From a bacterium (lineage in GTDB: Bacteria; Sysuimicrobiota; Sysuimicrobiia; Sysuimicrobiales; Kaftiobacteriaceae): a DNA stretch of 64,000 nucleotides. Below the pieces are notes generated by a model that was given only the letters and a program-made list of their open reading frames with translations, ran no database searches and was not told where the DNA came from. The stretch spans positions 38,232 to 102,231 of the forward strand of contig DASXUC010000053.1 of NCBI GenBank assembly GCA_036505015.1. The letters run 5' to 3'. The translations under genes were made by a program, and so were the position numbers. This document shows positions 1 through 64,000 of this stretch, piece after piece (the stretch's first letter is position 1; every line of letters begins with the position of its first letter).

Positions 1-1255
1 CCTCATCCGTATTCCGAGCTATACACTGCAGGAGGGGCAGCTGGCGGAGTTCATACGAGCGTTCCTGAGTTCTGCGGGAATAGACGCCGAACTGCAAGAC
101 GTCCCCATACCCGAGTTCATCCAGTCTCACAATTTTCCCCCAAGGCTGACGACTCACCCCGGCGAGGCCCCCGCCGTGGGGCACAACGTGGTGGCAGTGC
201 TGCCTGGCAGTGGACAAGGACCGAGCCTGATGTTCTGCGGTCATATGGACAGTACTGGAAATACGATCGATGCCAACGGCCGCGTCGCTGAGGATTTCAC
301 AGGGTGGAAACGTGACCCCCATAGGCCCGTCGTCGAAGATGGCCGCATCTACGGCAAGGGAGCCGTCGATGAAAAGGGCGGTTTGAGTGCTATGCTTTCG
401 ACCGCGGTGGCGATCAAGAGGGCTGGCTTACGACCGAAGGGCGACATCTATTTCTGCCCCGTGATGGGCCATAAGACGCTCAACATAGGGGTCAAGCATT
501 TGATGAAGCAGGGCATTCGCACGACCTATGGCATTTGTACTGAAAATGCCGGCAACTGGATCGTTCCCGCGCATGTCGGATCAGTGCGGGCGGAGGTACA
601 CGTACATGGCGTGAATCCTACTTCGATGCGCTACACACTCCCGGAGACAAAAGACAAAGCGTCGGGATTTGCGAACGCGATGCGGTTTGTTCAGACCTTA
701 GGCATGGAAGGCGTTCGACACCCCGACGACGGATGGCTGACCTTCAAGCGCCACCCTGTTCTTCAAGAGTATCCAAATCACCGCGTGAACTATATGAATC
801 CCAAGGGATTGAAACACATAGTGGTTGGCCTGTTGATCAAAACCGTGCCCGGCATGACGCCAGAGACGTGCAAGGTAGACTTGGAACGCCTGCTCGATCG
901 TTTGAAGGAGCAACATCCTGATTTTGTCGCTAGCGAAGTGGCGGTCCAACAAGGTGTTCCTCCACTGGACACTCCATTCACGTCCCCCGTGGTGAAAGCG
1001 CTTGCTGCCGCCTACTCGACCGTGACGGGCGACGAAGCGCGGATTGGTCTCGAGGGCCGCGTCGGTTCCTTCGCAGATAGCGGCGTCATGGCAGAAGCCG
1101 GCATTGAGACCTGTATTTTTGGCCCTGGGTATTTGCATGGTGCCGGGGTGGCGCCGCTCCGCGGGGAAGCGCCGCCGGATGAGTGGATCTCGGTCGCGGA
1201 GCTAGTCGATGCAGCTCGCACCATGACTCTGGCAGCGGTGGATCTCTCCTGCTGA
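1..1255 (+). CDS. M20 family metallopeptidase/deacylase (ArgE/DapE/CPG2-like); 5' end cut by window edge
   Basis: Frame is open from nt 2 (LIRIPSYTLQEGQLAEF...), so the GTG at 176 in the ORF track is internal. M20 metal-ligand motifs FCGHMDSTG and GKGAVDEKGG are present. Stop at 1253-1255. Confidence 0.85.
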   Translation, partial: LIRIPSYTLQEGQLAEFIRAFLSSAGIDAELQDVPIPEFIQSHNFPPRLTTHPGEAPAVGHNVVAVLPGSGQGPSLMFCGHMDSTGNTIDANGRVAEDFTGWKRDPHRPVVEDGRIYGKGAVDEKGGLSAMLSTAVAIKRAGLRPKGDIYFCPVMGHKTLNIGVKHLMKQGIRTTYGICTENAGNWIVPAHVGSVRAEVHVHGVNPTSMRYTLPETKDKASGFANAMRFVQTLGMEGVRHPDDGWLTFKRHPVLQEYPNHRVNYMNPKGLKHIVVGLLIKTVPGMTPETCKVDLERLLDRLKEQHPDFVASEVAVQQGVPPLDTPFTSPVVKALAAAYSTVTGDEARIGLEGRVGSFADSGVMAEAGIETCIFGPGYLHGAGVAPLRGEAPPDEWISVAELVDAARTMTLAAVDLSC

Positions 1256-1293
1256 GCGGCCGCGAGAATGAGCAAATCAAGGAAGCGGCGTTC

Positions 1294-2364
1294 ATGAAGC
1301 AATCGATTTACGAGCTGCTTCGCGAGCTGACAGCTCTTGATGGAGTGTCGGGGCAGGAGACGCAAGTCGTGCGTCGGCTGGCGGAGATCATCCGGCCGGG
1401 GGTCGATGAGGTCACGGTCGATCAAATGGGGAACCTGTACGCGTTCCGGCGGGGGCCGCGGCCCGGACCGACGCTAGCTCTCTTTGCCCACAGCGACGAG
1501 ATTGGCATGGTTGTCAAATCCATCGATCCGAATGGGTTCATTCGGTTTCACACCATCGGCGGCACGCCTCCCGCCGTGCTGCCCGCACGGACCGTGCGGA
1601 TCGCCGGGCGTCATCTGGGCGTCATCGGCATCAAGCCCGGTCATTATCAGACGGCTGAAGATGTCAGCCGGGTAAAGAGTGTGGCGGAGAGTTATGTTGA
1701 TGTTGGGGCGCGAAGCGCGGCCGAGGTCGACGCGATGGGAATCCGCGTGGGCGATCCGATCGTCTTGGTCGCCCCGCTGACGCGGCTTACCCATAACTCA
1801 GATCTCGTGTTCGGCAAGGGTGTCGATAATCGTATCGCGTGTGCGCTCCTGGCCCGTCTCTTTCTCGACGACATCAATGTTCCGGCTGGCGCCTGTGTCG
1901 GGGTGGTCACCGTCCAGGAAGAAGTCGGTCAGCGGGGAGCCCGCGTCGCCGCCCATCGGCTGCAGCCCAATCTGGCCATCGTCGTGGACACGATGCCCGC
2001 AGCCGGCACGCCGGACATGCGCCGTGATGTTGAGCTGGACGTTACCATGGGAAGTGGGCCGGTATTTCAGCTCATGACTCGAGGCTATCTGATGCCGCCC
2101 GGTGTGAGGAACTTCCTCACCCAGGTGGCCGAGGCGGAAGGCATCCCATACCAGACTTCCACCGCGAACACCAGCAACACCGATGCGGCGGTCATTCAGG
2201 TCGCTGACAAGGGGATCCACACAGGGATCATTGCATTGCCCCGGCGGTACTCCCACTCTCCGGTCGAGATGCTCGATCTGAACGACGCCGCGAACGCTCT
2301 GCGGTTGCTCAAAGCCATCGTTGGTCAGATTGAGGAACTGCCCGAGATGGGTCTGGTGGACTAA
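1294..2364 (+). CDS. M42 family aminopeptidase (FrvX/CelM/PepA-like)
   Basis: ATG at 1294 inside track ORF 1183..2364. Motifs LDGVSGQE, FAHSDEIG, KGVDNRIAC and VQEEVGQRGA are typical of M42 peptidases. Confidence 0.85.
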   Translation: MKQSIYELLRELTALDGVSGQETQVVRRLAEIIRPGVDEVTVDQMGNLYAFRRGPRPGPTLALFAHSDEIGMVVKSIDPNGFIRFHTIGGTPPAVLPARTVRIAGRHLGVIGIKPGHYQTAEDVSRVKSVAESYVDVGARSAAEVDAMGIRVGDPIVLVAPLTRLTHNSDLVFGKGVDNRIACALLARLFLDDINVPAGACVGVVTVQEEVGQRGARVAAHRLQPNLAIVVDTMPAAGTPDMRRDVELDVTMGSGPVFQLMTRGYLMPPGVRNFLTQVAEAEGIPYQTSTANTSNTDAAVIQVADKGIHTGIIALPRRYSHSPVEMLDLNDAANALRLLKAIVGQIEELPEMGLVD

Positions 2365-2388
2365 CACCACGCCCCAAGATCATAACTC

Positions 2389-3366
2389 ATGCTTTTGCCG
2401 AAAGTGCACATGATAGCGACGGGCGGGACAATTGCTGGAAAGTTGGGGCCATCAGGAGAGGTGACGCCTAGTCTAACCGCACGGGAACTGTTGAGCCGAG
2501 TCCCCGCGATAGACAACTACGCGTTGTTGTCATCTGAGGATTTTCTCCAAGTAAGTAGTAGAAATATTGGCTTTCGCGAGATGATGGCCTTGGCACGGCG
2601 AGTTGAGCAGGTCCTGTCCGATCGCGATGTTGGTGGAGTCGTGATCACCCATGGAACTGCCACGTTAGAGCACACCGCCTACTTCCTCGACATTGTGCTG
2701 GGCCATGACCGCCCGGTGGTGCTCACCGGAGCCATGCGAAACCCAACTCTCCCCAGTGACGACGGCCCACTGAACCTGCTCGATGCCATCCAAGTGGCCG
2801 CGTGCGATAGGTCGCGAGGACTTGGGGTCCTCGTTGTGATGCATGGGTTCGTCTACTCTGCACGGGATGTTACCAAGTGCCATTCCACGAACATTGGCGC
2901 TTTCCAGTCTCCGGAATTTGGCCCCCTCGGCGCCGTTGATGGGGACCACGTGTTCTATGCTCGGCGGCCATTTCTACGGTATCCTGCTGTGACGCCAAAG
3001 GAGATCACGGCAAGGGTTGAACGAATTCCCAACGTCCTTGCCGCGGCTGACTTGCCTACGGCTCTTGAAAAGGGGATAGACGGAGTCGTCGTCGAGGGAG
3101 TCGCGCTCGTTCAGCGGCATCCTGAACTATTCACCGGCGCGGTCGCTCAAGGCGTGGTGATAGTGGTGGCCAATCCCTTTCTTATGGGGCGGCTACCCCG
3201 CCGCATGACCTCCCGTGGCCAGGGTGGCGAATCTAACTTGATAGATGGCGGTATTGTGTGGGCGGAAACTTCTGCAGTAAGGGCATGGATCAAGTTATCG
3301 ATTGCCATGAGCGCTGGCCTAAGCAAGACTCAGATCCGTGAGTTGTTTCATTCGGAGCGGCAGTGA
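2389..3366 (+). CDS. L-asparaginase (type I-like)
   Basis: Thr-nucleophile motif IATGGTIAG near the N-terminus and second motif VITHGTATLEHT. Confidence 0.8.
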   Translation: MLLPKVHMIATGGTIAGKLGPSGEVTPSLTARELLSRVPAIDNYALLSSEDFLQVSSRNIGFREMMALARRVEQVLSDRDVGGVVITHGTATLEHTAYFLDIVLGHDRPVVLTGAMRNPTLPSDDGPLNLLDAIQVAACDRSRGLGVLVVMHGFVYSARDVTKCHSTNIGAFQSPEFGPLGAVDGDHVFYARRPFLRYPAVTPKEITARVERIPNVLAAADLPTALEKGIDGVVVEGVALVQRHPELFTGAVAQGVVIVVANPFLMGRLPRRMTSRGQGGESNLIDGGIVWAETSAVRAWIKLSIAMSAGLSKTQIRELFHSERQ

Positions 3367-3426
3367 CGTGTGCCCACGAGGCTTGGTTGAGCCTAGGGCA
3401 ATAGAAATTGCTCCGGGGGTCATGTT

Positions 3427-4611
3427 TTGCCGCTGAGTGACAACCTGAAGAGCGTCGTACTCAGGACGATCGACTCCATTTCAGAGGGACTGATTGACCT
3501 CGCCACGCACATTCACGAGCATCCAGAGATCGCCTTTCGGGAAGTTCAGGCTTCCCAATTGCTGGTTGAGACCCTGCGGCGGCACGGGTTTGCGACTGAA
3601 CTAGGTGTCACCGATTTGCCGACCGCGTTCCGTGCCGAGCTCAGCGGCCGGGCCGACGGCCCGACCGTCGCATTCCTCGCAGAGTACGATGGCTTGCCGG
3701 AGATCGGTCACGCCTGCGGCCACAACCTGATCTGTACGGCGGCGCTCGGCGCCGGGATTGGGTTGGCCTCGGTAATGAACGAACTTTCCGGGAAGGTTGT
3801 CATTCTCGGTACCCCCGCCGAAGAGCACGGAGGTGGGAAAGTGCTCATGCTGGAACGGGGCGCTTTTCGCGCCGTCGACGCTGCGATCATGTTTCACCCT
3901 GGAAATGCAACATTGCTCGCCACTGGATCGCTGGCGTCCTATAGGTTGAAGGTTGAGTTCCTCGGGAAAGCCGCCCATGCCGCGGCGGCGCCGTTTGAGG
4001 GCATCAATGCCTTGGACGCTCTCGTTCAGATGTTCGTGAACCTCGGTCTGCTCCGACAACAGCTACGCGACGACGCCCGAGTGCACGGTATCATCACCTA
4101 CGGCGGCGCGGCGCCGAACATCATTCCCGACCGTGCAGAGGCAACCTTCAGTATCCGGGCAACCGACCGTGAGTATGCGGCCGTTGTCCTGGAGAAGGTC
4201 ATCAAGTGTGGAAGAGCCGGCGCCGAAGCCACTGGGTGCGCATTCAAGTTCGAGAGTGCGAAAGGCTACGATGCCCTAAGATCTAACGGCCCCATGGCCG
4301 GTGCGTTTGGCCATCACCTGAACGACTTGGGCTGGACGGTCGATCCCATACCTGCGAAACCTCGCATGGGGTCGACCGACATGGGCGATGTCAGCCAAGC
4401 AGTGCCTGCGGTGCAGCCTTTTGTGAAAATTGCGGACAATGTCGCCTGGCACACGGTGGAGTTTCGCGAGGCGGCGCGCGCGGAGCAAGGCATGCGGGCT
4501 ATGCTCATCGCAGCAAAGGCGATGGCGCTGACGGGGTTTGACTACCTGACCGATCAGAATTTTCGGGAAGAAGTACAACTGGACTTTCAGGACAAGCGCG
4601 AAGAGCAGTGA
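3427..4611 (+). CDS. M20D-type amidohydrolase (aminoacylase/AbgB/HipO-like)
   Basis: Motifs IHEHPEIAFRE, GHACGHN and GTPAEEHGGGK. Non-ATG start as in the ORF track. Confidence 0.8.
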   Translation: MPLSDNLKSVVLRTIDSISEGLIDLATHIHEHPEIAFREVQASQLLVETLRRHGFATELGVTDLPTAFRAELSGRADGPTVAFLAEYDGLPEIGHACGHNLICTAALGAGIGLASVMNELSGKVVILGTPAEEHGGGKVLMLERGAFRAVDAAIMFHPGNATLLATGSLASYRLKVEFLGKAAHAAAAPFEGINALDALVQMFVNLGLLRQQLRDDARVHGIITYGGAAPNIIPDRAEATFSIRATDREYAAVVLEKVIKCGRAGAEATGCAFKFESAKGYDALRSNGPMAGAFGHHLNDLGWTVDPIPAKPRMGSTDMGDVSQAVPAVQPFVKIADNVAWHTVEFREAARAEQGMRAMLIAAKAMALTGFDYLTDQNFREEVQLDFQDKREEQ

Positions 4612-4678
4612 GCAGACCGTCACCGATTTCGGGGGACACCCGCCGTATTGCGTAGATCGCAGGCTGAGAGCGGGAGTC

Positions 4679-5223
4679 CTACTTCGTTAAGGCGTAACAG
4701 TAGCAGTCGCGGGGTTCGTCGCTGATGTTGGGATGCATGATCCAGCGGTGCAGGATGCCTTCGCGCCGCATGCCGATCTTCTCCAGCACGCGGGCCGAGC
4801 CGGTGTTCTCGACGTCGCACAACGCCCAGACGCGATAGATCGCCGGCTGGGCGATCGCCCAGCCGGTCATCGCCTCCACGGCTTCTGTCATCAGCCCGCG
4901 GCCCCACAATTCGCGCGCCAGCACGTATCCGATCTCGGCCTTGTGCCCCTGCATCCGCAGCTCAATCATGCCGACGGCGCCCCGGAGATTTCGGAGGGCG
5001 ATCACGTAGGGGAAGGCTTCACCGTTTCCCACGCGCGAATGCATCGGCGGATGAATGCCTCCGTTTGTGCAATCTCCGAGTGCAGTCGCCACATCAGGTA
5101 TCGCGTCACTTCTGGGTCTGGTGCATAGCGGTCGAAGATGGCGGGAGCATCGTCGAGCGTCGGACGTCGCAGCACGAGTCGGGTGGTCTGGATCTCTTCG
5201 GGTGGTCCCATGCCTTGACCCAC
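4679..5223 (-). pseudogene. RimJ/RimL-like GNAT N-acetyltransferase split by a 1-nt frameshift
   Basis: The N-terminal half (ORF 5002..5223: TTRLVLRRPTLDDAPAIFDRYAPDPEVTRYLMW) and the C-terminal half (ORF 4679..5092: GNGEAFPYVIALR...IGYVLARELWGRGLMTEAVEAM) lie in different frames. They join as RAWE|NGEAF if one base is added to the homopolymer run at 5025-5027 (TTT on the + strand). Confidence 0.7.
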
Positions 5224-5238
5224 GGAGGCTAAGGCCGC

Positions 5239-6630
5239 TCAGATGTAGCCATAACAGCGCTTGAGCTCATCGAAGCGGTAGTAGTGGCTGCCGGCGCGGA
5301 TGCTGCGGCACCCGGTCTTGAACAGCGTCTCGCGTTCGTTGTAGAGTATCTTGACGAGGTAGTCCCGGCCGCATTGGCATAGACGTCCCACTGGATGTTC
5401 ACCGCATAGGGCGTGACCAGCTCTCCCCGCCACGGGTTGGTGTCGTACGTGTACGTCTCGGCGACGGGCACCTGCTTGTCGCTGTATGGCAGTCGCATCA
5501 GCGCTGCGAGCGGGATGACAATCTCCGCATGGGCGAACCGGAGGTCGGCCAAGAGTGAGCTGTGGCCACTGCGGATTTCATCCACGGCGTTGAAGAAATC
5601 GTCCTGGAGCACCTTCGCCATCTTGAACGTAATGGTGGCGCCCGCGAAGCTCGGACCCTTGCCGTAGAAGTCTTAGGCGTCCTTGAGGTACGCGAACCAG
5701 CGCGCCGCCGGCACCGGAATGAAGAGATTGAACGTCCACCGCCCTTCTTCGCTGAGACCCGGGGCGATCGCGTAGAGGCTGTACAGCGAGGCCACGGCGT
5801 CGACGTCGTTGAAATCGACCGCGGCACCGGTGTCCGGGTCCGTGATGAAGTACCCGCCCGCGGCCAGCCCATCGACGAACGCCGACGTAAAGAGGCCCCT
5901 GAGCACCTCTCTGGCGTACCGGTGACTGGCGGGGCTGTAATAGATCCCATCGATCTTGGCCGCCAGCGTTGGGTCGTGGACGAGCCACTCCTGGTAGTCG
6001 GCGTTCTGCGGTGCCTTGTGGAAGTAGAGCAGATCTGTGTTGACCTCAGGCGGATCGATGAGCGGAACGAGCGCCGGCATGTGCGCGCCGAGCGAGGTGA
6101 CAAAGTTGTTCTGACTGTCGACCGCCCGATCTTTGCCGGAGCTCAGCACACGCACACGCCGTCCGGCCCGTGCGCCTTGTGCGAAGAACGCGGATAGCCG
6201 CTCGAGCAGGCGCGCGGCTAATTGGCGATGCTCTCGCACCCCGCGGCCGCTCAGGTTTCCGTAGCCAAGCTTGATGTTGACCCGCTCCAGGCTCACGACC
6301 TGGGGTTCAAGGAGACGGCCGAGGTCGGTGAGCGCCCCCGCGGCACGTGCGTGCGCGGTGAGCTGCTTGAGGTAGTCGATGTCGCGTCCCGACGTGAGCG
6401 CCCGTGAGCCGTGCCGCGCGACGAGCTGTGTGAAGACCGGAGCATACCCCGCCGGCGGGGGCTCATAGCTCTTGATGTTCTGCTGCGGCTCGTAGGGGGT
6501 ATTGGAGGCGAAGTAACCTTTCGAGGAGAAGGTGTCTGCCTGCCCGAGACACGCGCTGGTGAGGGCTAGGGTCAGCGCGATGGCCAGGAATCCGAGCTTC
6601 GACTGAGTGTCGCGACCTGCTCCGCATCAT
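5239..6630 (-). pseudogene. Histidine acid phosphatase (branch-2 histidine phosphatase, phytase/AppA-like) with at least three lesions
   Basis: Catalytic RHGSR is encoded on the complement of 6402-6416, with a signal/lipobox-like LGFLAIALTLALTSAC upstream. Three lesions are visible: (i) the only ATGs (6625-6630) are out of frame with the signal peptide; (ii) an in-frame TAA at 5673-5675 (WFAYLKDA*DFYGKG); (iii) a frameshift near 5365-5375 (WDVYANA|GRDYLVKILYNERE). Confidence 0.7.
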
Positions 6631-6665
6631 GGAGTCAATGGGAAGTCGGTTTCGGCAGCGGAATC

Positions 6666-7514
6666 ATGCTTCCTGGAGACTATATGAAGCCACACACGCG
6701 CTTCGCCGTTCCAAGCGACCTCACCACACTGGCGGCTCTGTGCCGTGCGGCCGTTGGCCCAGACGACTACGTGCTGGAATACCTTCCCGAGATGGTTGCC
6801 GACAAGGAAATTCTTGTCGCCGTGGCGAGCGGACACATCCGGGCCATGACCGGTCTGACCGAGTGCGCGGATGGCGCGCTGTGGATTGGGCAACTCCGTA
6901 CCCATCCCAGATGGCGCCGCCGCGGCCTGGCGCGGGCGCTGCTGGACCATGCGTATGCGCGTGTCATCCGCGAGCGGCGTCCGGCGCTGCGCCTGTGGAC
7001 GAGCCAGCACAACGTCGCCGCCCGGACTCTGTTCGAGTCGGATGGCTTCAGGCCCGTCGCGGTATTCAGCCGGATGCAGGCCAGAGGGCTTCCGAGTAGA
7101 ATCCGCCGGGGACCTGCGCTCAGCGTCCGCGGGATGAACAGCCTGCTGCGGCGATGGAAACGGTCACTATTCTCCAGACATGCGAAGGGCTATCTGGACT
7201 ACCGCTGGCGTTTCATACGCCTGAATGGGTCGGTGATCCGGACGCTCGTCAGGCGGGGGGAGCTCTTCGTGGGTTCACGAAACGCATTCCTGCTCTGGAA
7301 TGAGGAGGAAGTTCAGACGCACGCTCACGTCGTGGTGCTTACTGGAGGCAAGGCGACGCTGCGGATTGCTCGCCGCACTGCGGGCGCCAAAGGGCATTCA
7401 CTGGTCGAGGCGTTTCTGCCCAGAACGAAACGCTCGCTGGCCGTCGCACGTCAGGCGGGTTTCAGGATGGCGAGCTGGGGAACGCGGGCCATCCTCTTCG
7501 AGCGGCCGGCATGA
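6666..7514 (+). CDS. GNAT family N-acetyltransferase with ~140-aa C-terminal extension
   Basis: Acetyl-CoA binding-type motif QLRTHPRWRRRGLARALL. The stop overlaps the next start (ATGA at 7511-7514). Confidence 0.7.
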   Translation: MLPGDYMKPHTRFAVPSDLTTLAALCRAAVGPDDYVLEYLPEMVADKEILVAVASGHIRAMTGLTECADGALWIGQLRTHPRWRRRGLARALLDHAYARVIRERRPALRLWTSQHNVAARTLFESDGFRPVAVFSRMQARGLPSRIRRGPALSVRGMNSLLRRWKRSLFSRHAKGYLDYRWRFIRLNGSVIRTLVRRGELFVGSRNAFLLWNEEEVQTHAHVVVLTGGKATLRIARRTAGAKGHSLVEAFLPRTKRSLAVARQAGFRMASWGTRAILFERPA

Positions 7515-8242
7515 CACACGAAGAGCGGCTGGAGCTTGCCGGGCGCCTGCGTGACCTCATCCTCGAGCGGTACGCGGACGCAGTCATAGCGGTCTTCGTC
7601 ACAAGTTCGACGGCGCGCGGGCTCGATCTCGAATTCTCTGACCTGGAGTTGACGGCGGTCCATCGCGATGGTGCCGCCCCGCCGGACCGCTCCTACTACT
7701 ACCGCGGCATTCTGATTGAAGTGTCGCACGTTGAGGAGTCGAAGATCCTCGCCCCGCAGATGGAGGCGCGCTGGCCGGAGACGGCCGGCGGGTATCGGGG
7801 CCGCATCGTCCTCTATGAGCGTGACCGCTGGACCGAACGCCTGGACCAAGTCCTCGATGCGTTTGACGCGGTCGAGCGGACTCCGGCGCAACGGATGGCG
7901 CTGCTCGACATGCTGGAGTTCCGTGACAAGCTTCGCAACGCGCGCCTGACCGACGACGAAATTTTCTTTCGCGGGTGCGCCACCTACTTCGCCGACAGTG
8001 CCACCAACTTCGTGCTCTTCCTGAACGGCCGGCAGATGGTCACGACCCGCTGGTTCTTTCAGCAGGCACTGGAGTGCCCGGAGCAGCCGGCGCGGTTCCG
8101 CGAGCACCTCGAAGTACTGCTGGGTGTGCGGCGGGCTAACAGGGAGGAGATCTCTGCTGTTGCGGAGGGCCTGGCGAATGGCCTGATCACGATGGCGGCG
8201 GCGCACGGAATCGTCGCCGAGTCGGAAGAGCTGCTGGTGTGA
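7511..8242 (+). CDS. Kanamycin-nucleotidyltransferase-like (ANT(4')/KNTase family) nucleotidyltransferase
   Basis: The N-terminal pol-beta NTase core reads THEERLELAGRLRDLILERYADAVIAVFVTSSTARGLDLEFSDLELTAV. The usual hG[GS] is SS, followed by D-x-E. A helical C-terminal domain of KNTase-like length follows. Confidence 0.6.
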   Translation: MTHEERLELAGRLRDLILERYADAVIAVFVTSSTARGLDLEFSDLELTAVHRDGAAPPDRSYYYRGILIEVSHVEESKILAPQMEARWPETAGGYRGRIVLYERDRWTERLDQVLDAFDAVERTPAQRMALLDMLEFRDKLRNARLTDDEIFFRGCATYFADSATNFVLFLNGRQMVTTRWFFQQALECPEQPARFREHLEVLLGVRRANREEISAVAEGLANGLITMAAAHGIVAESEELLV

Positions 8243-8256
8243 GTGAACTGGCCTCC

Positions 8257-9195
8257 TCAGTCGCCGGCCAGGGCGGACACCTCGACGGCCTCGTCATCGG
8301 TCATCGTCCACGCCGCCGCCGCAACGTTGATTCCGACATGCTCGGGGGCGGTCACGCCGGTGATAATGGTCGCCACGGCCGGCTGCGCGAGCAGCCAGGC
8401 GATGGCCACGTCGGTGATGCTGTGCTCATACCGCCGCGCCCACTCTTCGAGCTTGCGGACGATGGCAAAGTTCCGGGGCGTAGCAATGGCCCGCGCAAAT
8501 CGCTCATTGTCATGGCCGCGCGTCCCTGCCGGCGCCGGTTCGCCCTCGCGGTATTTTCCCGTCAGCATCCCGCCGGCCAGCGGCGCATAGGGGATGATCC
8601 CAATTCCGAGCGCACGGCAGGCGGGGAGCAGCTCTCGCTCGATGTCTCGGAACAGCAGCGAATAGTGGGGCTGGATGGAGACCAGCGGCGCCCACCCGTG
8701 CCGGTCGGTCGTCCACTGCGCCCAGGTCATCTGCCAGGCCGCGAAGTTGCTGCATCCGACGTATCGCACCTTCCCGGCGCGGACGAGATCGTCCAGCGCT
8801 CGCATCGTTTCATCGATTGGCGTCTCCTGATCCCACCCATGGAGCTGCAGCAGGTCGATGTAGTCGGTGCGCAGCCGGACCAGGCTGGCGTCGACGGCCG
8901 GCAGGATATGCGCGCGGGACGATCCGCGGTCCAGTGGACCGGATCCCATCCGCCCGTGGACCTTCGTCGCGATGACGGCCTGCGCCCGCTTGCCCGCCAG
9001 GGCCGCACCGAGATAGGTCTCCGACAGCCCGCGGCTGTACACGTTGGCGGTATCGAAGAAGTTGACCCCAAGATCGAGCGCGGCCGCGACGATGCGCCCG
9101 GTGCCGGATGCATCCACCCGCGCGCCGAAGGTATTGCCTCCGAGGCCGAGCCGGGAGACCTTCAGCCCCGAGCTGCCGAGCCGGCGATATTCCAT
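8257..9195 (-). CDS. Aldo/keto reductase
   Basis: N-terminus MEYRRLGSSGLKVSRLGLGGNTFG, DTANVYS and the overall AKR pattern. Confidence 0.85.
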   Translation of the reverse strand: MEYRRLGSSGLKVSRLGLGGNTFGARVDASGTGRIVAAALDLGVNFFDTANVYSRGLSETYLGAALAGKRAQAVIATKVHGRMGSGPLDRGSSRAHILPAVDASLVRLRTDYIDLLQLHGWDQETPIDETMRALDDLVRAGKVRYVGCSNFAAWQMTWAQWTTDRHGWAPLVSIQPHYSLLFRDIERELLPACRALGIGIIPYAPLAGGMLTGKYREGEPAPAGTRGHDNERFARAIATPRNFAIVRKLEEWARRYEHSITDVAIAWLLAQPAVATIITGVTAPEHVGINVAAAAWTMTDDEAVEVSALAGD

Positions 9196-9315
9196 CTGCT
9201 GTCACCTGCTGTTCCGATTCCCTCCGACCGCGGGGGCAACCTGTCGCCGTCCCGGTAAACGTCCACCGCCCGCGCGCGGTCAGAGCAGTGACTACGCAGA
9301 AAGGGGTGGCACGCA

Positions 9316-9732
9316 GTGCAGAGATCGAAGAGGTTGCTCGCCGCAGGCCTGGCCGTGGCCGTTACCGCCGGGCTGCTGTTCGTCACCGCCGCGCTTGCTC
9401 AGCCGGCTCCGCCGAGTCCCCAGCAGCGCGGGCCGATGTGTCAGGGAGTGCTTCCCAGCCAGGCGGACCCGATCCTCGCCAAATATCGGGAGCGGGCACA
9501 AACGGCGCGCGACAATGTGATGAAGGAAGACCGGGCGTTGTTCGCGCTGCTGATCGCCGAGAATACGACGCGGGCGGCCGTGGATGCCCAGACCACCAAG
9601 GCCAACGATGCGCGCAGCGCGTTGGCCAGAGTGCGGCTGGACATGCTCTGGGATCTGCGGGCGGTCATTCCAGCCCAGAACCGTGAGCAGGTGTTTCGCT
9701 GCGCGGAGTTCACGCTGCTGCGGCGCCGGTAA
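9316..9732 (+). CDS. Periplasmic Spy/CpxP/ZraP-like (heavy-metal-sensor family) protein
   Basis: Signal peptide (LLAAGLAVAVTAGLLFVTAALAQP) and a helical body with an LTxxQ-like C-terminal element (VIPAQNREQVFR). GTG start. Confidence 0.5.
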   Translation: MQRSKRLLAAGLAVAVTAGLLFVTAALAQPAPPSPQQRGPMCQGVLPSQADPILAKYRERAQTARDNVMKEDRALFALLIAENTTRAAVDAQTTKANDARSALARVRLDMLWDLRAVIPAQNREQVFRCAEFTLLRRR

Positions 9733-9755
9733 GTCCCGAGGCTCAGCGGCACGCG

Positions 9756-9793
9756 AATCGGGCCGGGTGCACTCCGGCCCGATTGCTTTTTCT
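9756..9793 (+). terminator. Rho-independent terminator
   Basis: Perfect 11-bp stem AATCGGGCCGG / CCGGCCCGATT with a 7-nt loop, followed by GCTTTTTCT. Confidence 0.8.
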
Positions 9794-9828
9794 GGGGAAA
9801 AGAACATACGACGGAGGAGGCAGACACG

Positions 9829-10032
9829 ATGCATCAGCACCCGCCCGGGCCGCCACCGCCCGGTCCCCCGGTTCCGCCCGGTCCCCCGGGTCCGCCACCG
9901 ATGCCACCAGAACCGCCGATCCCGCCGGGTCCGCCCGAACCGCGCCCCCAGCCCCGTACGAACCCGAGTCCTCAATTGTACGATTCGCGGCAGATTTCTC
10001 TCGGGTTCGTCCGGGGCCAGGACACGGGTTAG
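9829..10032 (+). CDS. Proline-rich 67-aa protein (PPGP repeats), unknown function
   Basis: ATG preceded by GGAGGAGG at 9813-9820. Product is MHQHPPGPPPPGPPVPPGPPGPPPMPPEPPIPPGPPEPRPQPRT... Low complexity, so the coding status is uncertain. Confidence 0.4.
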   Translation: MHQHPPGPPPPGPPVPPGPPGPPPMPPEPPIPPGPPEPRPQPRTNPSPQLYDSRQISLGFVRGQDTG

Positions 10033-11225
10033 CGGATCGTCAGGCGCTCGAGGTCCCGCGGGTACGAGGTCAGCGGTTCTGCGCCGGACTCGGTCACGAC
10101 GACGGTGTCTGAGTGGCGGAAGCCGCCCAGGCCCGGCACGTAGATTCCCGGTTCGATGCTGAAGACCATTCCGGGCTGAATCTCGGTCGGATCGCCGCTG
10201 TCCAAATACGGCGCCTGATGGTTGGGGACGCCCAGACCGATGGAATGGCCGGTGTGATGCCGCCAGTACGGCGTCAGATTCCGGTCTGCGAAGTATTTCC
10301 GGACCACCCGGTCGACATCGGCACACCGCCGGCCCGGCCGCAGCGCGTCGAGGGCCACCTGCTGCATCTCCAGCATCAACGAGAAGAACGCTGCCGCCTC
10401 GGCGGAGACCGGCGCGACGATCATCGTCCGCTCCAGCTCGCTGTAGTAGCCCGCCATCCCGGCCGTGGCGCCGCTGACCAGCACATCTCCGGGCTGAATC
10501 TGTGCGTTCGTGATCATCGCGTGCGCCAGGGCGGAGTGCGGTCCGATCTGGCCCCGGTACCCGGCGTGCGCGCCGGCCGACATCCAGCCGTAAGGCCGAT
10601 AGGCGTCCCCGAGCTCGGCCAACATCTGCGCGCTTGCCTCGCGGGACGCCTGTTCGGAGATGTCGATCTCCTTCACCCCCGGGCGCGTGTAGCGCTGCAG
10701 GAGTTCGTGTGCGCGATGACCCCAGCGGGCGCTCTCACGGAACAGCGCAAGCTCTTGCGCCGACTTGACGGCCATCATCGCGTCGATGCCGGGACCGATC
10801 TTCCGCACGTCCGCCTGCGGCAGCAGGGTGCTGAGGGCGGGCCCACGGTATCCACACCCGCCGCTGTAGCCGTCGTCGTCGACGGCGAGGATACCCAAGG
10901 CCACGCCGGCCGCGGTGAGGTGATCGGCCAGCAGGTGCATCGGATGTCGGTCGCCCGGATACTCCGGATAGGCGATCACGGCGTCGGCGTCCGCGAGCGC
11001 CGCCGCGTGTTCCTGCTCCAACCGGGGAACGAACAAGGTTGTCGGGCCATCGGCGGTGACGATCAGTGCGAGCGGCCGCTCCGTGGGGATGAACGCAAAC
11101 CCCGTAAAGTACAGTACGGAGAGAGGAGAGAACAGGCAGGCGCCTGCGGCCCGTTCGCGGGCCACCAGCGCCCGCAGCCGATCGCGGCGCGCGGCCAGTT
11201 CGGATCCAGACGGCGCGAGGATCAT
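10029..11225 (-). CDS. M24 family Xaa-Pro peptidase/creatinase-like
   Basis: HHTGHSIGLGVPNHQAPY and SIEPGIYVPGLGGFRHSD metal-ligand motifs, plus a creatinase-like N-terminal domain. Confidence 0.85.
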   Translation of the reverse strand: MILAPSGSELAARRDRLRALVARERAAGACLFSPLSVLYFTGFAFIPTERPLALIVTADGPTTLFVPRLEQEHAAALADADAVIAYPEYPGDRHPMHLLADHLTAAGVALGILAVDDDGYSGGCGYRGPALSTLLPQADVRKIGPGIDAMMAVKSAQELALFRESARWGHRAHELLQRYTRPGVKEIDISEQASREASAQMLAELGDAYRPYGWMSAGAHAGYRGQIGPHSALAHAMITNAQIQPGDVLVSGATAGMAGYYSELERTMIVAPVSAEAAAFFSLMLEMQQVALDALRPGRRCADVDRVVRKYFADRNLTPYWRHHTGHSIGLGVPNHQAPYLDSGDPTEIQPGMVFSIEPGIYVPGLGGFRHSDTVVVTESGAEPLTSYPRDLERLTIR

Positions 11226-12160
11226 CGTTCGGCAGAGGCCATGTTGCCGATCATGTAGCCATAGATGCCCGGCTCGACGACGTTGGCCGTGCGCTGGGTG
11301 AGCACCATGATGCCGCGATCGAACGGGCAGCGCACCACTTCGAGTTCGTCGAAGGAATAGGGGCTGACGATCCGCCCCAAGACCTGGCCGCCGGTGACTT
11401 CGATCCCCAGGTCGGTGACCTCCGGCAGCAGCAGACCTCCGTGGTGCGGGCGGAGGATGGCGATCTCGGTGAGCACGATCTGCGGCGGTGGCGCCGCCGG
11501 CTCTCCCGGCAGCACGTGCAGCGTCTGCAGGACGTTGGCCAGCCCCTGGATGCCGCGCCGCACATAGGCCGTTTGATCGATGTCGCCCCCGCCCAGTTCG
11601 ACCACCACGGAAGGAACGTTCAGGCCCCGCGTGACACTGATCGACGTCCCGGCCAGGCTCTCCCTGGCACGGTAGAGCAGCGGCGAGCCGAAGGCGCGCG
11701 AGAGTGTCTCGGCGTTAAGGATGTAAACGTAATCCACGGTGGGATAGGCACCGCCCGCGTGCAGGTCGATGTAGTACTCGATCTTCTTCAGGAAGTGCTC
11801 GACCATGTGGTGGGCCAGTTGTTCGGTGAGCAGACCGTCGGCGCTGCCGGGAAAGACGCGGTTCAAGTTGACCATGTCGATCGGTGTGGCGCGGGTGATG
11901 GCGGCGTAGGAGAAGGGATTGGCCACCGGCAGGACCAGCAGCGTGCCCGCGAGTCCGCTCAGATCATACTCGTGGAGGAAGCGGTAGACGATTTCGACCC
12001 CCACCGATTCCTCCCCGTGAATGCCCGCGGAGATGCCGACCGTGGGTCCCGGCCTGTCTCCGACGATTTCGTGCAGGGGCAGCAGCAATTCGGTACCGCT
12101 GGCCAACTGTGAGACGTGGATCGGGCGGTACGTGCGCGTGGGCATCGTCAGCCTCCTCAT
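11222..12160 (-). CDS. Succinylglutamate desuccinylase/aspartoacylase (AstE/AspA, M14-like) family deacylase
   Basis: SAGIHGEESVG and YIDLHAGG motifs. Overlaps both neighbours by 4 nt. Confidence 0.75.
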   Translation of the reverse strand: MRRLTMPTRTYRPIHVSQLASGTELLLPLHEIVGDRPGPTVGISAGIHGEESVGVEIVYRFLHEYDLSGLAGTLLVLPVANPFSYAAITRATPIDMVNLNRVFPGSADGLLTEQLAHHMVEHFLKKIEYYIDLHAGGAYPTVDYVYILNAETLSRAFGSPLLYRARESLAGTSISVTRGLNVPSVVVELGGGDIDQTAYVRRGIQGLANVLQTLHVLPGEPAAPPPQIVLTEIAILRPHHGGLLLPEVTDLGIEVTGGQVLGRIVSPYSFDELEVVRCPFDRGIMVLTQRTANVVEPGIYGYMIGNMASAER

Positions 12161-13035
12161 TGTGGGCGGAACTTGGGATCGAGCATGTCCCGGATACCAT
12201 CACCCAGCAGGTTGAAACCCAGCACGGTCAGCATGATGGCCAGACCGGAGAACGTGGCGAGGTGGGGCGCATCGCGCAGGTAGCGCGTCCCGAAGGCCAG
12301 CGTCCAGCCCCACGACGGCGCGGGGGGTTGAACGCCCATCCCCAGAAACGAGAGCGTCGATTCCGCCACCACCGCCGCCCCCATCCCCAGCGTGGCCAGG
12401 ATGATCACCGGCGAGATCACATTCGGCAGTATGTAGCGGACCAGGATGCGCCCGCTGCCGGCACCGACCGCGCGGGCCGCCTCGACGTAGGCCTTTTCGC
12501 GCTCGGCCAGCGTGGCCGAACGCACCACGCGGGCGTACTGTGTCCAGAACACCAGCGTCAGCGCGATGATCACGCTCGTGATCCCGGCGCCCATCACCGC
12601 CACGAGGGCGAGCGCCAGCAAGATGGCCGGGAACGCCAGGAAGATGTCCACGGCGCGCATCACCCCGGTTTCCGTCCAGCCCCCGTAGTATCCGGCCAAC
12701 AGTCCCAAGGTGACGCCGATGCATGCCGCTCCGCCGACGGAGATGACGGCCACGAGGAGCGAGATCCTGGCGCCATGGACCAACCGGGCCAGCAGGTCCC
12801 GTCCGATGTTATCCGTGCCCAGGGGATGCGCCCGCGACGGCGGCGTCAGCCGCGCCATGATGTCGACCTCGTCGGGGTTGGCGCGCGTGAAGACGACCGG
12901 GGCGACCGCCGCCAACAGGATCACCGCCAACACCGCGCCGCCGATCCTCGCGGAAGGGGTCAGCCGGCGGCGGCGCCGCGCCGGTCCGGTCTGGGACGCG
13001 GGTGCGCCGCTACTCATATCGGATCCGCGGATCAA
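12157..13035 (-). CDS. Peptide ABC transporter permease (DppC/OppC-like)
   Basis: Polytopic protein with an EAA-type loop (YVEAARAVGAGSGRILVRYILPNV). The start may be the internal ATG at 13017. Confidence 0.85.
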   Translation of the reverse strand: MIRGSDMSSGAPASQTGPARRRRRLTPSARIGGAVLAVILLAAVAPVVFTRANPDEVDIMARLTPPSRAHPLGTDNIGRDLLARLVHGARISLLVAVISVGGAACIGVTLGLLAGYYGGWTETGVMRAVDIFLAFPAILLALALVAVMGAGITSVIIALTLVFWTQYARVVRSATLAEREKAYVEAARAVGAGSGRILVRYILPNVISPVIILATLGMGAAVVAESTLSFLGMGVQPPAPSWGWTLAFGTRYLRDAPHLATFSGLAIMLTVLGFNLLGDGIRDMLDPKFRPQ

Positions 13036-13981
13036 CGAACGCGTAGGTGAGATCCACGACCAGGTTGACCAGGGAGAACAATACTGCCAGCACGAGCACC
13101 GCCCCCTGCACCACCGGAAAGTCCCGCTGGCCGATCGCCTGTACGACCAGCCGTCCCATTCCGGGCCACCCGTAGATCGTTTCCGTGACCACCGCGCCGC
13201 CGAGGGCGTTTCCGAACTGCAGCCCGATGATCGTGACGATCGGCAGCAGGGCGTTGCGCAGCGCGTGTCGGTACAGCACTACGCGCTCCTGCTGTCCTTT
13301 CGCCCGCGCCGTGCGCACGTAGTCTTCCTCCAAGACTTCCAGCACCGCCCACCGCGTCAGCCGGGAGAGCAGCGCCAGATTGAAGAACGCCAGGGTAAAC
13401 GCCGGCAGCAGCAGGTGCAGCAGGCTGTCCGTGATCGTCGACTGGTTTCCCGATACGACCGCACTCAGCAGCGGCGCCCCGCGGCCGAATGACGGCAGCC
13501 AGTCGAGTTTGACCGCAAACAGCAAGATCAGCAGCACCCCGAGCCAGAACACCGGCATCGAGACGCCCAACTGCGCGACGACCATGGTGCCGGTGTCCAT
13601 CCACCCGCCGCGCCGCCGCGCGGCCAGCAGGCCCAGCGGGATCCCCAGCCCGATTGCCAGCAGGAGTGAGACGGTGGCCAGTTCAAGGGTCGCCGGCAGC
13701 GTGGAGGCGATCAGCCGCAGCACGGACGTATGCAGCGTAATGGACTGCCCGAAATCGCCATGGAGGGCCCGCCAGAGATACAGGCCGAGCTGGACGACCA
13801 CCGGTCGATCCAGCCCGAGCAGGTGCCGGAACCGCTCCAGTTCCGGACCCGTCACGTTCTGTCCGAGCAGCGCCACGGCGGGATCGCCGGGGATGAACAG
13901 CAGCAAGGCAAACGCGATGACAGCCGCGCCGAAGACGACGGGGATCAGGAGCAGCAGCCGCCGGACCGTGTAGCGGAGCAT
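13010..13981 (-). CDS. Peptide ABC transporter permease (DppB/OppB-like)
   Basis: N-terminus MLRYTVRRLLLLIPVVFGAAVIAF and EAA loop YVRTARAKGQQERVVLYRHALRNAL. Confidence 0.85.
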   Translation of the reverse strand: MLRYTVRRLLLLIPVVFGAAVIAFALLLFIPGDPAVALLGQNVTGPELERFRHLLGLDRPVVVQLGLYLWRALHGDFGQSITLHTSVLRLIASTLPATLELATVSLLLAIGLGIPLGLLAARRRGGWMDTGTMVVAQLGVSMPVFWLGVLLILLFAVKLDWLPSFGRGAPLLSAVVSGNQSTITDSLLHLLLPAFTLAFFNLALLSRLTRWAVLEVLEEDYVRTARAKGQQERVVLYRHALRNALLPIVTIIGLQFGNALGGAVVTETIYGWPGMGRLVVQAIGQRDFPVVQGAVLVLAVLFSLVNLVVDLTYAFVDPRIRYE

Positions 13982-14029
13982 GTTACCGCAGAGGGGCCGG
14001 CAGGCGGCCCCCCTGCGGATGGATGGAGG

Positions 14030-15565
14030 CTACGGGACGCTGGTGACCCAGAGCGACCGGAAATACCCGCCCGGATTCGGGACGAACCCCGCGACCCGCT
14101 TGTTGATGCCCACGATGTAGCCCTGGTAGGTGAGCACGTAGTACGGCAGATCGGACGCGATGATCCGTGCGATCTCCCGGTAGATGCGCGCGCGCTCATT
14201 GGGGTCGGACTTCTGCCGTCCTTCTTCCAACAGCGCGTCGACGCGCGGGTTGTTGTACTTTTCCCAGTTGCTGCTGCCCTTGGTGTTGAACTGGTTGTAC
14301 ATCCCGCGGTCGGGATCGACCAGTCCCAGCCAGCCGACCAGCGTGACCTGGTAGTTCCCGGCCAGCAGCGCCTGCAGCAGCGCCGGGAACTCCGTGATCT
14401 CCGCCCGCGCCTCGATGCCGTAGGACCGGAAGATGCTCACCAGCAGTTCCACGACCTGCACGCGGTTGGGATCCTCGCTGTGCGTGCGGATCACGATGGA
14501 GAGGTTGCGGCCGCCCTGGTCGAGGATGCGATCGTTGTTCGTGTCCCGCCATCCCGCTTCCGCCAGCAGCGCCCTGGCCCGCGCGACGTCGTAGCCGGGC
14601 TGCGTCACCTCATCGGTGTAGATGCCCGCCCAGGCCGGGATCAGCATCGAGTTTGCCGGCTTGTCCATGGACTGGTAGATCTGCCGCACGATCGTCTGCT
14701 GCGGGATCAACGCGGCGAGGGCCCGGCGGACCCGGACGTCCCTGATGACGGGATCGGCCTGGTTCATGTTCAGGTAGGTGATCCCCAAGCCGGTCATCTC
14801 GGTCACGTTCAGTCGGGAGTTGTTCTTCATCCGGGCCACGTCCTGCGGCGACAGCGGCGAATGGATCAGGTCGACATCGCCGGACTCCAACGCCGCGGCG
14901 CGGGTGGTGTTGTCGGGGATGATGTTGAAGATGACCTGGCTGAGTTTCGGCGCGCCCCGGAAGTAGTTCGGGTTGGCTTCCAGGACGATCCGGCTGTTGC
15001 GCTGCCACGACACGAACTTGAACGCGCCCGTCCCCATGGGACGGCTGGAGTAGTCGGCGCCGAGCTGTTCGGCGGCGCGCTTGGAGACGATGCCCATGTC
15101 CAGGTACTTCAGCAGTGGTGCGTAGGGGGCGCTGAGCGTGAACCGCACGGTCAGGTTGTCGACCGCTTCGATCTTGCTGATCGGGATGTACAGCCCGCGC
15201 AAGGGTGCCCGGAACGCCGGATTGAGGATCGTCTCGAAGGTGTAGACGACGTCCTCGGCCGTCAGCGGGGACCCGTCCTGAAACCGCACGCCGCTCCGGA
15301 GCTTGAACACCCACACGGTGGGAGAAACTTCGGTCCAGGACTCCGCCAGCACCGGCCGGGGTCGCAGCTGCGGATCCAGCTCGATCAATCCATCGTAGAC
15401 CTGCTCGATCACCCGGCGCGCCGTGGTATCGTTGGCCAGCCGCGGATCGAGCGTACCCGCATCGACGTCGATGCCGATGCGCAGCACCCCGCCGGCGGGC
15501 GCGGCCCCGACATGAAATGCCGTGCCCATCACCAGCACAAGCAGCAGCGCGAGAGCGATTCGCAT
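14030..15565 (-). CDS. ABC transporter substrate-binding protein, family 5 (peptide/nickel)
   Basis: Signal peptide, size and family-5 SBP pattern (LDPRLANDTTARRVIEQVYDGLIELD). Confidence 0.85.
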   Translation of the reverse strand: MRIALALLLVLVMGTAFHVGAAPAGGVLRIGIDVDAGTLDPRLANDTTARRVIEQVYDGLIELDPQLRPRPVLAESWTEVSPTVWVFKLRSGVRFQDGSPLTAEDVVYTFETILNPAFRAPLRGLYIPISKIEAVDNLTVRFTLSAPYAPLLKYLDMGIVSKRAAEQLGADYSSRPMGTGAFKFVSWQRNSRIVLEANPNYFRGAPKLSQVIFNIIPDNTTRAAALESGDVDLIHSPLSPQDVARMKNNSRLNVTEMTGLGITYLNMNQADPVIRDVRVRRALAALIPQQTIVRQIYQSMDKPANSMLIPAWAGIYTDEVTQPGYDVARARALLAEAGWRDTNNDRILDQGGRNLSIVIRTHSEDPNRVQVVELLVSIFRSYGIEARAEITEFPALLQALLAGNYQVTLVGWLGLVDPDRGMYNQFNTKGSSNWEKYNNPRVDALLEEGRQKSDPNERARIYREIARIIASDLPYYVLTYQGYIVGINKRVAGFVPNPGGYFRSLWVTSVP

Positions 15566-15649
15566 TCTCTCCTCCTCGGATGGATGTCCTGCGGGCGTGG
15601 TTAACTTCGCGGCTTCGAGGATCGCCCAGCGATTCCTTCCTTTAAGGAC

Positions 15650-15682
15650 CGCCGGTGCCGTCTATGGGCCTGCGCACCGGCG
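15650..15682. other. 9-bp-stem hairpin in the leader of the peptide-uptake operon
   Basis: CGCCGGTGC (15650-15658) pairs with GCACCGGCG (15674-15682). It lies between the SYLF terminator and the SBP start. Function unknown. Confidence 0.3.
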
Positions 15683-15695
15683 TCGGCAATCTATC

Positions 15696-15737
15696 AGAAG
15701 ACAAAGAGGCCAGACCCGGTGATCCGGGTCTGGCCTC
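15696..15737 (-). terminator. Rho-independent terminator of the SYLF gene
   Basis: 14-bp perfect stem GAGGCCAGACCCGG / CCGGGTCTGGCCTC (15706-15737), followed on the minus strand by TTTGTCTTCT. Confidence 0.8.
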
Positions 15738-15743
15738 GGGTGC

Positions 15744-16313
15744 TCAATACTTCGGGTAGATGCGGCTCATCTTCGTGCCTTCGAGGGTCAGGTTGTACAT
15801 CAGACCCCGCTGGCCAACGACGAACGCGACGATCGGCTGGTTCAGCTTTGTCGTGTCGATCGAGGCATTGGCCCCAACGTTGACGACGACGATCGAGCCG
15901 TCGACGCCGACCTGCCAGCCCTGCTTGGCCCGGAAGCCCGCCAGGGCCTTGTCCTGCAGAAACACGATGATCACGTCTTTGCGCTGGATGCCGAACTGCA
16001 GGCCGATCGAGGCGGAGGCGATATTGTAATACGCGACCGTCCGGCCGCCGACGCGCAGGGCGCCTTCGCCATACTCGCCGCCAATGCCCGCTCCGGCCTT
16101 GATCACACCCGCAAAGACGAGTACCGCCTTCGCGGAACTCAGCAGCCGCTGCGCGCCTTTGACCTGCGCGGTGAACCGCGCCAACGCCGTATTCACGGAG
16201 GCGTCAATCTCCGTCTTGGTCTTGGCGTAGGAAACCGCTGGAAGGACCAGCGTGGCCGCCAGCGCCAGGCAGACTACCAAGGTGAGGCTCCTGCCGACGT
16301 TCCGAATTCTCAT
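15744..16313 (-). CDS. SYLF (Ysc84/DUF500) lipid-binding domain protein, secreted
   Basis: Start moved to ATG 16313 (MRIRNVGRSLTLVVCLALAATLVLPAVSYA signal peptide). The body GGEYGEGALRVGG...IGLQFG...VGVDGS is typical of the SYLF domain. Confidence 0.7.
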   Translation of the reverse strand: MRIRNVGRSLTLVVCLALAATLVLPAVSYAKTKTEIDASVNTALARFTAQVKGAQRLLSSAKAVLVFAGVIKAGAGIGGEYGEGALRVGGRTVAYYNIASASIGLQFGIQRKDVIIVFLQDKALAGFRAKQGWQVGVDGSIVVVNVGANASIDTTKLNQPIVAFVVGQRGLMYNLTLEGTKMSRIYPKY

Positions 16314-16563
16314 CGCCGTTGTTCTCCTCTCATCCTGAATCGATCCAGATGTTTTTAACCCGCCCGCATCCTGGCTCCATAGGCGACCGTAATCGTCACT
16401 TAACTTGGCCTCCATGCTACCTTCCACCTTCCGGCGCCCGGCGGGCCGGCAGACATTTCCCTTCGTCGGCTGGACCGGTCAAAGGGTTGTCCGCGTTCCG
16501 GCCCGAAGCCGGGACCTGTCGAGAGGTGGCTTCTCCCATTGACCCCACAGGAGGAGATAGCAT

Positions 16564-17109
16564 ATGCCCAGGCGTGCGGCACCGAAAGCATCGAAGCCCG
16601 TGCAGTCACCGAAACCCGCCCAGCGCGCGGAGCGGGCCGAGCCCTCGGAGCCCGAGATTACCCGCGAGCAGCTTGTTACGCTGCTGAATGAGGATCTGGA
16701 ACGTGAGTACCAGGCGGTGATCGCCTACGTGGTGTACTCGCAGGTGATCAAGGGCGCGCAGTATATGACCATCGCCAAGGAGCTCGAGGTCCACGCCACC
16801 GAAGAACTCGCCCACGCGCTGACGATCTCCCGGCTGGTTGACTATCTCGGCGGCGTGCCGGCGGTGACGCCCAAGGCCGTGAAGATATCCGAGAATACCG
16901 TCGACCTGCTGCGCTTCGACCTCGACAACGAAAACGTGACCATCGAGCACTACCGGCGCCGGGTCCGGCAGTGCCAGGCGCTCGGCCTGGACGCCATGGT
17001 CGAAGACATCCGGGAGATCCTGCGTCAGGAGCAGGACCACCAGATTGCCCTGGCCACCGCGCTGGGCAAAGACGTCACGCAGGTCGCGAAGCCGGCGCAA
17101 CAGGCCTGA
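16564..17109 (+). CDS. Ferritin-like di-iron protein (bacterioferritin/Dps-like) with basic Pro/Lys/Ala-rich N-terminal tail
   Basis: Four-helix ligand pattern E...ExxH...E...ExxH (LEREYQA, EELAHA, NVTIEHY, QEQDHQ). The first ~36 aa are PRRAAPKASKPVQSPKPAQRAERAEP. Confidence 0.7.
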   Translation: MPRRAAPKASKPVQSPKPAQRAERAEPSEPEITREQLVTLLNEDLEREYQAVIAYVVYSQVIKGAQYMTIAKELEVHATEELAHALTISRLVDYLGGVPAVTPKAVKISENTVDLLRFDLDNENVTIEHYRRRVRQCQALGLDAMVEDIREILRQEQDHQIALATALGKDVTQVAKPAQQA

Positions 17110-17115
17110 CAACCC

Positions 17116-18654
17116 GTGAAATACGTTCGGCAGGCAATCTGGGTGTTGGTGTCCATCGCGGCGTGCACCCTGGGTGCGGGCGCCACTTCGCCGGCTCCGG
17201 ATATCCGGGTTGCCGTCAACCGTGCTGGGGTCGTCGTCGCGCAGATCCAGCCGGATGGCTGGATCCGTCATCTCCTTGCACCAGGCGGGCCGCCTGCTGC
17301 TCCCCCGCCGCCTCAGCCAGCGGATCCAGACTTGGAACCAGGGTTTCCGGTCTACACCATGCACCGCGCAGGGCTCAGTCCCGGAGGACCGGCGGTGTTT
17401 ACACTTGTCGGGAATATCGACAGCGATCCACGGCTGGAGATTCTGGCGACCGGCCTCGCGCGCGGACCACTGCATGCCTGGCATTACAACGGGACGCGTG
17501 TGACGGGATGGCCCCGCACGCCTTCGAGTGCCGCGGGCGCCGCCTTTCCGTCTCTGGGGAAGCTCGGCCAGCTTCCCTGGAAGGTCTTCGCCGCCTTTGT
17601 GGGATGCGCCGATCCGGAGTGCAGCAAAGGCGTCCTCATTGGATACGACGGCAGCGGGATAAAACTTCCCGGGTGGCCGAAGCAGACCGCCAACTACGTG
17701 GGCAGTCCAGCTTCGCTTGAACACGTGGCCGGCACCGACCTCGATGAGATCTTCGTCGAGGAAGAAGATTGGAAACTCCACGGCTATGATGCCCTGGGCG
17801 TCCCTCTGCCGGGTTGGCCGATCTGGGGAAGCGGAGGCCAGGTGCGGCATACGCCGGCTATCGGGGATCTGGATGGTGATGGGGACTTCGAGATCGTGAC
17901 CGCCTCGGGGTGGACGACGGGGGGCTTCACCCTGTTTGCATATCATCATACGGGGGCCAAAGTCGCCGGCTTTCCTATCCGGATCACCGCCAACAATGGG
18001 GACACCTGGCCGGTGATCGGTGATGTGGACCGTGACGGCAAGAACGAGGTCGTTGTTATTGTGCAGCTTCGGGACGAACGCATCCGGATCTACTCGGGTT
18101 CCGGTGTCCTGGAGCGCACCATCGTACTCACGGGCAACATCGACTGGGGAACCGCTCCGGCGCTGGCCGACCTCAACGGAGACGGCATCCTGGAAATCAT
18201 CGTACAGGGCGGAGGATGGCTCGATGCCTACTCCGGGAACGGCCAGCACGTTCCGGGATGGCCGGTGGTCTGGTCCAAGACGCACTGGCTGGGGAACTCG
18301 GCGCCGGTCGTCGGGGACGTCGATGGAGATCTCAAACCCGACATCGTGGTCACTACCTTAGAGGGCGGGCAGTCAGAGATCGGCGAACTGCGCGCATACA
18401 GCGCCGCCGGAAAGCTGCTCCCGCATTTTCCCAAGGTATTGCCCATTGGGTTCGGCGGCGTGCCGGCGATCGCTGATATTGACCTCGACGGTCGCAACGA
18501 GATTGTCATCTGCGGAGACTATTGGAGCGGCGTGGAGAACAACTTCGCCAAATGTTGGGCGTACGATCTGCACAAGGCGGCGACGGGTAAACCTCTGTGG
18601 GGACAGTTTGGAGGCGACGCAGCGCACAGCGGCCGGTATCCGGTTCCGAGATGA
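17116..18654 (+). CDS. Secreted FG-GAP/VCBS repeat beta-propeller protein
   Basis: Signal peptide and repeated Ca-binding FG-GAP loops [64 protein letters not shown]. Confidence 0.8.
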
Positions 18655-18671
18655 CGCAAGGTGAAAAGCAC

Positions 18672-19013
18672 ATGACAACTCTTGCCCAGTCTAAGTGCAC
18701 CGCCTGCCGTGAAGGCGAACCGACCGTGACCGACGCGGAGATGGCCGAACTAATGCCGCAGATCCCTGAGTGGCGGGTCGTGGAGCGCGATGGGATCAAG
18801 CGTCTGGAGCGCACCTTCAAATTGAAGGATTTCGCCGAGGCCCTGAAGTTTACCAATCGCGTCGGCGCACTCGCCGAGGAAGAAGACCATCACCCCGCGC
18901 TGCTCACGGAATGGGGAAAGGTCACCGTGACCTGGTGGACGCACAAGATTCGCGGGTTGCATCGCAACGATTTCATCATGGCCGCAAAGACCGATCGCCT
19001 CTATGGGTCATGA
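18672..19013 (+). CDS. Pterin-4-alpha-carbinolamine dehydratase
   Basis: ATG 18672 inside track ORF 18597..19013. The [29 protein letters not shown]...WTH core is the PCD/DCoH signature. Confidence 0.85.
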
Positions 19014-19040
19014 CGGGAATCCCCGCCAGCCCACCGAAAT

Positions 19041-19140
19041 GCGGGACTAGGGGACTCGGGACTAGGGGACTCGAATCCAAGTCGAGTCTGTTGAGCCTTT
19101 CGCCTAGTCCCCTAGTCCCCCCAGTCCCTTAGTCCCGAGG
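19041..19140. repeat. Long imperfect hairpin built of tandem octamers (AGGGGACT-type) and their complements
   Basis: Left arm is GCGGGACT AGGGGACT CGGGACT AGGGGACT CG. Central perfect stem is GACTCGA-atccaag-TCGAGTC. Right arm is CCTAGTCC CCTAGTCC CCCCAGTCC CTTAGTCC CGAG. Confidence 0.8.
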
Positions 19141-19944
19141 TTGAGGGTGACCGACCGGGTGGTGGTCGTGACCGGGGCATCCAGCGGCATCGGCGAGGCC
19201 ACCGCACGGGCGTTCGGCCGCGCGGGTGACCGGGTGGTGCTCGTCGCCCGCCGCGCGGGCCTGCTCGAACGGCTGGCGGGGGAGCTGCCGCAGAGTCTGG
19301 TCGTGCCCGCGGACCTCACCCAGGTGGATGATCTCGCCCGGGTCGTGGAGCGGACGCACGAACGCTTCGGCGACGTCGACGTGCTGGTCAACAATGCCGG
19401 GCGGGGCCGCTATGACTGGCTGGAACACCTGCCGGTGGACGACATCCGCACCGACATCCGGATCAACCTTACCGCGCCGATTCTCCTCACCCGCGCCGTG
19501 CTGCCGATGATGCTGCGCCGCCGGCGCGGCGTCATCATCAACGTGGGATCGGTCGCCGGTCGCATCGGCGCCCCGACGATGGCGATCTATAACGCGACGA
19601 AGTTCGGGCTGGACGGTTTCACCGAAGCCTTGCGGCGCGAGGTCGCCCCGCAGGGCATCCACGTCTGCATCATCTATCCGGGCGGCGTGGCCGGGACGGA
19701 GTTCGGAGCGCAGGCCAAGCGGGTCAATGTCGGGGTCAGTACGCCTACACGGCTGCGGCTGAGCGCCGATCAGGTCGCGGCGGCGATCGTCGATCTGGCC
19801 GATCATCCCCGGCCGAGGCGCGTCCTGCCCGGGATCTACGGCGCGGCGATCGCGGTTAACGCGCTGGCGCCCTCCCTGGTTGATGCCGTCGTGATTCGCG
19901 CGACGCGTCGCGCTCAGCGGCAGCGCCGGCCGGCTTCGTCATAA
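19141..19944 (+). CDS. SDR family oxidoreductase
   Basis: TGASSGIGEATARAF cofactor motif, NNAG, and YNATK catalytic Y-x3-K. TTG start. Confidence 0.85.
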   Translation: MRVTDRVVVVTGASSGIGEATARAFGRAGDRVVLVARRAGLLERLAGELPQSLVVPADLTQVDDLARVVERTHERFGDVDVLVNNAGRGRYDWLEHLPVDDIRTDIRINLTAPILLTRAVLPMMLRRRRGVIINVGSVAGRIGAPTMAIYNATKFGLDGFTEALRREVAPQGIHVCIIYPGGVAGTEFGAQAKRVNVGVSTPTRLRLSADQVAAAIVDLADHPRPRRVLPGIYGAAIAVNALAPSLVDAVVIRATRRAQRQRRPASS

Positions 19945-21118
19945 TCTCGGTCCAGGCAGACACAAGCCCGTCGACCACCCGGTCGACATCGGCTTCGCTG
20001 TGTGCGGCCGTCGTGGTGATGCGCAGCCGGCTCGTCCGCGGAGGCACCGCGGGGGACACGACCGGGGACGCAAAAATTCCCGCATCGAACAGCGTCCGCG
20101 TCATCATCAACGCTGCCTCATCGCTACCGGTCATCACCGGCACAATCGGTGTCGGATCCTCCCGGACCTGCAGCCCCCCGGCGCGCAGGCCCGCCCGCAG
20201 CTGGGTGGACCGCGCGCGCAGGCGCGCCACCCGCTGGGGCTCGGCCTCGACGATGTCCAGCGCGGCCAGGGCCGCCGCGGCGCTGGCCGGCGGCAGCGCG
20301 GCGGAGAAGACAAACGCGCGGGAGACGTGCTTGAGGTAGGTGATGAGATCCGCCGAGCCGCCGATGAACCCGCCGACCGACGGGATGGCTTTCGACAGCG
20401 AGCTCATCTTGATCGCAATGACCCCGGGGAGCTCGAAGTGCGACTCGATGCCCCGGCCTTCGGGCCCCAGCACACCGAGGGCATGCGATTCGTCGGCCAT
20501 GAGCCACGCGTTGTGACGGTGAGCCACCTCCACCACCGCGGGCAGATCGATCACGTCGCCGTCCATGCTGAACACGGAATCGACGACCACCAGCTTGCCC
20601 GCGCGATCCGGGATCCCCGCCAGCGCGCGGTCCAGCGCGGCGATATTGTTGTGCGGCACGCGCACAAACTCCGCCCCGGAAAGCCGGCACCCATCCACGA
20701 TGCTGGCGTGGTTGAGTTTGTCGCAGACGACCACGTCGCCGCGGCCGATCAGCGCCGAGATCGCGGCCACGTTCGCCATGTAGCCGCTGGAGTAGACGAC
20801 GGCGGCCTCGGTTCCCACGAATGAGGCGACCCGGCGCTCGAGCTGGTCGTGGAGGTCGGTGTTCCCGGCCAGCAGGCGGACGCCGTGGGTCCCGCTGCCG
20901 TAGTGCGCCAGGGCCGCGGCCGCGGCCGCCTCGATGGCCGGATGCCCCAGCAGTCCCAGGTAGGAATACGACGACGCCAGGAGCATCGTCCGCCCCCCGA
21001 TCGTGACCGACGAGCCGGCGACGGCTTCGACGGGTTCGAGGTAGTAGTAGAGGTGTGCCGCCTTCACCTGCCGGGCGCGGTCGGCCACCTCGCGGATGCG
21101 GCGGGCGATCGGATCCAT
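19856..21118 (-). CDS. PLP-dependent alpha-oxoamine synthase family (BioF/Kbl/Spt-like)
   Basis: SVFSMDGD and SSLSKA (PLP lysine) motifs, plus HGVRLLAGN. The 3' end overlaps the convergent SDR gene by 89 nt. Confidence 0.8.
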   Translation of the reverse strand: MDPIARRIREVADRARQVKAAHLYYYLEPVEAVAGSSVTIGGRTMLLASSYSYLGLLGHPAIEAAAAAALAHYGSGTHGVRLLAGNTDLHDQLERRVASFVGTEAAVVYSSGYMANVAAISALIGRGDVVVCDKLNHASIVDGCRLSGAEFVRVPHNNIAALDRALAGIPDRAGKLVVVDSVFSMDGDVIDLPAVVEVAHRHNAWLMADESHALGVLGPEGRGIESHFELPGVIAIKMSSLSKAIPSVGGFIGGSADLITYLKHVSRAFVFSAALPPASAAAALAALDIVEAEPQRVARLRARSTQLRAGLRAGGLQVREDPTPIVPVMTGSDEAALMMTRTLFDAGIFASPVVSPAVPPRTSRLRITTTAAHSEADVDRVVDGLVSAWTEIMTKPAGAAAERDASRESRRHQPGRAPAR

Positions 21119-21168
21119 GCCATGGGGCTTCGGGAGGAGCCCATGTATTCCTGTGGTAATCAGCGGGC

Positions 21169-21867
21169 ATGTTCCTGGTCGTGCTCGCGCTCGCGCCGGT
21201 CGTGTTCTGGTTGTGGTACTTTCAGATGCGCGACCGCCTGCATCCGGAGCCCCGCGCGCTTGTCGTGCGGGTGTTTGTGTTCGGCGGGGTGGTGGCCATC
21301 CCGGCCGCCTTCATCGAGCTGGGAGTGCTTGCCGGAGCCGGGCTGACCCTGCACCGCGGCTCGGCGGCGGACGCGCTGGCAGCGGCATTCATCATCGGCG
21401 TGGTCGAAGAATCGGTGAAGTTTGCCGCGGTGATGTTCGGCGTCTACCGCAACGTTGAGTTCAACGAAGTCATCGACGGGATCATCTACGCGGTGGCGGC
21501 CTCGCTCGGATTCGCGGCGGTGGAGAACCTGTTCTACGTGCTGCAGGGGGGTGTCTCGGTCGGACTGCTCCGGGCGTTCCTCTCGATTCCCGGACACGCC
21601 TTCTTCGGGGCGATCATGGGATTCTACATGGGTGCCGCCAAATTCTCGGGGCCTCGCGAACGTCAGATGCTGCTGGCCGGGCTGGTCCTCGCCATCCTGG
21701 CGCACACGGCCTACGACGGGGTGCTCTTTGTGGGCGACTGGATCGGTCTGGCCGTCGTGCCTATCGTGCTGTTCCTGTGGCGCCGCTCGGTCCTCGGCGC
21801 CCGCCGCGCCTCGCTGCTCGATGACGAGCGCGTGAAGGCGCAAGCACCTCCCGACCAGCGCGCCTGA
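21169..21867 (+). CDS. PrsW family intramembrane metalloprotease
   Basis: N-terminus LAPVVFWLWYFQMRDRLHPEP, EESVKF motif, and HAFFGAIMG / HTAYDG motifs. Confidence 0.8.
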   Translation: MFLVVLALAPVVFWLWYFQMRDRLHPEPRALVVRVFVFGGVVAIPAAFIELGVLAGAGLTLHRGSAADALAAAFIIGVVEESVKFAAVMFGVYRNVEFNEVIDGIIYAVAASLGFAAVENLFYVLQGGVSVGLLRAFLSIPGHAFFGAIMGFYMGAAKFSGPRERQMLLAGLVLAILAHTAYDGVLFVGDWIGLAVVPIVLFLWRRSVLGARRASLLDDERVKAQAPPDQRA

Positions 21868-21891
21868 CGCGCGGTGTGGGCCCGCAGGCGG

Positions 21892-22293
21892 TTACGGGTT
21901 CGGCGGATTCTGATCGGGCCGGCACCGCGGCAGCAGATCCCTGAGTCTCGCGTGCCAGGCCTGCGCCAATGCGGCCGTGGTCGTGCCGTTGGCCTGGGCG
22001 TCCACCTGCTGCACTGTGATGATCAGCGTTCCGCCCGCGTAGATCGACCATGTGGTCCCGGTCTGACGCAGCATCACATTGCCGGCTGTGATGCGTTCCT
22101 TGGCCCAAGCGGCGACGATGCGTTGATACACTGTATCGATCCGCTGCTGGACGGTCATCCCCGGGGCGCTGACGCGGATGCGCAGGGCGACCTCGTTGCA
22201 GACGATCACCGCGTTGGTCGTCGGTCCCTGCGCGCGCCCGACACCCGTCCACAACAGGGCGATCACGGTGACGGTGATGATCAGGATCTTCAT
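21892..22293 (-). CDS. Small secreted protein, unknown function
   Basis: ATG 22293 with GAGAGGGAAAC upstream. Signal peptide MKILIITVTVIALLWTGVGRAQG. The rest of track ORF 21892..22794 is an upstream read-through. Confidence 0.5.
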   Translation of the reverse strand: MKILIITVTVIALLWTGVGRAQGPTTNAVIVCNEVALRIRVSAPGMTVQQRIDTVYQRIVAAWAKERITAGNVMLRQTGTTWSIYAGGTLIITVQQVDAQANGTTTAALAQAWHARLRDLLPRCRPDQNPPNP

Positions 22294-22456
22294 GGGTACC
22301 GTTTCCCTCTCGATTGTTGATTTGCGTCCGTCACGCTGCTTTCTGCGATCGGCGGCCGGTTCCCCCTGCGTGATGTGCGGCGGAGACGTTCGCGCCGCGC
22401 CCAGCCCACCGCGTGCGGAGCAGGAGCGCAGGAGCCGATGGGGTATCCACGAGTCT

Positions 22457-25321
22457 ATGGGACTGTTTGTTGTCCCGGTCCAACCCACGACGCTGATCGG
22501 CCGCGCGCGGGAGATCACCGATGCCAGGCACCGCCTGCTCCGTGTTCGCCTGCTGTCCCTCACCGGCCCACCCGGCGTGGGCAAGACCCGTCTGGCGCTC
22601 GCTATCGCTGACGGCGTCAGGGCGGACTTTGACGACGGCATCGTCTTCGTGGATCTCGCCCCCATCACCACAGCCGCGGCCGTGGTGCCGGCCATCGCCC
22701 AGGCCCTCGGCGTGCGCGACGCCCCGGGGCAGAGTCTGCCGGACCGTCTGAAGGCCCACCTCGCCGAGCGGCAGCTGCTGCTGATCCTCGACAATCTCGA
22801 GCATCTGCTCGACGCGGCGCCTCAGTTGGCCGATCTCCTGGGCTCCTGTCCCGCCACAAAGATGCTGGTGACCAGCCGCTCTCCCCTGCGGGTGAGCTGG
22901 GAACACGAGTATCTGGTCCCGGCGTTACCCGTGCCACAACTGAATCCGGTCCCGCCGGTCGAGGTGCTCGTGGACATCCCGGCGGTGCAGCTGTTCATCG
23001 AACGCGCAAAGGCGGTGTCGCCCGAGCTGACCGTGACCGAACGCAACGGGCGTGCGATCGCGGAGATCTGCGCCCGGCTGGATGGTCTCCCCCTGGCGAT
23101 CGAGCTGGCCGCCGCCCGCGCGAAGGCGCTGCCGCCTGAGACGTTGCTCAGCCGTCTGCAGCGGCGACTGGAACTGCTCACCGGCGGCGGACGGGATGCG
23201 CCGCAGCGACATCAGACCCTGCGGCGAGCCATCGGTTGGAGCTACGATCTTCTCGACGAGCCGGAGCGCGCGCTGCTTCGCCAGCTCGCCGTATTCGTAG
23301 GCGGCGCGACGCTCCCGGCGGTCGAAGCGGTCTGCGTCGGGATGCCCGCCGGCGAGCCGGTCATTGACGTGCTGGGGTCGTTGGTCGACAAGAGTCTGGT
23401 CTGGCGGGTCGATGCGGGCGATGAGACCCGCTACCGGCTGCTGGAAACGATCCGGGAATTCGTGCTCGAGCACCTGCACCACTCGGAGGAGTCCGGCCCG
23501 GCACGCCGCCGGCACGCGCAGTTCTTCCGCGCGCTCGCTGAGGCGGCCGACGGGCACCTCAGCGGTCCCGACCAGTCGCCATGGTTGGAGCGGCTGGAGG
23601 TAGAGCACGACAACCTGCGCGCGGCGCTGCAGTGGACGATCGATGCCGGTGAGACGAGCACCGGGCTGCGGCTGGCCGCGGCGCTCGGCCGGTTCTGGGA
23701 GCGCCACGGGTATTCGACCGAGGGCCGGACGTGGCTGCGCACGCTATTGAACGTGCCGCCGCGCGAGGACGACGCGCTGCGTGGGCGGGTGATCAACATC
23801 GCGGGCAATCTGGCGCGGGCCCAAGGCGATTATGGCACTGCCGAAACAATGTACCTCGACAGCCTGGCCATCCGCGAGGCCCTCGGCGACCGGCGGGGCG
23901 TCTCGGCATCGCTGAACAACCTCGGGGTGGCCGCGAAGGACCAGGGCGACTATGCAACGGCGCGCGGCTACTTCGAGCGCAGCCTCGCCGTGAAGCGCGA
24001 GCTGGGCGACCAGCGCGGTATCGCGCTGACGCTCAGCAACCTGGGGCTCGCGTTCAAATCCCAGGGCCACGTCGCCGACGCCGAGCAGTTGCTGACCGAG
24101 AGTATGCAGCTGTTCGCGGCTCTGCCTGATCCGTGGGGGGTGGCCCTCGCGCTGAGCAACCTCGGGGCCGCCGCCACCGCCCGCGGGGACCCCGAGATCG
24201 CTCAGACCCGGTATCTGGACAGCCTGCGCCGCCGGTGGATATTGAAGGATCGGTGGGGGGTGGCCGAGTGCCTGGAAGGTCTGGCCGCCTCACGCGCGGC
24301 GTATGGGCGCGGCGTCGACGCCGCGCGCCTGCTCGGAGCCGCCGAGGCGGTGCGGGAGGCGCTGGGGTTTCCGATTGCGCCGGATGAGCGAATCGGCTAC
24401 AAGCGCGTGGTGGCCGCTGTGCGCGCGGTCCTGAGCGGCGAAGCGTTCTCCGCCGCGTGGCAATTCGGACGTGCCATGCCGCTGGCGGATGCCGTCGAAG
24501 GCGTGTTGGCGGCCGAGAGCGAGCCCGCGGCGAATGGCCCTGGGCCGTTCAGGGTCTCGCTGCTGGGCGGCTTCCGTCTGGTGGCGGGACGGCACGAGGT
24601 GCCCGACGCGGCCTGGGATCGGCCGCAGGCGCTGGCGATTTTTCAATTTCTCGTCCTGCACCGCGCCCGATCCGTCGCCGCCGACGAACTGGTGGACGTG
24701 TTCTGGCCCGGCGCCCGCGCCGTGGAGGACACACCCTTGTATACCACGTTGTCGCGAATCCGCAGGACGCTGCAGCACCTCCCCGGTTTTGCCAACGTGG
24801 AGCTGCTGGCAAAGGCCCGCAGCGGCTACCGCCTCGTCCCGCCCGCCGGCATGACCGTCGACGCGCACGAATTTGAGCTGGCCGTACTCGCAGCGCGGCA
24901 GGCGAACACGGGCGGGCATCTTGACGATGCGGCCCGCCATCTCGCGCATGCACTGACCTTGTACCGCGGCGACCTGTTGGCAGGGGCGCCGCACAGTGAC
25001 TGGTGCAGTTTGGAGCGTGAGGCGCTGCGCCGGCAGTACATCGACGCCGCCTTGCTGCTCGGCCGCATCCACGAACTGCGCGGTCGCCCGCTGGAGGCAT
25101 CCGAGGCGTACCAGCGGGCGCTGGAGCGCGAGCCGGCCACGGAGGCCGCCCACCGCGGGCTGATGCGATGCTATGCCGCGGATGGTCAACGCGACAGTGC
25201 GCTGCGGCAGTATCAGGCCTGCCGCGCGCTCCTCCGGGAGCACCTTGACGTCGATCCCGATGCGGACACCGAGGCCGTGTACCGGGCGCTCCTCGCCGAC
25301 GCGCCGCGGAGCGTGGGATGA
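22457..25321 (+). CDS. STAND (NB-ARC-like) ATPase - TPR - C-terminal winged-helix + BTAD (SARP-type) transcriptional regulator
   Basis: Walker A LTGPPGVGKTRL, Walker B LLLILDNLEH, TPR-like LNNLGVAAKDQGDYATARGYFERSL repeats. The C-terminal part reads FRVSLLGGFRLV...YTTLSRIRRTL...GYRLV followed by BTAD (LMRCYAADGQRDSALRQYQACRALLREHLDVDP). Start chosen at ATG 22457 and is uncertain. Confidence 0.75.
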   Translation: MGLFVVPVQPTTLIGRAREITDARHRLLRVRLLSLTGPPGVGKTRLALAIADGVRADFDDGIVFVDLAPITTAAAVVPAIAQALGVRDAPGQSLPDRLKAHLAERQLLLILDNLEHLLDAAPQLADLLGSCPATKMLVTSRSPLRVSWEHEYLVPALPVPQLNPVPPVEVLVDIPAVQLFIERAKAVSPELTVTERNGRAIAEICARLDGLPLAIELAAARAKALPPETLLSRLQRRLELLTGGGRDAPQRHQTLRRAIGWSYDLLDEPERALLRQLAVFVGGATLPAVEAVCVGMPAGEPVIDVLGSLVDKSLVWRVDAGDETRYRLLETIREFVLEHLHHSEESGPARRRHAQFFRALAEAADGHLSGPDQSPWLERLEVEHDNLRAALQWTIDAGETSTGLRLAAALGRFWERHGYSTEGRTWLRTLLNVPPREDDALRGRVINIAGNLARAQGDYGTAETMYLDSLAIREALGDRRGVSASLNNLGVAAKDQGDYATARGYFERSLAVKRELGDQRGIALTLSNLGLAFKSQGHVADAEQLLTESMQLFAALPDPWGVALALSNLGAAATARGDPEIAQTRYLDSLRRRWILKDRWGVAECLEGLAASRAAYGRGVDAARLLGAAEAVREALGFPIAPDERIGYKRVVAAVRAVLSGEAFSAAWQFGRAMPLADAVEGVLAAESEPAANGPGPFRVSLLGGFRLVAGRHEVPDAAWDRPQALAIFQFLVLHRARSVAADELVDVFWPGARAVEDTPLYTTLSRIRRTLQHLPGFANVELLAKARSGYRLVPPAGMTVDAHEFELAVLAARQANTGGHLDDAARHLAHALTLYRGDLLAGAPHSDWCSLEREALRRQYIDAALLLGRIHELRGRPLEASEAYQRALEREPATEAAHRGLMRCYAADGQRDSALRQYQACRALLREHLDVDPDADTEAVYRALLADAPRSVG

Positions 25322-25428
25322 GCGGCGTTGGGTGTGTTGCGAACGGGGAAAGGTATATGAGAGGATAGAACCCTCCGGCAGGTCCATGCCGCTGGAGAGA
25401 ACAGCAGGGGAAGGCAGGGATCAGTTCG

Positions 25429-25635
25429 ATGGCAACAGGGACGGTGAAGTGGTTCAACGCCGAGAAGGGCTACGGGTTCATTACGCCCGACGACGGCGGC
25501 AGGGATCTCTTCGTCCACTACACCGGCATCGAAGGCAGCGGATACCGGTCGCTCAACGAAGGACAGAAGGTCGAGTATGAGGCGACGCAGGGACAAAAGG
25601 GTCCCCAGGCTACCAACGTCCGCGTCGTAGGCTAA
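25429..25635 (+). CDS. csp: Cold-shock protein (CspA family)
   Basis: [18 protein letters not shown] (RNP1) and DLFVHY (RNP2). Confidence 0.95.
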
Positions 25636-25664
25636 GGCCTCCCTTCCGAGATCAGATCCTTGGC

Positions 25665-25691
25665 GAGCCACGCCTGCGCAAAGCGTGGCTC
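25665..25691 (+). terminator. Hairpin downstream of csp (no clear U-tract)
   Basis: GAGCCACGC-ctgcgcaaa-GCGTGGCTC, 30 nt after the csp stop. Confidence 0.45.
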
Positions 25692-25740
25692 ACCGCACAC
25701 CTCCGACACCACTGCAGGTGACCGCATCCCTCGCAAATAT

Positions 25741-25800
25741 CACTATTGATTAATTTATTGGCCTCTCAACAGGACTTCGATTAACAACGTCGAATCCTAC
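25741..25800 (+). promoter_or_regulatory. AT-rich island with repeated GATTAA half-sites upstream of the small peptide ORF
   Basis: The sequence cactaTTGATTAATttattggcctctcaacaggacTTCGATTAACaacg stands out in otherwise GC-rich DNA. No clean -35/-10 could be assigned. Confidence 0.3.
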
Positions 25801-25826
25801 AGCAGGAGGGCAGGGGAGGCCCTGCC

Positions 25827-25976
25827 ATGAGAACGGCAGTCGCTGGTCTGCTCGCTGCAATGTTATTGCTGGTCGCCGTGCCCGCCACAGTCCTCGCCGG
25901 AACCGGCGGCGAACGACCCGGGAGCGGGGCTGCGGGACCCGCACCTCAGGGACACGGCGATGGCTGGCTGCTGTAG
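25827..25976 (+). CDS. 49-aa secreted peptide candidate
   Basis: Below the ORF-track cutoff. ATG preceded by AGGAGGGCAGGGGAGG. Product is MRTAVAGLLAAMLLLVAVPATVLA|GTGGERPGSGAAGPAPQGHGDGWLL. The stop lies 3 nt before the listed ORF of the XRE-TPR regulator. Confidence 0.5.
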   Translation: MRTAVAGLLAAMLLLVAVPATVLAGTGGERPGSGAAGPAPQGHGDGWLL

Positions 25977-26045
25977 CGATTGACCCTGGCAGCCGCATCG
26001 GTGGGACCTCACGGCTCCTGGCGCGGGGTCCGCGGGAGGGCATCG

Positions 26046-27329
26046 ATGACGCTGGGACAACAGCTGAGATCGGCCCGCCGGGCCCGTAAGATGACCCAGC
26101 GGGAACTTAGCGGGGGCACCCTGTCGGAAAGCTTCATCAGCATGGTCGAGCACGACAAGGTGCGCCCGTCGCTGGAGACACTCGAGCTGTTTGCGCGCCG
26201 ACTGAACGTGCCGGTCGCGACGCTCCTCGAGAGCATCCAGCCGTCTCAGCGCTCGACCGATCTTGAGATCCGTCGCTGCGAAGCGCTGCTCCGTCAGCAC
26301 CGGTTCACCGACGCGCTGGAAGGATTCTCGCGTCTGGCTCCGCTGGTCGCGAGGGATGGAGTTGAGGCGGCGGTTCGCGTGAGGTGTAGGCTCGGCCTGG
26401 GGCAGGCCCTGGCGGGTACGCGCCAGCTTGACTTGGCCGAGCCTCACCTGCAACAGGCGTACCAGGAGGCCCGCGAGGCCGGCGATCCCGGGCTCCTGGG
26501 CGCGGCGGCGAACGCCTGGGGATTCCTCTGCTTCCGCGCCAGGAAGTTCGCCCTCGCCCAGGAGGTCCTTGAAGAGGCCGCCTCGCGCCTGCGGGGCGTC
26601 TCGGAACATGGCGAGATGCTCGGAAAGATCCTCGCCAATCTCGGACGGGTGTTCGTCGAGTTGGGCCTGCCGGTGGAGGCGATGAAGATGTACCGGGAAG
26701 CCGGCGCACTGCTGGGTCCGTCCGCGGACCCTGCCCATCGCGCCTTGCTGCACTTCAACATGGGCATCGCCTCCGAGCAGCAGCGGGCCTTCGACCAGGC
26801 GCAGTGGCACCTGGACCAGGCCCTCGAACTGTTCCGTCTCCAGGAAAACATCCACCTGCTCTCCGTCGTGCAGCGCAGCATAGGCATCATGCGCCTGGAG
26901 CAGGGCGCCCCCGGCGATGCACTGGCGCCGCTGGAGCAGAGTCTGCGGCTCGCACAGCAGGTCGGCGACGCTGAAGGAACGGCGCAGTCGATGGTGGAGC
27001 TGGCCCGTGTGCACATCCGGACTGGGTCCGCCGCGGACGGACGGCGGCTGGCTACTGAGGCCGCGAAGGTCGCCGCCCGGATCGGTGATCCCTTAGAGGG
27101 CGCGCGCGCGGACCTGGTGCTGGCGGAAGCGGCGCAGGCGGCGGGTCATACCTCCGAGGCTCATTCCCGGCTCCGAACTGCGATTGCCGTCTTCGAGGGG
27201 CTGGGCGCGGCAGCCGATTTGGGCCGCGCGCACCGATCCCTCGGGGAATCGCTGCTCCGCACCGGCAGGCCGGCCGATGCCGCCGTGCACCTCGCCCGTG
27301 CGCTGGAGCTGATCGGCCGCAACCCATGA
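26046..27329 (+). CDS. XRE-family HTH + TPR regulator
   Basis: ATG 26046 (MTLGQQLRSARRARKMTQRELSG...SMVEHDKVRPSLETLELFARRLNV is an HTH_3 motif). TPR-like helical repeats fill the remaining ~350 aa. Confidence 0.75.
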   Translation: MTLGQQLRSARRARKMTQRELSGGTLSESFISMVEHDKVRPSLETLELFARRLNVPVATLLESIQPSQRSTDLEIRRCEALLRQHRFTDALEGFSRLAPLVARDGVEAAVRVRCRLGLGQALAGTRQLDLAEPHLQQAYQEAREAGDPGLLGAAANAWGFLCFRARKFALAQEVLEEAASRLRGVSEHGEMLGKILANLGRVFVELGLPVEAMKMYREAGALLGPSADPAHRALLHFNMGIASEQQRAFDQAQWHLDQALELFRLQENIHLLSVVQRSIGIMRLEQGAPGDALAPLEQSLRLAQQVGDAEGTAQSMVELARVHIRTGSAADGRRLATEAAKVAARIGDPLEGARADLVLAEAAQAAGHTSEAHSRLRTAIAVFEGLGAAADLGRAHRSLGESLLRTGRPADAAVHLARALELIGRNP

Positions 27330-27637
27330 TGGCCCACTCGCCGCGGCGGCTGAGCCCCCGGGAGCGCGAGATCGCCGGGCTGGTGGCCCAGGGATTCCCG
27401 TCGAAGAGCATCGCCGTCACGCTGGGGATCAGCGTCTGGACGGTGACGACACACCTGCGGCGCGTGTATGCCCGGTTCGGCGTCCAGTCGCGGGCGGCGA
27501 TGGTGGCGACGCTGCTCTCGGCGGGGCTGCTGGACTGGCCGCCGGCCGGCGAGCCCGCCGGACGGGTATCTGATACGATGACATCGTGGATGCCGTCACC
27601 GCGCTCCAGCGGTACTTCACGAAAGAAGCCGACGTAG
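27326..27637 (+). CDS. LuxR/GerE-type HTH protein (stand-alone)
   Basis: LSPREREIAGLVAQGFPSKSIAVTLGISVWTVTTHLRRVYARFGV. The start overlaps the upstream stop (ATGATGG). Confidence 0.8.
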   Translation: MMAHSPRRLSPREREIAGLVAQGFPSKSIAVTLGISVWTVTTHLRRVYARFGVQSRAAMVATLLSAGLLDWPPAGEPAGRVSDTMTSWMPSPRSSGTSRKKPT

Positions 27638-28488
27638 CGGCCGTGTATCTCTACGGAAGCTACGCTACGCCGACGACCTATCCCGACAGCGATCTCGAGC
27701 TCGCCATCCTCTTCCAGGATCGTCTCAGTGAAGACGAGACGGCACAGTTCTTGGAACACATGCAGTCCACCAATCCTCTGGGTGAGGCCCCCGGCATCCT
27801 GATGCCGTCGGCGCTGAACACCCACATCCTCCCGGTGATCTACGAGATGTTGTCCGCCGCGACCGTGATCGTCGATAATGACCCAGCGGCGCGGGCTGAT
27901 TTTGCCTCACGTACGATGGCCCAGCTTGACACCGAGCGTCCCGCGCTGCTGGACGAGGCGAAAGAAGCCATCACCCAAGCGCGCACGCTGGGCCTGATCG
28001 TCGTACCCTCCGATGGCGTGATGCTGCCGCAGCCGCCGCGGCTGCTCGACCCGCTGCGGATCGGCTGGCGGTTGGCCCGGATCCTGGCGTCGGCGGCGGT
28101 GCTCGACTCGCTGGCCCGCTCCGGCGACAGCACGGAACGTGACCCCGAGCTCCTCGGACAACTGGTGGGATGGTTCAGCAATGCGGTGGGTGCGGCCACC
28201 GGTATTGCCAAAGCGATGCTGACCATGTTCGAGATGCCCCGGCCCCCCCGGCGGTGGCAGGTGTTCATTCCCCTGGCGGATGCCGGGCTGGTGCCGATGG
28301 AACTCGCCCTGCAGATGGCCGCGAACGTCGAGTCACGCTGGCAGCTGGTCACCGGAAGCGGCATGATGTCGCCGGAACGTCTGGTGGCGGTGATCCGCGC
28401 GTCGCTGATGCCCGTGATCGGGTTCGCCCGGCTGGCGGCCTGGTACACCCAAGTCCCCGGGGCGAAAGCCGATCACCACCTGCACTGA
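27586..28488 (+). CDS. MNT-like nucleotidyltransferase fused to a DUF86/HEPN-like helical domain
   Basis: NTase core VYLYGSYATPTTYPDSDLELAI (GS...D-x-E). The C-terminal LADAGLVPMELALQMAANVESRWQLVTG resembles the DUF86 R-x4-H region but has Thr where His is expected. GTG start overlaps the LuxR gene by 52 nt. Confidence 0.5.
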   Translation: MDAVTALQRYFTKEADVAAVYLYGSYATPTTYPDSDLELAILFQDRLSEDETAQFLEHMQSTNPLGEAPGILMPSALNTHILPVIYEMLSAATVIVDNDPAARADFASRTMAQLDTERPALLDEAKEAITQARTLGLIVVPSDGVMLPQPPRLLDPLRIGWRLARILASAAVLDSLARSGDSTERDPELLGQLVGWFSNAVGAATGIAKAMLTMFEMPRPPRRWQVFIPLADAGLVPMELALQMAANVESRWQLVTGSGMMSPERLVAVIRASLMPVIGFARLAAWYTQVPGAKADHHLH

Positions 28489-28500
28489 GGAAGGTCTGCG

Positions 28501-28929
28501 CTAGCCGTCGCCGAGGCTCTTGCGGACGGCGTCGATGAGTTCTGAGGGACTGAAGGGTTTGGTGACGATGCGGTCGGCGCCTGACTGCAGCGCGCGGGCG
28601 GTCATTTCCTGAGTCCCGAACCCGGTGATCAGCACCACGGCCACGTTGGGCCGCAGCGCTTTCGCCGCCTCGAGCACTTCCAGACCGGATACCACCGGCA
28701 TCCGCAGGTCACAGACGATGAGGTCAAACAACTCATCCGTGACCAGCCGCACCGCCTCGACGCCGCCGGCGGCCACCGTGACGCGATAGCCGGCCCGCGC
28801 GAGCACACGGGCGCACAGTTCCCTGATCGGCTCCTCATCATCCACGACGAGGACGTGCCGTGCCGTCACGACCGGACCGTCCGAGTCTTGCGGCATCAGG
28901 GTACTGCGGCTCATCACGGCATCCATCAT
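28501..28929 (-). CDS. Single-domain response regulator (CheY-like receiver)
   Basis: VLVVDDEEPIRELCARVL...DLIVCDLRMPVVSGLEVL...VVLITG. The start overlaps the kinase stop. Confidence 0.85.
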   Translation of the reverse strand: MMDAVMSRSTLMPQDSDGPVVTARHVLVVDDEEPIRELCARVLARAGYRVTVAAGGVEAVRLVTDELFDLIVCDLRMPVVSGLEVLEAAKALRPNVAVVLITGFGTQEMTARALQSGADRIVTKPFSPSELIDAVRKSLGDG

Positions 28930-31382
28930 GAGGCTGCCGGGACCGCGGGAACGCGAATCACAAACTTCGTACCCTGACCGGGTACGCTGGCCACGTCGAT
29001 CGTCCCGCCGTGCTGCTCGATGATGCGCTTGCTGATGGCCAGCCCCAGCCCCGTGCCCTGGCTGCCCTTCTTGGTCGTAAAGAACGGATCGAAGATCTTC
29101 GGCAGGTGCGCCGGATCGATCCCGACGCCCGAATCCTGGAAGACGATCTCGACCTGCGGGGTGCGGCCGACCTCCGGGGCGCTGCGCGCGGTGATGTCCA
29201 CGACACCGCCCCGCGGCATCGCGTCGATCGCGTTGTTCAGGAAATTGATGAACACCTGCTTGAGTCCGTTGACGTCGGCGAGGATGGACGGCAGCACGTG
29301 GTCGAAGTGGGTGGTGATGGTGACGTGCTGCGCCCGCTGCTTCACCAGCGGCAACACGCTCTCGATCACGCTCTCCACCTGCGTCGGTTCCTCCTCCGTG
29401 CCGGTCTGCCGCGCGTAATCCAGCAGGTTGCGCACGATCTCGCGCGCCCGGATCGCCTCGTTCTCCACGACCTGGAGGTCCGCGCGGATCGGGTCGTCCT
29501 TGCCGGCCTCGCTCAGCAGCAGCGACGTGTAGCCCAGCACGCTGGTCAGCGGGTTGTTGATCTCGTGCGCCACGAACGCGGCCAGCTCACCGATCGTCGC
29601 CAGCTTCGCCGACTGCACCAGCTGCAACTGGGTGCGTTCCAGCTCTTCCATCTGCGTCCGCTGGCGCTCGTAGAGGCGCGCATTCTCAATGCCCACCGCG
29701 ATCCCGTCGGCCAGCATCTGCAGCATCGAGACGTCGTCCGGCGAGAACGTCACCCCCGGCCGCTGCCAGACGCGCAGCACCCCGCTGGCGCGGTCGTGGG
29801 TCAGGATCGGGATGTCGGTGCAGCGCTCATCGGGTCCCACCGGCGGGAGAGGGTCGTCCCCCTCCCGCAGGACCACTTCCACGCGCGAGAAGCCGAATGA
29901 CTCCTCGATCAGGCGGGAGGTCTGTTGCAGGAGGATGTCGACGTTGAGGATGGTCGCGATCTTGCGTGTCGCCTGGGTGATCGCGCTGAGCAGCGCGCTG
30001 CGGCGCCGCTCCTGGCCGAACAGCTGGGCTTTCTCGATGGCCACGGCGGCCTGGCTGGCCATCGTGGAGAGGAGATCGATGTTCGACGGCGTCGTTTCGC
30101 GCAGCTCCCCCCCGATGATGATCAGCCCGATGAGGTGATCGCGCAGCTTCATGGGCAGCGTGATCACCGCGGTGGTATCCGACTGCGCATCTCCCATGCA
30201 CAGCTCGCGCACCAACGCCGGGTCGGCGGCGGCGTCGATGACCGTGGCGTGTTCGGCTTCCACGACGCGTCGCATGGCCGGGTCGTCGATCGGACGCAGC
30301 CGCGGTGGCCGGCGCCCTCCGTTGACCTGCCAGACCGCGAACGACAACTGCCTGGCGCTGGCTTCGTAGACCCCGATGCCCAGCAGGTGCAGGGGAATCG
30401 TGCCCCCGATTTGCGTCGCCAGCGCCTCGCTGATCTGGTCGAGCTCAATGCTGCTGGTCAGGGCCCGGGCCAGCTCGTTCAATCCGGCCAGTTCACGCGC
30501 GCGCCCCTCGGCGTCCACCTGGCTCTGCCGGATGCTGTCGGCGGCTTCCACCTGTCCGCGCAGCATCTGCGAGAGTGCCACCATCGGGACCACCAGCAGC
30601 GGCGTCAGCCAGGGGTTGACCAGCCAGAGGTTCGCGACGAGGACCCCCATCCAGATCAGCACAACCTCACGGAAGAAGTTGACCCGTGAGATCGCCCCGG
30701 TCTGGAAAAAGGACCGCCCGGTGGAGAGCACGATGACCTGTCCGACGAGCACGATGTTGGTGAAGTAGAACGTCAGGCCCACGACCAGCGCGAGGCCATA
30801 CCACTGCAAGGCCACCAGTCCCTGGGATTCGACCGGGCGAATGGCGTGCCAGAGCAGTCCGGCCGGGACGACCGATACCAGGTGCTGGGAGATGTTGAAC
30901 AGCCCACGCCGCCAGTCGTACCGTCGCTTGATCCAGTACCCAACCATCGTCACCGCGGCAATGACCAGCGTGCTGATCAACGGCAACAGCAGCAGCGAGG
31001 CCACCAGGACCGCGGTGAGCAGGGAATAGGAAATGCGGGCTTCGGCGGTGGTCGTGGGCATCTGCACGCCCACGAGCTGGGCGACCAGCGCCGCCCCCAG
31101 GAGCAGGACGAAGGGGACATTGAGAACGATCGTGCCCGGCGTCAACAGTACCGCGATCGGCGCCGAAAACGCGCCGAGGGCGACGACCGCCAGGATGTAG
31201 TACTGGGCGGGCAGCGGCAGCCCGGCGGCCGTCCGGGACGGAGGAGCAGGAAGAGTCGTGCCTGTCGATGGTGCGGATGCGCCCTGTCCGCCGGAAAGCA
31301 GCCGCCGGCCCCAACCCCGCAGTGGGCCGACGACCGCGGGAGCCGGCCTGCTCACCTCTTGACCTCCACGGACCGAAGACAC
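28926..31382 (-). CDS. Polytopic sensor histidine kinase (about 8-9 TM, two GAF-like domains, HisKA, HATPase_c)
   Basis: GTG start at 31382. Hydrophobic N-terminal ~280 aa with short loops. H-box AAFVAHEINNPLT. N/G boxes FINFLNNAIDAM, FQDSGVGI and GTGLGLAISKRI. Confidence 0.85.
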   Translation of the reverse strand: MSSVRGGQEVSRPAPAVVGPLRGWGRRLLSGGQGASAPSTGTTLPAPPSRTAAGLPLPAQYYILAVVALGAFSAPIAVLLTPGTIVLNVPFVLLLGAALVAQLVGVQMPTTTAEARISYSLLTAVLVASLLLLPLISTLVIAAVTMVGYWIKRRYDWRRGLFNISQHLVSVVPAGLLWHAIRPVESQGLVALQWYGLALVVGLTFYFTNIVLVGQVIVLSTGRSFFQTGAISRVNFFREVVLIWMGVLVANLWLVNPWLTPLLVVPMVALSQMLRGQVEAADSIRQSQVDAEGRARELAGLNELARALTSSIELDQISEALATQIGGTIPLHLLGIGVYEASARQLSFAVWQVNGGRRPPRLRPIDDPAMRRVVEAEHATVIDAAADPALVRELCMGDAQSDTTAVITLPMKLRDHLIGLIIIGGELRETTPSNIDLLSTMASQAAVAIEKAQLFGQERRRSALLSAITQATRKIATILNVDILLQQTSRLIEESFGFSRVEVVLREGDDPLPPVGPDERCTDIPILTHDRASGVLRVWQRPGVTFSPDDVSMLQMLADGIAVGIENARLYERQRTQMEELERTQLQLVQSAKLATIGELAAFVAHEINNPLTSVLGYTSLLLSEAGKDDPIRADLQVVENEAIRAREIVRNLLDYARQTGTEEEPTQVESVIESVLPLVKQRAQHVTITTHFDHVLPSILADVNGLKQVFINFLNNAIDAMPRGGVVDITARSAPEVGRTPQVEIVFQDSGVGIDPAHLPKIFDPFFTTKKGSQGTGLGLAISKRIIEQHGGTIDVASVPGQGTKFVIRVPAVPAAS

Positions 31383-31436
31383 ATCAGCGATGGTATGGTT
31401 GTTCGCCTTTCCATTGGGGTTCCCCTACGAGGATAG

Positions 31437-31452
31437 AGCAACTTCCATGCCA
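31437..31452 (-). promoter_or_regulatory. Sigma-54 (-24/-12) promoter for kinase-CheY operon
   Basis: Minus strand reads TGGCATggaagTTGCT, 54 nt upstream of the kinase start. Confidence 0.8.
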
Positions 31453-31480
31453 GAACGGGGCGAAAATCCGTCTGTTGCCA

Positions 31481-31528
31481 GGTAGCCACGAGCCATCGCT
31501 TCAGGCTACCCGGCTACCGGTCTACCGG
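31481..31528. repeat. Tandem octamers GCTACCCG GCTACCGG TCTACCGG with an upstream inverted GGTAGCC
   Basis: 31505-31528 holds three tandem 8-mers. GGTAGCC (31481-31487) is the complement of GGCTACC (31504-31510). Confidence 0.6.
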
Positions 31529-31619
31529 TGCAAGGCGGCAGTGGGGACCCGCCGGCGCCCGCGTATTACGGTGCGCAGACGGGCCCCGCCGCCGATGAGC
31601 CTCGGTGCGAAAGGCGCAG

Positions 31620-31772
31620 TTACTCCCAGGTTGCCCCGGTAATCGTGAACCCGCCGCCTCCTGAAAGTACTGGATCCGAGGGCTTCCCGTTTCCATTGCC
31701 CCCCCAGGAGATCGACGTGGCCGCCAGCAGCATTGCTGCCACCAGCAGAGCGGTCATCAGCTTCTTGATCAT
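31620..31772 (-). CDS. 50-aa secreted Gly-rich peptide, paralog 1
   Basis: Below the ORF-track cutoff. RBS GAGAGGAGG. Product is MIKKLMTALLVAAMLLAATSISWGGNGNGKPSDPVLSGGGGFTITGATWE. Compared with paralog 2 over the aligned codons there are 11 synonymous versus 7 (mostly conservative) non-synonymous codon differences. Confidence 0.8.
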   Translation of the reverse strand: MIKKLMTALLVAAMLLAATSISWGGNGNGKPSDPVLSGGGGFTITGATWE

Positions 31773-31814
31773 CTACAGGCGCCTCCTCTCGAATTAGGCT
31801 CAACCTCCAAGAGG

Positions 31815-31830
31815 AGCAAGAACGATGCCT
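31815..31830 (-). promoter_or_regulatory. Sigma-54 (-24/-12) promoter for peptide paralog 1
   Basis: Minus strand reads AGGCATcgttcTTGCT, 42 nt upstream of ATG 31772. Confidence 0.7.
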
Positions 31831-31865
31831 CAGGGGGGACTGGTCCAAAAGAATCTTGCCAGACG

Positions 31866-31902
31866 CAAAAAGGACGACGGCCGGCCGGGATGGCCAACCG
31901 TC
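31866..31902 (-). terminator. Terminator of peptide paralog 2
   Basis: Stem GACGG-cc-GGCC / GGCC-aa-CCGTC (31876-31902), followed on the minus strand by a CCTTTTTGC tract. Confidence 0.55.
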
Positions 31903-31953
31903 GCCGATGACTTCGATGCGCCGGACGTTTTGACTAGCGAACGGACGTGCGGG

Positions 31954-32103
31954 TTACTCCCAGGTTGCCCCGGTAACGGAGAACCCGCCGCTTCCTGAGA
32001 GTACTGGATCCGCGGGCTTCCCGCCTCCATTCGCTCCCCAGGAAATGGACGTCGCCATCAACAGCATCGCAGCTACGAGCAGGGCGGTCAAAAAACTCTT
32101 CAT
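31954..32103 (-). CDS. 49-aa secreted Gly-rich peptide, paralog 2
   Basis: RBS GACGGAGG. Product is MKSFLTALLVAAMLLMATSISWGANGGGKPADPVLSGSGGFSVTGATWE. It shares the C-terminal TGATWE and central KP.DPVLSG with paralog 1. Confidence 0.8.
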   Translation of the reverse strand: MKSFLTALLVAAMLLMATSISWGANGGGKPADPVLSGSGGFSVTGATWE

Positions 32104-32148
32104 CGCAAGGCCTCCGTCGTTCAGTATGGTCGACTAACCATGAATAAG

Positions 32149-32164
32149 AGCAAGAAGCGTGCCA
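32149..32164 (-). promoter_or_regulatory. Sigma-54 (-24/-12) promoter for peptide paralog 2
   Basis: Minus strand reads TGGCACgcttcTTGCT (perfect consensus), 45 nt upstream of ATG 32103. Confidence 0.85.
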
Positions 32165-32273
32165 GTCACGGCCCAGTTGCAGCAAAATGAGTCCGTTATG
32201 TCACCGCATCACTTTTCTCGCGCCGCCGCGGCATGCTATCGTGCGTGCGCAGTCACGCGCAGGAGGGCCCCCC

Positions 32274-33620
32274 GTGTCGGTCAGCGCTCTGGTCGTCGAC
32301 GACGAAGAGAATATCCGCGGTCTGCTCCAGAAGATCCTGACCGAGGAAGGTTTCGATGTCGAGACCGCCACCACCGGCGAAGCCGGCCTGGAACGCTATC
32401 AGGCCCGTCCCTTCGACCTCGTGCTGGTCGACCTCCGCCTGCCCACGATCAGCGGGCTCGAGGTTCTCCAGAACCTTGTCTCCGCCGATCCCGATGCACT
32501 GGTCATCATCCTCACCGGCTACAGCACGGTGGAAACCGCGATCAAGGCGATCAAGCTGGGGGCGTACGATTACGTCGCCAAGCCGTTTCGCCCCGAAGAG
32601 TTGATGGTCGTGGTCAACCAGGCGCTGGAGCGGAACAGGCTGCTGAAAGAAAACCAGCTCCTGCAGCAGGAACTGATGGGCACGTTCAAGTTTCAGGGCA
32701 TCGTCGGTAACGCGCCCAGGATGCGGGAGGTGCTGGCGCTGGCCGCCCGGGTGGCGCCGACGGACGCGACCGTGTTGATCTTCGGCGAGACCGGGGCCGG
32801 CAAGGAGTTGCTGGCGCGATCGATCCACGCGCAAAGCGCGCGGGCCAACGGGCCGTTCGTGGTGGTGAACTGCGGCGCGATCCCCGAAACCCTCCTCGAA
32901 ACCGAACTGTTCGGCCACGAGAAAGGTGCCTTCACCGGCGCGGTGACCAGTCACGTCGGGCGGTTTGAGCGGGCGGCGGGCGGGACGATCTTCCTCGACG
33001 AGATCGGGGATATGAGCCCGGCGATGCAGGTGAAGTTGCTGCGCGTCCTGCAGGAGAAGGTGGTCGAGCGGGTCGGCGGCAGCAAGCCCATCGACGTCGA
33101 CGCCCGGGTGCTCGCAGCGACGCACAAGGACCTGCGCGAGGCGATCACCACCGGGCAGTTCCGGGAAGACCTGTACTACCGCCTCAGCGTGATGCCGCTG
33201 GTCGTGCCCCCGCTGCGCGATCGGGCCGATGATATCCCGATCCTGGCCGACTTCTTCATGAATAAGTACGCGGTGGCCTTCTCCAAGCGGATCAAGGGGT
33301 TTTCGCCGCTGGCGATGCGCCGGCTCCGCGCCCATCGCTGGCCCGGCAACGTGCGCGAGCTCGAGTACACCGTGGAACGCGCGGTCATTCTCGCCGCCGG
33401 ACCGATGATCGAGGCCGACGACATCTGGCTGGACGGGCAGAATGCCGATCCGACGAAGTTCCCCAAAGCGTACTCGCTGGTGGAAAGCGAGCGCCGGCAC
33501 ATCCAGGCCGTGCTGAAGATGACCGGCTGGAATCTGGATGACACCGCCGGCGTGCTGGGACTGGACCGCGACACCCTGCAGGACAAGATCACGACCCACC
33601 GGCTCGAGCCCGAATCGTAA
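32274..33620 (+). CDS. NtrC-family sigma-54-dependent response regulator (REC + AAA+ + Fis-type HTH)
   Basis: GTG 32274 preceded by AGGAGGG. Receiver [14 protein letters not shown]...[10 protein letters not shown]. Walker [15 protein letters not shown] loop (HEKGAFTGA). C-terminal [19 protein letters not shown]. Confidence 0.9.
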
Positions 33621-33668
33621 CCGCTGCCCCATGGCTGCCACATCCCCCCTCCGCCCGCAAAATGCGCG

Positions 33669-33684
33669 TGGCACGGAACTTGCT
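33669..33684 (+). promoter_or_regulatory. Sigma-54 (-24/-12) promoter for HD-GYP-rpoN operon
   Basis: TGGCACggaacTTGCT, 49 nt upstream of ATG 33734. Confidence 0.85.
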
Positions 33685-33733
33685 ACAGGCATCCGGCAGT
33701 GTCGTATGGTGCGAACGTGGCGCCGTGAGGTGA

Positions 33734-35206
33734 ATGCCGGTGATGCCGAAGGCGAAAGTCCTGATCGTGGACGACGAACCGTCGATCCGCGAGTTGTGCG
33801 CGAGAATTCTGGGAACCTCCTACGAAGTGGAGACGGCCCCCGACGGGCCCACGGCGATCCGCATGGCCGCAGCGGCGGCGCCTGATCTGTTGCTGGCCGA
33901 CCTGCGCATGCCTGGGATGAGCGGGCTCGACGCGGCGCGGCGGATCGTCGCCGATGCGCCCGAAGTCTCGGTCGTGATCATGACCGGGTTCAGCCAGTTC
34001 GACAGCCTGCTGGAGACCGTGCGGTTCGGCGTCAACGGTTTCGTACTCAAACCGTTCACGCCTGATGATCTCCGCCGGACCGTGGAAGACGGGCTGCGCC
34101 GCGGGCAGTACTTCAAACGTACCGCGCGGCTGCGCTCGCTGGCTCCGATCCTCGATCTGCGCGAAGGGAAGATCAACGGCGATCCGACCCGAATCTTCCA
34201 GACAATCTGTGAAACCGTGCAGCGTGAGCTCGACGCCGATTCGGTGACGCTGGTGGCGCTGGACGAAGACGGCCAGGAGGTGGCCGTCACATCGTCGGTG
34301 GGCAGTCCCGGCGCCGAGCCCGTCACCGTGACGCGGCGGCCCGGCGACGTCGACTGGGTCCCCCCGGTCGTGCCGACCAACGGCAACGGCAACGGGAACG
34401 GTACAGGGCACCACGACGACGGCCAGGTGTTGTCGATGCCGCTGCGCACCGGCGGCGCGGTGGTCGGGGCGCTCACCGTGAAGCGGCGCGATGGCCCGTT
34501 CACCGCGACGGACCGCGACCTGCTGCGGCTGATCTGTGCGCAGAGCAGCGTCGCCATCGAAAACATCCGGTTGTTCACGCACCTGCGCCAGTCCTACTGG
34601 AACACCGTCTATGCGCTGGCGGCGACCGTGGACCTGCGCGATCACCCGACGCGCGGTCACTCCGACCGGCTGGCGCGGTACGCGGTGGCGATCGGCGCCC
34701 GCTTGGGGCTGAAGCCCGACCGGCTCGACGATCTGAAGATTGCCGCGCTGCTCCACGATATCGGCAAGATCGGCATCGGCGACGGCGTGCTACTGAAGCC
34801 GGGCGATCTCACCGCCGAAGAGTACGACCAGATGAAGACCCACACCCTGATGGGCGCGAAAATCCTGGCCATGGCGGGGTTCTCGCCGCGTGTCGTCGAG
34901 GCGGTGCTGTTCCATCACGAACGCTATGACGGATCCGGGTACCCGCTGGGACTGCGGGAAGATCAGATCCCGCTGGAAGCGCGCATCCTCACCGGCGCCG
35001 ACGCGCTGGAGAGCATGACCAGTCCCCGCATGTACCGCCAGGCCATGCCGGTGCCCGCCGCCGTGACCGAGCTCGTGCGCGGGCGGGGGACGCAGTTCGA
35101 CCCGCAGATCATCGACGCCTTGATGGGGTGCCTGGATTCAGGAGAGTTCCACCAGTCACTGGCCGGTGGGCACGATTCGCTCCAGTTGCTCGCGGAGACC
35201 AGCTAA
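33734..35206 (+). CDS. Response regulator with GAF and HD-GYP (c-di-GMP phosphodiesterase) domains
   Basis: Receiver VLIVDDEPSIRELCARIL...DLLLADLRMPGMSG. HD motif LLHDIGKIGI. Intact HHERYDGSGYP. Confidence 0.85.
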   Translation: MPVMPKAKVLIVDDEPSIRELCARILGTSYEVETAPDGPTAIRMAAAAAPDLLLADLRMPGMSGLDAARRIVADAPEVSVVIMTGFSQFDSLLETVRFGVNGFVLKPFTPDDLRRTVEDGLRRGQYFKRTARLRSLAPILDLREGKINGDPTRIFQTICETVQRELDADSVTLVALDEDGQEVAVTSSVGSPGAEPVTVTRRPGDVDWVPPVVPTNGNGNGNGTGHHDDGQVLSMPLRTGGAVVGALTVKRRDGPFTATDRDLLRLICAQSSVAIENIRLFTHLRQSYWNTVYALAATVDLRDHPTRGHSDRLARYAVAIGARLGLKPDRLDDLKIAALLHDIGKIGIGDGVLLKPGDLTAEEYDQMKTHTLMGAKILAMAGFSPRVVEAVLFHHERYDGSGYPLGLREDQIPLEARILTGADALESMTSPRMYRQAMPVPAAVTELVRGRGTQFDPQIIDALMGCLDSGEFHQSLAGGHDSLQLLAETS

Positions 35207-36558
35207 TGGACCTCCGTATCGCCCCGCAGGCGAAAACCGGGCTGCACCAGCGCATGGTGCCCAAATTGATGATGGTGAACACCCTGCTGGTGCTGCCGCT
35301 GGACCAGTTGCTGGCCCGGATCGAGCAGGAACTGGCGGAGAACCCCGCGCTGGAACGCGACGACACCGTGCGCCCGGATGAGATCACCTGGTCGCGCGCC
35401 GGGGAGCGGTCCGCGGCGTCCTGGACGCCCGATGATGAGGATCGCGACCCGTTTGCGGGCCTCACGTCGTCGGTGAGCCTGCACGATCACCTGCTGCTGA
35501 CGCTGCAGGCCGAGCGCTTCACGCCGCGCGAGCACGCCATCGGCGCGCGGCTGATCGGCTACATCAACGATCGCGGGTACCTCGACGTCGCGATCGTGCA
35601 GGTCGCGCAGGAACTGAACGCGGAACCCGACGATGTCGAGCGCGTGCTGCGGCGTATCCAGCGGTTCGATCCGATCGGGATCGGCGCCCGCAGTGTGCAG
35701 GAATCGTTGAGCGTGCAGCTGGAGATGCTCGATGACGTGCCGGCGCGTCGGCTGGCCCAGCAGCTCGTCGCCGCGTACCTCACCCAGCTGGCCGAGCACC
35801 GGTTTGATGAGCTGGCGAAGGCGCTGGGGGCGCGCCCCGCGGAGGTCAAAGAGGCGCTGGCGTTTCTGCAGACCCACTGCTACGCGTCGCCCGGCGAGCG
35901 CTACCGCGCCGACCAGACCGGCGGCGCCGTCGCCCCGTCTGAGGTGGCCTATCCCGACGTGTTGATCCGTCGCACCGACGACGGCTTCGCGGTCGAGCTG
36001 ACGCATCAGGACGGCAGCGCCCTGCGCGTGAACGCCTTCTACGATGACCTGCGCCGCCAGCTCCGCCGCAGCGCGGGGTCGGGGGAGTGGTCCAAAGATC
36101 ACGTTCGCGACTACGTCACACGGGCGAAGTTGTTCGTCGAAGCCCTGCAGCGGCGCAACTGGACGCTGGCCAACATCGTCCAGGCCGTGGTCAGCGCGCA
36201 GTGGGAGTATCTCGACCGCGGCGACGCGCACCTGAAGCCGCTGACGAAAGCCATGATTGCGGCGGAGCTCGGCATCAGCGAATCTACGGTCAGCCGGGCG
36301 CTGGACAGCAAATTCGTGCAGCTGCCCAGCGGCCGGGTGAGCAGTTTCGACGTCTTCTTCGACCAGTCGGTGCCGGTGAAGGAGAAGATCCGCGCCATCG
36401 TCGCCGCCGAGCCGCACCCGCTGACCGACGAAGAGATCGCCACCGCCCTCACCCGCGTCGGCTACCGCGTCGCCCGCCGTACCGTCGCCAAGTACCGCGA
36501 AGCCATCTCCATCCCGCCGTCCACGAAGCGCACGCCGGCCCTCACCGCCGCCAGCTAA
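35206..36558 (+). CDS. rpoN: RNA polymerase sigma-54 factor
   Basis: ATG 35206 overlaps the upstream stop (TAATG). N-terminus MDLRIAPQAKTGLHQRMVPKLMMVNTLLVLP...LEQELAENPALE. RpoN box ARRTVAKYREAISIP at the C-terminus. Confidence 0.9.
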   Translation: MDLRIAPQAKTGLHQRMVPKLMMVNTLLVLPLDQLLARIEQELAENPALERDDTVRPDEITWSRAGERSAASWTPDDEDRDPFAGLTSSVSLHDHLLLTLQAERFTPREHAIGARLIGYINDRGYLDVAIVQVAQELNAEPDDVERVLRRIQRFDPIGIGARSVQESLSVQLEMLDDVPARRLAQQLVAAYLTQLAEHRFDELAKALGARPAEVKEALAFLQTHCYASPGERYRADQTGGAVAPSEVAYPDVLIRRTDDGFAVELTHQDGSALRVNAFYDDLRRQLRRSAGSGEWSKDHVRDYVTRAKLFVEALQRRNWTLANIVQAVVSAQWEYLDRGDAHLKPLTKAMIAAELGISESTVSRALDSKFVQLPSGRVSSFDVFFDQSVPVKEKIRAIVAAEPHPLTDEEIATALTRVGYRVARRTVAKYREAISIPPSTKRTPALTAAS

Positions 36559-36566
36559 GACCAAAA

Positions 36567-36648
36567 CTACCGTTGGTCGTTCGTCGTTGGTCGTTCATCG
36601 ACATTAACCACGAACGATGAACCACTAACGACGAACCATGAACGGTAG
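36567..36648. repeat. Long imperfect hairpin built of tandem heptamers (CGTTNNT) and complements, directly after rpoN
   Basis: CTACCGTTGGT CGTTCGT CGTTGGT CGTTCAT CG - acattaac - CACGAACG ATGAACC ACTAACG ACGAACC ATGAACGGTAG. Confidence 0.8.
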
Positions 36649-36655
36649 TCGAGCG

Positions 36656-36671
36656 TGGCACACCGGTTGCT
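36656..36671 (+). promoter_or_regulatory. Sigma-54 (-24/-12) promoter for GGDEF*-Roadblock operon
   Basis: TGGCACaccggTTGCT, 42 nt upstream of ATG 36714. Confidence 0.85.
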
Positions 36672-36713
36672 TCTATTACCAGCGAAGCACGTTGTGACAG
36701 GAGGCCGGACCCG

Positions 36714-37790
36714 ATGGCAGAGCGGATGCAGACAAAACGGACGGCGCCATCACCCACAGCACGCAATGGGTCGGCGCGCGGCGGACGGGGATGGACGGCG
36801 CCGGCGCGCGGGGGCCCGGCTGCGGTGGTGGAACTCGAACGCGAACCCCTTGTGGCCCGGCTCGCCGAACAAGCCGAGGAGATGGCGCTGCAGTTGGAGT
36901 GCATGAAGCTGGTGGATGAGGGCCTGCCCACCGAACAAGCGTACAAGCAGTTCCTCGACGTGATGCACCGCGCGGTGCCGTTTGAGCACGGCACCCTGTA
37001 CGTCGCGGAGTGGGAGACGGGCCGTCTCGCGCCCGTGGCCGTCCGCGGCGCCCGGGTGGACATGGCCGTCCGCGCGCCGTCTGCGGCCCCCGGTCCGTCC
37101 GGCTGGATGGTCCAAGCCAGCGCGAACGTCCGCGGCAGCGGCGACGGTGTGGTCGTTGACGGGACGCGGGGGGCGCTGGCCTTTCCGCTCATCCATAACG
37201 GACTGGTCGCCGGGGTCGTGGCGCTGGCCCGCCGCAACCGATCGTTCTCGGAGGAGGAGTCGGCCCGGCTGGCCCGCCTCGCGCACCCGCTGGTCACCAC
37301 GCTGTCCCGGCTGCGCCGCGAGGCGAGATTGCGGGAGCTGGTGTTCACCGACGTGCAGACCGGATTGAGCAACCGGCATCACTTCGTGGCCCGGATCGAG
37401 GAAGAGTTGCAGCGCAACCGTACGCAGGGGGGAGACTTCGTCGTGGCCGTCCTGGAACTGGCGGACGATCCGGCGGCCGCGGAGATGTCCCACACCCGCG
37501 TAGCGCAGTCGTTCGCCCGCGTCCTGCAGCGGTCGATGCGCGGCAGCGACGTGGCCTCGCACCTGGAAGACGGCCGGTTCGGCCTGCTGCTTGTCGGCGT
37601 GGGCCGGGAACAGGCCGTGTCCATCGTCGACCGGATCACGCGCAAGGTGCTGGCCGATCCAGAACTCGCCAACGACCGCAGCGCGATCCGTCTGCGGACC
37701 GGGCTCAGCGGGACGGGGACCGGCGTGCATTCGGTGGATGAGATGCTGGACGATGCAACCGCAGCGCTGGCGACGTTTGACGCCGCATGA
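36714..37790 (+). CDS. GAF-like domain + degenerate GGDEF domain protein
   Basis: GGDEF-domain start TDVQTGLSNRHHF. The active-site position reads SDVASHLEDGRFGLLL, i.e. EDGRF instead of GG[DE]EF. Confidence 0.75.
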   Translation: MAERMQTKRTAPSPTARNGSARGGRGWTAPARGGPAAVVELEREPLVARLAEQAEEMALQLECMKLVDEGLPTEQAYKQFLDVMHRAVPFEHGTLYVAEWETGRLAPVAVRGARVDMAVRAPSAAPGPSGWMVQASANVRGSGDGVVVDGTRGALAFPLIHNGLVAGVVALARRNRSFSEEESARLARLAHPLVTTLSRLRREARLRELVFTDVQTGLSNRHHFVARIEEELQRNRTQGGDFVVAVLELADDPAAAEMSHTRVAQSFARVLQRSMRGSDVASHLEDGRFGLLLVGVGREQAVSIVDRITRKVLADPELANDRSAIRLRTGLSGTGTGVHSVDEMLDDATAALATFDAA

Positions 37791-37827
37791 CGACACACAG
37801 ACATCGATGCTCAGAGGAGGAACGGAC

Positions 37828-38319
37828 ATGGAATCGTTGAGTGGTGCACTGCGCACGATGAAGACGCGATCGCTGGCCGAATCGGCGTTCGTAGCGTCAT
37901 CCGACGGGCTGGTGCTCGACGCGATCAGCGACGACGGGGTGGCGGTGGACTCCATCGCCGCGTACGCGGCCGGCAGCGTGTCGGTGGCGGAACGGATGGG
38001 CGAGGACGCCGAGCTCGGCGCCCCGCAGTCGGTCATCCACCTCTACGGCAACAAGACGCTGATGATCGCCCCGGTGGGCCCGGCCCTCCTGGTGCTCGTC
38101 GGCAACGGGCGCTCACAGCTGGGGATGATGCGCGTCCAGCTGCAGGCCGGTCTGGCAGATCTCCGCAGCGCCTTGGAGCGGGATCTGTTCGGACCCGGCG
38201 CCGAGCAGCCCGCGGCCGACGCGTCGGCGCCGGCCAGCGCCCCGGCGGCGACGAACGGTCACACGACCCCGGCGCGTCCCAACCTGGACGCGATTCTCGA
38301 AGCGGCGGTGGCCCGCTAA
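37828..38319 (+). CDS. Roadblock/LC7 (MglB-like) domain protein with Ala/Pro-rich tail
   Basis: ATG 37828 preceded by GAGGAGG. SAFVASSDGLVLDAI...IHLYGNKTLMIAPVGPALLVLVG is the Robl/LC7 pattern. Confidence 0.7.
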   Translation: MESLSGALRTMKTRSLAESAFVASSDGLVLDAISDDGVAVDSIAAYAAGSVSVAERMGEDAELGAPQSVIHLYGNKTLMIAPVGPALLVLVGNGRSQLGMMRVQLQAGLADLRSALERDLFGPGAEQPAADASAPASAPAATNGHTTPARPNLDAILEAAVAR

Positions 38320-38334
38320 GGCACGGAAGTTGCT
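38319..38334 (+). promoter_or_regulatory. Sigma-54 (-24/-12) promoter for secreted protein A
   Basis: AGGCACggaagTTGCT, 127 nt upstream of GTG 38462. Confidence 0.7.
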
Positions 38335-38461
38335 CGCGGAATGAACAAAATACGGCGCAGAATGTACTTGCCAATGGTCCCGCGCGTCGATAGCATGATG
38401 GTGTTGCAGCCGCAGTGCACGGTCCGCGGCCGCAGCACTATCTCGACGGGCGGGACGTGGC

Positions 38462-38893
38462 GTGTTCGCCTACACAGCGCGGCACGGGAATCGGATCTGG
38501 CGCTTCGCCACAGCAATCCTCGCGGGATTGGCCGTGCTCGCCGCGCTGCAGATGCCAGTGCGCGCGCAGTCCTCTGCTTCCGTGATCTCCATCTCCGTGC
38601 CGGTCGCCCAGGTGCTCGACGGCGCAACCGTCAGCGCCGTGCCTGCGGGAACCCTTGTCAGTGGGCAGCTGACCGTGAAGAGCAACGTGCCGTGGATGCT
38701 GGTGGTCAACGTCGACACCGGCGAGCCCGCGCTGGTCACCTGGTCGCCTGAGGCCCTCTGGCAGCCACTTCCCGCACACGGCGTGGTCCTGCAAGGTCCC
38801 AAGGGCATTCATCACCTGATCTACCGCCTGCGCGCGGCGCCCGCCGCGAAGCTGCAGACGATCGTCCGCTTCTCGCTCTCGCCCTCCCCGTAA
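38462..38893 (+). CDS. Secreted small beta-sandwich-like protein A (putative fibre/pilin-like subunit)
   Basis: Signal peptide ...LAALQMPVRAQS. Motif LTVKSNVPWMLVVNV is shared with protein B. The C-terminal strand is TIVRFSLSPSP. Confidence 0.55.
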   Translation: MFAYTARHGNRIWRFATAILAGLAVLAALQMPVRAQSSASVISISVPVAQVLDGATVSAVPAGTLVSGQLTVKSNVPWMLVVNVDTGEPALVTWSPEALWQPLPAHGVVLQGPKGIHHLIYRLRAAPAAKLQTIVRFSLSPSP

Positions 38894-38971
38894 GACCAGC
38901 GGTTGACTTTTTTTCGTCCTGATGTCCTAGGACGTATTTCCTATTCCCGGCGGGCCGCCGCCCGGGTCCGG

Positions 38972-38987
38972 TGGCACCGAAGTTGCT
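38972..38987 (+). promoter_or_regulatory. Sigma-54 (-24/-12) promoter for protein B / chaperone-like / usher-like operon
   Basis: TGGCACcgaagTTGCT (perfect consensus), 66 nt upstream of ATG 39054. Confidence 0.85.
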
Positions 38988-39053
38988 CATCTGGTATTCC
39001 GGGAGCAGATTGATGCTCAGATACGACATCACCGGAATTCAGGAGGGCTACAG

Positions 39054-39554
39054 ATGAGCACGTATCTCGGGTTCGCGCGCATCGCTATCATCGCCGTACT
39101 GCTGGTAAGTCTCGCCGCCGGAGCCGGATTCGGTGCCGCTGGTGGGTCACAGAGCGTGACCACCGCGGCGGCGGCAGGCATCGACATTACCGTATCGGGA
39201 TCCGCGTCGATTGCTTCGACCGCGCCGGGGGCCTGCGGCACGAGCGGCACGACCGTCAACGTCAAGAGCAACAAGGCGTGGAACCTGCAGGTCCGTTCAG
39301 ATCCGTCGAGTTATTCGAACGGAAAGGCGAAGAACGGGACCACGGAGATGACCGACGCCTTCCAGTACAAGGGCGGCGACGTCTCCTCGTACACGGCGAT
39401 CACGGCATCGTACGGGAACCTCTACAGCTCAAACCAGGTCAAGACCACAGGTTCAGGCGTGGACGTGAGCGTTAACTATCAGCAGTGCGTGGAGTATGAG
39501 GACTCGCCGGGCAACTACACGATCGTCGTTGAGTACCTCGGCGTCCAGCCGTAG
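39054..39554 (+). CDS. Secreted small beta-sandwich-like protein B (putative fibre/pilin-like subunit)
   Basis: RBS AGGAGGG and a signal peptide. Carries the VNVKSNKAWNLQVRS motif. The C-terminal PGNYTIVVEYLGVQP is reminiscent of the terminal strand of CU pilins, SCPU and WxL-type domains. Confidence 0.6.
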   Translation: MSTYLGFARIAIIAVLLVSLAAGAGFGAAGGSQSVTTAAAAGIDITVSGSASIASTAPGACGTSGTTVNVKSNKAWNLQVRSDPSSYSNGKAKNGTTEMTDAFQYKGGDVSSYTAITASYGNLYSSNQVKTTGSGVDVSVNYQQCVEYEDSPGNYTIVVEYLGVQP

Positions 39555-39566
39555 CGGTCCACGGAT

Positions 39567-40397
39567 GTGACGGGGGCGCGGGTCCAGACGATGCGGGCTA
39601 GAGTGCGGGGGATCACGCTGGCCTGCGCCCTCTTCCTCTTCACGGCGGCGCTGCCGCTGCACGCCGACACCCTGCGGTTCGGGCTCACGCCCCCGGACGT
39701 CGAATTGGTCCCCGCTCCGGGCGGCACCGCCAGCGGCACCCTGGTCGTCTACAATCGTTCCACCCGAGCGCTGCACTTCCGCGTGGTGACCCAGGATATG
39801 TTCATCCGTCCCAGCGGGGTGATGGAAGTCCTGAAGCCCGCCAGCACGGCATGGTCGGTGGCGGCGGCGACCCGTCTGGCGCCGGCGGAGTTCGATCTCG
39901 ATCCCAATCAGCAGATGGCGGTGCGGGTGGTCGTCACCGCTCCCCGCGACGCGCGGGGCGGTTTGTACGGCGCGATCGTCGTCTCGCCGACGCCCATGCT
40001 GCAGTCGAACGGCCCGCGCGGCACGTTCGCGGTCGTCGCCCCGAAGCTGGCGGCGCGGCTGCTCGTGCCCATTGACGGCACGACGGCGCTGCAAGGCGCG
40101 ATCGTCAACATGCTTGCGGCCGCCGTTCCCGGAAAGGGCGTCGACGTCAAAGTCGCCTTCCGCAACAGCGGCAACGTGCACGTGCGTGCCGACGGCGTGA
40201 TCACGCTGCTCCGCAACGGCGACGTGGTGGCCAGGGCTCCGATGGAAGAGTCGCTGGTGCTGCCGGGCACCGTACGGGAGTTCCGGCTGCTCCTGCCCAC
40301 CGGCCGTCTGGCCCCCGGCTCGTACACCGTCCGGGCTGTGATGGACTTCGGCGGCGACGTCATGGTCGCCGGGGAAGTTCTGTTCGTCTCCCGGTGA
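39567..40397 (+). CDS. Secreted two-Ig-fold protein (PapD/DUF916-like putative chaperone)
   Basis: Signal peptide (ITLACALFLFTAALPLHA). Two ~110-aa beta-rich halves (GTLVVYNRSTRALHFRV...; VKVAFRNSGNVHVRADGVI...PGSYTVRAVMDFG). The start may be ATG 39591. Confidence 0.5.
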   Translation: MTGARVQTMRARVRGITLACALFLFTAALPLHADTLRFGLTPPDVELVPAPGGTASGTLVVYNRSTRALHFRVVTQDMFIRPSGVMEVLKPASTAWSVAAATRLAPAEFDLDPNQQMAVRVVVTAPRDARGGLYGAIVVSPTPMLQSNGPRGTFAVVAPKLAARLLVPIDGTTALQGAIVNMLAAAVPGKGVDVKVAFRNSGNVHVRADGVITLLRNGDVVARAPMEESLVLPGTVREFRLLLPTGRLAPGSYTVRAVMDFGGDVMVAGEVLFVSR

Positions 40398-40412
40398 GCC
40401 CGGTCGCCTCCC

Positions 40413-42830
40413 ATGCGGCTTCTCCGTTCCGCACTCGCCGGGTGCGTCGCAGCCCTCCTGATCTGGGCCGCGCCCACGTCTGCCGCCGCCGCGTCGCCGG
40501 CGGTGCGCGTGTTTCTTGACGACGCTCAGTCCAGCGCGCTGACCGCGCTCATCCTCAACGAGGCGTTGTACTTCCCCCTGCGCGCGCTCGCCGTGTCGCT
40601 GCGGGCCACGCTGACCGTCAAGGGCGTTGAGCTGGAGGTCCGGCGCGCGGATGGCCGGGTGTTTATGGTGCGCGTGGGACGCCGGGAGATCTGGGCCGAT
40701 GCCCAGGTGATCGCGCTGGCCGAATCGCCGGTCCTGCTCGTCAATGGGATTACGATGGCGCCGCGCGGCGCCGTCGAGACGATGTTCGACGCCTTGGTCA
40801 TCTGGAACAAGGAGGAGAACACCGCGACGCTCGTGACGCAGGCCGCCTTTCATCCTGCCGAACCGGTCCCCGCCCCCATCCGAGCGAGCGTCAGACCCAT
40901 CGCGAAAACCGTGACGACGTTCGCGCCCGAGTTTCAGCCGGTGCGGGAGCGCCCGGTCGTGGCGTCGGGCACCGTGGGGGTCACGCTGTCTGCCAGCGGA
41001 TCTGCTCTGTCGGTCTCGTCGCATCTGGCGTTTGTGTCGCAGGGTGAGAGCGGCACGATCCGCGGTGCGTTCGGCATCGGCTCCGGCGCGAACGGGCCGG
41101 CCGGAGCCGAAGGCATCCTGACCTGGCGCCGCGGGTCCTCGCTGCTCTCGGCGGGGGTGTTGTCGATCTATGATTCTCCGCTCACGCTGTATGAGCAGGG
41201 CTTCGTGGGGCTGATGTACGATCAGCGTTTGGGCAGCATCCAGACCCGTTTCTTCGGCGGGATGCTGCCCGGCTCCGGCGGTTCGGTCTACGGGATGTCC
41301 ATCCGCCTGCCGCAGGTCGGCTCGCTGCTGGCCGAAGCCACGCTGCTGTACAGTCCGGAGGCCAACGCGACGATCGCGCGCGGCCGCGTCGACTGGCGCC
41401 TCCGCCCCGGCGTGTCGCTGTTCGGGGAGGTCGCCGTCGGCACGTCGGCGGCAGGATCGGGCCTGGGCTGGCGGTCCGGGGTGGAGTACGCCTCGGATCG
41501 ATGGACGATCTCACTCAGCTACCTGTCGCTGGGACCCCGCTTCCCGACGTTGGGCAACGCCGCCGTGTTTGCCGGACGCCATGGGCCTGTCATTGAGCTG
41601 GCCTACCATCCGAACTCGCGCTGGCTCGTGCTGGCGAGCGCCGCCCTGCTGGCGGGGGAGCCGGGCATCCCGAGCCGGCTGGCCTACCGCGTCTTCCTGC
41701 AGTATCAAATCTCTGCGTCGCTCGCGGTGGTGGGGGAAGCCCGCAGCACCGACGAGCCGGTGAACGGCGTGCGCGTGCGCCGCGATTCGGCGCAGGTTTC
41801 ACTGCTGTACACGTCGGGCCGCTGGAACGCCGCGCTGACCGCGGGGAAGGGGCTGGATGAGCAGGCCGGGCGGACCACCGCCAACAGCGCATCGGTCTCG
41901 CTGCGCGCGGGGTACGTTCTCTCCAACGGGTGGCCGGTGTGGGGCGAAGCGAGCGCGCTGATCGGCGATACCCGCGGGTGGGTGCTGAGCGCCGGGACGA
42001 GGTTCAAGGTGAATTCGCGGTTCGACCTGACCGCGCAGCTGCGCAGTAAGACGATCGTCTGGCCGAGTCCGTCGGCAGAACGGGCCGTCGAGCTGGGCAT
42101 CGTGCATCCGCTGGCGTCCGGTGGGCAACTCAGCGTGGGCGCGGGCGTCAAACTGACCTCCTCGTCTGCAGCCGCGCCGTATCTGACCATCGGCTACACG
42201 CGACCGTTCACCGTCTTTGGGCCGCTGCGCGTGGGCCAGGTGGCCGCCGACGTCTTCATCGATTCCAACGGCAACGGGCGGCGCGATCCCGGCGAGCCGG
42301 GCGTGGCCGGCGTGGTCATCCGCCTCGATGCGCGCAGCGCAGCGCGCACCGACGCCGCGGGGCATTCGACGGTGGAGGGCGTGCGCGAGGGAGAGTACGG
42401 GGTGTCGGTGGATGAAAATACGGTCCCCGTCGGACTCGTTGCCCAGCAGCCCGAGACGCGCGTACGGATTACCGCCGACGGCCGCACCACCATCAGCTTT
42501 GGGCTGATCCCCGCCGCCGCGCTGCGGTGTGTCGTGTATCTGGACGAGAATGGCAACGGCGTGCGCGAGAAGACTGAGCACGGGATCTCCGACGTGTCAG
42601 TGCTGCTACAGCCACTGGGTCGGCGCATCATCTCAGATGCCGATGGGGTGCTGGTGTTCGGAGACCTGCGGTCTGGGGCCTACACGGCGGTGATCGATGC
42701 CAGCGTGCTGCCGGCGGGGCTCAAGATGGGAGGTCCGGGAACCTTCACGACGACGCTGGCGGCCGGCGGATCGGCGTCGTGTGAGCTGCCGGTGCTCAAC
42801 GCGAAGCCCATCGTGGTCACCTTCCCCTAA
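40413..42830 (+). CDS. 805-aa secreted protein: copper-amine-oxidase-N-like domain + beta-barrel-like core + two SdrD-B/CnaB-like domains (putative usher-like platform)
   Basis: Signal peptide. LNEALYFPLRALAVSLRATL...LLVNGITMAPRGAVETMFDALVIW is the Cu_amine_oxidN1 pattern. A ~450-aa region of alternating amphipathic strands follows (ISLSYLSLGPRF, VFLQYQISASLAVVGEARS, VSLLYTSGRWNAALTAG, GWVLSAGTRFKVNSRFDLTAQLRS). The C-terminal repeats read DSNGNGRRDPGEPGVAGVVIRLD and DENGNGVREKTEHGISDVSVLL. Confidence 0.6.
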   Translation: MRLLRSALAGCVAALLIWAAPTSAAAASPAVRVFLDDAQSSALTALILNEALYFPLRALAVSLRATLTVKGVELEVRRADGRVFMVRVGRREIWADAQVIALAESPVLLVNGITMAPRGAVETMFDALVIWNKEENTATLVTQAAFHPAEPVPAPIRASVRPIAKTVTTFAPEFQPVRERPVVASGTVGVTLSASGSALSVSSHLAFVSQGESGTIRGAFGIGSGANGPAGAEGILTWRRGSSLLSAGVLSIYDSPLTLYEQGFVGLMYDQRLGSIQTRFFGGMLPGSGGSVYGMSIRLPQVGSLLAEATLLYSPEANATIARGRVDWRLRPGVSLFGEVAVGTSAAGSGLGWRSGVEYASDRWTISLSYLSLGPRFPTLGNAAVFAGRHGPVIELAYHPNSRWLVLASAALLAGEPGIPSRLAYRVFLQYQISASLAVVGEARSTDEPVNGVRVRRDSAQVSLLYTSGRWNAALTAGKGLDEQAGRTTANSASVSLRAGYVLSNGWPVWGEASALIGDTRGWVLSAGTRFKVNSRFDLTAQLRSKTIVWPSPSAERAVELGIVHPLASGGQLSVGAGVKLTSSSAAAPYLTIGYTRPFTVFGPLRVGQVAADVFIDSNGNGRRDPGEPGVAGVVIRLDARSAARTDAAGHSTVEGVREGEYGVSVDENTVPVGLVAQQPETRVRITADGRTTISFGLIPAAALRCVVYLDENGNGVREKTEHGISDVSVLLQPLGRRIISDADGVLVFGDLRSGAYTAVIDASVLPAGLKMGGPGTFTTTLAAGGSASCELPVLNAKPIVVTFP

Positions 42831-42835
42831 CGGAT

Positions 42836-42927
42836 GATCAGGCGATAAAAGGCGATAGAGGCGATCACGGCGAATACACGGCACTGCCGTTCTCGCTCGT
42901 ATCGCTCGTATCGCGGTCTCGCTGATT
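42836..42927. repeat. Long imperfect hairpin built of tandem GGCGATA-type 8-10-mers and complements
   Basis: GATCAGGCGATAAAAGGCGATAGAGGCGATCACGGCGAATACACGGC - act - GCCGTTCTCGCTCGTATCGCTCGTATCGCGGTCTCGCTGATT. The apex stem is ACGGC/GCCGT. Confidence 0.8.
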
Positions 42928-42940
42928 TGGGGGTCCTTGG

Positions 42941-43213
42941 GTGTCCGATGACCTGATGATCGAAGTTCAGCCCACGCCGAACGTCAACGCGCTGAAGTTT
43001 ATCACCAACCGCCGTCTGACTGAAGGCCGCTCTCAGACGTTCCGCACGGTCGCGGAGGCCGCCGCATCGCCGCTCGCGGCGAAGTTGTTGCAGATTCCCG
43101 GCGTCGTGCAGGTGTTTGTGCTCAACGATTTCATCACGGTGACGCGGGATCCCGCCACACCGTGGGAGGGGATCGCCGGGCCGGTCGAAGATGCGATCCG
43201 CGCATACCTCTAG
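42941..43213 (+). CDS. Nfu/NifU N-terminal-domain-like small protein
   Basis: GTG start. IEVQPTPNVNALKFITNRRL...PGVVQVFVLNDFITVTRD pattern of Nfu_N scaffolds. Confidence 0.55.
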   Translation: MSDDLMIEVQPTPNVNALKFITNRRLTEGRSQTFRTVAEAAASPLAAKLLQIPGVVQVFVLNDFITVTRDPATPWEGIAGPVEDAIRAYL

Positions 43214-44439
43214 GTCACGAGCAACCCCGGGTTCTCCAGCAGCCGCTTGACTTCTCCCAGGAATCGTGCCACCTCGGCGCCGTCGGTGATACGGTGGTCG
43301 GCGGACATCGTGAGTTTCATGGTCGTGGCCACCGCGAGGTGACCGCCGCGCACAACAGGCCGGCCCTGGGCGCTGCCGACGGCGAGGATGGCGGCGTGCG
43401 GCGGGTTGATGATCGCGGTGAAATTGTCGACGTCGTACATCCCCAGATTACTGACCGTGAACGTCCCGCCGTCATAATCTTCACTCCGCAGGCGCCCGCT
43501 GCGGGCCCGCTCGCCCAGGGATTTGGCGGCGTCACCGATCTCGGCCAGGGTCTTGCGGTCGACATCGTGGATGACCGGGGCGATCAGTCCTTCCGGCAGC
43601 GCGATGGCGATCGCCAGGTTGATCCGCGTGTAGCGCCGGATCTGACCTCCGACCAGCGCGCTGTTCAGGTTCGGGAACGTTCGCAGGGCAACGGCGGTGG
43701 CGCGCAGGACGATGTCGTTGACGGAGAGTTTGCGCGTGTCGCCCAGGGCCGCATTCAGTTGCTGGCGCACCCGCATGGCCTCGTCCATCGTCACGTCGAC
43801 CGTGACGTAGAAGTGCGGTGCCTGCTGCGTGCTCTCCAGCATGCGTTTGCCGATCGTCTGGCGGATCTTGGTGAGAGGCTGCTCTTCGTACTCCCGCTCA
43901 GGCCCGGTCCGGGCCGCCGCGGGTGGCGCGGCCGTCTTCGCCGCCGCCGCTTCCACGTCTTCCTTTGTAATGCGGCCGTCGGGACCGGTCCCGCGGATCG
44001 TCGAAAGGTCGATCCCGGCCTCGCTCGCCAGCCTGCGCGCGACGGGCGATGCTTTGACGCGCTCGTCGGCCGTCATCGGCACCGCTGGGGCGGTCTTTCG
44101 AGGACGCTCGGGGCCTGCGGCCGCCGGCTGCGGCTCCGCTGTGGCCCCGCGACTGCGCTCGGGGCCTGCGGCCGGCTGGACCGTGGCGCGAGGTTCCACC
44201 GTCTGACCCGGCTCGCCGATCAGCGCGATCGTGCTCCCTACCGCAGCGGTCTCCCCTTCGCCGACCACGATGTCCAGCAGCACGCCCTCGTCTTCAGCTT
44301 CCAGGTCCACGTTGACCTTGTCGGTCTCGATCTCTGCGATCGGCTCGCCCTTGCTGATGGAGTCGCCGGGGCGCTTCATCCACCGCAGCACCTTGCCTTC
44401 GGTCATCGCGTCGCCCATTTTGGGCATGATCACGTCCAC
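43210..44439 (-). CDS. 2-oxoacid dehydrogenase E2 (dihydrolipoamide acyltransferase)
   Basis: Lipoyl domain ([22 protein letters not shown]), Pro/Ala linkers, E3-binding segment, catalytic SADHRITDG. Confidence 0.9.
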
Positions 44440-44454
44440 GGAACCACCCGCATT

Positions 44455-45435
44455 TTAGTCCTTATACAGCGTCTTCCGCACGGCCTGGACGATATCGGTT
44501 TCGTGTGGGGTGGCGAGCAGTTCCAGGTTGCGCGCGTAGGGCATCGGGGCGTCGGCGCCGGTGACCCGCACGACGGGCGCATCGAGCTGGTCAAAGGCCT
44601 CTTCATAGATGACCGCGGCGATTTCCGCGCCGGCGCCGAACAGTTTCCATTGTTCCTGCACGACGACCGCGCGGTGAGTCTTGGCCACTGAGGCGACGAT
44701 CGTGGCGGTATCCAGCGGCCGCAGGCTGCGCAGGCTGATGACCTCCGCGTCGATACCCTCGGCGGCAAGTTGGTTGGCGGCCGCCAGCGCCAGCAGCAGC
44801 ATCCGGCTGTAGGCGATAATCGTGACGTCAGAACCCGGCCGCGCCACCTCCGCGCGGCCGAACGGGAGCGCGTAGTCGCCGTCGGGCACGTCGCCTTTTG
44901 CTCCGTAGAGCGCGGCATTTTCGAGGAAGATGACCGGGTCCCGGCCGCGGACGGCCGTGCGGAGCAGCCCCTTCGCTTCCGCGGGGGTTGCCGGCGCCAC
45001 GACGACCAACCCCGGAAAGTGCGCGTAGGTGGCCTCCAGACTCTGTGAGTGCTGCGCGGAGAGCTGCACGCCCGCGCCGTTGGGCCCGCGGATCACCATC
45101 GGCACCTCGACCTGCCCGCCGGAGAAATAGCGCAGCTTCGCCGCATTCTGGACGATCTGGTCCATGGCCAGCAGCGAGAAGTTCCAGGTCATCACCTCGA
45201 CCACCGGCCGCAGGCCCAGCATCGCCATCCCCACCGCGGCGCCGACGAACCCGAGTTCGGAAATCGGTGTGTCGATCACCCGCCGCGAGCCAAACCGTTC
45301 GTACAATCCCGCGGTGACGCGGAAGGTCCCCTCGTAAATGCCGATGTCCTCGCCCAGCAGCAGCACCGATGCGTCGCGGTCCATCTCCTCGACCAGCGTG
45401 GACCGCAGGGCGTCGCGGTAGGTCATCTCAGGCAT
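44455..45435 (-). CDS. 2-oxoacid dehydrogenase E1 beta subunit
   Basis: MTYRDALRSTLVEEMDRDASVLLLGEDIG...DTPISE pattern. Confidence 0.9.
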   Translation of the reverse strand: MPEMTYRDALRSTLVEEMDRDASVLLLGEDIGIYEGTFRVTAGLYERFGSRRVIDTPISELGFVGAAVGMAMLGLRPVVEVMTWNFSLLAMDQIVQNAAKLRYFSGGQVEVPMVIRGPNGAGVQLSAQHSQSLEATYAHFPGLVVVAPATPAEAKGLLRTAVRGRDPVIFLENAALYGAKGDVPDGDYALPFGRAEVARPGSDVTIIAYSRMLLLALAAANQLAAEGIDAEVISLRSLRPLDTATIVASVAKTHRAVVVQEQWKLFGAGAEIAAVIYEEAFDQLDAPVVRVTGADAPMPYARNLELLATPHETDIVQAVRKTLYKD

Positions 45436-45438
45436 GGG

Positions 45439-46500
45439 TCACTCGCCACCATAGATGTCCGAGTACAGCTCCGACGGGGCCGGTTCCGGGCTTTCCTCCG
45501 CGAACCGCACCGCGTCGGCGACGGCCCGCTTGGCCTCGTCGTGCACGCGCGCGGTCTTGGCGTCGTCGAGCACTCCGGCCTCATGCAGTTTCGTTTCCAG
45601 GATCAGGATCGGGTCGCGGCTCCTCATCTGTTCGAGCTCGGATTTCGTGCGGTAGGGCTGGAACAGATCGGCGGCGCCGTGGCCGGCGAAGCGGTAGGTG
45701 ATCAACTCGATCGCATATGGATGCCCGGTGGTGCGCACCTCGGCCAGAATACGGGCGGCGCGCTCGCGGACCTCGAAGAAGTCCATGCCGTCGGCACGCT
45801 CGTGGGCGATGCCGTGGGCGTCGAACCGCGACGCCAGGTTCGTCACCGCATGCGCGCGTTCGATCGACGTGCCCATGGCATACTTGTTGTTCTCGACGAT
45901 GTAGACGATCGGGCACAATCCGTCGCGTCCCCACAGCGCGGCCATGTTCACCGGTTCGTGAAACGACCCACTGTTCATCGCACCGTCGCCGAGGAAGCAC
46001 ACACAAACACGGTCGGTACCCTGATAGCGCAGCGCGTAGGCCGCACCGGTGGCGAGGGGGATGTGGCCGCCGACGATGCCGTAGCCCCCGTAGAATCCGC
46101 GCGGGACGTCGAACAGGTGCATCGATCCGCCCTTGCCCTTGGCCAGGCCGGTGGCCTTGCCGAACAACTCCGCCATCACGGCGCCTGGCGTGGCACCGCG
46201 AAACAGGGCATGGGCATGGTCACGATATGCCGTGAAGAAAATGTCGTCGGGGCGCAGCACCGCGAGGAATCCTGCCGCCACCGCCTCCTGGCCGCTGTAC
46301 ACGTGGAGGTAGCCCCCGATCTTCCCGCGGCGAAAGGCCCGCTCAGCCTCCTCCTCGAAGGTGCGCGCCAGCACCATCTTCGCGTACCACTCCGCTCCCG
46401 CGTCCAGCGCGGCGGGATCGCCCACACGCGCGCGGAGCTCCCGTCCGCCGGTGCGTGCGGAGGGGCGCGATCTGGCATCGGACGACGAAGCGTCGGTCAT
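45439..46500 (-). CDS. 2-oxoacid dehydrogenase E1 alpha subunit (TPP-dependent)
   Basis: TPP motif FLGDGAMNSGSFHEPVNMAAL and YRDHAHAL. No E3 gene is adjacent. Confidence 0.9.
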   Translation of the reverse strand: MTDASSSDARSRPSARTGGRELRARVGDPAALDAGAEWYAKMVLARTFEEEAERAFRRGKIGGYLHVYSGQEAVAAGFLAVLRPDDIFFTAYRDHAHALFRGATPGAVMAELFGKATGLAKGKGGSMHLFDVPRGFYGGYGIVGGHIPLATGAAYALRYQGTDRVCVCFLGDGAMNSGSFHEPVNMAALWGRDGLCPIVYIVENNKYAMGTSIERAHAVTNLASRFDAHGIAHERADGMDFFEVRERAARILAEVRTTGHPYAIELITYRFAGHGAADLFQPYRTKSELEQMRSRDPILILETKLHEAGVLDDAKTARVHDEAKRAVADAVRFAEESPEPAPSELYSDIYGGE

Positions 46501-46827
46501 TGCAGTGCGATCACCTGTCCGGCACGTCCCGTACCCGAGCGTGGCGAGTGGTACGGGAGAATGCGTGCGGAAAGCGCAAATGGAATTATACTAACATACG
46601 GTGGGTCGGATCATCTCCCTGCTGTCGTTTGCACGGTGTGCCGCCGATGGAATATCGCATGCCGACACACGCTGAGCTGCGCGCGCGGCTGGACGCCGCG
46701 CTGGCCGCCGCCGAAGAGGCCGCACGTGACGCGGCCGGCTGTGACGCCGTGCCCGAGGAGCTGCGCGCGCGCCATGCCGCGGTGCTCAACGAGCTGATCG
46801 CGCTGCGGCGCGAAATGGCGGCGGCCT

Positions 46828-47844
46828 TTGAGTAAGCTGGCGTCCGTCCCGTCGCTGGCGGCGATCCGCCGGATGCCGAAGGTAGAACTCCACGTGCACC
46901 TGGAGACCTCGCTGCGGCTGCGGCGTCTTGCCGAACAGCAGCACAATCCCGGTCCCCTGATGACCGAGCTCTCCCTCATCGCCGATCCCTCCAAGTTCAC
47001 CGGCTATGACCGCCTGCGGCGGCTCCGCTATGCCAGCCGCGTCGGGAAGATTCCCGACGCGCTGTACACCCCGGAGAACCTCGAGCAGATCACCTTCGAA
47101 CTGCTGAGCGAGAGCCACGCCCAGGGGACACGCTACGTCGAAGTCCGCGTGGGCGGCCGGCGCGGGTTTTCGATCCTCGGCACGCGCCGGTTACTGGAGG
47201 CGATGGCCCGGGCGCGGGCCCGCGCGGAAGAGTCGTTCGGTGTGCGGTCGGGATTCCTGATCACCATCGTCCGCGAACGCGGGCCCGACGAGGCCGATGC
47301 GCGGGTGCGGGACGCGATCGACGGAGCCGACTGCGGGGTGGTGGGGGTGGATCTGGCCGGCGATGAGGAAAACTATCCTCCCGCGTTGTTCGCCCGCCCG
47401 CTGGCGCGGGCGAGGGAGGCGGGACTGGGTGTGACCGTCCACGCCGGGGAATTTGCCGGACCGGCCAGCATCTGGACCGCCGTGTATCAGGTGGGCGCGA
47501 CCCGGCTCGGGCATGGGATCCGCGCGGTGGAAGATCCCGACCTGCTGACGTACCTTCGCGACCACCAGATCACGCTGGAGGTCTGCCCGTCCAGCAACAT
47601 GCGCTTGGGCCTCTGCGCCACCATCGGCCAGCATCCGGTGGGGAAACTGCTCCAGCTCGGCGTCCCCGTGACGATCAACAGCGACGATCCGGTCCTGCTG
47701 GGCACGGATCTGTCCCAGGAACTCCACACGGTGGCGACCGTCTTTTCCCTCTCGCAGGCGCAGCTGTCTGACCTGATGAGGGGGGCCGCCCGTGCGGCAT
47801 TCATCCCGGCCGATCAAGTGCAGTGGCTTCAAACCCAGCTCTGA
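46828..47844 (+). CDS. add: Adenosine deaminase
   Basis: Motifs VELHVHLETSLR, VGVDLAGDE, TVHAGE and TINSDDP. Confidence 0.85.
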   Translation: MSKLASVPSLAAIRRMPKVELHVHLETSLRLRRLAEQQHNPGPLMTELSLIADPSKFTGYDRLRRLRYASRVGKIPDALYTPENLEQITFELLSESHAQGTRYVEVRVGGRRGFSILGTRRLLEAMARARARAEESFGVRSGFLITIVRERGPDEADARVRDAIDGADCGVVGVDLAGDEENYPPALFARPLARAREAGLGVTVHAGEFAGPASIWTAVYQVGATRLGHGIRAVEDPDLLTYLRDHQITLEVCPSSNMRLGLCATIGQHPVGKLLQLGVPVTINSDDPVLLGTDLSQELHTVATVFSLSQAQLSDLMRGAARAAFIPADQVQWLQTQL

Positions 47845-47857
47845 CGCGTCCCTTCCA

Positions 47858-47886
47858 TTGACACCCCCGCACCCCCGTGACAGAAT
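47858..47886 (+). promoter_or_regulatory. Sigma-70-type promoter candidate for the suf operon
   Basis: TTGACA (47858-47863), 17-nt spacer, CAGAAT (47881-47886). Confidence 0.45.
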
Positions 47887-47905
47887 GAAAATCGAGCGGA
47901 TTGTT

Positions 47906-47918
47906 GAGTAATTTACTC
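47906..47918. promoter_or_regulatory. Perfect 13-bp palindrome (candidate operator) just downstream of the suf promoter
   Basis: GAGTAA-T-TTACTC, 25 nt before the sufC ATG. Confidence 0.45.
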
Positions 47919-47942
47919 CAGAATCTTGTCCGAGGTTTGTGG

Positions 47943-48773
47943 ATGTCCGATCTTGAGATCAAGGACCTCACCGTCCAGGTCGAGGACAAAGTGATTCTGA
48001 AGGGCGCCAATCTCTCCATCAATAGAGGAGAGATCCACGCCCTGATGGGGCCGAACGGTTCGGGAAAGTCGACCCTGGCCAATGTGCTGATGGGCAACCC
48101 GTTCTACCAGGTCGTGCGCGGCGAGGTGCTGTACAAGGGGGAAGACCTCCTGTCGATGGCACCGGATGTGCGCGCCAGGAAAGGATTGTTTATCGCCTTC
48201 CAGTACCCGGTCAGCATTCCCGGTGTGACCATGGCCAGCTTCCTGCGGACCGCGCTGTCGGCGCGCCGCGGCTACGAGAAGGAACTGATTCCGGTCGGGG
48301 AGTTCCAGAAGCTGCTGAAGCAGAAACTGGAAGAACTGCGCATCGAACCGTCGATCGTCAGCCGCTACGTGAACGAAGGGTTCTCCGGCGGCGAGAAGAA
48401 GCGCGCCGAGATCCTGCAGATGGCGCTGTTGGAACCGGAGATCGCGATCATGGACGAGACGGACTCCGGATTGGACATCGACTCGATGAGGGTGGTCGCC
48501 GACGGTGTGAACCGGATGTACGAGCAGTCGAACCAGACGATGGGCCTGCTGGTCATCACCCACTACTCGCGCATCCTGCAGTTCATCAAGCCGTCGTTCG
48601 TGCACGTCATGTTCGACGGCCGCTTCGTCGTGTCCGGGGGGCCGGAACTGGCCGAGGAACTCGAAGAGGCCGGCTACGAGGGGATCAAGTCGCAGTTTGA
48701 GGTTGTCGCCGCGGAGGTGCAGTCCGAAGGCGCCGTGCGGCGGGCCGGCAAAGTGTTCTGGGTGGCGCACTAG
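47943..48773 (+). CDS. sufC: Fe-S cluster assembly ATPase SufC
   Basis: ATG 47943 (MSDLEIKDLTV), Walker A GPNGSGKST, signature NEGFSGGEKKR. Confidence 0.9.
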   Translation: MSDLEIKDLTVQVEDKVILKGANLSINRGEIHALMGPNGSGKSTLANVLMGNPFYQVVRGEVLYKGEDLLSMAPDVRARKGLFIAFQYPVSIPGVTMASFLRTALSARRGYEKELIPVGEFQKLLKQKLEELRIEPSIVSRYVNEGFSGGEKKRAEILQMALLEPEIAIMDETDSGLDIDSMRVVADGVNRMYEQSNQTMGLLVITHYSRILQFIKPSFVHVMFDGRFVVSGGPELAEELEEAGYEGIKSQFEVVAAEVQSEGAVRRAGKVFWVAH

Positions 48774-48794
48774 CGCCGTAGAGGAGAAGGGCTG

Positions 48795-50201
48795 ATGGCC
48801 GTCACGAACCAGCTGGGGATCGATCTCGAGAAATACAAGTGGGGCTTCCGCGAGCCGGAGAACTACGTGTTCAAGGCCCGCCGGGGTCTGAACGCGCGCG
48901 GGGTGGAGGAGATCTCCGCCATGAAGAACGAGCCGGACTGGATGCGCGCGTACCGGTTGCACTCGTACGAGCACTACCTGCAGCGGCCGATGCCGCGGTG
49001 GGGCGCGGATCTGTCCTCGATCAACTTTGACGACATCTTCTACTACATCAAGCCGACGGACAAGCAGGCCGGGACGTGGGAAGAGCTGCCGGCGGAGATC
49101 AAGCGCACGTATGACAAGCTCGGGATTCCCGAAGCGGAACGGAAGTTTCTCTCCGGCGTGTCGGCGCAGTACGAAAGCGAAGTGGTCTACCACAACCTCA
49201 AGGCCGAGTGGGAGAAGCTCGGCGTCATCTTCGTGGACACCGATACGGCGCTGCGCGAGCATCCCGATTTGGTGCGCGAGTACTTCGGCACCGTGGTCCC
49301 GCCGGAAGACAACAAGCTGGCGGCGCTGAACTCGGCGGTGTGGTCGGGCGGGTCGTTCGTGTACGTGCCCGCGGGCGTGCACGTGGACATCCCGCTGCAG
49401 GCCTACTTCCGCATCAATGCGCAGAACATGGGCCAGTTCGAGCGCACGCTGATCATCTGCGAGCCGGGGTCGTACGTCCACTATGTCGAGGGCTGCACGG
49501 CGCCGATCTACACCACGGACTCGCTGCATACCGCGGTCGTGGAGATCATCGTGAAGGAAGGGGCGCGCTGCCGCTACACCACGATCCAGAACTGGTCCAC
49601 CAATGTCTACAACCTGGTGACCAAGCGCGCGATCGCGTACCGCGACGCGACCATGGAGTGGATCGACGGGAACCTGGGGTCCAAAATCACGATGAAGTAC
49701 CCCAGCGTGTACATGGTGGAGCCCGGCGCGAAGGCGGAGATCCTCTCCGTGGCCTTTGCGGGCAAGGGACAGCATCAGGATCCCGGCGGCAAGGTCATTC
49801 ACGCCGCCCCGCACACCCAGTCGGTCATCGTCAGCAAATCGATCAGCAAGGACGGCGGTCGGGCGGGGTACCGCGGGCTGGTGAAGATCTATCCGGGGGC
49901 GAAGGGCAGCCGCTCGGCGGTGCGCTGCGACGCGCTGATCCTTGACGACCACAGCCGATCCGACACGTACCCGACGATGGAGATCGACGAAGAGGACGTC
50001 TCGATCACCCACGAGGCCACCGTGTCGAAGGTGTCCGATGAGCAGTTGTTCTACCTGATGAGCCGCGGCGTGAAGGAAGACGAAGCGATGAACATGATCG
50101 TCCGCGGATTCGTGGAGCCCATCGTGAAGGAACTGCCGCTGGAGTATGCCGTCGAGCTGAACCGTCTCATCGAGCTGGAGATGGAGGGTTCGGTCGGCTA
50201 A
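48795..50201 (+). CDS. sufB: Fe-S cluster assembly scaffold SufB
   Basis: Size, position after sufC and typical SufB C-terminal beta-helix sequence ([20 protein letters not shown]). Confidence 0.9.
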
Positions 50202-50212
50202 CAGCGCTGGGC

Positions 50213-50285
50213 CAGGGATTAGGGGAGTAGGGGACTAGGGGAGTCAGGTCCGGTTGCGTTCCCCTGCGCCCTTAATCCCCTAATC
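50213..50285. repeat. Imperfect hairpin of tandem AGGGGAnT octamers and complements (same unit family as 19041-19140)
   Basis: CAGGGATT AGGGGAGT AGGGGACT AGGGGAGT CAGG ...CCCCTGCG CCCTTAAT CCCCTAAT C. It sits between sufB and sufD. Confidence 0.8.
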
Positions 50286-50303
50286 TGGTGTTTGTGAGGA
50301 ATA

Positions 50304-51617
50304 ATGTCCGAGCAAATTCTGGAAGCAACCGAGCTGACCCGCGCCGCCGTCGAAGCCCTCTCGGCGCGGTTCGACGAGCCGGCGTGGGTGCGCACCGCGC
50401 GCCTGGGGGCGTTTGATCGCTTCGAGCAATCGCCCTGGCCGTCCACGCAGGATGAGCGTTGGCGGCGCACCGACCTCAGCGGCCTTGCGGCCGACCGGAT
50501 CCGCCCGTTTGTCGAAGGCGCCTCCGATCCGCTGCCCGCCGCCGTGCGGCTGGCGGGGGACCGGCTCAGCCCCGCCGCCGGACTGCTCGTGCAGCGCAAC
50601 GCCACGACCGTCAGCGCGCACCTCGACGCCGATCTTGCCGCCCGCGGGGTCGTGTTCACCGATCTGCATGCGGCGGTGCGCGATCACCCCGACCTGGTCG
50701 AACCCCACCTGATGCAGTTAATCCGCGCGGACGAAGGAAAATTCCAGGCCCTCCACGCCGCCTTCTGGTCGGGGGGAACGTTCGTCTACGTCCCTGCCGG
50801 TGTGGAGGTGGCGCTGCCCCTGCTGACGCTGTCATGGATCGACGCCCCAGACGCCGGGTTGTTCCCGCACATCCTGCTGATCGCCGAACCGGGCAGCCGT
50901 GTCACCCTGATCAACGCGTCGGGGCTGGACAGCGGCGGGCGCGCCCTGGTGGTTCCCGCGGCCGAGATCATCATCCACGACGGCGCCGCGGTGCGCCACG
51001 CGACGGTGCAGAACTGGGGCCGCGAGGTCTGGGAGATCGGAGTGCTGCGGGCACAGATCGAACGCGATGCCACCCTGCACAACCTGCTGGTCGCCCTCGG
51101 CGGCGGTGTGGTCAAGGCGGACGTGGAGTCCATCCTGGCCGGACCGGGTGCTTCGTCCGAGATGCTGGGACTCGTGTTTGGCGACGGCGGCCAGCATTAC
51201 GACATCCACACCCTGCAGGAGCACGCCGCCCCGCACACGCTCAGCGACCTGCTGTATAAGAATGCGGTGAAGAACCACGCTTCCAGTTCGTTCGTCGGGA
51301 TGATCCGCGTCCATCCCGGGGCCCAGAAAACCAATGCGTTCCAATCCAACCGCAATCTGATTCTGTCGGAAGGGTCGCGCGCGATCTCCGACCCCAAGCT
51401 GGAGATCCTGGCCAACGATCTGCGCTGCACGCACGGTTCGGCCACCAGCCGCCTGAATGAAGAACATCTGTTCTATCTGATGAGCCGCGGCCTCACGCGC
51501 GAACAGGCCGTGCGGATGGTCGTGGAGGGCTTCTTCGCCGAACTGCTCGACCGCGTGCCCCTGGCGCCGCTGGCCGACAGCCTGCGCGGCGAGATCGCGG
51601 TGCGGATGACGGCGTGA
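50304..51617 (+). CDS. sufD: Fe-S cluster assembly protein SufD
   Basis: SufB/D-family beta-helix with C-terminal [20 protein letters not shown]. Position after sufB. Confidence 0.85.
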   Translation: MSEQILEATELTRAAVEALSARFDEPAWVRTARLGAFDRFEQSPWPSTQDERWRRTDLSGLAADRIRPFVEGASDPLPAAVRLAGDRLSPAAGLLVQRNATTVSAHLDADLAARGVVFTDLHAAVRDHPDLVEPHLMQLIRADEGKFQALHAAFWSGGTFVYVPAGVEVALPLLTLSWIDAPDAGLFPHILLIAEPGSRVTLINASGLDSGGRALVVPAAEIIIHDGAAVRHATVQNWGREVWEIGVLRAQIERDATLHNLLVALGGGVVKADVESILAGPGASSEMLGLVFGDGGQHYDIHTLQEHAAPHTLSDLLYKNAVKNHASSSFVGMIRVHPGAQKTNAFQSNRNLILSEGSRAISDPKLEILANDLRCTHGSATSRLNEEHLFYLMSRGLTREQAVRMVVEGFFAELLDRVPLAPLADSLRGEIAVRMTA

Positions 51618-51619
51618 TG

Positions 51620-51674
51620 CGGGATCGCGGGAACGGGGGAACGCGGGAACGCGAACTGGTGGACTACGTTCCCG
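51620..51674. repeat. Tandem octamers GCGGGATC GCGGGAAC GGGGGAAC GCGGGAAC GCGAAC plus downstream complement CGTTCCCG
   Basis: Read directly. 51620-51657 is tandem. CGTTCCCG at 51667-51674 can pair with CGGGAACG. Confidence 0.75.
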
Positions 51675-52000
51675 TCGCCGCGGTGGAAGAGATTCCACCG
51701 GGCACGGCGAAACAGGTGCACGTCAACGGGTACACGGTGGCGGTCTTCAACGTTGGCGGCACGTTTTACGCGATCGACGACACGTGCACCCACGAAGAGG
51801 CGTCCCTGGCCGGCGGCGCGGTGTACGGTGACATCGTGGCCTGCCCCAAGCATGGTTCCCGGTTCCACGTCCCGACCGGTCGGGTGCTCTCGCTGCCGGC
51901 CGTGGTGCCGGTGAACACGTATCCGGTGAAGGTCGAGGGCGGACGGGTGCTGGTGCTGCCGGAGCCCCACCGGGGCCACGGGATGCCGCACAAGGCATGA
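51659..52000 (+). CDS. Rieske [2Fe-2S] ferredoxin-like protein
   Basis: CTHEEASL...CPKHGSRF (C-x-H...C-x-x-H). Start moved to GTG 51659 because the first 15 codons of track ORF 51614 translate the tandem octamer repeat. Confidence 0.8.
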   Translation: MDYVPVAAVEEIPPGTAKQVHVNGYTVAVFNVGGTFYAIDDTCTHEEASLAGGAVYGDIVACPKHGSRFHVPTGRVLSLPAVVPVNTYPVKVEGGRVLVLPEPHRGHGMPHKA

Positions 52001-52025
52001 CAGACCGGGCGCGGAGGGCGCGGCA

Positions 52026-53276
52026 ATGATGCCTGAGACGGTCCGAGCGGACTTCCCCCTGCTGGCGCGGACGATGCACGGCAAGCCGCTGGTCTACCTC
52101 GACAGCGCGGCGACGTCGCAGAAGCCCGCGCGGGTCATCGACGCGCTGGTGCGCTACTACCAGGAGTACAACGCCAACATCCACCGCGGCATCTACCTGA
52201 TCGCGGAAGAAGCCACGGCGCAGTACGAGGCGTCGCGCGCCAAGGTCGCCACGTTCATCCACGCCGCCCGCCCGGAAGAAGTGGTCTTCACCCGCAGCAC
52301 CACCGAGGCAATCAACCTCGTGGCCTACGCGTGGGGACGGGCCAACGTTGGCGCCGGCGACGAGATCCTCCTCACCGAGATGGAGCACCACAGCAACCTG
52401 GTGCCCTGGCAGATGCTCGCGGCCGAGCGGGAGGCGCGGCTGCGGTTTGTGCCGTTCGATGAGCGGGGCATCCTCCGGATGAATGAGTTCGACCGAGCGC
52501 TCACCGAGCGCACGAAGCTCGTGGCCCTGACCCATCAGTCCAACGTGTTGGGCACCATCAACCCCGTGGAAGACATCGCGCGGAAGGCGCACGCCGTGGG
52601 GGCAAAGGTGCTGATCGATGGGGCGCAGAGCGCGCCGCACATGCCGGTGGATGTGCAGGCGCTGGGCTGTGACTTCTTCGCCTTCTCCGGACATAAGATG
52701 TGCGGCCCCACGGGCACCGGCGCGCTGTGGGCGCACTATGATCTGCTCGACACGATGCCGCCGTTCAACGGCGGCGGCGAGATGATCATGCTGGTCCACC
52801 TGGACCGCTCCACCTACAAAGACCCGCCGTTGAAGTTCGAGGCGGGGACGCAGAACATCGCGGACTGCATCGCCTGGGGCGACGCGATCGACTACCTGGG
52901 CTCGATCGGCATGGATGCCATCCGGCAGCACGAGCGGGAACTGACCGGCTACGCGCTGGACCGGTTGAGCGAGTTCGTGCCGGGCCTGACGATCTTCGGT
53001 CCCACCGATCTCGCCGTCCGCGGCGGCGCGGTGTCCTTCGAGCTGGACGTGGCCCACGCGCATGACGTCGCGCAGGTGCTGGATCAGGAAGGCATCGCGG
53101 TGCGCGCCGGCCACCACTGCACCCAGCCCCTGCACCGGGCACTCGGGGTGTCCGCCACCGCACGGGCGAGTTTCTATCTGTACAACACGAAAGACGACGT
53201 GGACGCGCTGGTGCGCGGCCTGCAGACCGTGCGGCGCCTGTTCGCTCCGCAGACCGCCCCGATTCCCCGCCGTTAA
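52026..53276 (+). CDS. sufS: Cysteine desulfurase SufS (group II)
   Basis: PLP lysine FSGHKMCGPTG and active-site RAGHHCTQP. Confidence 0.9.
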   Translation: MMPETVRADFPLLARTMHGKPLVYLDSAATSQKPARVIDALVRYYQEYNANIHRGIYLIAEEATAQYEASRAKVATFIHAARPEEVVFTRSTTEAINLVAYAWGRANVGAGDEILLTEMEHHSNLVPWQMLAAEREARLRFVPFDERGILRMNEFDRALTERTKLVALTHQSNVLGTINPVEDIARKAHAVGAKVLIDGAQSAPHMPVDVQALGCDFFAFSGHKMCGPTGTGALWAHYDLLDTMPPFNGGGEMIMLVHLDRSTYKDPPLKFEAGTQNIADCIAWGDAIDYLGSIGMDAIRQHERELTGYALDRLSEFVPGLTIFGPTDLAVRGGAVSFELDVAHAHDVAQVLDQEGIAVRAGHHCTQPLHRALGVSATARASFYLYNTKDDVDALVRGLQTVRRLFAPQTAPIPRR

Positions 53277-53349
53277 CTTGTCCCGACAACCCAACCGCGA
53301 GGGCCGGGCGTTCAGGTTTTGTTCAGGTCCGGCCGCTAGTCTGACCGCG

Positions 53350-53550
53350 ATGAGCCGGGACGTTCTGGAAGAGATTCTGGCGCGCGCGATGGAAGATGAC
53401 GCGTTCCGAAGCCGGCTGCTCACGGCGCCGGCGCAGGCCCTGGAAAGCTATGCACTCAGCCCGCGGGAGCGCCAGGCATTCATCGCCGGTGACCTGCGGC
53501 AGATCCTCCTCGCCGCCGATCTTCCGCCCGAGATTCAAGGAGCCGAGTGA
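53350..53550 (+). CDS. 66-aa helical protein resembling NHLP/Nif11-leader or LigA-subunit-like domains
   Basis: ATG 53350 within track ORF 53062..53550. MSRDVLEEILARAMEDDAFRSRLLTAPAQALESYALSPRERQAFIAGDL. The stop overlaps the next start (GTGATG). Confidence 0.45.
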   Translation: MSRDVLEEILARAMEDDAFRSRLLTAPAQALESYALSPRERQAFIAGDLRQILLAADLPPEIQGAE

Positions 53551-54023
53551 TGCACACGTCCTGGCACCGCATTTCGATCCTGGCGGTGGTCATGGTCACC
53601 GCGGTGGCGACCGGGTGCGCCCGGCGGCAGCCATCCGCCGCACCACCCGCGCCATCGACCACCGCGCCGCCTTCGGCCTCCACTCAGATTGGATCGATCA
53701 CGTTCGCCCGCGGCGAATCGAACGGCAGCCCCCAGGATCCTGGGGATCACTTTCCTGCCGGGGTGAGTCGCGTCTACGGCTTCTTCACCTTTGCAGGGCT
53801 GAAGGCCGATGACGTCGTGCGCGGCGTCTGGACGGAGGGCGGACGCCAGATTCTCGAGAAGCACCTCACACTCCCGGAAGTATTTAGCGGCCGGACGCCA
53901 GACAAGGGGACCCTGTGGCTGTGGATCCAATGGGCCAAAGGCGCACCGGCGGGGACGTTCCAGTTGGACATCAGCGTGAATGGAACCGTGATGCAGTCGG
54001 GGACCTTTGTCGTGGAGCCGTAG
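53547..54023 (+). CDS. Lipoprotein with single beta-sandwich-like domain
   Basis: Lipobox AVATGC. The C-terminal APAGTFQLDISVNGTVMQSGTFVVEP resembles the first folded domain of the next protein (FAPGDYRVELKVSGG). Confidence 0.55.
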   Translation: MMHTSWHRISILAVVMVTAVATGCARRQPSAAPPAPSTTAPPSASTQIGSITFARGESNGSPQDPGDHFPAGVSRVYGFFTFAGLKADDVVRGVWTEGGRQILEKHLTLPEVFSGRTPDKGTLWLWIQWAKGAPAGTFQLDISVNGTVMQSGTFVVEP

Positions 54024-54043
54024 CCGTGGCTCGCCCAGCCCGC

Positions 54044-57000
54044 ATGCACATGAGACGCGCCGGGGTCGTTGGGGTCGTGCTGCTGGCGTTGATCATCGCG
54101 GCCTGCGGCGGGCCGCAGGGAGCGCGGCGTCCCCGCGTCACCCCGGGACCTGAATCCACCCCGGCCCCTGCGCCGTCGCCGCCCCCGGCGCCCGCCCCGG
54201 CGCCGGCTCCACCACCGCCGCCGACTCCGGCGCCGACTCCCGCTCCGGCACCACCGCCGCCGACTCCGGCGCCGACGCCCGCTCCGGCACCGGCGCCCAC
54301 GCCCGCGCCGACCCCACCTGCGCCCCCCTCGCCGTCGTTTGAGGCCGTCCTGGCCGCCGGGGTGAGCGCGCAGCACGAGCCGGTTTCGCCGACGACCGAA
54401 TTCGTGGAGAACGCGGAGAAGATCTACCTTGCGGTGACATCGCATGCATCGTCGTCGATCCTCGTGTCGTCGACGTGGATCGCTGTGGATGCCGAAGGGT
54501 ACGATCCGAACCAGCAGATCGGCGAGTTCAACCTCAGTCTGGATCCGAACCAGCGCGGCTCGATGTGGATCGGCGCGCCGCGCGGGGGATTCGCCCCAGG
54601 CGACTACCGCGTCGAGCTGAAGGTGTCCGGCGGCGGGTCGCGGCGCTCCCTGGACTTCAAGATCACGCCGCTGCTGCCCCCCGCCGCCCTGCTCACTCCT
54701 GCTGATGCCCCCCGCGGCTTCAACATCGCGCAGTCGGCCCTGGGCGGAAAGGTCGTCAGTGCGACCTCGGAGTACAACGACCGGGATTGGGCGGCCGCGA
54801 ACCTCGTCGACGGCGGCCCCGACGGATGGTCCACGAAGGATCAGACCGTCCCGCAAGAGGTCGTGTTGTCGTTTTTCGGCGGGCGGACGGCGCAGATCGG
54901 CGCCATCGTCATCGACACCGCCACGAAAGAGACGTTGAACACGCCGGACCGGATGCCCAAACTTGTCGAGGTGTGGGTCTCGACCACCAGCGCGACCGAC
55001 GGCTTCACGAGGGTTGCCGGCGCGCGCCTGGCGCGGCGGGCGGTGGAACAACTCATCACGCTGCAGCCGGTCGCCGCGAAGTTCGTGAAAATCCGGTTCC
55101 TCTCCAACCACGGCGGCAGCTACACGCAGGCCGGAGAGATCAAGATCTTTGAAGTGCCCACGGCGAGCTCGATCCTCGCGGACATCCCCAAGAACCTCGC
55201 GCTCCCCGGCCTGGGAGGGTCGGTCGTTCGGTTCACCTCGCAGTCCGGCAGCGGGCACGGCGCCATCCAGCTGGTGGACAACGTCGTGGAGTCGGCCGGG
55301 TGGCGGTCCGCCGACGACTATCTCCCGCAGGACCTGGTGTTTGCGTTCCGCGGCGACCAGACCGCGCTGATCGACCGGATCGTGCTGAACCCCAAGACCA
55401 ACGAGGACCCTTCGACGTGGGTGAAGACGTTCACCGTCGCGGTGTCCGCCGAGACGCCGCTGGATGGGTTCGTGGAGGTTGGGCAGTTCACGCTCACCCA
55501 GGACCCGAAGGATCAGGCGTTTCAGATCAGGCGGCGGGCCCGCTTCGTGAAGGTGCGCATCCTCAAGAACTACGGGGGCCGCTCCACAAGCCTCGGCGAG
55601 GTGAAGATCATCGAGGGGTCGGCCCCGGGCTATGAATCGATCCTGATTTCGCCGATCGCCGCGGCCGCGTCGGCGGCGGCGGGCGTGCAGCCGGTCGACG
55701 AGACCGGCATCGCCGTCGAGAAGGAATCCAACAACACGCCGGCGGACGCCAATCCGCTGGCGTGGGGTCGGCGCACCAAAGGGACGATCGATCCGCTCGG
55801 CGAGTTCGACTACTTCAAGCTCACGCTGCCGCCGCCGGCGCCCGTGCTGACCCTTGAACTGCTCGGTCGGCCGTACATTCGCACCTCGCTCGCCCTGCTC
55901 GATGGATCGGGCACACCGGTGAAGCGGTTCGATCCCGGCGCCGTCCCCTCCGACCATGCCGCATGGACGTGGGCGATGGCCCCCGGCGACTACACCGTCC
56001 AGGTGACCGAGCCGCCGATTTCGATCGTGCTGATCTGGGACACCTCCGGCAGCATGTCCGGCAGCTATAAGGACCTGGAGGTCGCCGTCCAGGGATACCT
56101 CGACCAGGTGGGATCCAGCGAGCGGCTGGCGCTGATCCGGTTCAGCGACAAGGTCGAGGTGCTGCAGGGAGAGTTTACCAGCGACCACGACCGCCTCAAG
56201 GCGGCGGCGCAGGGCAAGTTCTTTGCCAAGGGCGGCACCCCATTCTACGACGCGATCGCGAAAGGCATCGACCTGCTCAGCGGGGTGACGGGCAACCGCG
56301 CCATCATCGTGATGACCGACGGCGAGGACACCGCGAGCAAACTGCATTACCCGGAGTTCTGGCGCCTGCTGGAGGAACGCCGCATCCGGCTGTACACGAT
56401 CGGGCTGGGCGATGAACTGCAGCGGTTCACCAACGAGATCGCCAGCACTCCGGCCCAGATGATGGCGCACATCGCGATGGCGACGAACGGCCGGTCCTTC
56501 TTTGCCCGCACCAGCGAGGACCTCAAAGGTCTCTACCAGCAGATTGCAACGGAGCTGCGCACGGTCTCGACCTACTATCTCAAGCCGTCGCTAAGCAGCG
56601 GCCCGGGGGCCTTGAGCGTAGTGGCCACCGGCGAGCGCATCGCCGCCGTGTCGGCGCCCAGCCAGATCGAGTTGATTCTCGACGCGTCGGGCTCCATGAA
56701 GCTGCGGGTGGAGGGTCGGCCGAAGATCGATATCGCCAAAGAGGTCATGGCCCAGATCATCAAGGGTCTGCCCAACGACGCGCAGGTCGCGCTGCGCATC
56801 TACGGCCACCGCATCCGCGAGGGCCGGAGCGGCGACTGCCAGGATTCGCAGCTCGTCTTCCCGTTCGGCAAGATCGACAAGCCGCGGATGCTGGCGAGGG
56901 TCCGGGAGGTCAACGCGCTGGGGACGACGCCGATTGCCTACTCACTGAAGCAGGTGGCGCGCGATTTCGGCCGGGCGCGCGGCGAGAAGATGGTCATCCT

Positions 57001-57439
57001 GGTGACCGACGGCAAAGAGGAGTGCGGCGGCAGTCCCAGCGCGGTGGTGTCCGAGCTCGTCGCGCGCGGGATCAAGATTAAGCTCAACATCGTGGGCTTC
57101 GCCCTCGCCGATGTGGCCACCAAGCAGGAAATGGAGCGGGTGGCCCGACTGACCGGCGGCCGGTTCTTCGACGCCAGCAACGCCAAGACCCTGACGCAGG
57201 CGATCGAGCAGGCCCTTGCCGTGCCCTACGACGTGGTGGATGCGGCCGGGACGAAGGTCGCCGGCGGCGTGACCGGGCAAGGGGGCGTGAAGGTCCCCGA
57301 GGGCATCTACACCATCATCGTGCGCGCGGCGGGCAAGCCGATCGAAATTCCCAACGTGCGCATCGCCGCCAGCCGTTTCACCAAGGTCGTGCTGAAGAAG
57401 GAAGGGCAGGAGATCGGCATTCAGGTTCAGGGCCCATGA
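54044..57439 (+). CDS. Large lipoprotein: Pro-rich linker, beta-sandwich, 2 x discoidin (F5/8 type C)-like, PPC-like, 2 x vWA, C-terminal beta-sandwich
   Basis: ATG 54044 with lipobox LIIAAC. Discoidin-like segments end in KFVKIRFLSNHGGSYTQAGEIKIFE and RFVKVRILKNYGGRSTSLGEVKIIE. PPC-like NNTPADANPL...GEFDYFKL. MIDAS motifs IWDTSGSMSG...TPFYDAI...MTDGEDT and LDASGSM...TTPIAYSL...VTDGKEECGG. Confidence 0.75.
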   Translation: MHMRRAGVVGVVLLALIIAACGGPQGARRPRVTPGPESTPAPAPSPPPAPAPAPAPPPPPTPAPTPAPAPPPPTPAPTPAPAPAPTPAPTPPAPPSPSFEAVLAAGVSAQHEPVSPTTEFVENAEKIYLAVTSHASSSILVSSTWIAVDAEGYDPNQQIGEFNLSLDPNQRGSMWIGAPRGGFAPGDYRVELKVSGGGSRRSLDFKITPLLPPAALLTPADAPRGFNIAQSALGGKVVSATSEYNDRDWAAANLVDGGPDGWSTKDQTVPQEVVLSFFGGRTAQIGAIVIDTATKETLNTPDRMPKLVEVWVSTTSATDGFTRVAGARLARRAVEQLITLQPVAAKFVKIRFLSNHGGSYTQAGEIKIFEVPTASSILADIPKNLALPGLGGSVVRFTSQSGSGHGAIQLVDNVVESAGWRSADDYLPQDLVFAFRGDQTALIDRIVLNPKTNEDPSTWVKTFTVAVSAETPLDGFVEVGQFTLTQDPKDQAFQIRRRARFVKVRILKNYGGRSTSLGEVKIIEGSAPGYESILISPIAAAASAAAGVQPVDETGIAVEKESNNTPADANPLAWGRRTKGTIDPLGEFDYFKLTLPPPAPVLTLELLGRPYIRTSLALLDGSGTPVKRFDPGAVPSDHAAWTWAMAPGDYTVQVTEPPISIVLIWDTSGSMSGSYKDLEVAVQGYLDQVGSSERLALIRFSDKVEVLQGEFTSDHDRLKAAAQGKFFAKGGTPFYDAIAKGIDLLSGVTGNRAIIVMTDGEDTASKLHYPEFWRLLEERRIRLYTIGLGDELQRFTNEIASTPAQMMAHIAMATNGRSFFARTSEDLKGLYQQIATELRTVSTYYLKPSLSSGPGALSVVATGERIAAVSAPSQIELILDASGSMKLRVEGRPKIDIAKEVMAQIIKGLPNDAQVALRIYGHRIREGRSGDCQDSQLVFPFGKIDKPRMLARVREVNALGTTPIAYSLKQVARDFGRARGEKMVILVTDGKEECGGSPSAVVSELVARGIKIKLNIVGFALADVATKQEMERVARLTGGRFFDASNAKTLTQAIEQALAVPYDVVDAAGTKVAGGVTGQGGVKVPEGIYTIIVRAAGKPIEIPNVRIAASRFTKVVLKKEGQEIGIQVQGP
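54212..54289 (+). repeat. 39-bp tandem duplication (1 mismatch) inside the Pro-rich linker
   Basis: 54212-54250 and 54251-54289 both encode PPPPTPAPTPAPA. They differ at a single position, T at 54238 versus G at 54277. Confidence 0.9.
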
Positions 57440-59580
57440 TCGCGCGGCGCCGCATCACGATTGCCGCCGCGCTGGTCGTCGCCGCGGCGCTCGTTCTGGT
57501 GGGCTGTGCGTCGCCCCAGGCCGGCGCCCCCGGCCCACCCCCGGCTGGTGCCCCGCTCGGCGCCCGCGGTCCGGGCATGAAGCCGATGAACCTGGCCGAC
57601 CTGCCGCTCCCGGTCCCGCGGACATTTGAACTGACCCACGTCACGCCGGCCGCCTTCGCGCAGGCCCTGGGCAAAGACGTTACCCGCATCTTTGAGTTTG
57701 TGCGAGACAACATTGCTTTTGAGGCGTACTCCGGAGTCCTCCGCGGGCCGCGGGGGACGCTGCTGGCGATGGCCGGCAACTCCGCCGACCGCGCGACCCT
57801 GCTGGCCGCCCTGTTGACCGAGTCGGGCTATCAGGTCCGTTTCGCGAAGGGGACCCTTTCGCGGCGCGATGCCCAAGAACTGGTGAGTTCGATCTGGGCT
57901 CCCCTGCCGAGGCTGCCCGGCCAGAACAAAACAGCCACCGACGTAGCGAAGACGGCCGTTCAGGCATTTGTGAGATCGGGGAAACGCGAGTTCGGCAGGA
58001 TCCAAGACGCGCTCAAGCAGGCAACACCTGATGCGACCCAGGTCGGCCCAGCGTTCGACACCCTGGTAGCAGAAACCCTGACGCACTACTGGGTGCAGGT
58101 TGCAAAGGACGGCGGCTGGATCGATCTGGACCCGTCGTTCGCCGATTCGGCGGTGGGCGGCGCTCACGCGACAGCCGACGAGACGATGGAGACGTTGCCG
58201 GCAAACCTTTATCATCGCGTCACGCTCAGGGTGGTCGCGGACGTATCGGACGGCACGAGCGCTCGAACTGAGGAACTGGTCACATATTCTGCCAACGCAG
58301 CAGATCTCTCCGGCGTCGACATCGTCCTGGTGCACGTTCCGGAAAACTGGACCGGCCCGGTGCGGAATATTCAAGGGGCTCTGTCTTCGGCGATGTCGGA
58401 CACCGGCCGCTTCAAGCCCGTGCTGCTCCGCGCCGGTGCTGCCCCGATCATTGGCGCGCCGTTGACGATGGAAGTGCAGACGTCCGGCGCTCCGGGGGTC
58501 ATCAACATCCTGAAGGGTCAGGGGACGCGACATGCCGCGGAGATTGCTGTCGCAGAACGGATTGAATTCACCTTCGATTCTCCCGATCGGCGCCGCGACG
58601 GCGCGGTCCGGGACGTGTTCGACTCGTTGGGCGCAGCACGCCGCGCCGCGGGTCGCGCACTCACGCCGGAGGAGGTCAGCGCGCTCGCCACGACTTCGCG
58701 GCGTGATCTGGTGACGCCCAGGTTCCTCAGTATCTTCATCACCACGGGCCGCCTCGACGCGGCGCATCTCGTTGGTGCCTCGGCAGCATCGAGTCCGGCT
58801 CAGGGGGCTCGGCCGGGAGCCTCGCCGATGCCTCTGCGGCGATTGGCGGTCACCTATCAAGTCATGTCCGACATGCTGCTGGCCCGGCTGGGCTCGCCCG
58901 ACAAGGCGATCGTGAGCTTCTACCCGGTCTCACCACGGGTGTTCATCGCAGAGTTTTCCGCTCAGGGCAAGCGGTTCCGGTTGGCAGTGGATCTGCGGCG
59001 TGACCGCGCCCGAGCCGTGGCAAGAAGTGCAGATGCCCAATTCGTCTTCAGGGCAAACGTCATGCGAGGCGTTGTCGATGGGACGCTGGAGCGCATGGTG
59101 ATTGACTATGTCGCGGCTCAAATCCCGGGAACCGTTGATCTCAAGACCGGCCTCAATACGAGTCAGCTGTTCCAAATCGCTGACGATCAGCGAGTGTCTG
59201 ACGTTCTCGTCACCAGCGATCAGGCGCGGCTGGATCCCGCGGTCTCGCAGGATGCGGTCTCGAGGCTGCTCGATGACATCCGCAATGGCAACTACGCGGT
59301 CGCGCCGCAGCGGCCGGTCCGCGTGAACGACGAGTCTCGCTACGCCTGGTGGAGCGTCAACCCGCACAGTGGAGAAACGATTGCGGTCGCCGATGACGGG
59401 TTACATCAGGCCGGCACGGAGTACGTCGTCGATAACGGTGATGGGACCTTTGATGTGTGGGTGGAAGCCGAGTCAGGCCAGGGCGCTTTTCCGGTGGCTG
59501 AGGGCATTGGGATCGATGCGCTGGCCGATCTTGTGTTTGAGGCGCTGCTGGAAGGGATCGAAGTTCTCGGTCCACTGTGA
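57436..59580 (+). CDS. Lipoprotein with transglutaminase-like core in which the nucleophile Cys is Ser, paralog 1
   Basis: The start overlaps the upstream stop (ATGA). Lipobox [34 protein letters not shown] ... THYWVQVAKDGGWIDLDPSF matches the G-x-C...H-x-W...D-P layout of Transglut_core, with Ser116 at the Cys position. Confidence 0.6.
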   Translation: MIARRRITIAAALVVAAALVLVGCASPQAGAPGPPPAGAPLGARGPGMKPMNLADLPLPVPRTFELTHVTPAAFAQALGKDVTRIFEFVRDNIAFEAYSGVLRGPRGTLLAMAGNSADRATLLAALLTESGYQVRFAKGTLSRRDAQELVSSIWAPLPRLPGQNKTATDVAKTAVQAFVRSGKREFGRIQDALKQATPDATQVGPAFDTLVAETLTHYWVQVAKDGGWIDLDPSFADSAVGGAHATADETMETLPANLYHRVTLRVVADVSDGTSARTEELVTYSANAADLSGVDIVLVHVPENWTGPVRNIQGALSSAMSDTGRFKPVLLRAGAAPIIGAPLTMEVQTSGAPGVINILKGQGTRHAAEIAVAERIEFTFDSPDRRRDGAVRDVFDSLGAARRAAGRALTPEEVSALATTSRRDLVTPRFLSIFITTGRLDAAHLVGASAASSPAQGARPGASPMPLRRLAVTYQVMSDMLLARLGSPDKAIVSFYPVSPRVFIAEFSAQGKRFRLAVDLRRDRARAVARSADAQFVFRANVMRGVVDGTLERMVIDYVAAQIPGTVDLKTGLNTSQLFQIADDQRVSDVLVTSDQARLDPAVSQDAVSRLLDDIRNGNYAVAPQRPVRVNDESRYAWWSVNPHSGETIAVADDGLHQAGTEYVVDNGDGTFDVWVEAESGQGAFPVAEGIGIDALADLVFEALLEGIEVLGPL

Positions 59581-59639
59581 AGGATCGCGCTAAACGCGCG
59601 CCACGGTCCGTACCAAAACTGGGGGGTGGAGGTGCAAAG

Positions 59640-59912
59640 ATGGGCTGGCTGGACAAGGTGAAGGAAGGCATGGAGAAGGCAGCGGGGCAGGCGGAAGAGA
59701 TGGCGGCTGTAGGCAAGCTGCGCGTGGAAATCCGCAGCTTGACCGGCAAGATGGAGGACGCGTTCAAGGCCATCGGGGCGAAAGTCTACGACCTACATGA
59801 AGCCGGAACGGCGTTTCCCGCGGAGGTCGACGCGCTGGTCCAGGCGGCCGACCAGTTCGCGGATCAGATCAAAGCGAAGGAAGCCGAAATCGAGGAGTTG
59901 CGGAAAACGTAG
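59640..59912 (+). CDS. 90-aa coiled-coil protein
   Basis: ATG 59640 preceded by GGTGGAGG. MGWLDKVKEGMEKAAGQAEEMAAVGKLRVEIRSL...KAKEAEIEELRKT. The stop abuts the next ATG. Confidence 0.6.
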   Translation: MGWLDKVKEGMEKAAGQAEEMAAVGKLRVEIRSLTGKMEDAFKAIGAKVYDLHEAGTAFPAEVDALVQAADQFADQIKAKEAEIEELRKT

Positions 59913-62051
59913 ATGCGACCGCGCTCCATCCTCGCTGCCGCGTCAGCCGCTGTGGTGCTCACCCTCGCCCTGAGCGCCTGCCAGGGTGGACCGCGGCGTG
60001 GCGGGCAGGTCGCCCCAGCGAGCGCCCAGGGCCCGGGTCTGCATCAACTCACGATTTCTGCGTTACCCCTGTCCGTGCCGCGCCGGCTGGATCTGTCGCA
60101 TGTCGATCCCGCGCGGTTTGCGGAGGCCCTCAAGCATGACCCAAGCCGGATTTTCGAGTTCGTCCGCGACGAGGTCGCGTTTGAAGCCTACTCGGGGGTG
60201 CTCCGCGGCCCGCGGGGAACGCTGCTGGCGATGGCGGGCAATTCGGCCGATCGGGCATTGTTGCTGGCGGCGATGCTCACGGCGTCGGGGCAGCAGGTCC
60301 GGTTCGCCCGTGGGACTTTGCCGGAGGGACTCGCGCGCCAACTCGTGACCTCTATGTGGACGGAGCGCGCCGGTACACCGAAGCAGCAACCCGAAGATTA
60401 TCCGCAGTGGGCCCGCGACGCCCTCGAGAAGATCAAAGATTCCGTGACAGCGGATTACGCGCTCGTCCATGATCAGCTCGCCAGGCAGCGCCGCGCTGGA
60501 GGATCTGCCGGGCCTACGCTCGACCAACTGGTGCAAGAGGTGCGGACGCATTACTGGGTGCAGCGGTCAGGTCCTCAGGGGTGGGAAGACCTGGATCCGT
60601 CGTTCGCTGATGCGGTCCCCGCCCGCGCGTACGCCCAGATCGATGAAACTCTGGCGGCCATTCCGGCATCGCAGTTCCACACGGTTACCTTCGAAGTCAT
60701 CGTGGAGGAGCATGACGGGAGCGCCGCCTCGCGCCGCACGGTGTTGACTTTCTCGGCGGCGTCAGCCGACCTGGCGGGTCGGGACGCGGCGCTGGCCCAT
60801 GTCCCCGAACAGTGGGGCGGTCCCAGCATCGCGGGAGCGATCCGGTCGGCCGTGACCGACACGGGCCGCGTGAAGCCCGTCATCCTCATCGGCGCCGACG
60901 CGCACCAGGGAGATCCGTTCCTGCCGAAGGTGAAGACGACCGGCCTGGGTGGTATCCCAGGACTCCTCCGCGGCTCCGGAACCCGCCACTCCGAGACGGT
61001 GGTGCTTGCCGAGTGGCTGCAGCTGGCGTTTGCCGATCCTGCGGGCGGACGCATCCAGGTGAGCCGTGAAGTTTACGACCTCCTCGGCCCAGCCCGCCGC
61101 GCCGCAGGAGGCGCCGTGACCGCAGACGACGTTCAAAGATTGACCGCGGATTTCGACGTCTCCCAGCTCACGCGCACGCTGTTGAGTGTGTTCATTGTCC
61201 CAGGCCATGTCCTCGCGGAGCATCTCGCGGACGCCTCCCCCGTGCCGTGGAACCAAGGTGATGCCATCGATCTGCGGTCGATGTTGCTGGAAGTGAACGT
61301 GGCATTCGTGGCCGCCGCCGACGGCATGGCTGATCGGATGACCGCGGCCAACGGGGCGCCCGTGCGTTCCTACCCCGCATCGCCGCGGGTGGTCATCGCA
61401 ACATTCGCAGAAACCGGCGGCCACCCGCGCATCACGCTAGATCTCCGCAGAACCACCGCCAGGACCGTCTCGTCTGATGCATCCGCGGACGTCGTTTCGG
61501 TCCAGGCGCTGCGCGGCGTCCTCGAAGGCGCGTTTGAGTGGACGGTGATGGACCACCTCACCTCACGGGCCCGGGAGCGCGTCGGCGGGGGCGACATCAT
61601 CAGTACCTCCTCGATCTTCGCACGCATGCGCGCGGAACGGATTTCCCCCGTGCTCCTGCCGGGAGGCGGCCTGACCGATGTCCAAGACGATGCCGCGGCC
61701 CGGATCAGGAGCGACAGCCAGGGCGGCTATCTCGCACTCGCCCCGGCGCGGAGCGTGATGATCAACGGACGCCCGCGCCTGGCATGGTGGCGGATCGATC
61801 CGACGTCCGGCGAAACGGTGGGGGTCACCGACGAAGGTCTGTATGAAGCGGCCACCGAGAGCGAGTTGACGATCGAGTATAGTGAAGGCAACACCCAGGT
61901 TTCCGTGCAGCTCGTGCGGCCCGTCGCCGGCACTGCGGGTACGACCACCTATTCATTTAGCGGCGGCGTGATGGAACTGGCGACGGATATTCGCGTGCTG
62001 ACGGCCCTTGGGTACGCGTCCGATTGGATCATTCGCACGATCCATCGATGA
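59913..62051 (+). CDS. Lipoprotein with transglutaminase-like core (Cys to Ser), paralog 2
   Basis: Lipobox [34 protein letters not shown] ... [20 protein letters not shown]. Colinear similarity to paralog 1 along the whole length. Confidence 0.6.
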
Positions 62052-62165
62052 TAGTCAATGGCGACCACCGTACGGGTTCTATTCGGGTCGTCTTGGTAGG
62101 GTTCCAGACCGGGACGCGCCCATCCGGGCCGCGAGCCCGAGAACGTCGCGAAAGGGGGTGAATCA

Positions 62166-62696
62166 GTGAATCGACTGAGGCACGTACATGTGATCGTAGC
62201 CGTCGTGGCGACACTCTTGGTCGGACTGCCCGGACTTGCCCGAGCGCAGACCATCGAGCAGCGGCTCGCCACGATCAAAGCCGGGCTCGAACGTGAAGGG
62301 TTGAAGGTCCTCGAGGTGCGGTACACGCCCGTGGACCGCAACGGACCGGCGTACTGGTTCGGGGTCACCGCCACCACGTACAGCCAGCCGAACTGGCCGG
62401 CCGTGGCCAAGCAGGCGCTGGTGACCTGGCTGGTCATGAACGAGTCCACCGCATCCGATCCGCCGGAATCCATGCTGATGTCGGCGCAGGTCTGGACCAA
62501 GTACATGATCCAGATCGGGCAGCAGAACAAGCTCGTGTCGGAGTTCGCTGCCGCGTTGAAGGCGGCGCGGACGGACGCTGAGAAGAATGCCGCCGTGAAC
62601 AAAGTGCTGGGAAGGTTTCTTGTGCGGGTCTTCGATCTGGAGCGGAATCAGTTCGTCGACGCGAAGGACTTTGTGAACAAGAATTTCATGGACTAA
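62166..62696 (+). CDS. Secreted protein, unknown function
   Basis: GTG start after AAAGGGGGTG and signal peptide VVATLLVGLPGLARAQ. No motif recognised. Confidence 0.5.
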   Translation: MNRLRHVHVIVAVVATLLVGLPGLARAQTIEQRLATIKAGLEREGLKVLEVRYTPVDRNGPAYWFGVTATTYSQPNWPAVAKQALVTWLVMNESTASDPPESMLMSAQVWTKYMIQIGQQNKLVSEFAAALKAARTDAEKNAAVNKVLGRFLVRVFDLERNQFVDAKDFVNKNFMD

Positions 62697-62710
62697 AAGG
62701 GGGGACTGAG

Positions 62711-63004
62711 ATGACCTGGTTGTGGATCACGATAGCGCAGCAACTGCCGCCGTTTGCGATTCCATCGGGGGGCACGGATTACGGGCGCATCTTGCTGAAT
62801 GCCGTCTTCCTCTTGTTCTGGGTCGTGGTCGCCGGGATCGCGTTTGCGATCATGGCCCCGATCGCGATGCGGGTCTTCAACCGCGTCACGCCGGGGATCG
62901 ACGAGATGGAGGAATTGAAGAAGGGGAACATGGCGGTCGCGCTGGTCCAGGCGGCGACCATCCTGGCCATGGCGGTGCTGGTCCTCGCGGTGGTCTTGAA
63001 GTAG
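62711..63004 (+). CDS. DUF350-like small membrane protein
   Basis: Two or three TM helices with the loop TPGIDEMEELKKGNMAVALVQAATILAMAV, typical of DUF350. Confidence 0.6.
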   Translation: MTWLWITIAQQLPPFAIPSGGTDYGRILLNAVFLLFWVVVAGIAFAIMAPIAMRVFNRVTPGIDEMEELKKGNMAVALVQAATILAMAVLVLAVVLK

Positions 63005-63029
63005 GCGCCGCGATTCCGGGAGGACGGTC

Positions 63030-63881
63030 ATGGAAATCACCGTCAGCGAGCAGAAGGTCTTCATGGTCCACCCCCGCGTCACCGATGAAGCGGCGCGGGA
63101 GCGGGCGGTGGAGCAGAAAGGCGCGGCGTTTGGCTCCGTGGCGCGGCTGCTGCTGCGTCCCAGGGGCGAGGAGATCAAGATCGTCTCCATCGGCAAACGA
63201 TTCGACCCGATCTGGCATGTCATCGCGCACAAGCACGTCGTCTTTGACCGGGGGCGTGAGTACCGGGTCCCGGTGGCCGATGGGACCGTGCAGGGCGTGA
63301 CCGTGAAGGGGGACGACTACCAGGTGGCGGCGGGCCCGCCGCGGCACTTCATCATCCGCGGCGTGGAACACTGCATCGACGACGCCCGGCTGGAGAAGCT
63401 CGTCGACGCCGTGGGCGGCGCCGACATCGAGGCGAAGGCCGTGCTCGCCGCGCCGCGCGAGGAAATCGTGGAACTGGCGGACTTCGCGCCCCCCGATGCC
63501 ATTGTGGTGCCCCCCGACGTGCGGGCGTCGATGCTGGTCCAGACCCTGGTGCAGCAACTGGTGAAGCCGTACGAGGCGGACCAACTCTTCGAAGAGATGA
63601 TCGAAATCGAGCAGCTGCATCTCATCTACCATCCGGTCTACGCCATCGAGTACACGTGGGAAGCCAAAGGGAAGAAGGCGATGCTGGAACTCGACGCGGT
63701 GGGCGGCGAGGTGACGACCGGCAGCCGGGCCTTCCAGCAGCAGATGCGCCGCATCTTCAACCGGGAGGTGTTGTTCGATCTCGGCGCGGAATCGGTGAAC
63801 CTGATCGTCCCGGGCGGCGCCATCGCGCTGAAGATCGGCAAGGCCGTCGTGGACCATCAGCGGCGGCAGAAGGGCGGATGA
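63030..63881 (+). CDS. Hypothetical 283-aa protein
   Basis: RBS GGGAGGA, soluble, no recognised motif. Sits between the DUF350 and PrsW genes. Confidence 0.5.
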   Translation: MEITVSEQKVFMVHPRVTDEAARERAVEQKGAAFGSVARLLLRPRGEEIKIVSIGKRFDPIWHVIAHKHVVFDRGREYRVPVADGTVQGVTVKGDDYQVAAGPPRHFIIRGVEHCIDDARLEKLVDAVGGADIEAKAVLAAPREEIVELADFAPPDAIVVPPDVRASMLVQTLVQQLVKPYEADQLFEEMIEIEQLHLIYHPVYAIEYTWEAKGKKAMLELDAVGGEVTTGSRAFQQQMRRIFNREVLFDLGAESVNLIVPGGAIALKIGKAVVDHQRRQKGG

Positions 63882-63900
63882 CGAACGAGGAGGGCGGACG

Positions 63901-64000
63901 ATGATCCCGATTCTGGCGCTGCTGGTCACCTTTATCCCGGCGGTGCTGTGGCTGTGGTTCTTCTACAGCCGAGACCGGTATGAGCATGAACCGAAGCGGT
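63901..64000 (+). CDS. PrsW family intramembrane protease, 3' end cut by window edge
   Basis: RBS GAGGAGGG. MIPILALLVTFIPAVLWLWFFYSRDRYEHEPKR matches the N-terminus of the PrsW at 21169 (LAPVVFWLWYFQMRDRLHPEPRA). Confidence 0.65.
   Translation, partial: MIPILALLVTFIPAVLWLWFFYSRDRYEHEPKR

Follow-up and report, generated by a model that had tools for sequence, protein, structure and literature searches.

Judged by gene neighbourhoods, the real unit in the six-gene cluster at 53350-62051 is a pair: a vWA2-like domain with a C-terminal beta-sandwich, usually followed by the gene for a transglutaminase-like (TGL) protein. We tentatively read the cluster as an extracytoplasmic, membrane-anchored, ATP-independent binding complex built on this vWA2/TGL pair (probability about 0.45). 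The host is an uncultured soil bacterium; the window (the whole stretch of DNA that was analysed) is 64,000 nt long, and the sequence is present in three sequencing runs, all of them of DNA. Literature searches found no published description of a module combining TGL, vWA and lipoprotein or discoidin components. As far as these searches show, the vWA/TGase-like combination without an ATPase is undescribed.

All six genes (A to F, Table 1) lie in the same direction on the + strand with tight spacing, and a suf operon precedes them. The packing described by the sequence-only reading was found at each junction: a GTGATG overlap at 53547 between A and B, an ATGA overlap at 57436 between C and D, and TAG/ATG at 59910-59915 between E and F, where the stop abuts the ATG at 59913. 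Four of the six products were correctly said to carry lipoboxes (B, VATG/C24; C, IAA/C21; D, LVG/C24; F, LSA/C23), and each of the four has one N-terminal hydrophobic segment. The description of the whole as a six-gene lipoprotein operon needed narrowing: the cluster is one conserved unit, but its core is only vWA2 with the beta-sandwich and TGL, A and E being unexported and B variable. No AAA+/MoxR gene was detected among the six products or their neighbours in Pfam and NCBIfam scans, and PADLOC anti-phage defence models gave 0 matches in the six products.

Table 1. Features of the cluster and its upstream region (positions in the window)
Feature	Position	Strand	Description
Candidate activator-dependent promoter of the cluster	53311..53342	+	direct repeat TTCAGG-N5-TTCAGG, 11-bp period
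Gene A	53350..53550	+	66-aa small helical protein, NHLP clan by profile; no signal peptide, no core peptide
Gene B	53547..54023	+	158-aa lipoprotein; overlaps A stop codon
Gene C	54044..57439	+	1131-aa lipoprotein
Pro/Thr/Ala-rich stalk of C	54161..54310	+	holds a 39-bp x2.1 tandem duplication
Two F5/8 type C (discoidin-like) domains of C	54689..55663	+	PF00754, 34.4 and 30.9 bits
PPC-like region of C	55664..56008	+	domain assignment not significant
vWA1 of C	56009..56578	+	acidobact_VWFA type, complete MIDAS (DTSGS..T..D); PF00092 residues 661-819
vWA2 + C-terminal beta-sandwich of C	56579..57436	+	part travelling with the TGL gene across phyla
Gene D	57436..59580	+	714-aa lipoprotein; cysteine-less TGL core, residues ~80-233
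G-N-S-A-D motif of D	57775..57789	+	residues 114-118; Ser116 at catalytic Cys position
Gene E	59640..59912	+	~90-aa helical protein, no signal peptide; ATG start after GGAGG
Gene F	59913..62051	+	712-aa lipoprotein, TGL paralog of D; GNSAD / HYWVQ / DLDP motifs common to both

At least six phyla have the pair, with linkage seen in Methylomirabilota, Planctomycetota, Gemmatimonadota, Acidobacteriota and the Alpha- and Gammaproteobacteria. Cross-phylum linkage was assessed at 31 genome loci, 27 of which had enough flank to judge. A vWA2-type domain lay within 4 kb of the TGL gene in 21 of these 27, mostly ending directly before it. Five loci had a TGL gene without a nearby vWA (L036, L038, L040, L045 and L055), and the genome studied here itself holds a third, solo TGL paralog (L021). 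Among 94 genomes of the phylum, TGL was present in 11 and the vWA2-type domain in 12 (both in 11, vWA only in 1, neither in 82; Fisher p=1.7e-13). In one natural fusion, vWA and TGL form a single 1160-aa protein (P0036). Synteny had been named earlier as a check on the grouping; homologs are indeed syntenic in other genomes, both congeneric ones and those from further genera and families of the order, despite changed gene order.

Fusion also runs in the other direction: discoidin and vWA are encoded by separate genes in L023 and L028 and are fused in C. On these linkages, the cross-phylum core consists of TGL and of vWA2 with its beta-sandwich; a discoidin protein often accompanies it. All-vs-all clustering of 38 loci revealed no AAA+ or other gene family conserved beside the pair across phyla, except vWA and discoidin; the ATPase-free combination that had struck the sequence-only reading as unfamiliar is recurrent across phyla with no AAA+ gene linked. 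The pair defines a large, unnamed, phylum-spanning exported family from soil lineages that have been little studied (Methylomirabilota, Acidobacteriota, Gemmatimonadota, Planctomycetota). Owing to the GC content of 67%, the ORF clustering itself yielded mostly shadow ORFs, and its sole extra recurrent family was an NB-ARC/TPR/BTAD regulator.

Protein C consists, in order, of the lipobox, the Pro/Thr/Ala stalk, an N-terminal domain, two F5/8-C domains, the PPC-like region, vWA1, vWA2 and the C-terminal beta-sandwich; its orthologs in related genomes are 47-84% identical. The stalk duplication (54210-54291) was called by Tandem Repeats Finder with 97% matches and a score of 157. The domain calls made earlier for this protein survived profile searches, namely two discoidin-like domains, both above the PF00754 cut-off of 28.2 bits, and two vWA domains whose MIDAS motifs are complete. 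The exception was the PPC domain, for which there was no Pfam match in C even at E<=1. A profile of the PPC-like region searched against the PDB had the ColH collagen-binding domain (3jqw) as its top match, at only E=0.11, via an E-x-E-x-NN...D-x-F motif. Pfam placed two VWA domains in C with 84.8 bits overall (vWA2 alone, 43.1). vWA1 passed the cut-off of TIGR03436 (acidobact_VWFA; 86.0 bits, cut-off 81.25), whereas vWA2, the TGL-linked domain, reached just 25 bits. Protein B had no Pfam or NCBIfam match, and the position of its homologs in related clusters varies. B was also compared with the N-terminal domain of C, without homology being established (BLASTP E=0.07).

vWA2 and the beta-sandwich make up the C-terminal 286 residues of C and are 96% identical to the ortholog from a sister genome. 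The MIDAS motif of vWA2 is DASGS..T..D, and its residues (D35, S37, S39, T117, D144) are invariant among 23 relatives, as is C149; most of them share a second Cys (CxDS/T). These cysteines would fit an oxidising compartment. The model of the region (pLDDT 84) comprises a vWA domain followed by a beta-sandwich, and the nearest PDB structures found by Foldseek were 4fx5, ArnB (8s05) and BatB (3ibs).

D and F bear out the earlier call of two ~712-aa TGase-fold paralogs. They are 42% identical over 678 residues (E=4e-147), and Pfam Transglut_core (PF01841) matched D with 30.9 bits (cut-off 23) and F, sub-cut-off, with 16.6 bits. The AF2 model of D has a pLDDT of 85.4 and a pTM of 0.87, and both proteins are predicted to have a transglutaminase/papain-like core fold. 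Foldseek with the whole D model gave only weak local TGase-fold matches (TM <= 0.14 over the whole query), which include the pseudomurein endoisopeptidase PeiP (8z4f), arylamine N-acetyltransferases, FXIIIa and TG2. The TGL family profile had no match among PDB sequences at E<=1. The core of D is followed by ~430 residues forming beta-rich domains with no recognised relative. The family is large (~2,500 clusters at 50% identity, E<=1e-30) and always carries an export signal, be it a lipobox, a signal peptide or a 5-7-TM anchor.

The catalytic Cys was found in 0 of the 191 TGL family members examined. The nucleophile column contained Ser, Ala and Gly 69, 8 and 5 times in 82 homologs, and S54/A43/G4/T2/P1 in 109 diverse representatives, where Ser thus accounts for about half and Ala or Gly for ~40%. 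It is Asp in L051 and L055, and Ala in the orthologous clusters L019, L020 and L037 of sister genera. Because this position is never Cys, thiol-based cross-linking by the TGL proteins appears very unlikely, and because the catalytic cysteine has been lost, the TGL protein probably binds rather than cross-links. The sequence-only reading had offered matrix cross-linking as one option. In such a 'clotting-like' extracellular system the TGL proteins would cross-link vWA/discoidin substrates, and the domain set does echo animal clotting factors (F5/8-C, vWA, transglutaminase fold). Given no Cys in any member, Ala or Gly in so many diverse ones and Ala even in orthologous clusters, we give this option hardly any credence. 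Adhesion or ligand capture, the other option, seems the best reading.

Non-catalytic transglutaminase-fold proteins include erythrocyte band 4.2 (Cys to Ala), Rad4/XPC and the TGL domain of ciliary DRC7. The axonemal chains that top the Foldseek list of D are probably of this kind. In band 4.2, Rad4/XPC and DRC7 the fold is retained as a binding or scaffold module after loss of the nucleophile, as we propose for the present family. Unlike it, they are eukaryotic and intracellular and have mostly lost His and Asp too, whereas in the present TGL proteins His and Asp are near-invariant and a new Asn-x-x-Asp signature is fixed. The TGL family is a transglutaminase fold minus the thiol, with the rest of the triad kept: His217 and Asp232 are each present in 108 of 109 representatives. 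N115 and D118 (the Asn-x-x-Asp) are near-invariant, also in Ala and Gly members, and the C-terminal domains hold further invariant residues (R392, D396, D519, E552, W638 and W639).

That His217, Asp232, Asn115 and Asp118 hardly vary even where the nucleophile is Ala or Gly gives a hint that the site is not dead and still does chemistry or binds a metal. The TGL proteins might then still be enzymes with a rebuilt, thiol-free site (Asn-x-x-Asp + His + Asp, perhaps with a metal or Ser), the vWA acting as substrate adaptor by analogy with the vWA partners of MoxR ATPases. The TGL proteins could process the vWA protein itself or else a polymer of the envelope; a peptidoglycan stem peptide and an exopolysaccharide amide are examples. 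That the nucleophile alone varies, that true enzymes are among the fold matches and that the invariant C-terminal residues suggest a composite functional site all speak for catalysis. Against it, a column of Ser, Ala, Gly, Thr, Pro and Asp is unlike that of a covalent catalyst, and the Foldseek matches to enzymes are weak; we know of no papain- or TGase-fold enzyme without a nucleophile. We consider catalysis unlikely, if deserving of attention. Doubtful to a greater degree is a bolder version, in which the TGL family would constitute a novel extracytoplasmic enzyme class with the Asn-x-x-Asp + His + Asp site, possibly a metal centre, an obligate MIDAS vWA adaptor and no ATPase, wired here to cytoplasmic A and E. 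Such a system would be an ATP-free periplasmic counterpart of MoxR-vWA logic.

MoxR, DUF58/vWA and TgpA (YebA-type) proteins share an operon logic, e.g. PA2875-PA2874-tgpA in P. aeruginosa. As in those operons, a vWA-fold gene here adjoins a gene for a protein that is anchored in the envelope and whose transglutaminase-like core is periplasmic, and some members of the present family have a 5-7-helix N-terminal membrane anchor instead of a lipobox. In contrast to them, the present pair has no linked AAA+ MoxR ATPase, which uncouples the widespread vWA-transglutaminase partnership from that ATPase, and the partner is a true MIDAS vWA, not DUF58. TgpA keeps its catalytic triad and shows transglutaminase activity in vitro (PMC3507681), whereas the present TGL lacks the catalytic Cys and has the ~430 extra C-terminal residues without known relative. 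DUF3488 and DUF4129 had no match in D, F or the polytopic variant P0004.

BatA and BatB of the Bat (Bacteroides aerotolerance) system, whose function is also unresolved (PMC3557215), are likewise envelope-anchored vWA proteins and belong to the nearest relatives that vWA2 has among solved or annotated proteins (BatB 3ibs: Foldseek E=1e-9, TMt 0.66-0.68; profile E=3e-7); the BatA model NF047508 scored 41.3 bits, far below its cut-off of 380. Bat operons differ in that they encode MoxR, DUF58 and TPR proteins but lack a TGL partner, and vWA2 differs from BatA/BatB in its C-terminal beta-sandwich and conserved C149, with the second Cys in most members. CglB (Myxococcus gliding), the SpaC/PilB pilus adhesins and the integrin I-domain resemble vWA2 in exposing a MIDAS vWA for metal-dependent binding. 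SpaC, PilB and integrin I-domains are among the vWA2 fold matches, and the CglB model gave 16-19 bits (cut-off 200). Unlike these vWA-tipped adhesins, the cluster has no pilus or gliding machinery linked to it.

In the binding complex that we favour, one partner would be the vWA domain with its intact metal-ion-dependent adhesion site (MIDAS) and the small beta-sandwich. The other would be D, duplicated as F, a pseudo-transglutaminase whose role, as a subunit, would be thiol-free binding or scaffolding. Through its MIDAS metal, vWA2 may clamp an acidic group on its TGL partner or on a ligand that the two share, although the vWA-TGL contact and the MIDAS ligand are conjecture. Target specificity would come from the variable N-terminal modules of the vWA protein: in C, the ~100-residue Pro/Thr/Ala stalk, the two discoidin domains, the PPC-like domain and the second vWA; elsewhere, modules such as PA14 or toroid domains. 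A glycan or a polymer of the envelope is the probable target. In this bacterial order the pair has gained two small proteins without export signal, A (NHLP-like) and E (helical). We observe gene and domain content, export signals, conservation, co-occurrence, the fusion and the nucleophile loss; the physical complex, the role of the MIDAS, the ligand and the physiological function we infer. A genuine binding complex would represent a novel kind of device for adhesion or capture at the envelope, its lectin heads being interchangeable; a catalytic site would mean new chemistry performed by an old fold. Either way, the pipeline annotation 'transglutaminase-like putative cysteine protease' is probably wrong on activity.

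A pure surface-binding model does not explain A and E, which have neither an export signal nor a hydrophobic segment. By profile, A belongs to the NHLP clan, every model match being sub-threshold: NF038399 (38.2 bits, cut-off 40, E=1.1e-9), PF14407 (34.8 bits, cut-off 48, E=2e-8), TIGR03793 (22.3 bits, cut-off 50.9) and TIGR04509 (23.6 bits, cut-off 34). A and its homologs have a conserved 55-aa domain in common, followed by a short variable acidic tail of 5-10 residues. These NHLP-clan matches and the translational coupling of A to B bring to mind a RiPP-like peptide system, with A as an NHLP-type precursor that would undergo processing and export and with the TGL proteins acting as peptidases on it. 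We judge this very improbable: in A and in the tails of its homologs there is no Gly-Gly-type cleavage site and no Cys/Ser/Thr-rich core, Pfam and NCBIfam scans of the cluster detected no RiPP maturase or peptidase-containing ABC transporter (PCAT), the TGL proteins are extracytoplasmic and lack the nucleophile, and the pair exists without A in other phyla.

E matched no family in Pfam or NCBIfam; an alternative start, GTG at 59577, would give 111 aa. Its identity is 91-93% within the genus and 61-73% in other genera, and it usually adjoins vWA or TGL genes. Strong E homologs are present in 9 of the 11 TGL-positive genomes of the phylum, and A in 8 of the 11 compared with 2 of the 83 others. 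No other genes of the cluster are as well conserved as A and E (86-93% identity within the genus); in other phyla the vWA/TGL pair lacks both. From this distribution, they are lineage-specific companions restricted to this bacterial order.

Downstream of the cluster lies an operon (dn176 / DUF350 / 283-aa / PrsW-like) whose synteny extends to several relatives; a paralogous cluster in L018 contains a homolog of the 283-aa protein. The 283-aa protein was rejected as a core component, its distant members occurring in unrelated contexts without vWA or TGL.

The conservation of A and E, their co-occurrence with the pair and their lack of any hydrophobic segment might instead point to a trans-envelope signalling or stress module. 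Here the exported vWA/TGL proteins would sense an envelope or external cue and relay it to cytoplasmic A and E, and perhaps to the downstream operon with its synteny and L018 link, under STAND-type NB-ARC/TPR/BTAD control. An NB-ARC/TPR/Trans_reg_C/BTAD regulator adjoins the cluster in five relatives, and the conserved direct repeat at the promoter would suit such control. In this genome, however, the regulator is not adjacent (best homolog 28 kb away), there is no transmembrane signal transducer among the six genes, the pair occurs in other phyla without A and E, and the 283-aa family is found elsewhere without vWA or TGL. We regard signalling as improbable.

The cluster probably has its own activator-dependent promoter. 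No sigma-54 promoter was found upstream of A, whereas clean sigma-54 sites are present elsewhere in the window, and a generic sigma-70 and terminator scan of the DNA gave counts close to shuffled-sequence expectation. TTCAGG-N5-TTCAGG occurs once in the window (0.08 chance matches expected) and is followed after 9 nt by a -10-like TAGTCT. Because this TAGTCT lies only 7 nt 5' of the gene A ATG, a transcript from the candidate promoter would be leaderless or near-leaderless. The layout of repeat and -10 upstream of A is kept in two same-genus genomes and partly in a sister genus.

The window has a GC content of 67%. Its contig measures 103 kb and belongs to a metagenome-assembled genome (MAG) of 2.85 Mb; protein matches with named organisms were to 'candidate division NC10' and 'Methylomirabilales'. 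The cluster follows sufB, sufD, a Rieske gene and sufS, and comprises six co-directional ORFs, A to F. The sequence-only reading had described a tightly packed operon encoding four lipoproteins. That observation was confirmed, and the interpretation attached to it was supported in part. The three gene junctions it quoted were exact on direct reading of the sequence. Each of the lipoproteins B, C, D and F has a single N-terminal hydrophobic segment closing at the lipobox Cys; the same scan found no hydrophobic segment in A or E.

Coordinates of the six-gene cluster and associated features (L, genome locus; G, genome; G000, the genome containing the window)
Feature	Location	Strand	Remarks
Direct repeat upstream of A	window 53311-53327		TTCAGG-N5-TTCAGG
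Gene A	window 53350-53550	+	ORF
Gene B	window 53547-54023	+	ORF
Gene C	window 54044-57439	+	ORF
Stalk tandem repeat in C	window 54210-54291		39 bp x 2.1, 97% matches
Gene D	window 57436-59580	+	ORF
Gene E	window 59640-59912	+	ATG behind GGAGG; longest ORF from GTG 59577
Gene F	window 59913-62051	+	ORF
Downstream operon	window 62166-64000, on to contig end (L056)		secreted 176-aa, DUF350-like, 283-aa and PrsW-like products
Regulator beside cluster	L026 461-3442
Regulator beside cluster	L017 3-2639
Regulator beside cluster	L018 12308-15529
Regulator beside cluster	L020 3668-6628
Regulator beside cluster	L046 15407-18427
Best regulator homolog, own genome	window 22472-25291		50% identity
Third TGL paralog, own genome	G000:C162 45351-47444 (L021 7367-9220, minus)		motif GNSLD
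Paralogous cluster, sister genus	L018 (G014:C1) 3913-12590	-
A-like and E-like genes	G051:C55 704-871 and 2087-2383

Profile searches of the 1131-aa protein C recovered two F5/8-type-C domains, both over the Pfam cut-off, and the two expected vWA domains, of which vWA1 also exceeded the TIGR03436 cut-off. Profile support for the proposed PPC domain was not significant: there was no Pfam match, and the top match of a seven-sequence profile was the ColH collagen-binding domain at E=0.11. The stalk behind the lipobox is Pro/Thr/Ala-rich and holds a tandem duplication, a possible place of stalk-length variation or assembly collapse. In an alignment of 23 vWA2-type segments the metal-ion-dependent adhesion site (MIDAS; D-x-S-G-S-M ... 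G-x-T-P ... T-D-G) was invariant, as was C149 (in TDGxExC), and most rows had a second Cys (CxDS/T). These conserved cysteines are consistent with an oxidising compartment. The aligned proteins end in a C-terminal beta-sandwich; in C, vWA2 and this sandwich make up residues 846-1131. An AF2 model of the vWA2 module (pLDDT 84) likewise places a beta-sandwich behind the vWA domain. Its nearest solved structures were generic (Catenulispora vWA protein 4fx5, archaeal ArnB 8s05, BatB 3ibs), with ITIH1, pilus adhesins and integrin I-domains as further relatives. The Bat proteins BatA and BatB count among the nearest vWA relatives, but score far under the family threshold.

The N-terminal side of the module is variable. 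In the window it consists of the stalk, two discoidin domains, a PPC-like region and vWA1; elsewhere there is nothing (266 aa, L023), discoidin domains, or PA14 with a prenyltransferase-like toroid (L018). This last arrangement, PA14, toroid and vWA, forms a 996-aa protein in a second, paralogous cluster of a sister genus, which also encodes an A-like protein, two 182-aa ORFs, a homolog of the downstream 283-aa protein, an 883-aa Cys-less transglutaminase-like (TGL) protein and a 156-aa ORF.

A, C and E lie together with one or two TGL genes beside suf, in differing order (C-F'-D'-E in G001, TGL-A-C-E-x-B in G014, A-C-E-TGL in G019), in this genus and in two other genera of its family; C with one TGL gene is retained in G039, from another family. 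That the linkage is kept despite reshuffling points to a functional connection and not just to an inherited gene order. Relatives of D were found by a pattern scan of species-representative genomes at 31 loci, all from MAGs (Methylomirabilales, Isosphaeraceae, Gemmataceae, Gemmatimonadales, several Acidobacteriota classes, Kiloniellaceae, Gammaproteobacteria and a Chloroflexia bin). When these were queried by tblastn with each domain of C separately, the part found to travel with the TGL gene was specifically the second vWA domain and the 80-residue C-terminal domain. A vWA2-type domain lay within 4 kb of the TGL gene in 21 of the 27 loci having sufficient flank, usually on the same strand and ending 50-450 bp upstream of it, often with a discoidin-like gene or domain further upstream. 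Among 94 genomes of the phylum, TGL occurred in 11, the vWA2-type domain in 12 and both in 11 (Fisher p = 1.7e-13), always on a shared contig where the assembly permits the check. One metagenome contig encodes a natural fusion of vWA and TGL in a single 1160-aa protein (P0036). All-vs-all ORF clustering of 38 loci found no ATPase and no other gene family that is conserved as a neighbour of the pair across phyla. Tandem duplication of TGL is common in other loci (L024, L028, L032, L042, L044, L054). The genome under study also has a third, solo TGL lipoprotein paralog, Cys-less and ~30% identical to D; no vWA gene occurs between it and the contig end ~1 kb upstream.

The transglutaminase-like core assigned to D was over the Pfam cut-off for Transglut_core. 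F scored under it, yet shares 42% identity with D over 678 residues. A TGL profile built from 82 homologs was searched against 1.84 billion representatives. With E<=1e-30 as the limit it retrieved 2,468 clusters (50% identity), and with E<=1e-10, 4,941. TGL is a large family, nameless apart from a weak match to Transglut_core. Export was indicated for every member examined, by a lipobox in at least 44 of the 82, a signal peptide in others, and an N-terminal anchor of 5-7 helices in ~930-aa variants. Proteins P0004, P0020, P0035, P0041, P0079, P0156 and P0172 (~930-960 aa) have 5-7 predicted TM helices instead of a lipobox; the polytopic N-terminal domain of such variants has no Pfam match, and their overall topology is TgpA-like. 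D was modelled confidently by AF2 (pLDDT 85.4, pTM 0.87). Foldseek found weak, local resemblance only (TMq <= 0.14), to transglutaminase-fold proteins (axonemal chains, arylamine N-acetyltransferases, FXIIIa/TG2, PeiP, 3isr), with an arrestin-like match for one beta-sandwich. The TGL sequence profile had no match in the PDB. Band 4.2, Rad4/XPC and DRC7 are non-catalytic transglutaminase folds and offer functional analogies to TGL.

The position of the catalytic Cys (G-x-C) was Ser in 69, Ala in 8 and Gly in 5 of the 82 homologs, and Ser in 54, Ala in 43, Gly in 4, Thr in 2 and Pro in 1 among 109 more diverse representatives. Cys was found in neither set. Two distant loci have Asp here, and orthologous clusters of sister genera have Ala (L019, L020, L037). 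Since Ala or Gly can occupy this position, the residue there is no nucleophile, and thiol/serine acyl-enzyme chemistry is unlikely. A conventional transglutaminase or cysteine protease is excluded for the TGL partner. Matrix cross-linking, one function suggested earlier for the cluster, is discounted on the same column, and we give it very little credence. N115, D118, H217 and D232 (numbering of D) are nearly invariant in the 109 representatives, as are Y98, R103, W219, W228, R392, D396, D519, E552, W638 and W639 in the family. With His and Asp retained and a new Asn-x-x-Asp signature present, there is room for a ligand or metal site, or for unconventional catalysis. Near-invariance of these residues speaks for a thiol-free enzyme; a nucleophile column ranging over Ser, Ala, Gly, Thr, Pro and Asp does not fit a covalent catalyst. 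We regard a thiol-free enzyme as rather unlikely.

The best-supported reading, to which we assign a probability of roughly 0.45, is that the six genes specify a complex that works without ATP and is anchored to the outer face of a membrane. The MIDAS-bearing vWA2 and its beta-sandwich would pair with a pseudo-transglutaminase, and the variable lectin-like head would confer specificity for a target that is probably a glycan. A periplasm-spanning or envelope-embedded site seems at least as likely as the cell surface, given the polytopic inner-membrane TGL variants and the ~100 residues of stalk in C. The nearest known logic is that of the MoxR-DUF58/vWA-TgpA operon. The two fold types and the compartment are common to both systems, but the present module lacks an ATPase, the catalytic Cys and both DUF3488 and DUF4129. 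TgpA itself spans the inner membrane with six helices and has a catalytically active transglutaminase domain in the periplasm (PMC3507681). Literature searches found no published description of the vWA/TGL pair. It is a real, conserved and undescribed variant of the vWA-transglutaminase envelope partnership, with a solid anatomy and a large TGL family.

A matches NHLP-clan models, every score being under the cut-off. Its homologs have a common 55-residue helical domain, then a short variable acidic tail. No Gly-Gly site or core peptide was found in these homologs and no maturase or exporter near A, which makes A unconvincing as a RiPP precursor; together with the sub-cut-off scores, this leaves a RiPP system scarcely credible. 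E had no family match in Pfam/NCBIfam profile searches, and a word-based search returned 35 close relatives only. Strong homologs of E occur in 9 of the 11 TGL-positive genomes of the phylum and in two incomplete genomes, and A in 8 of the 11 and two other genomes. A and E are lineage-specific companions, co-occurring with the pair inside this order. No other genes of the cluster are as well conserved, with 86-93% identity between members of the genus. The figures are 50-56% for D and 62-86% for F, and vWA2 is 96% identical to that of the closest genome; the low value for D indicates that it is fast-evolving or swapped for paralogs. Conservation, co-occurrence with the pair and the lack of hydrophobic segments in A and E would fit a trans-envelope signalling module that includes them, which we nevertheless hold to be quite improbable. 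In G051, an incomplete relative with no TGL or vWA detected, A-like and E-like genes lie ~1.2 kb apart; this may reflect an assembly gap or a free-standing A-E pair.

Several relatives have the downstream operon in synteny with the cluster. Its DUF350-like product is a two-helix membrane protein and its PrsW-like product is polytopic; the 283-aa protein has no family match and no hydrophobic segment. Although a homolog of this protein lies inside the paralogous cluster of G014, we rejected it as a core component, since distant family members occur in unrelated contexts without vWA or TGL.

The direct repeat before A is unique in the window and is followed by 9 nt, TAGTCT, 7 nt and the ATG of A. 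This layout is conserved in two sister genomes (L025, L026) and partly in G014 (L017). The arrangement resembles an activator-type (SARP/OmpR-like) promoter giving a leaderless mRNA, and a putative leaderless transcript would explain why A has no ribosome-binding site. No sigma-54 site was found upstream of A. In five related genomes a ~1000-aa STAND regulator (NB-ARC/TPR/Trans_reg_C/BTAD) is encoded beside the cluster, and in G001 the regulator gene is inserted between sufS and A. The best homolog in the genome under study lies 28 kb upstream of the cluster, and at least six further regulator paralogs are present.
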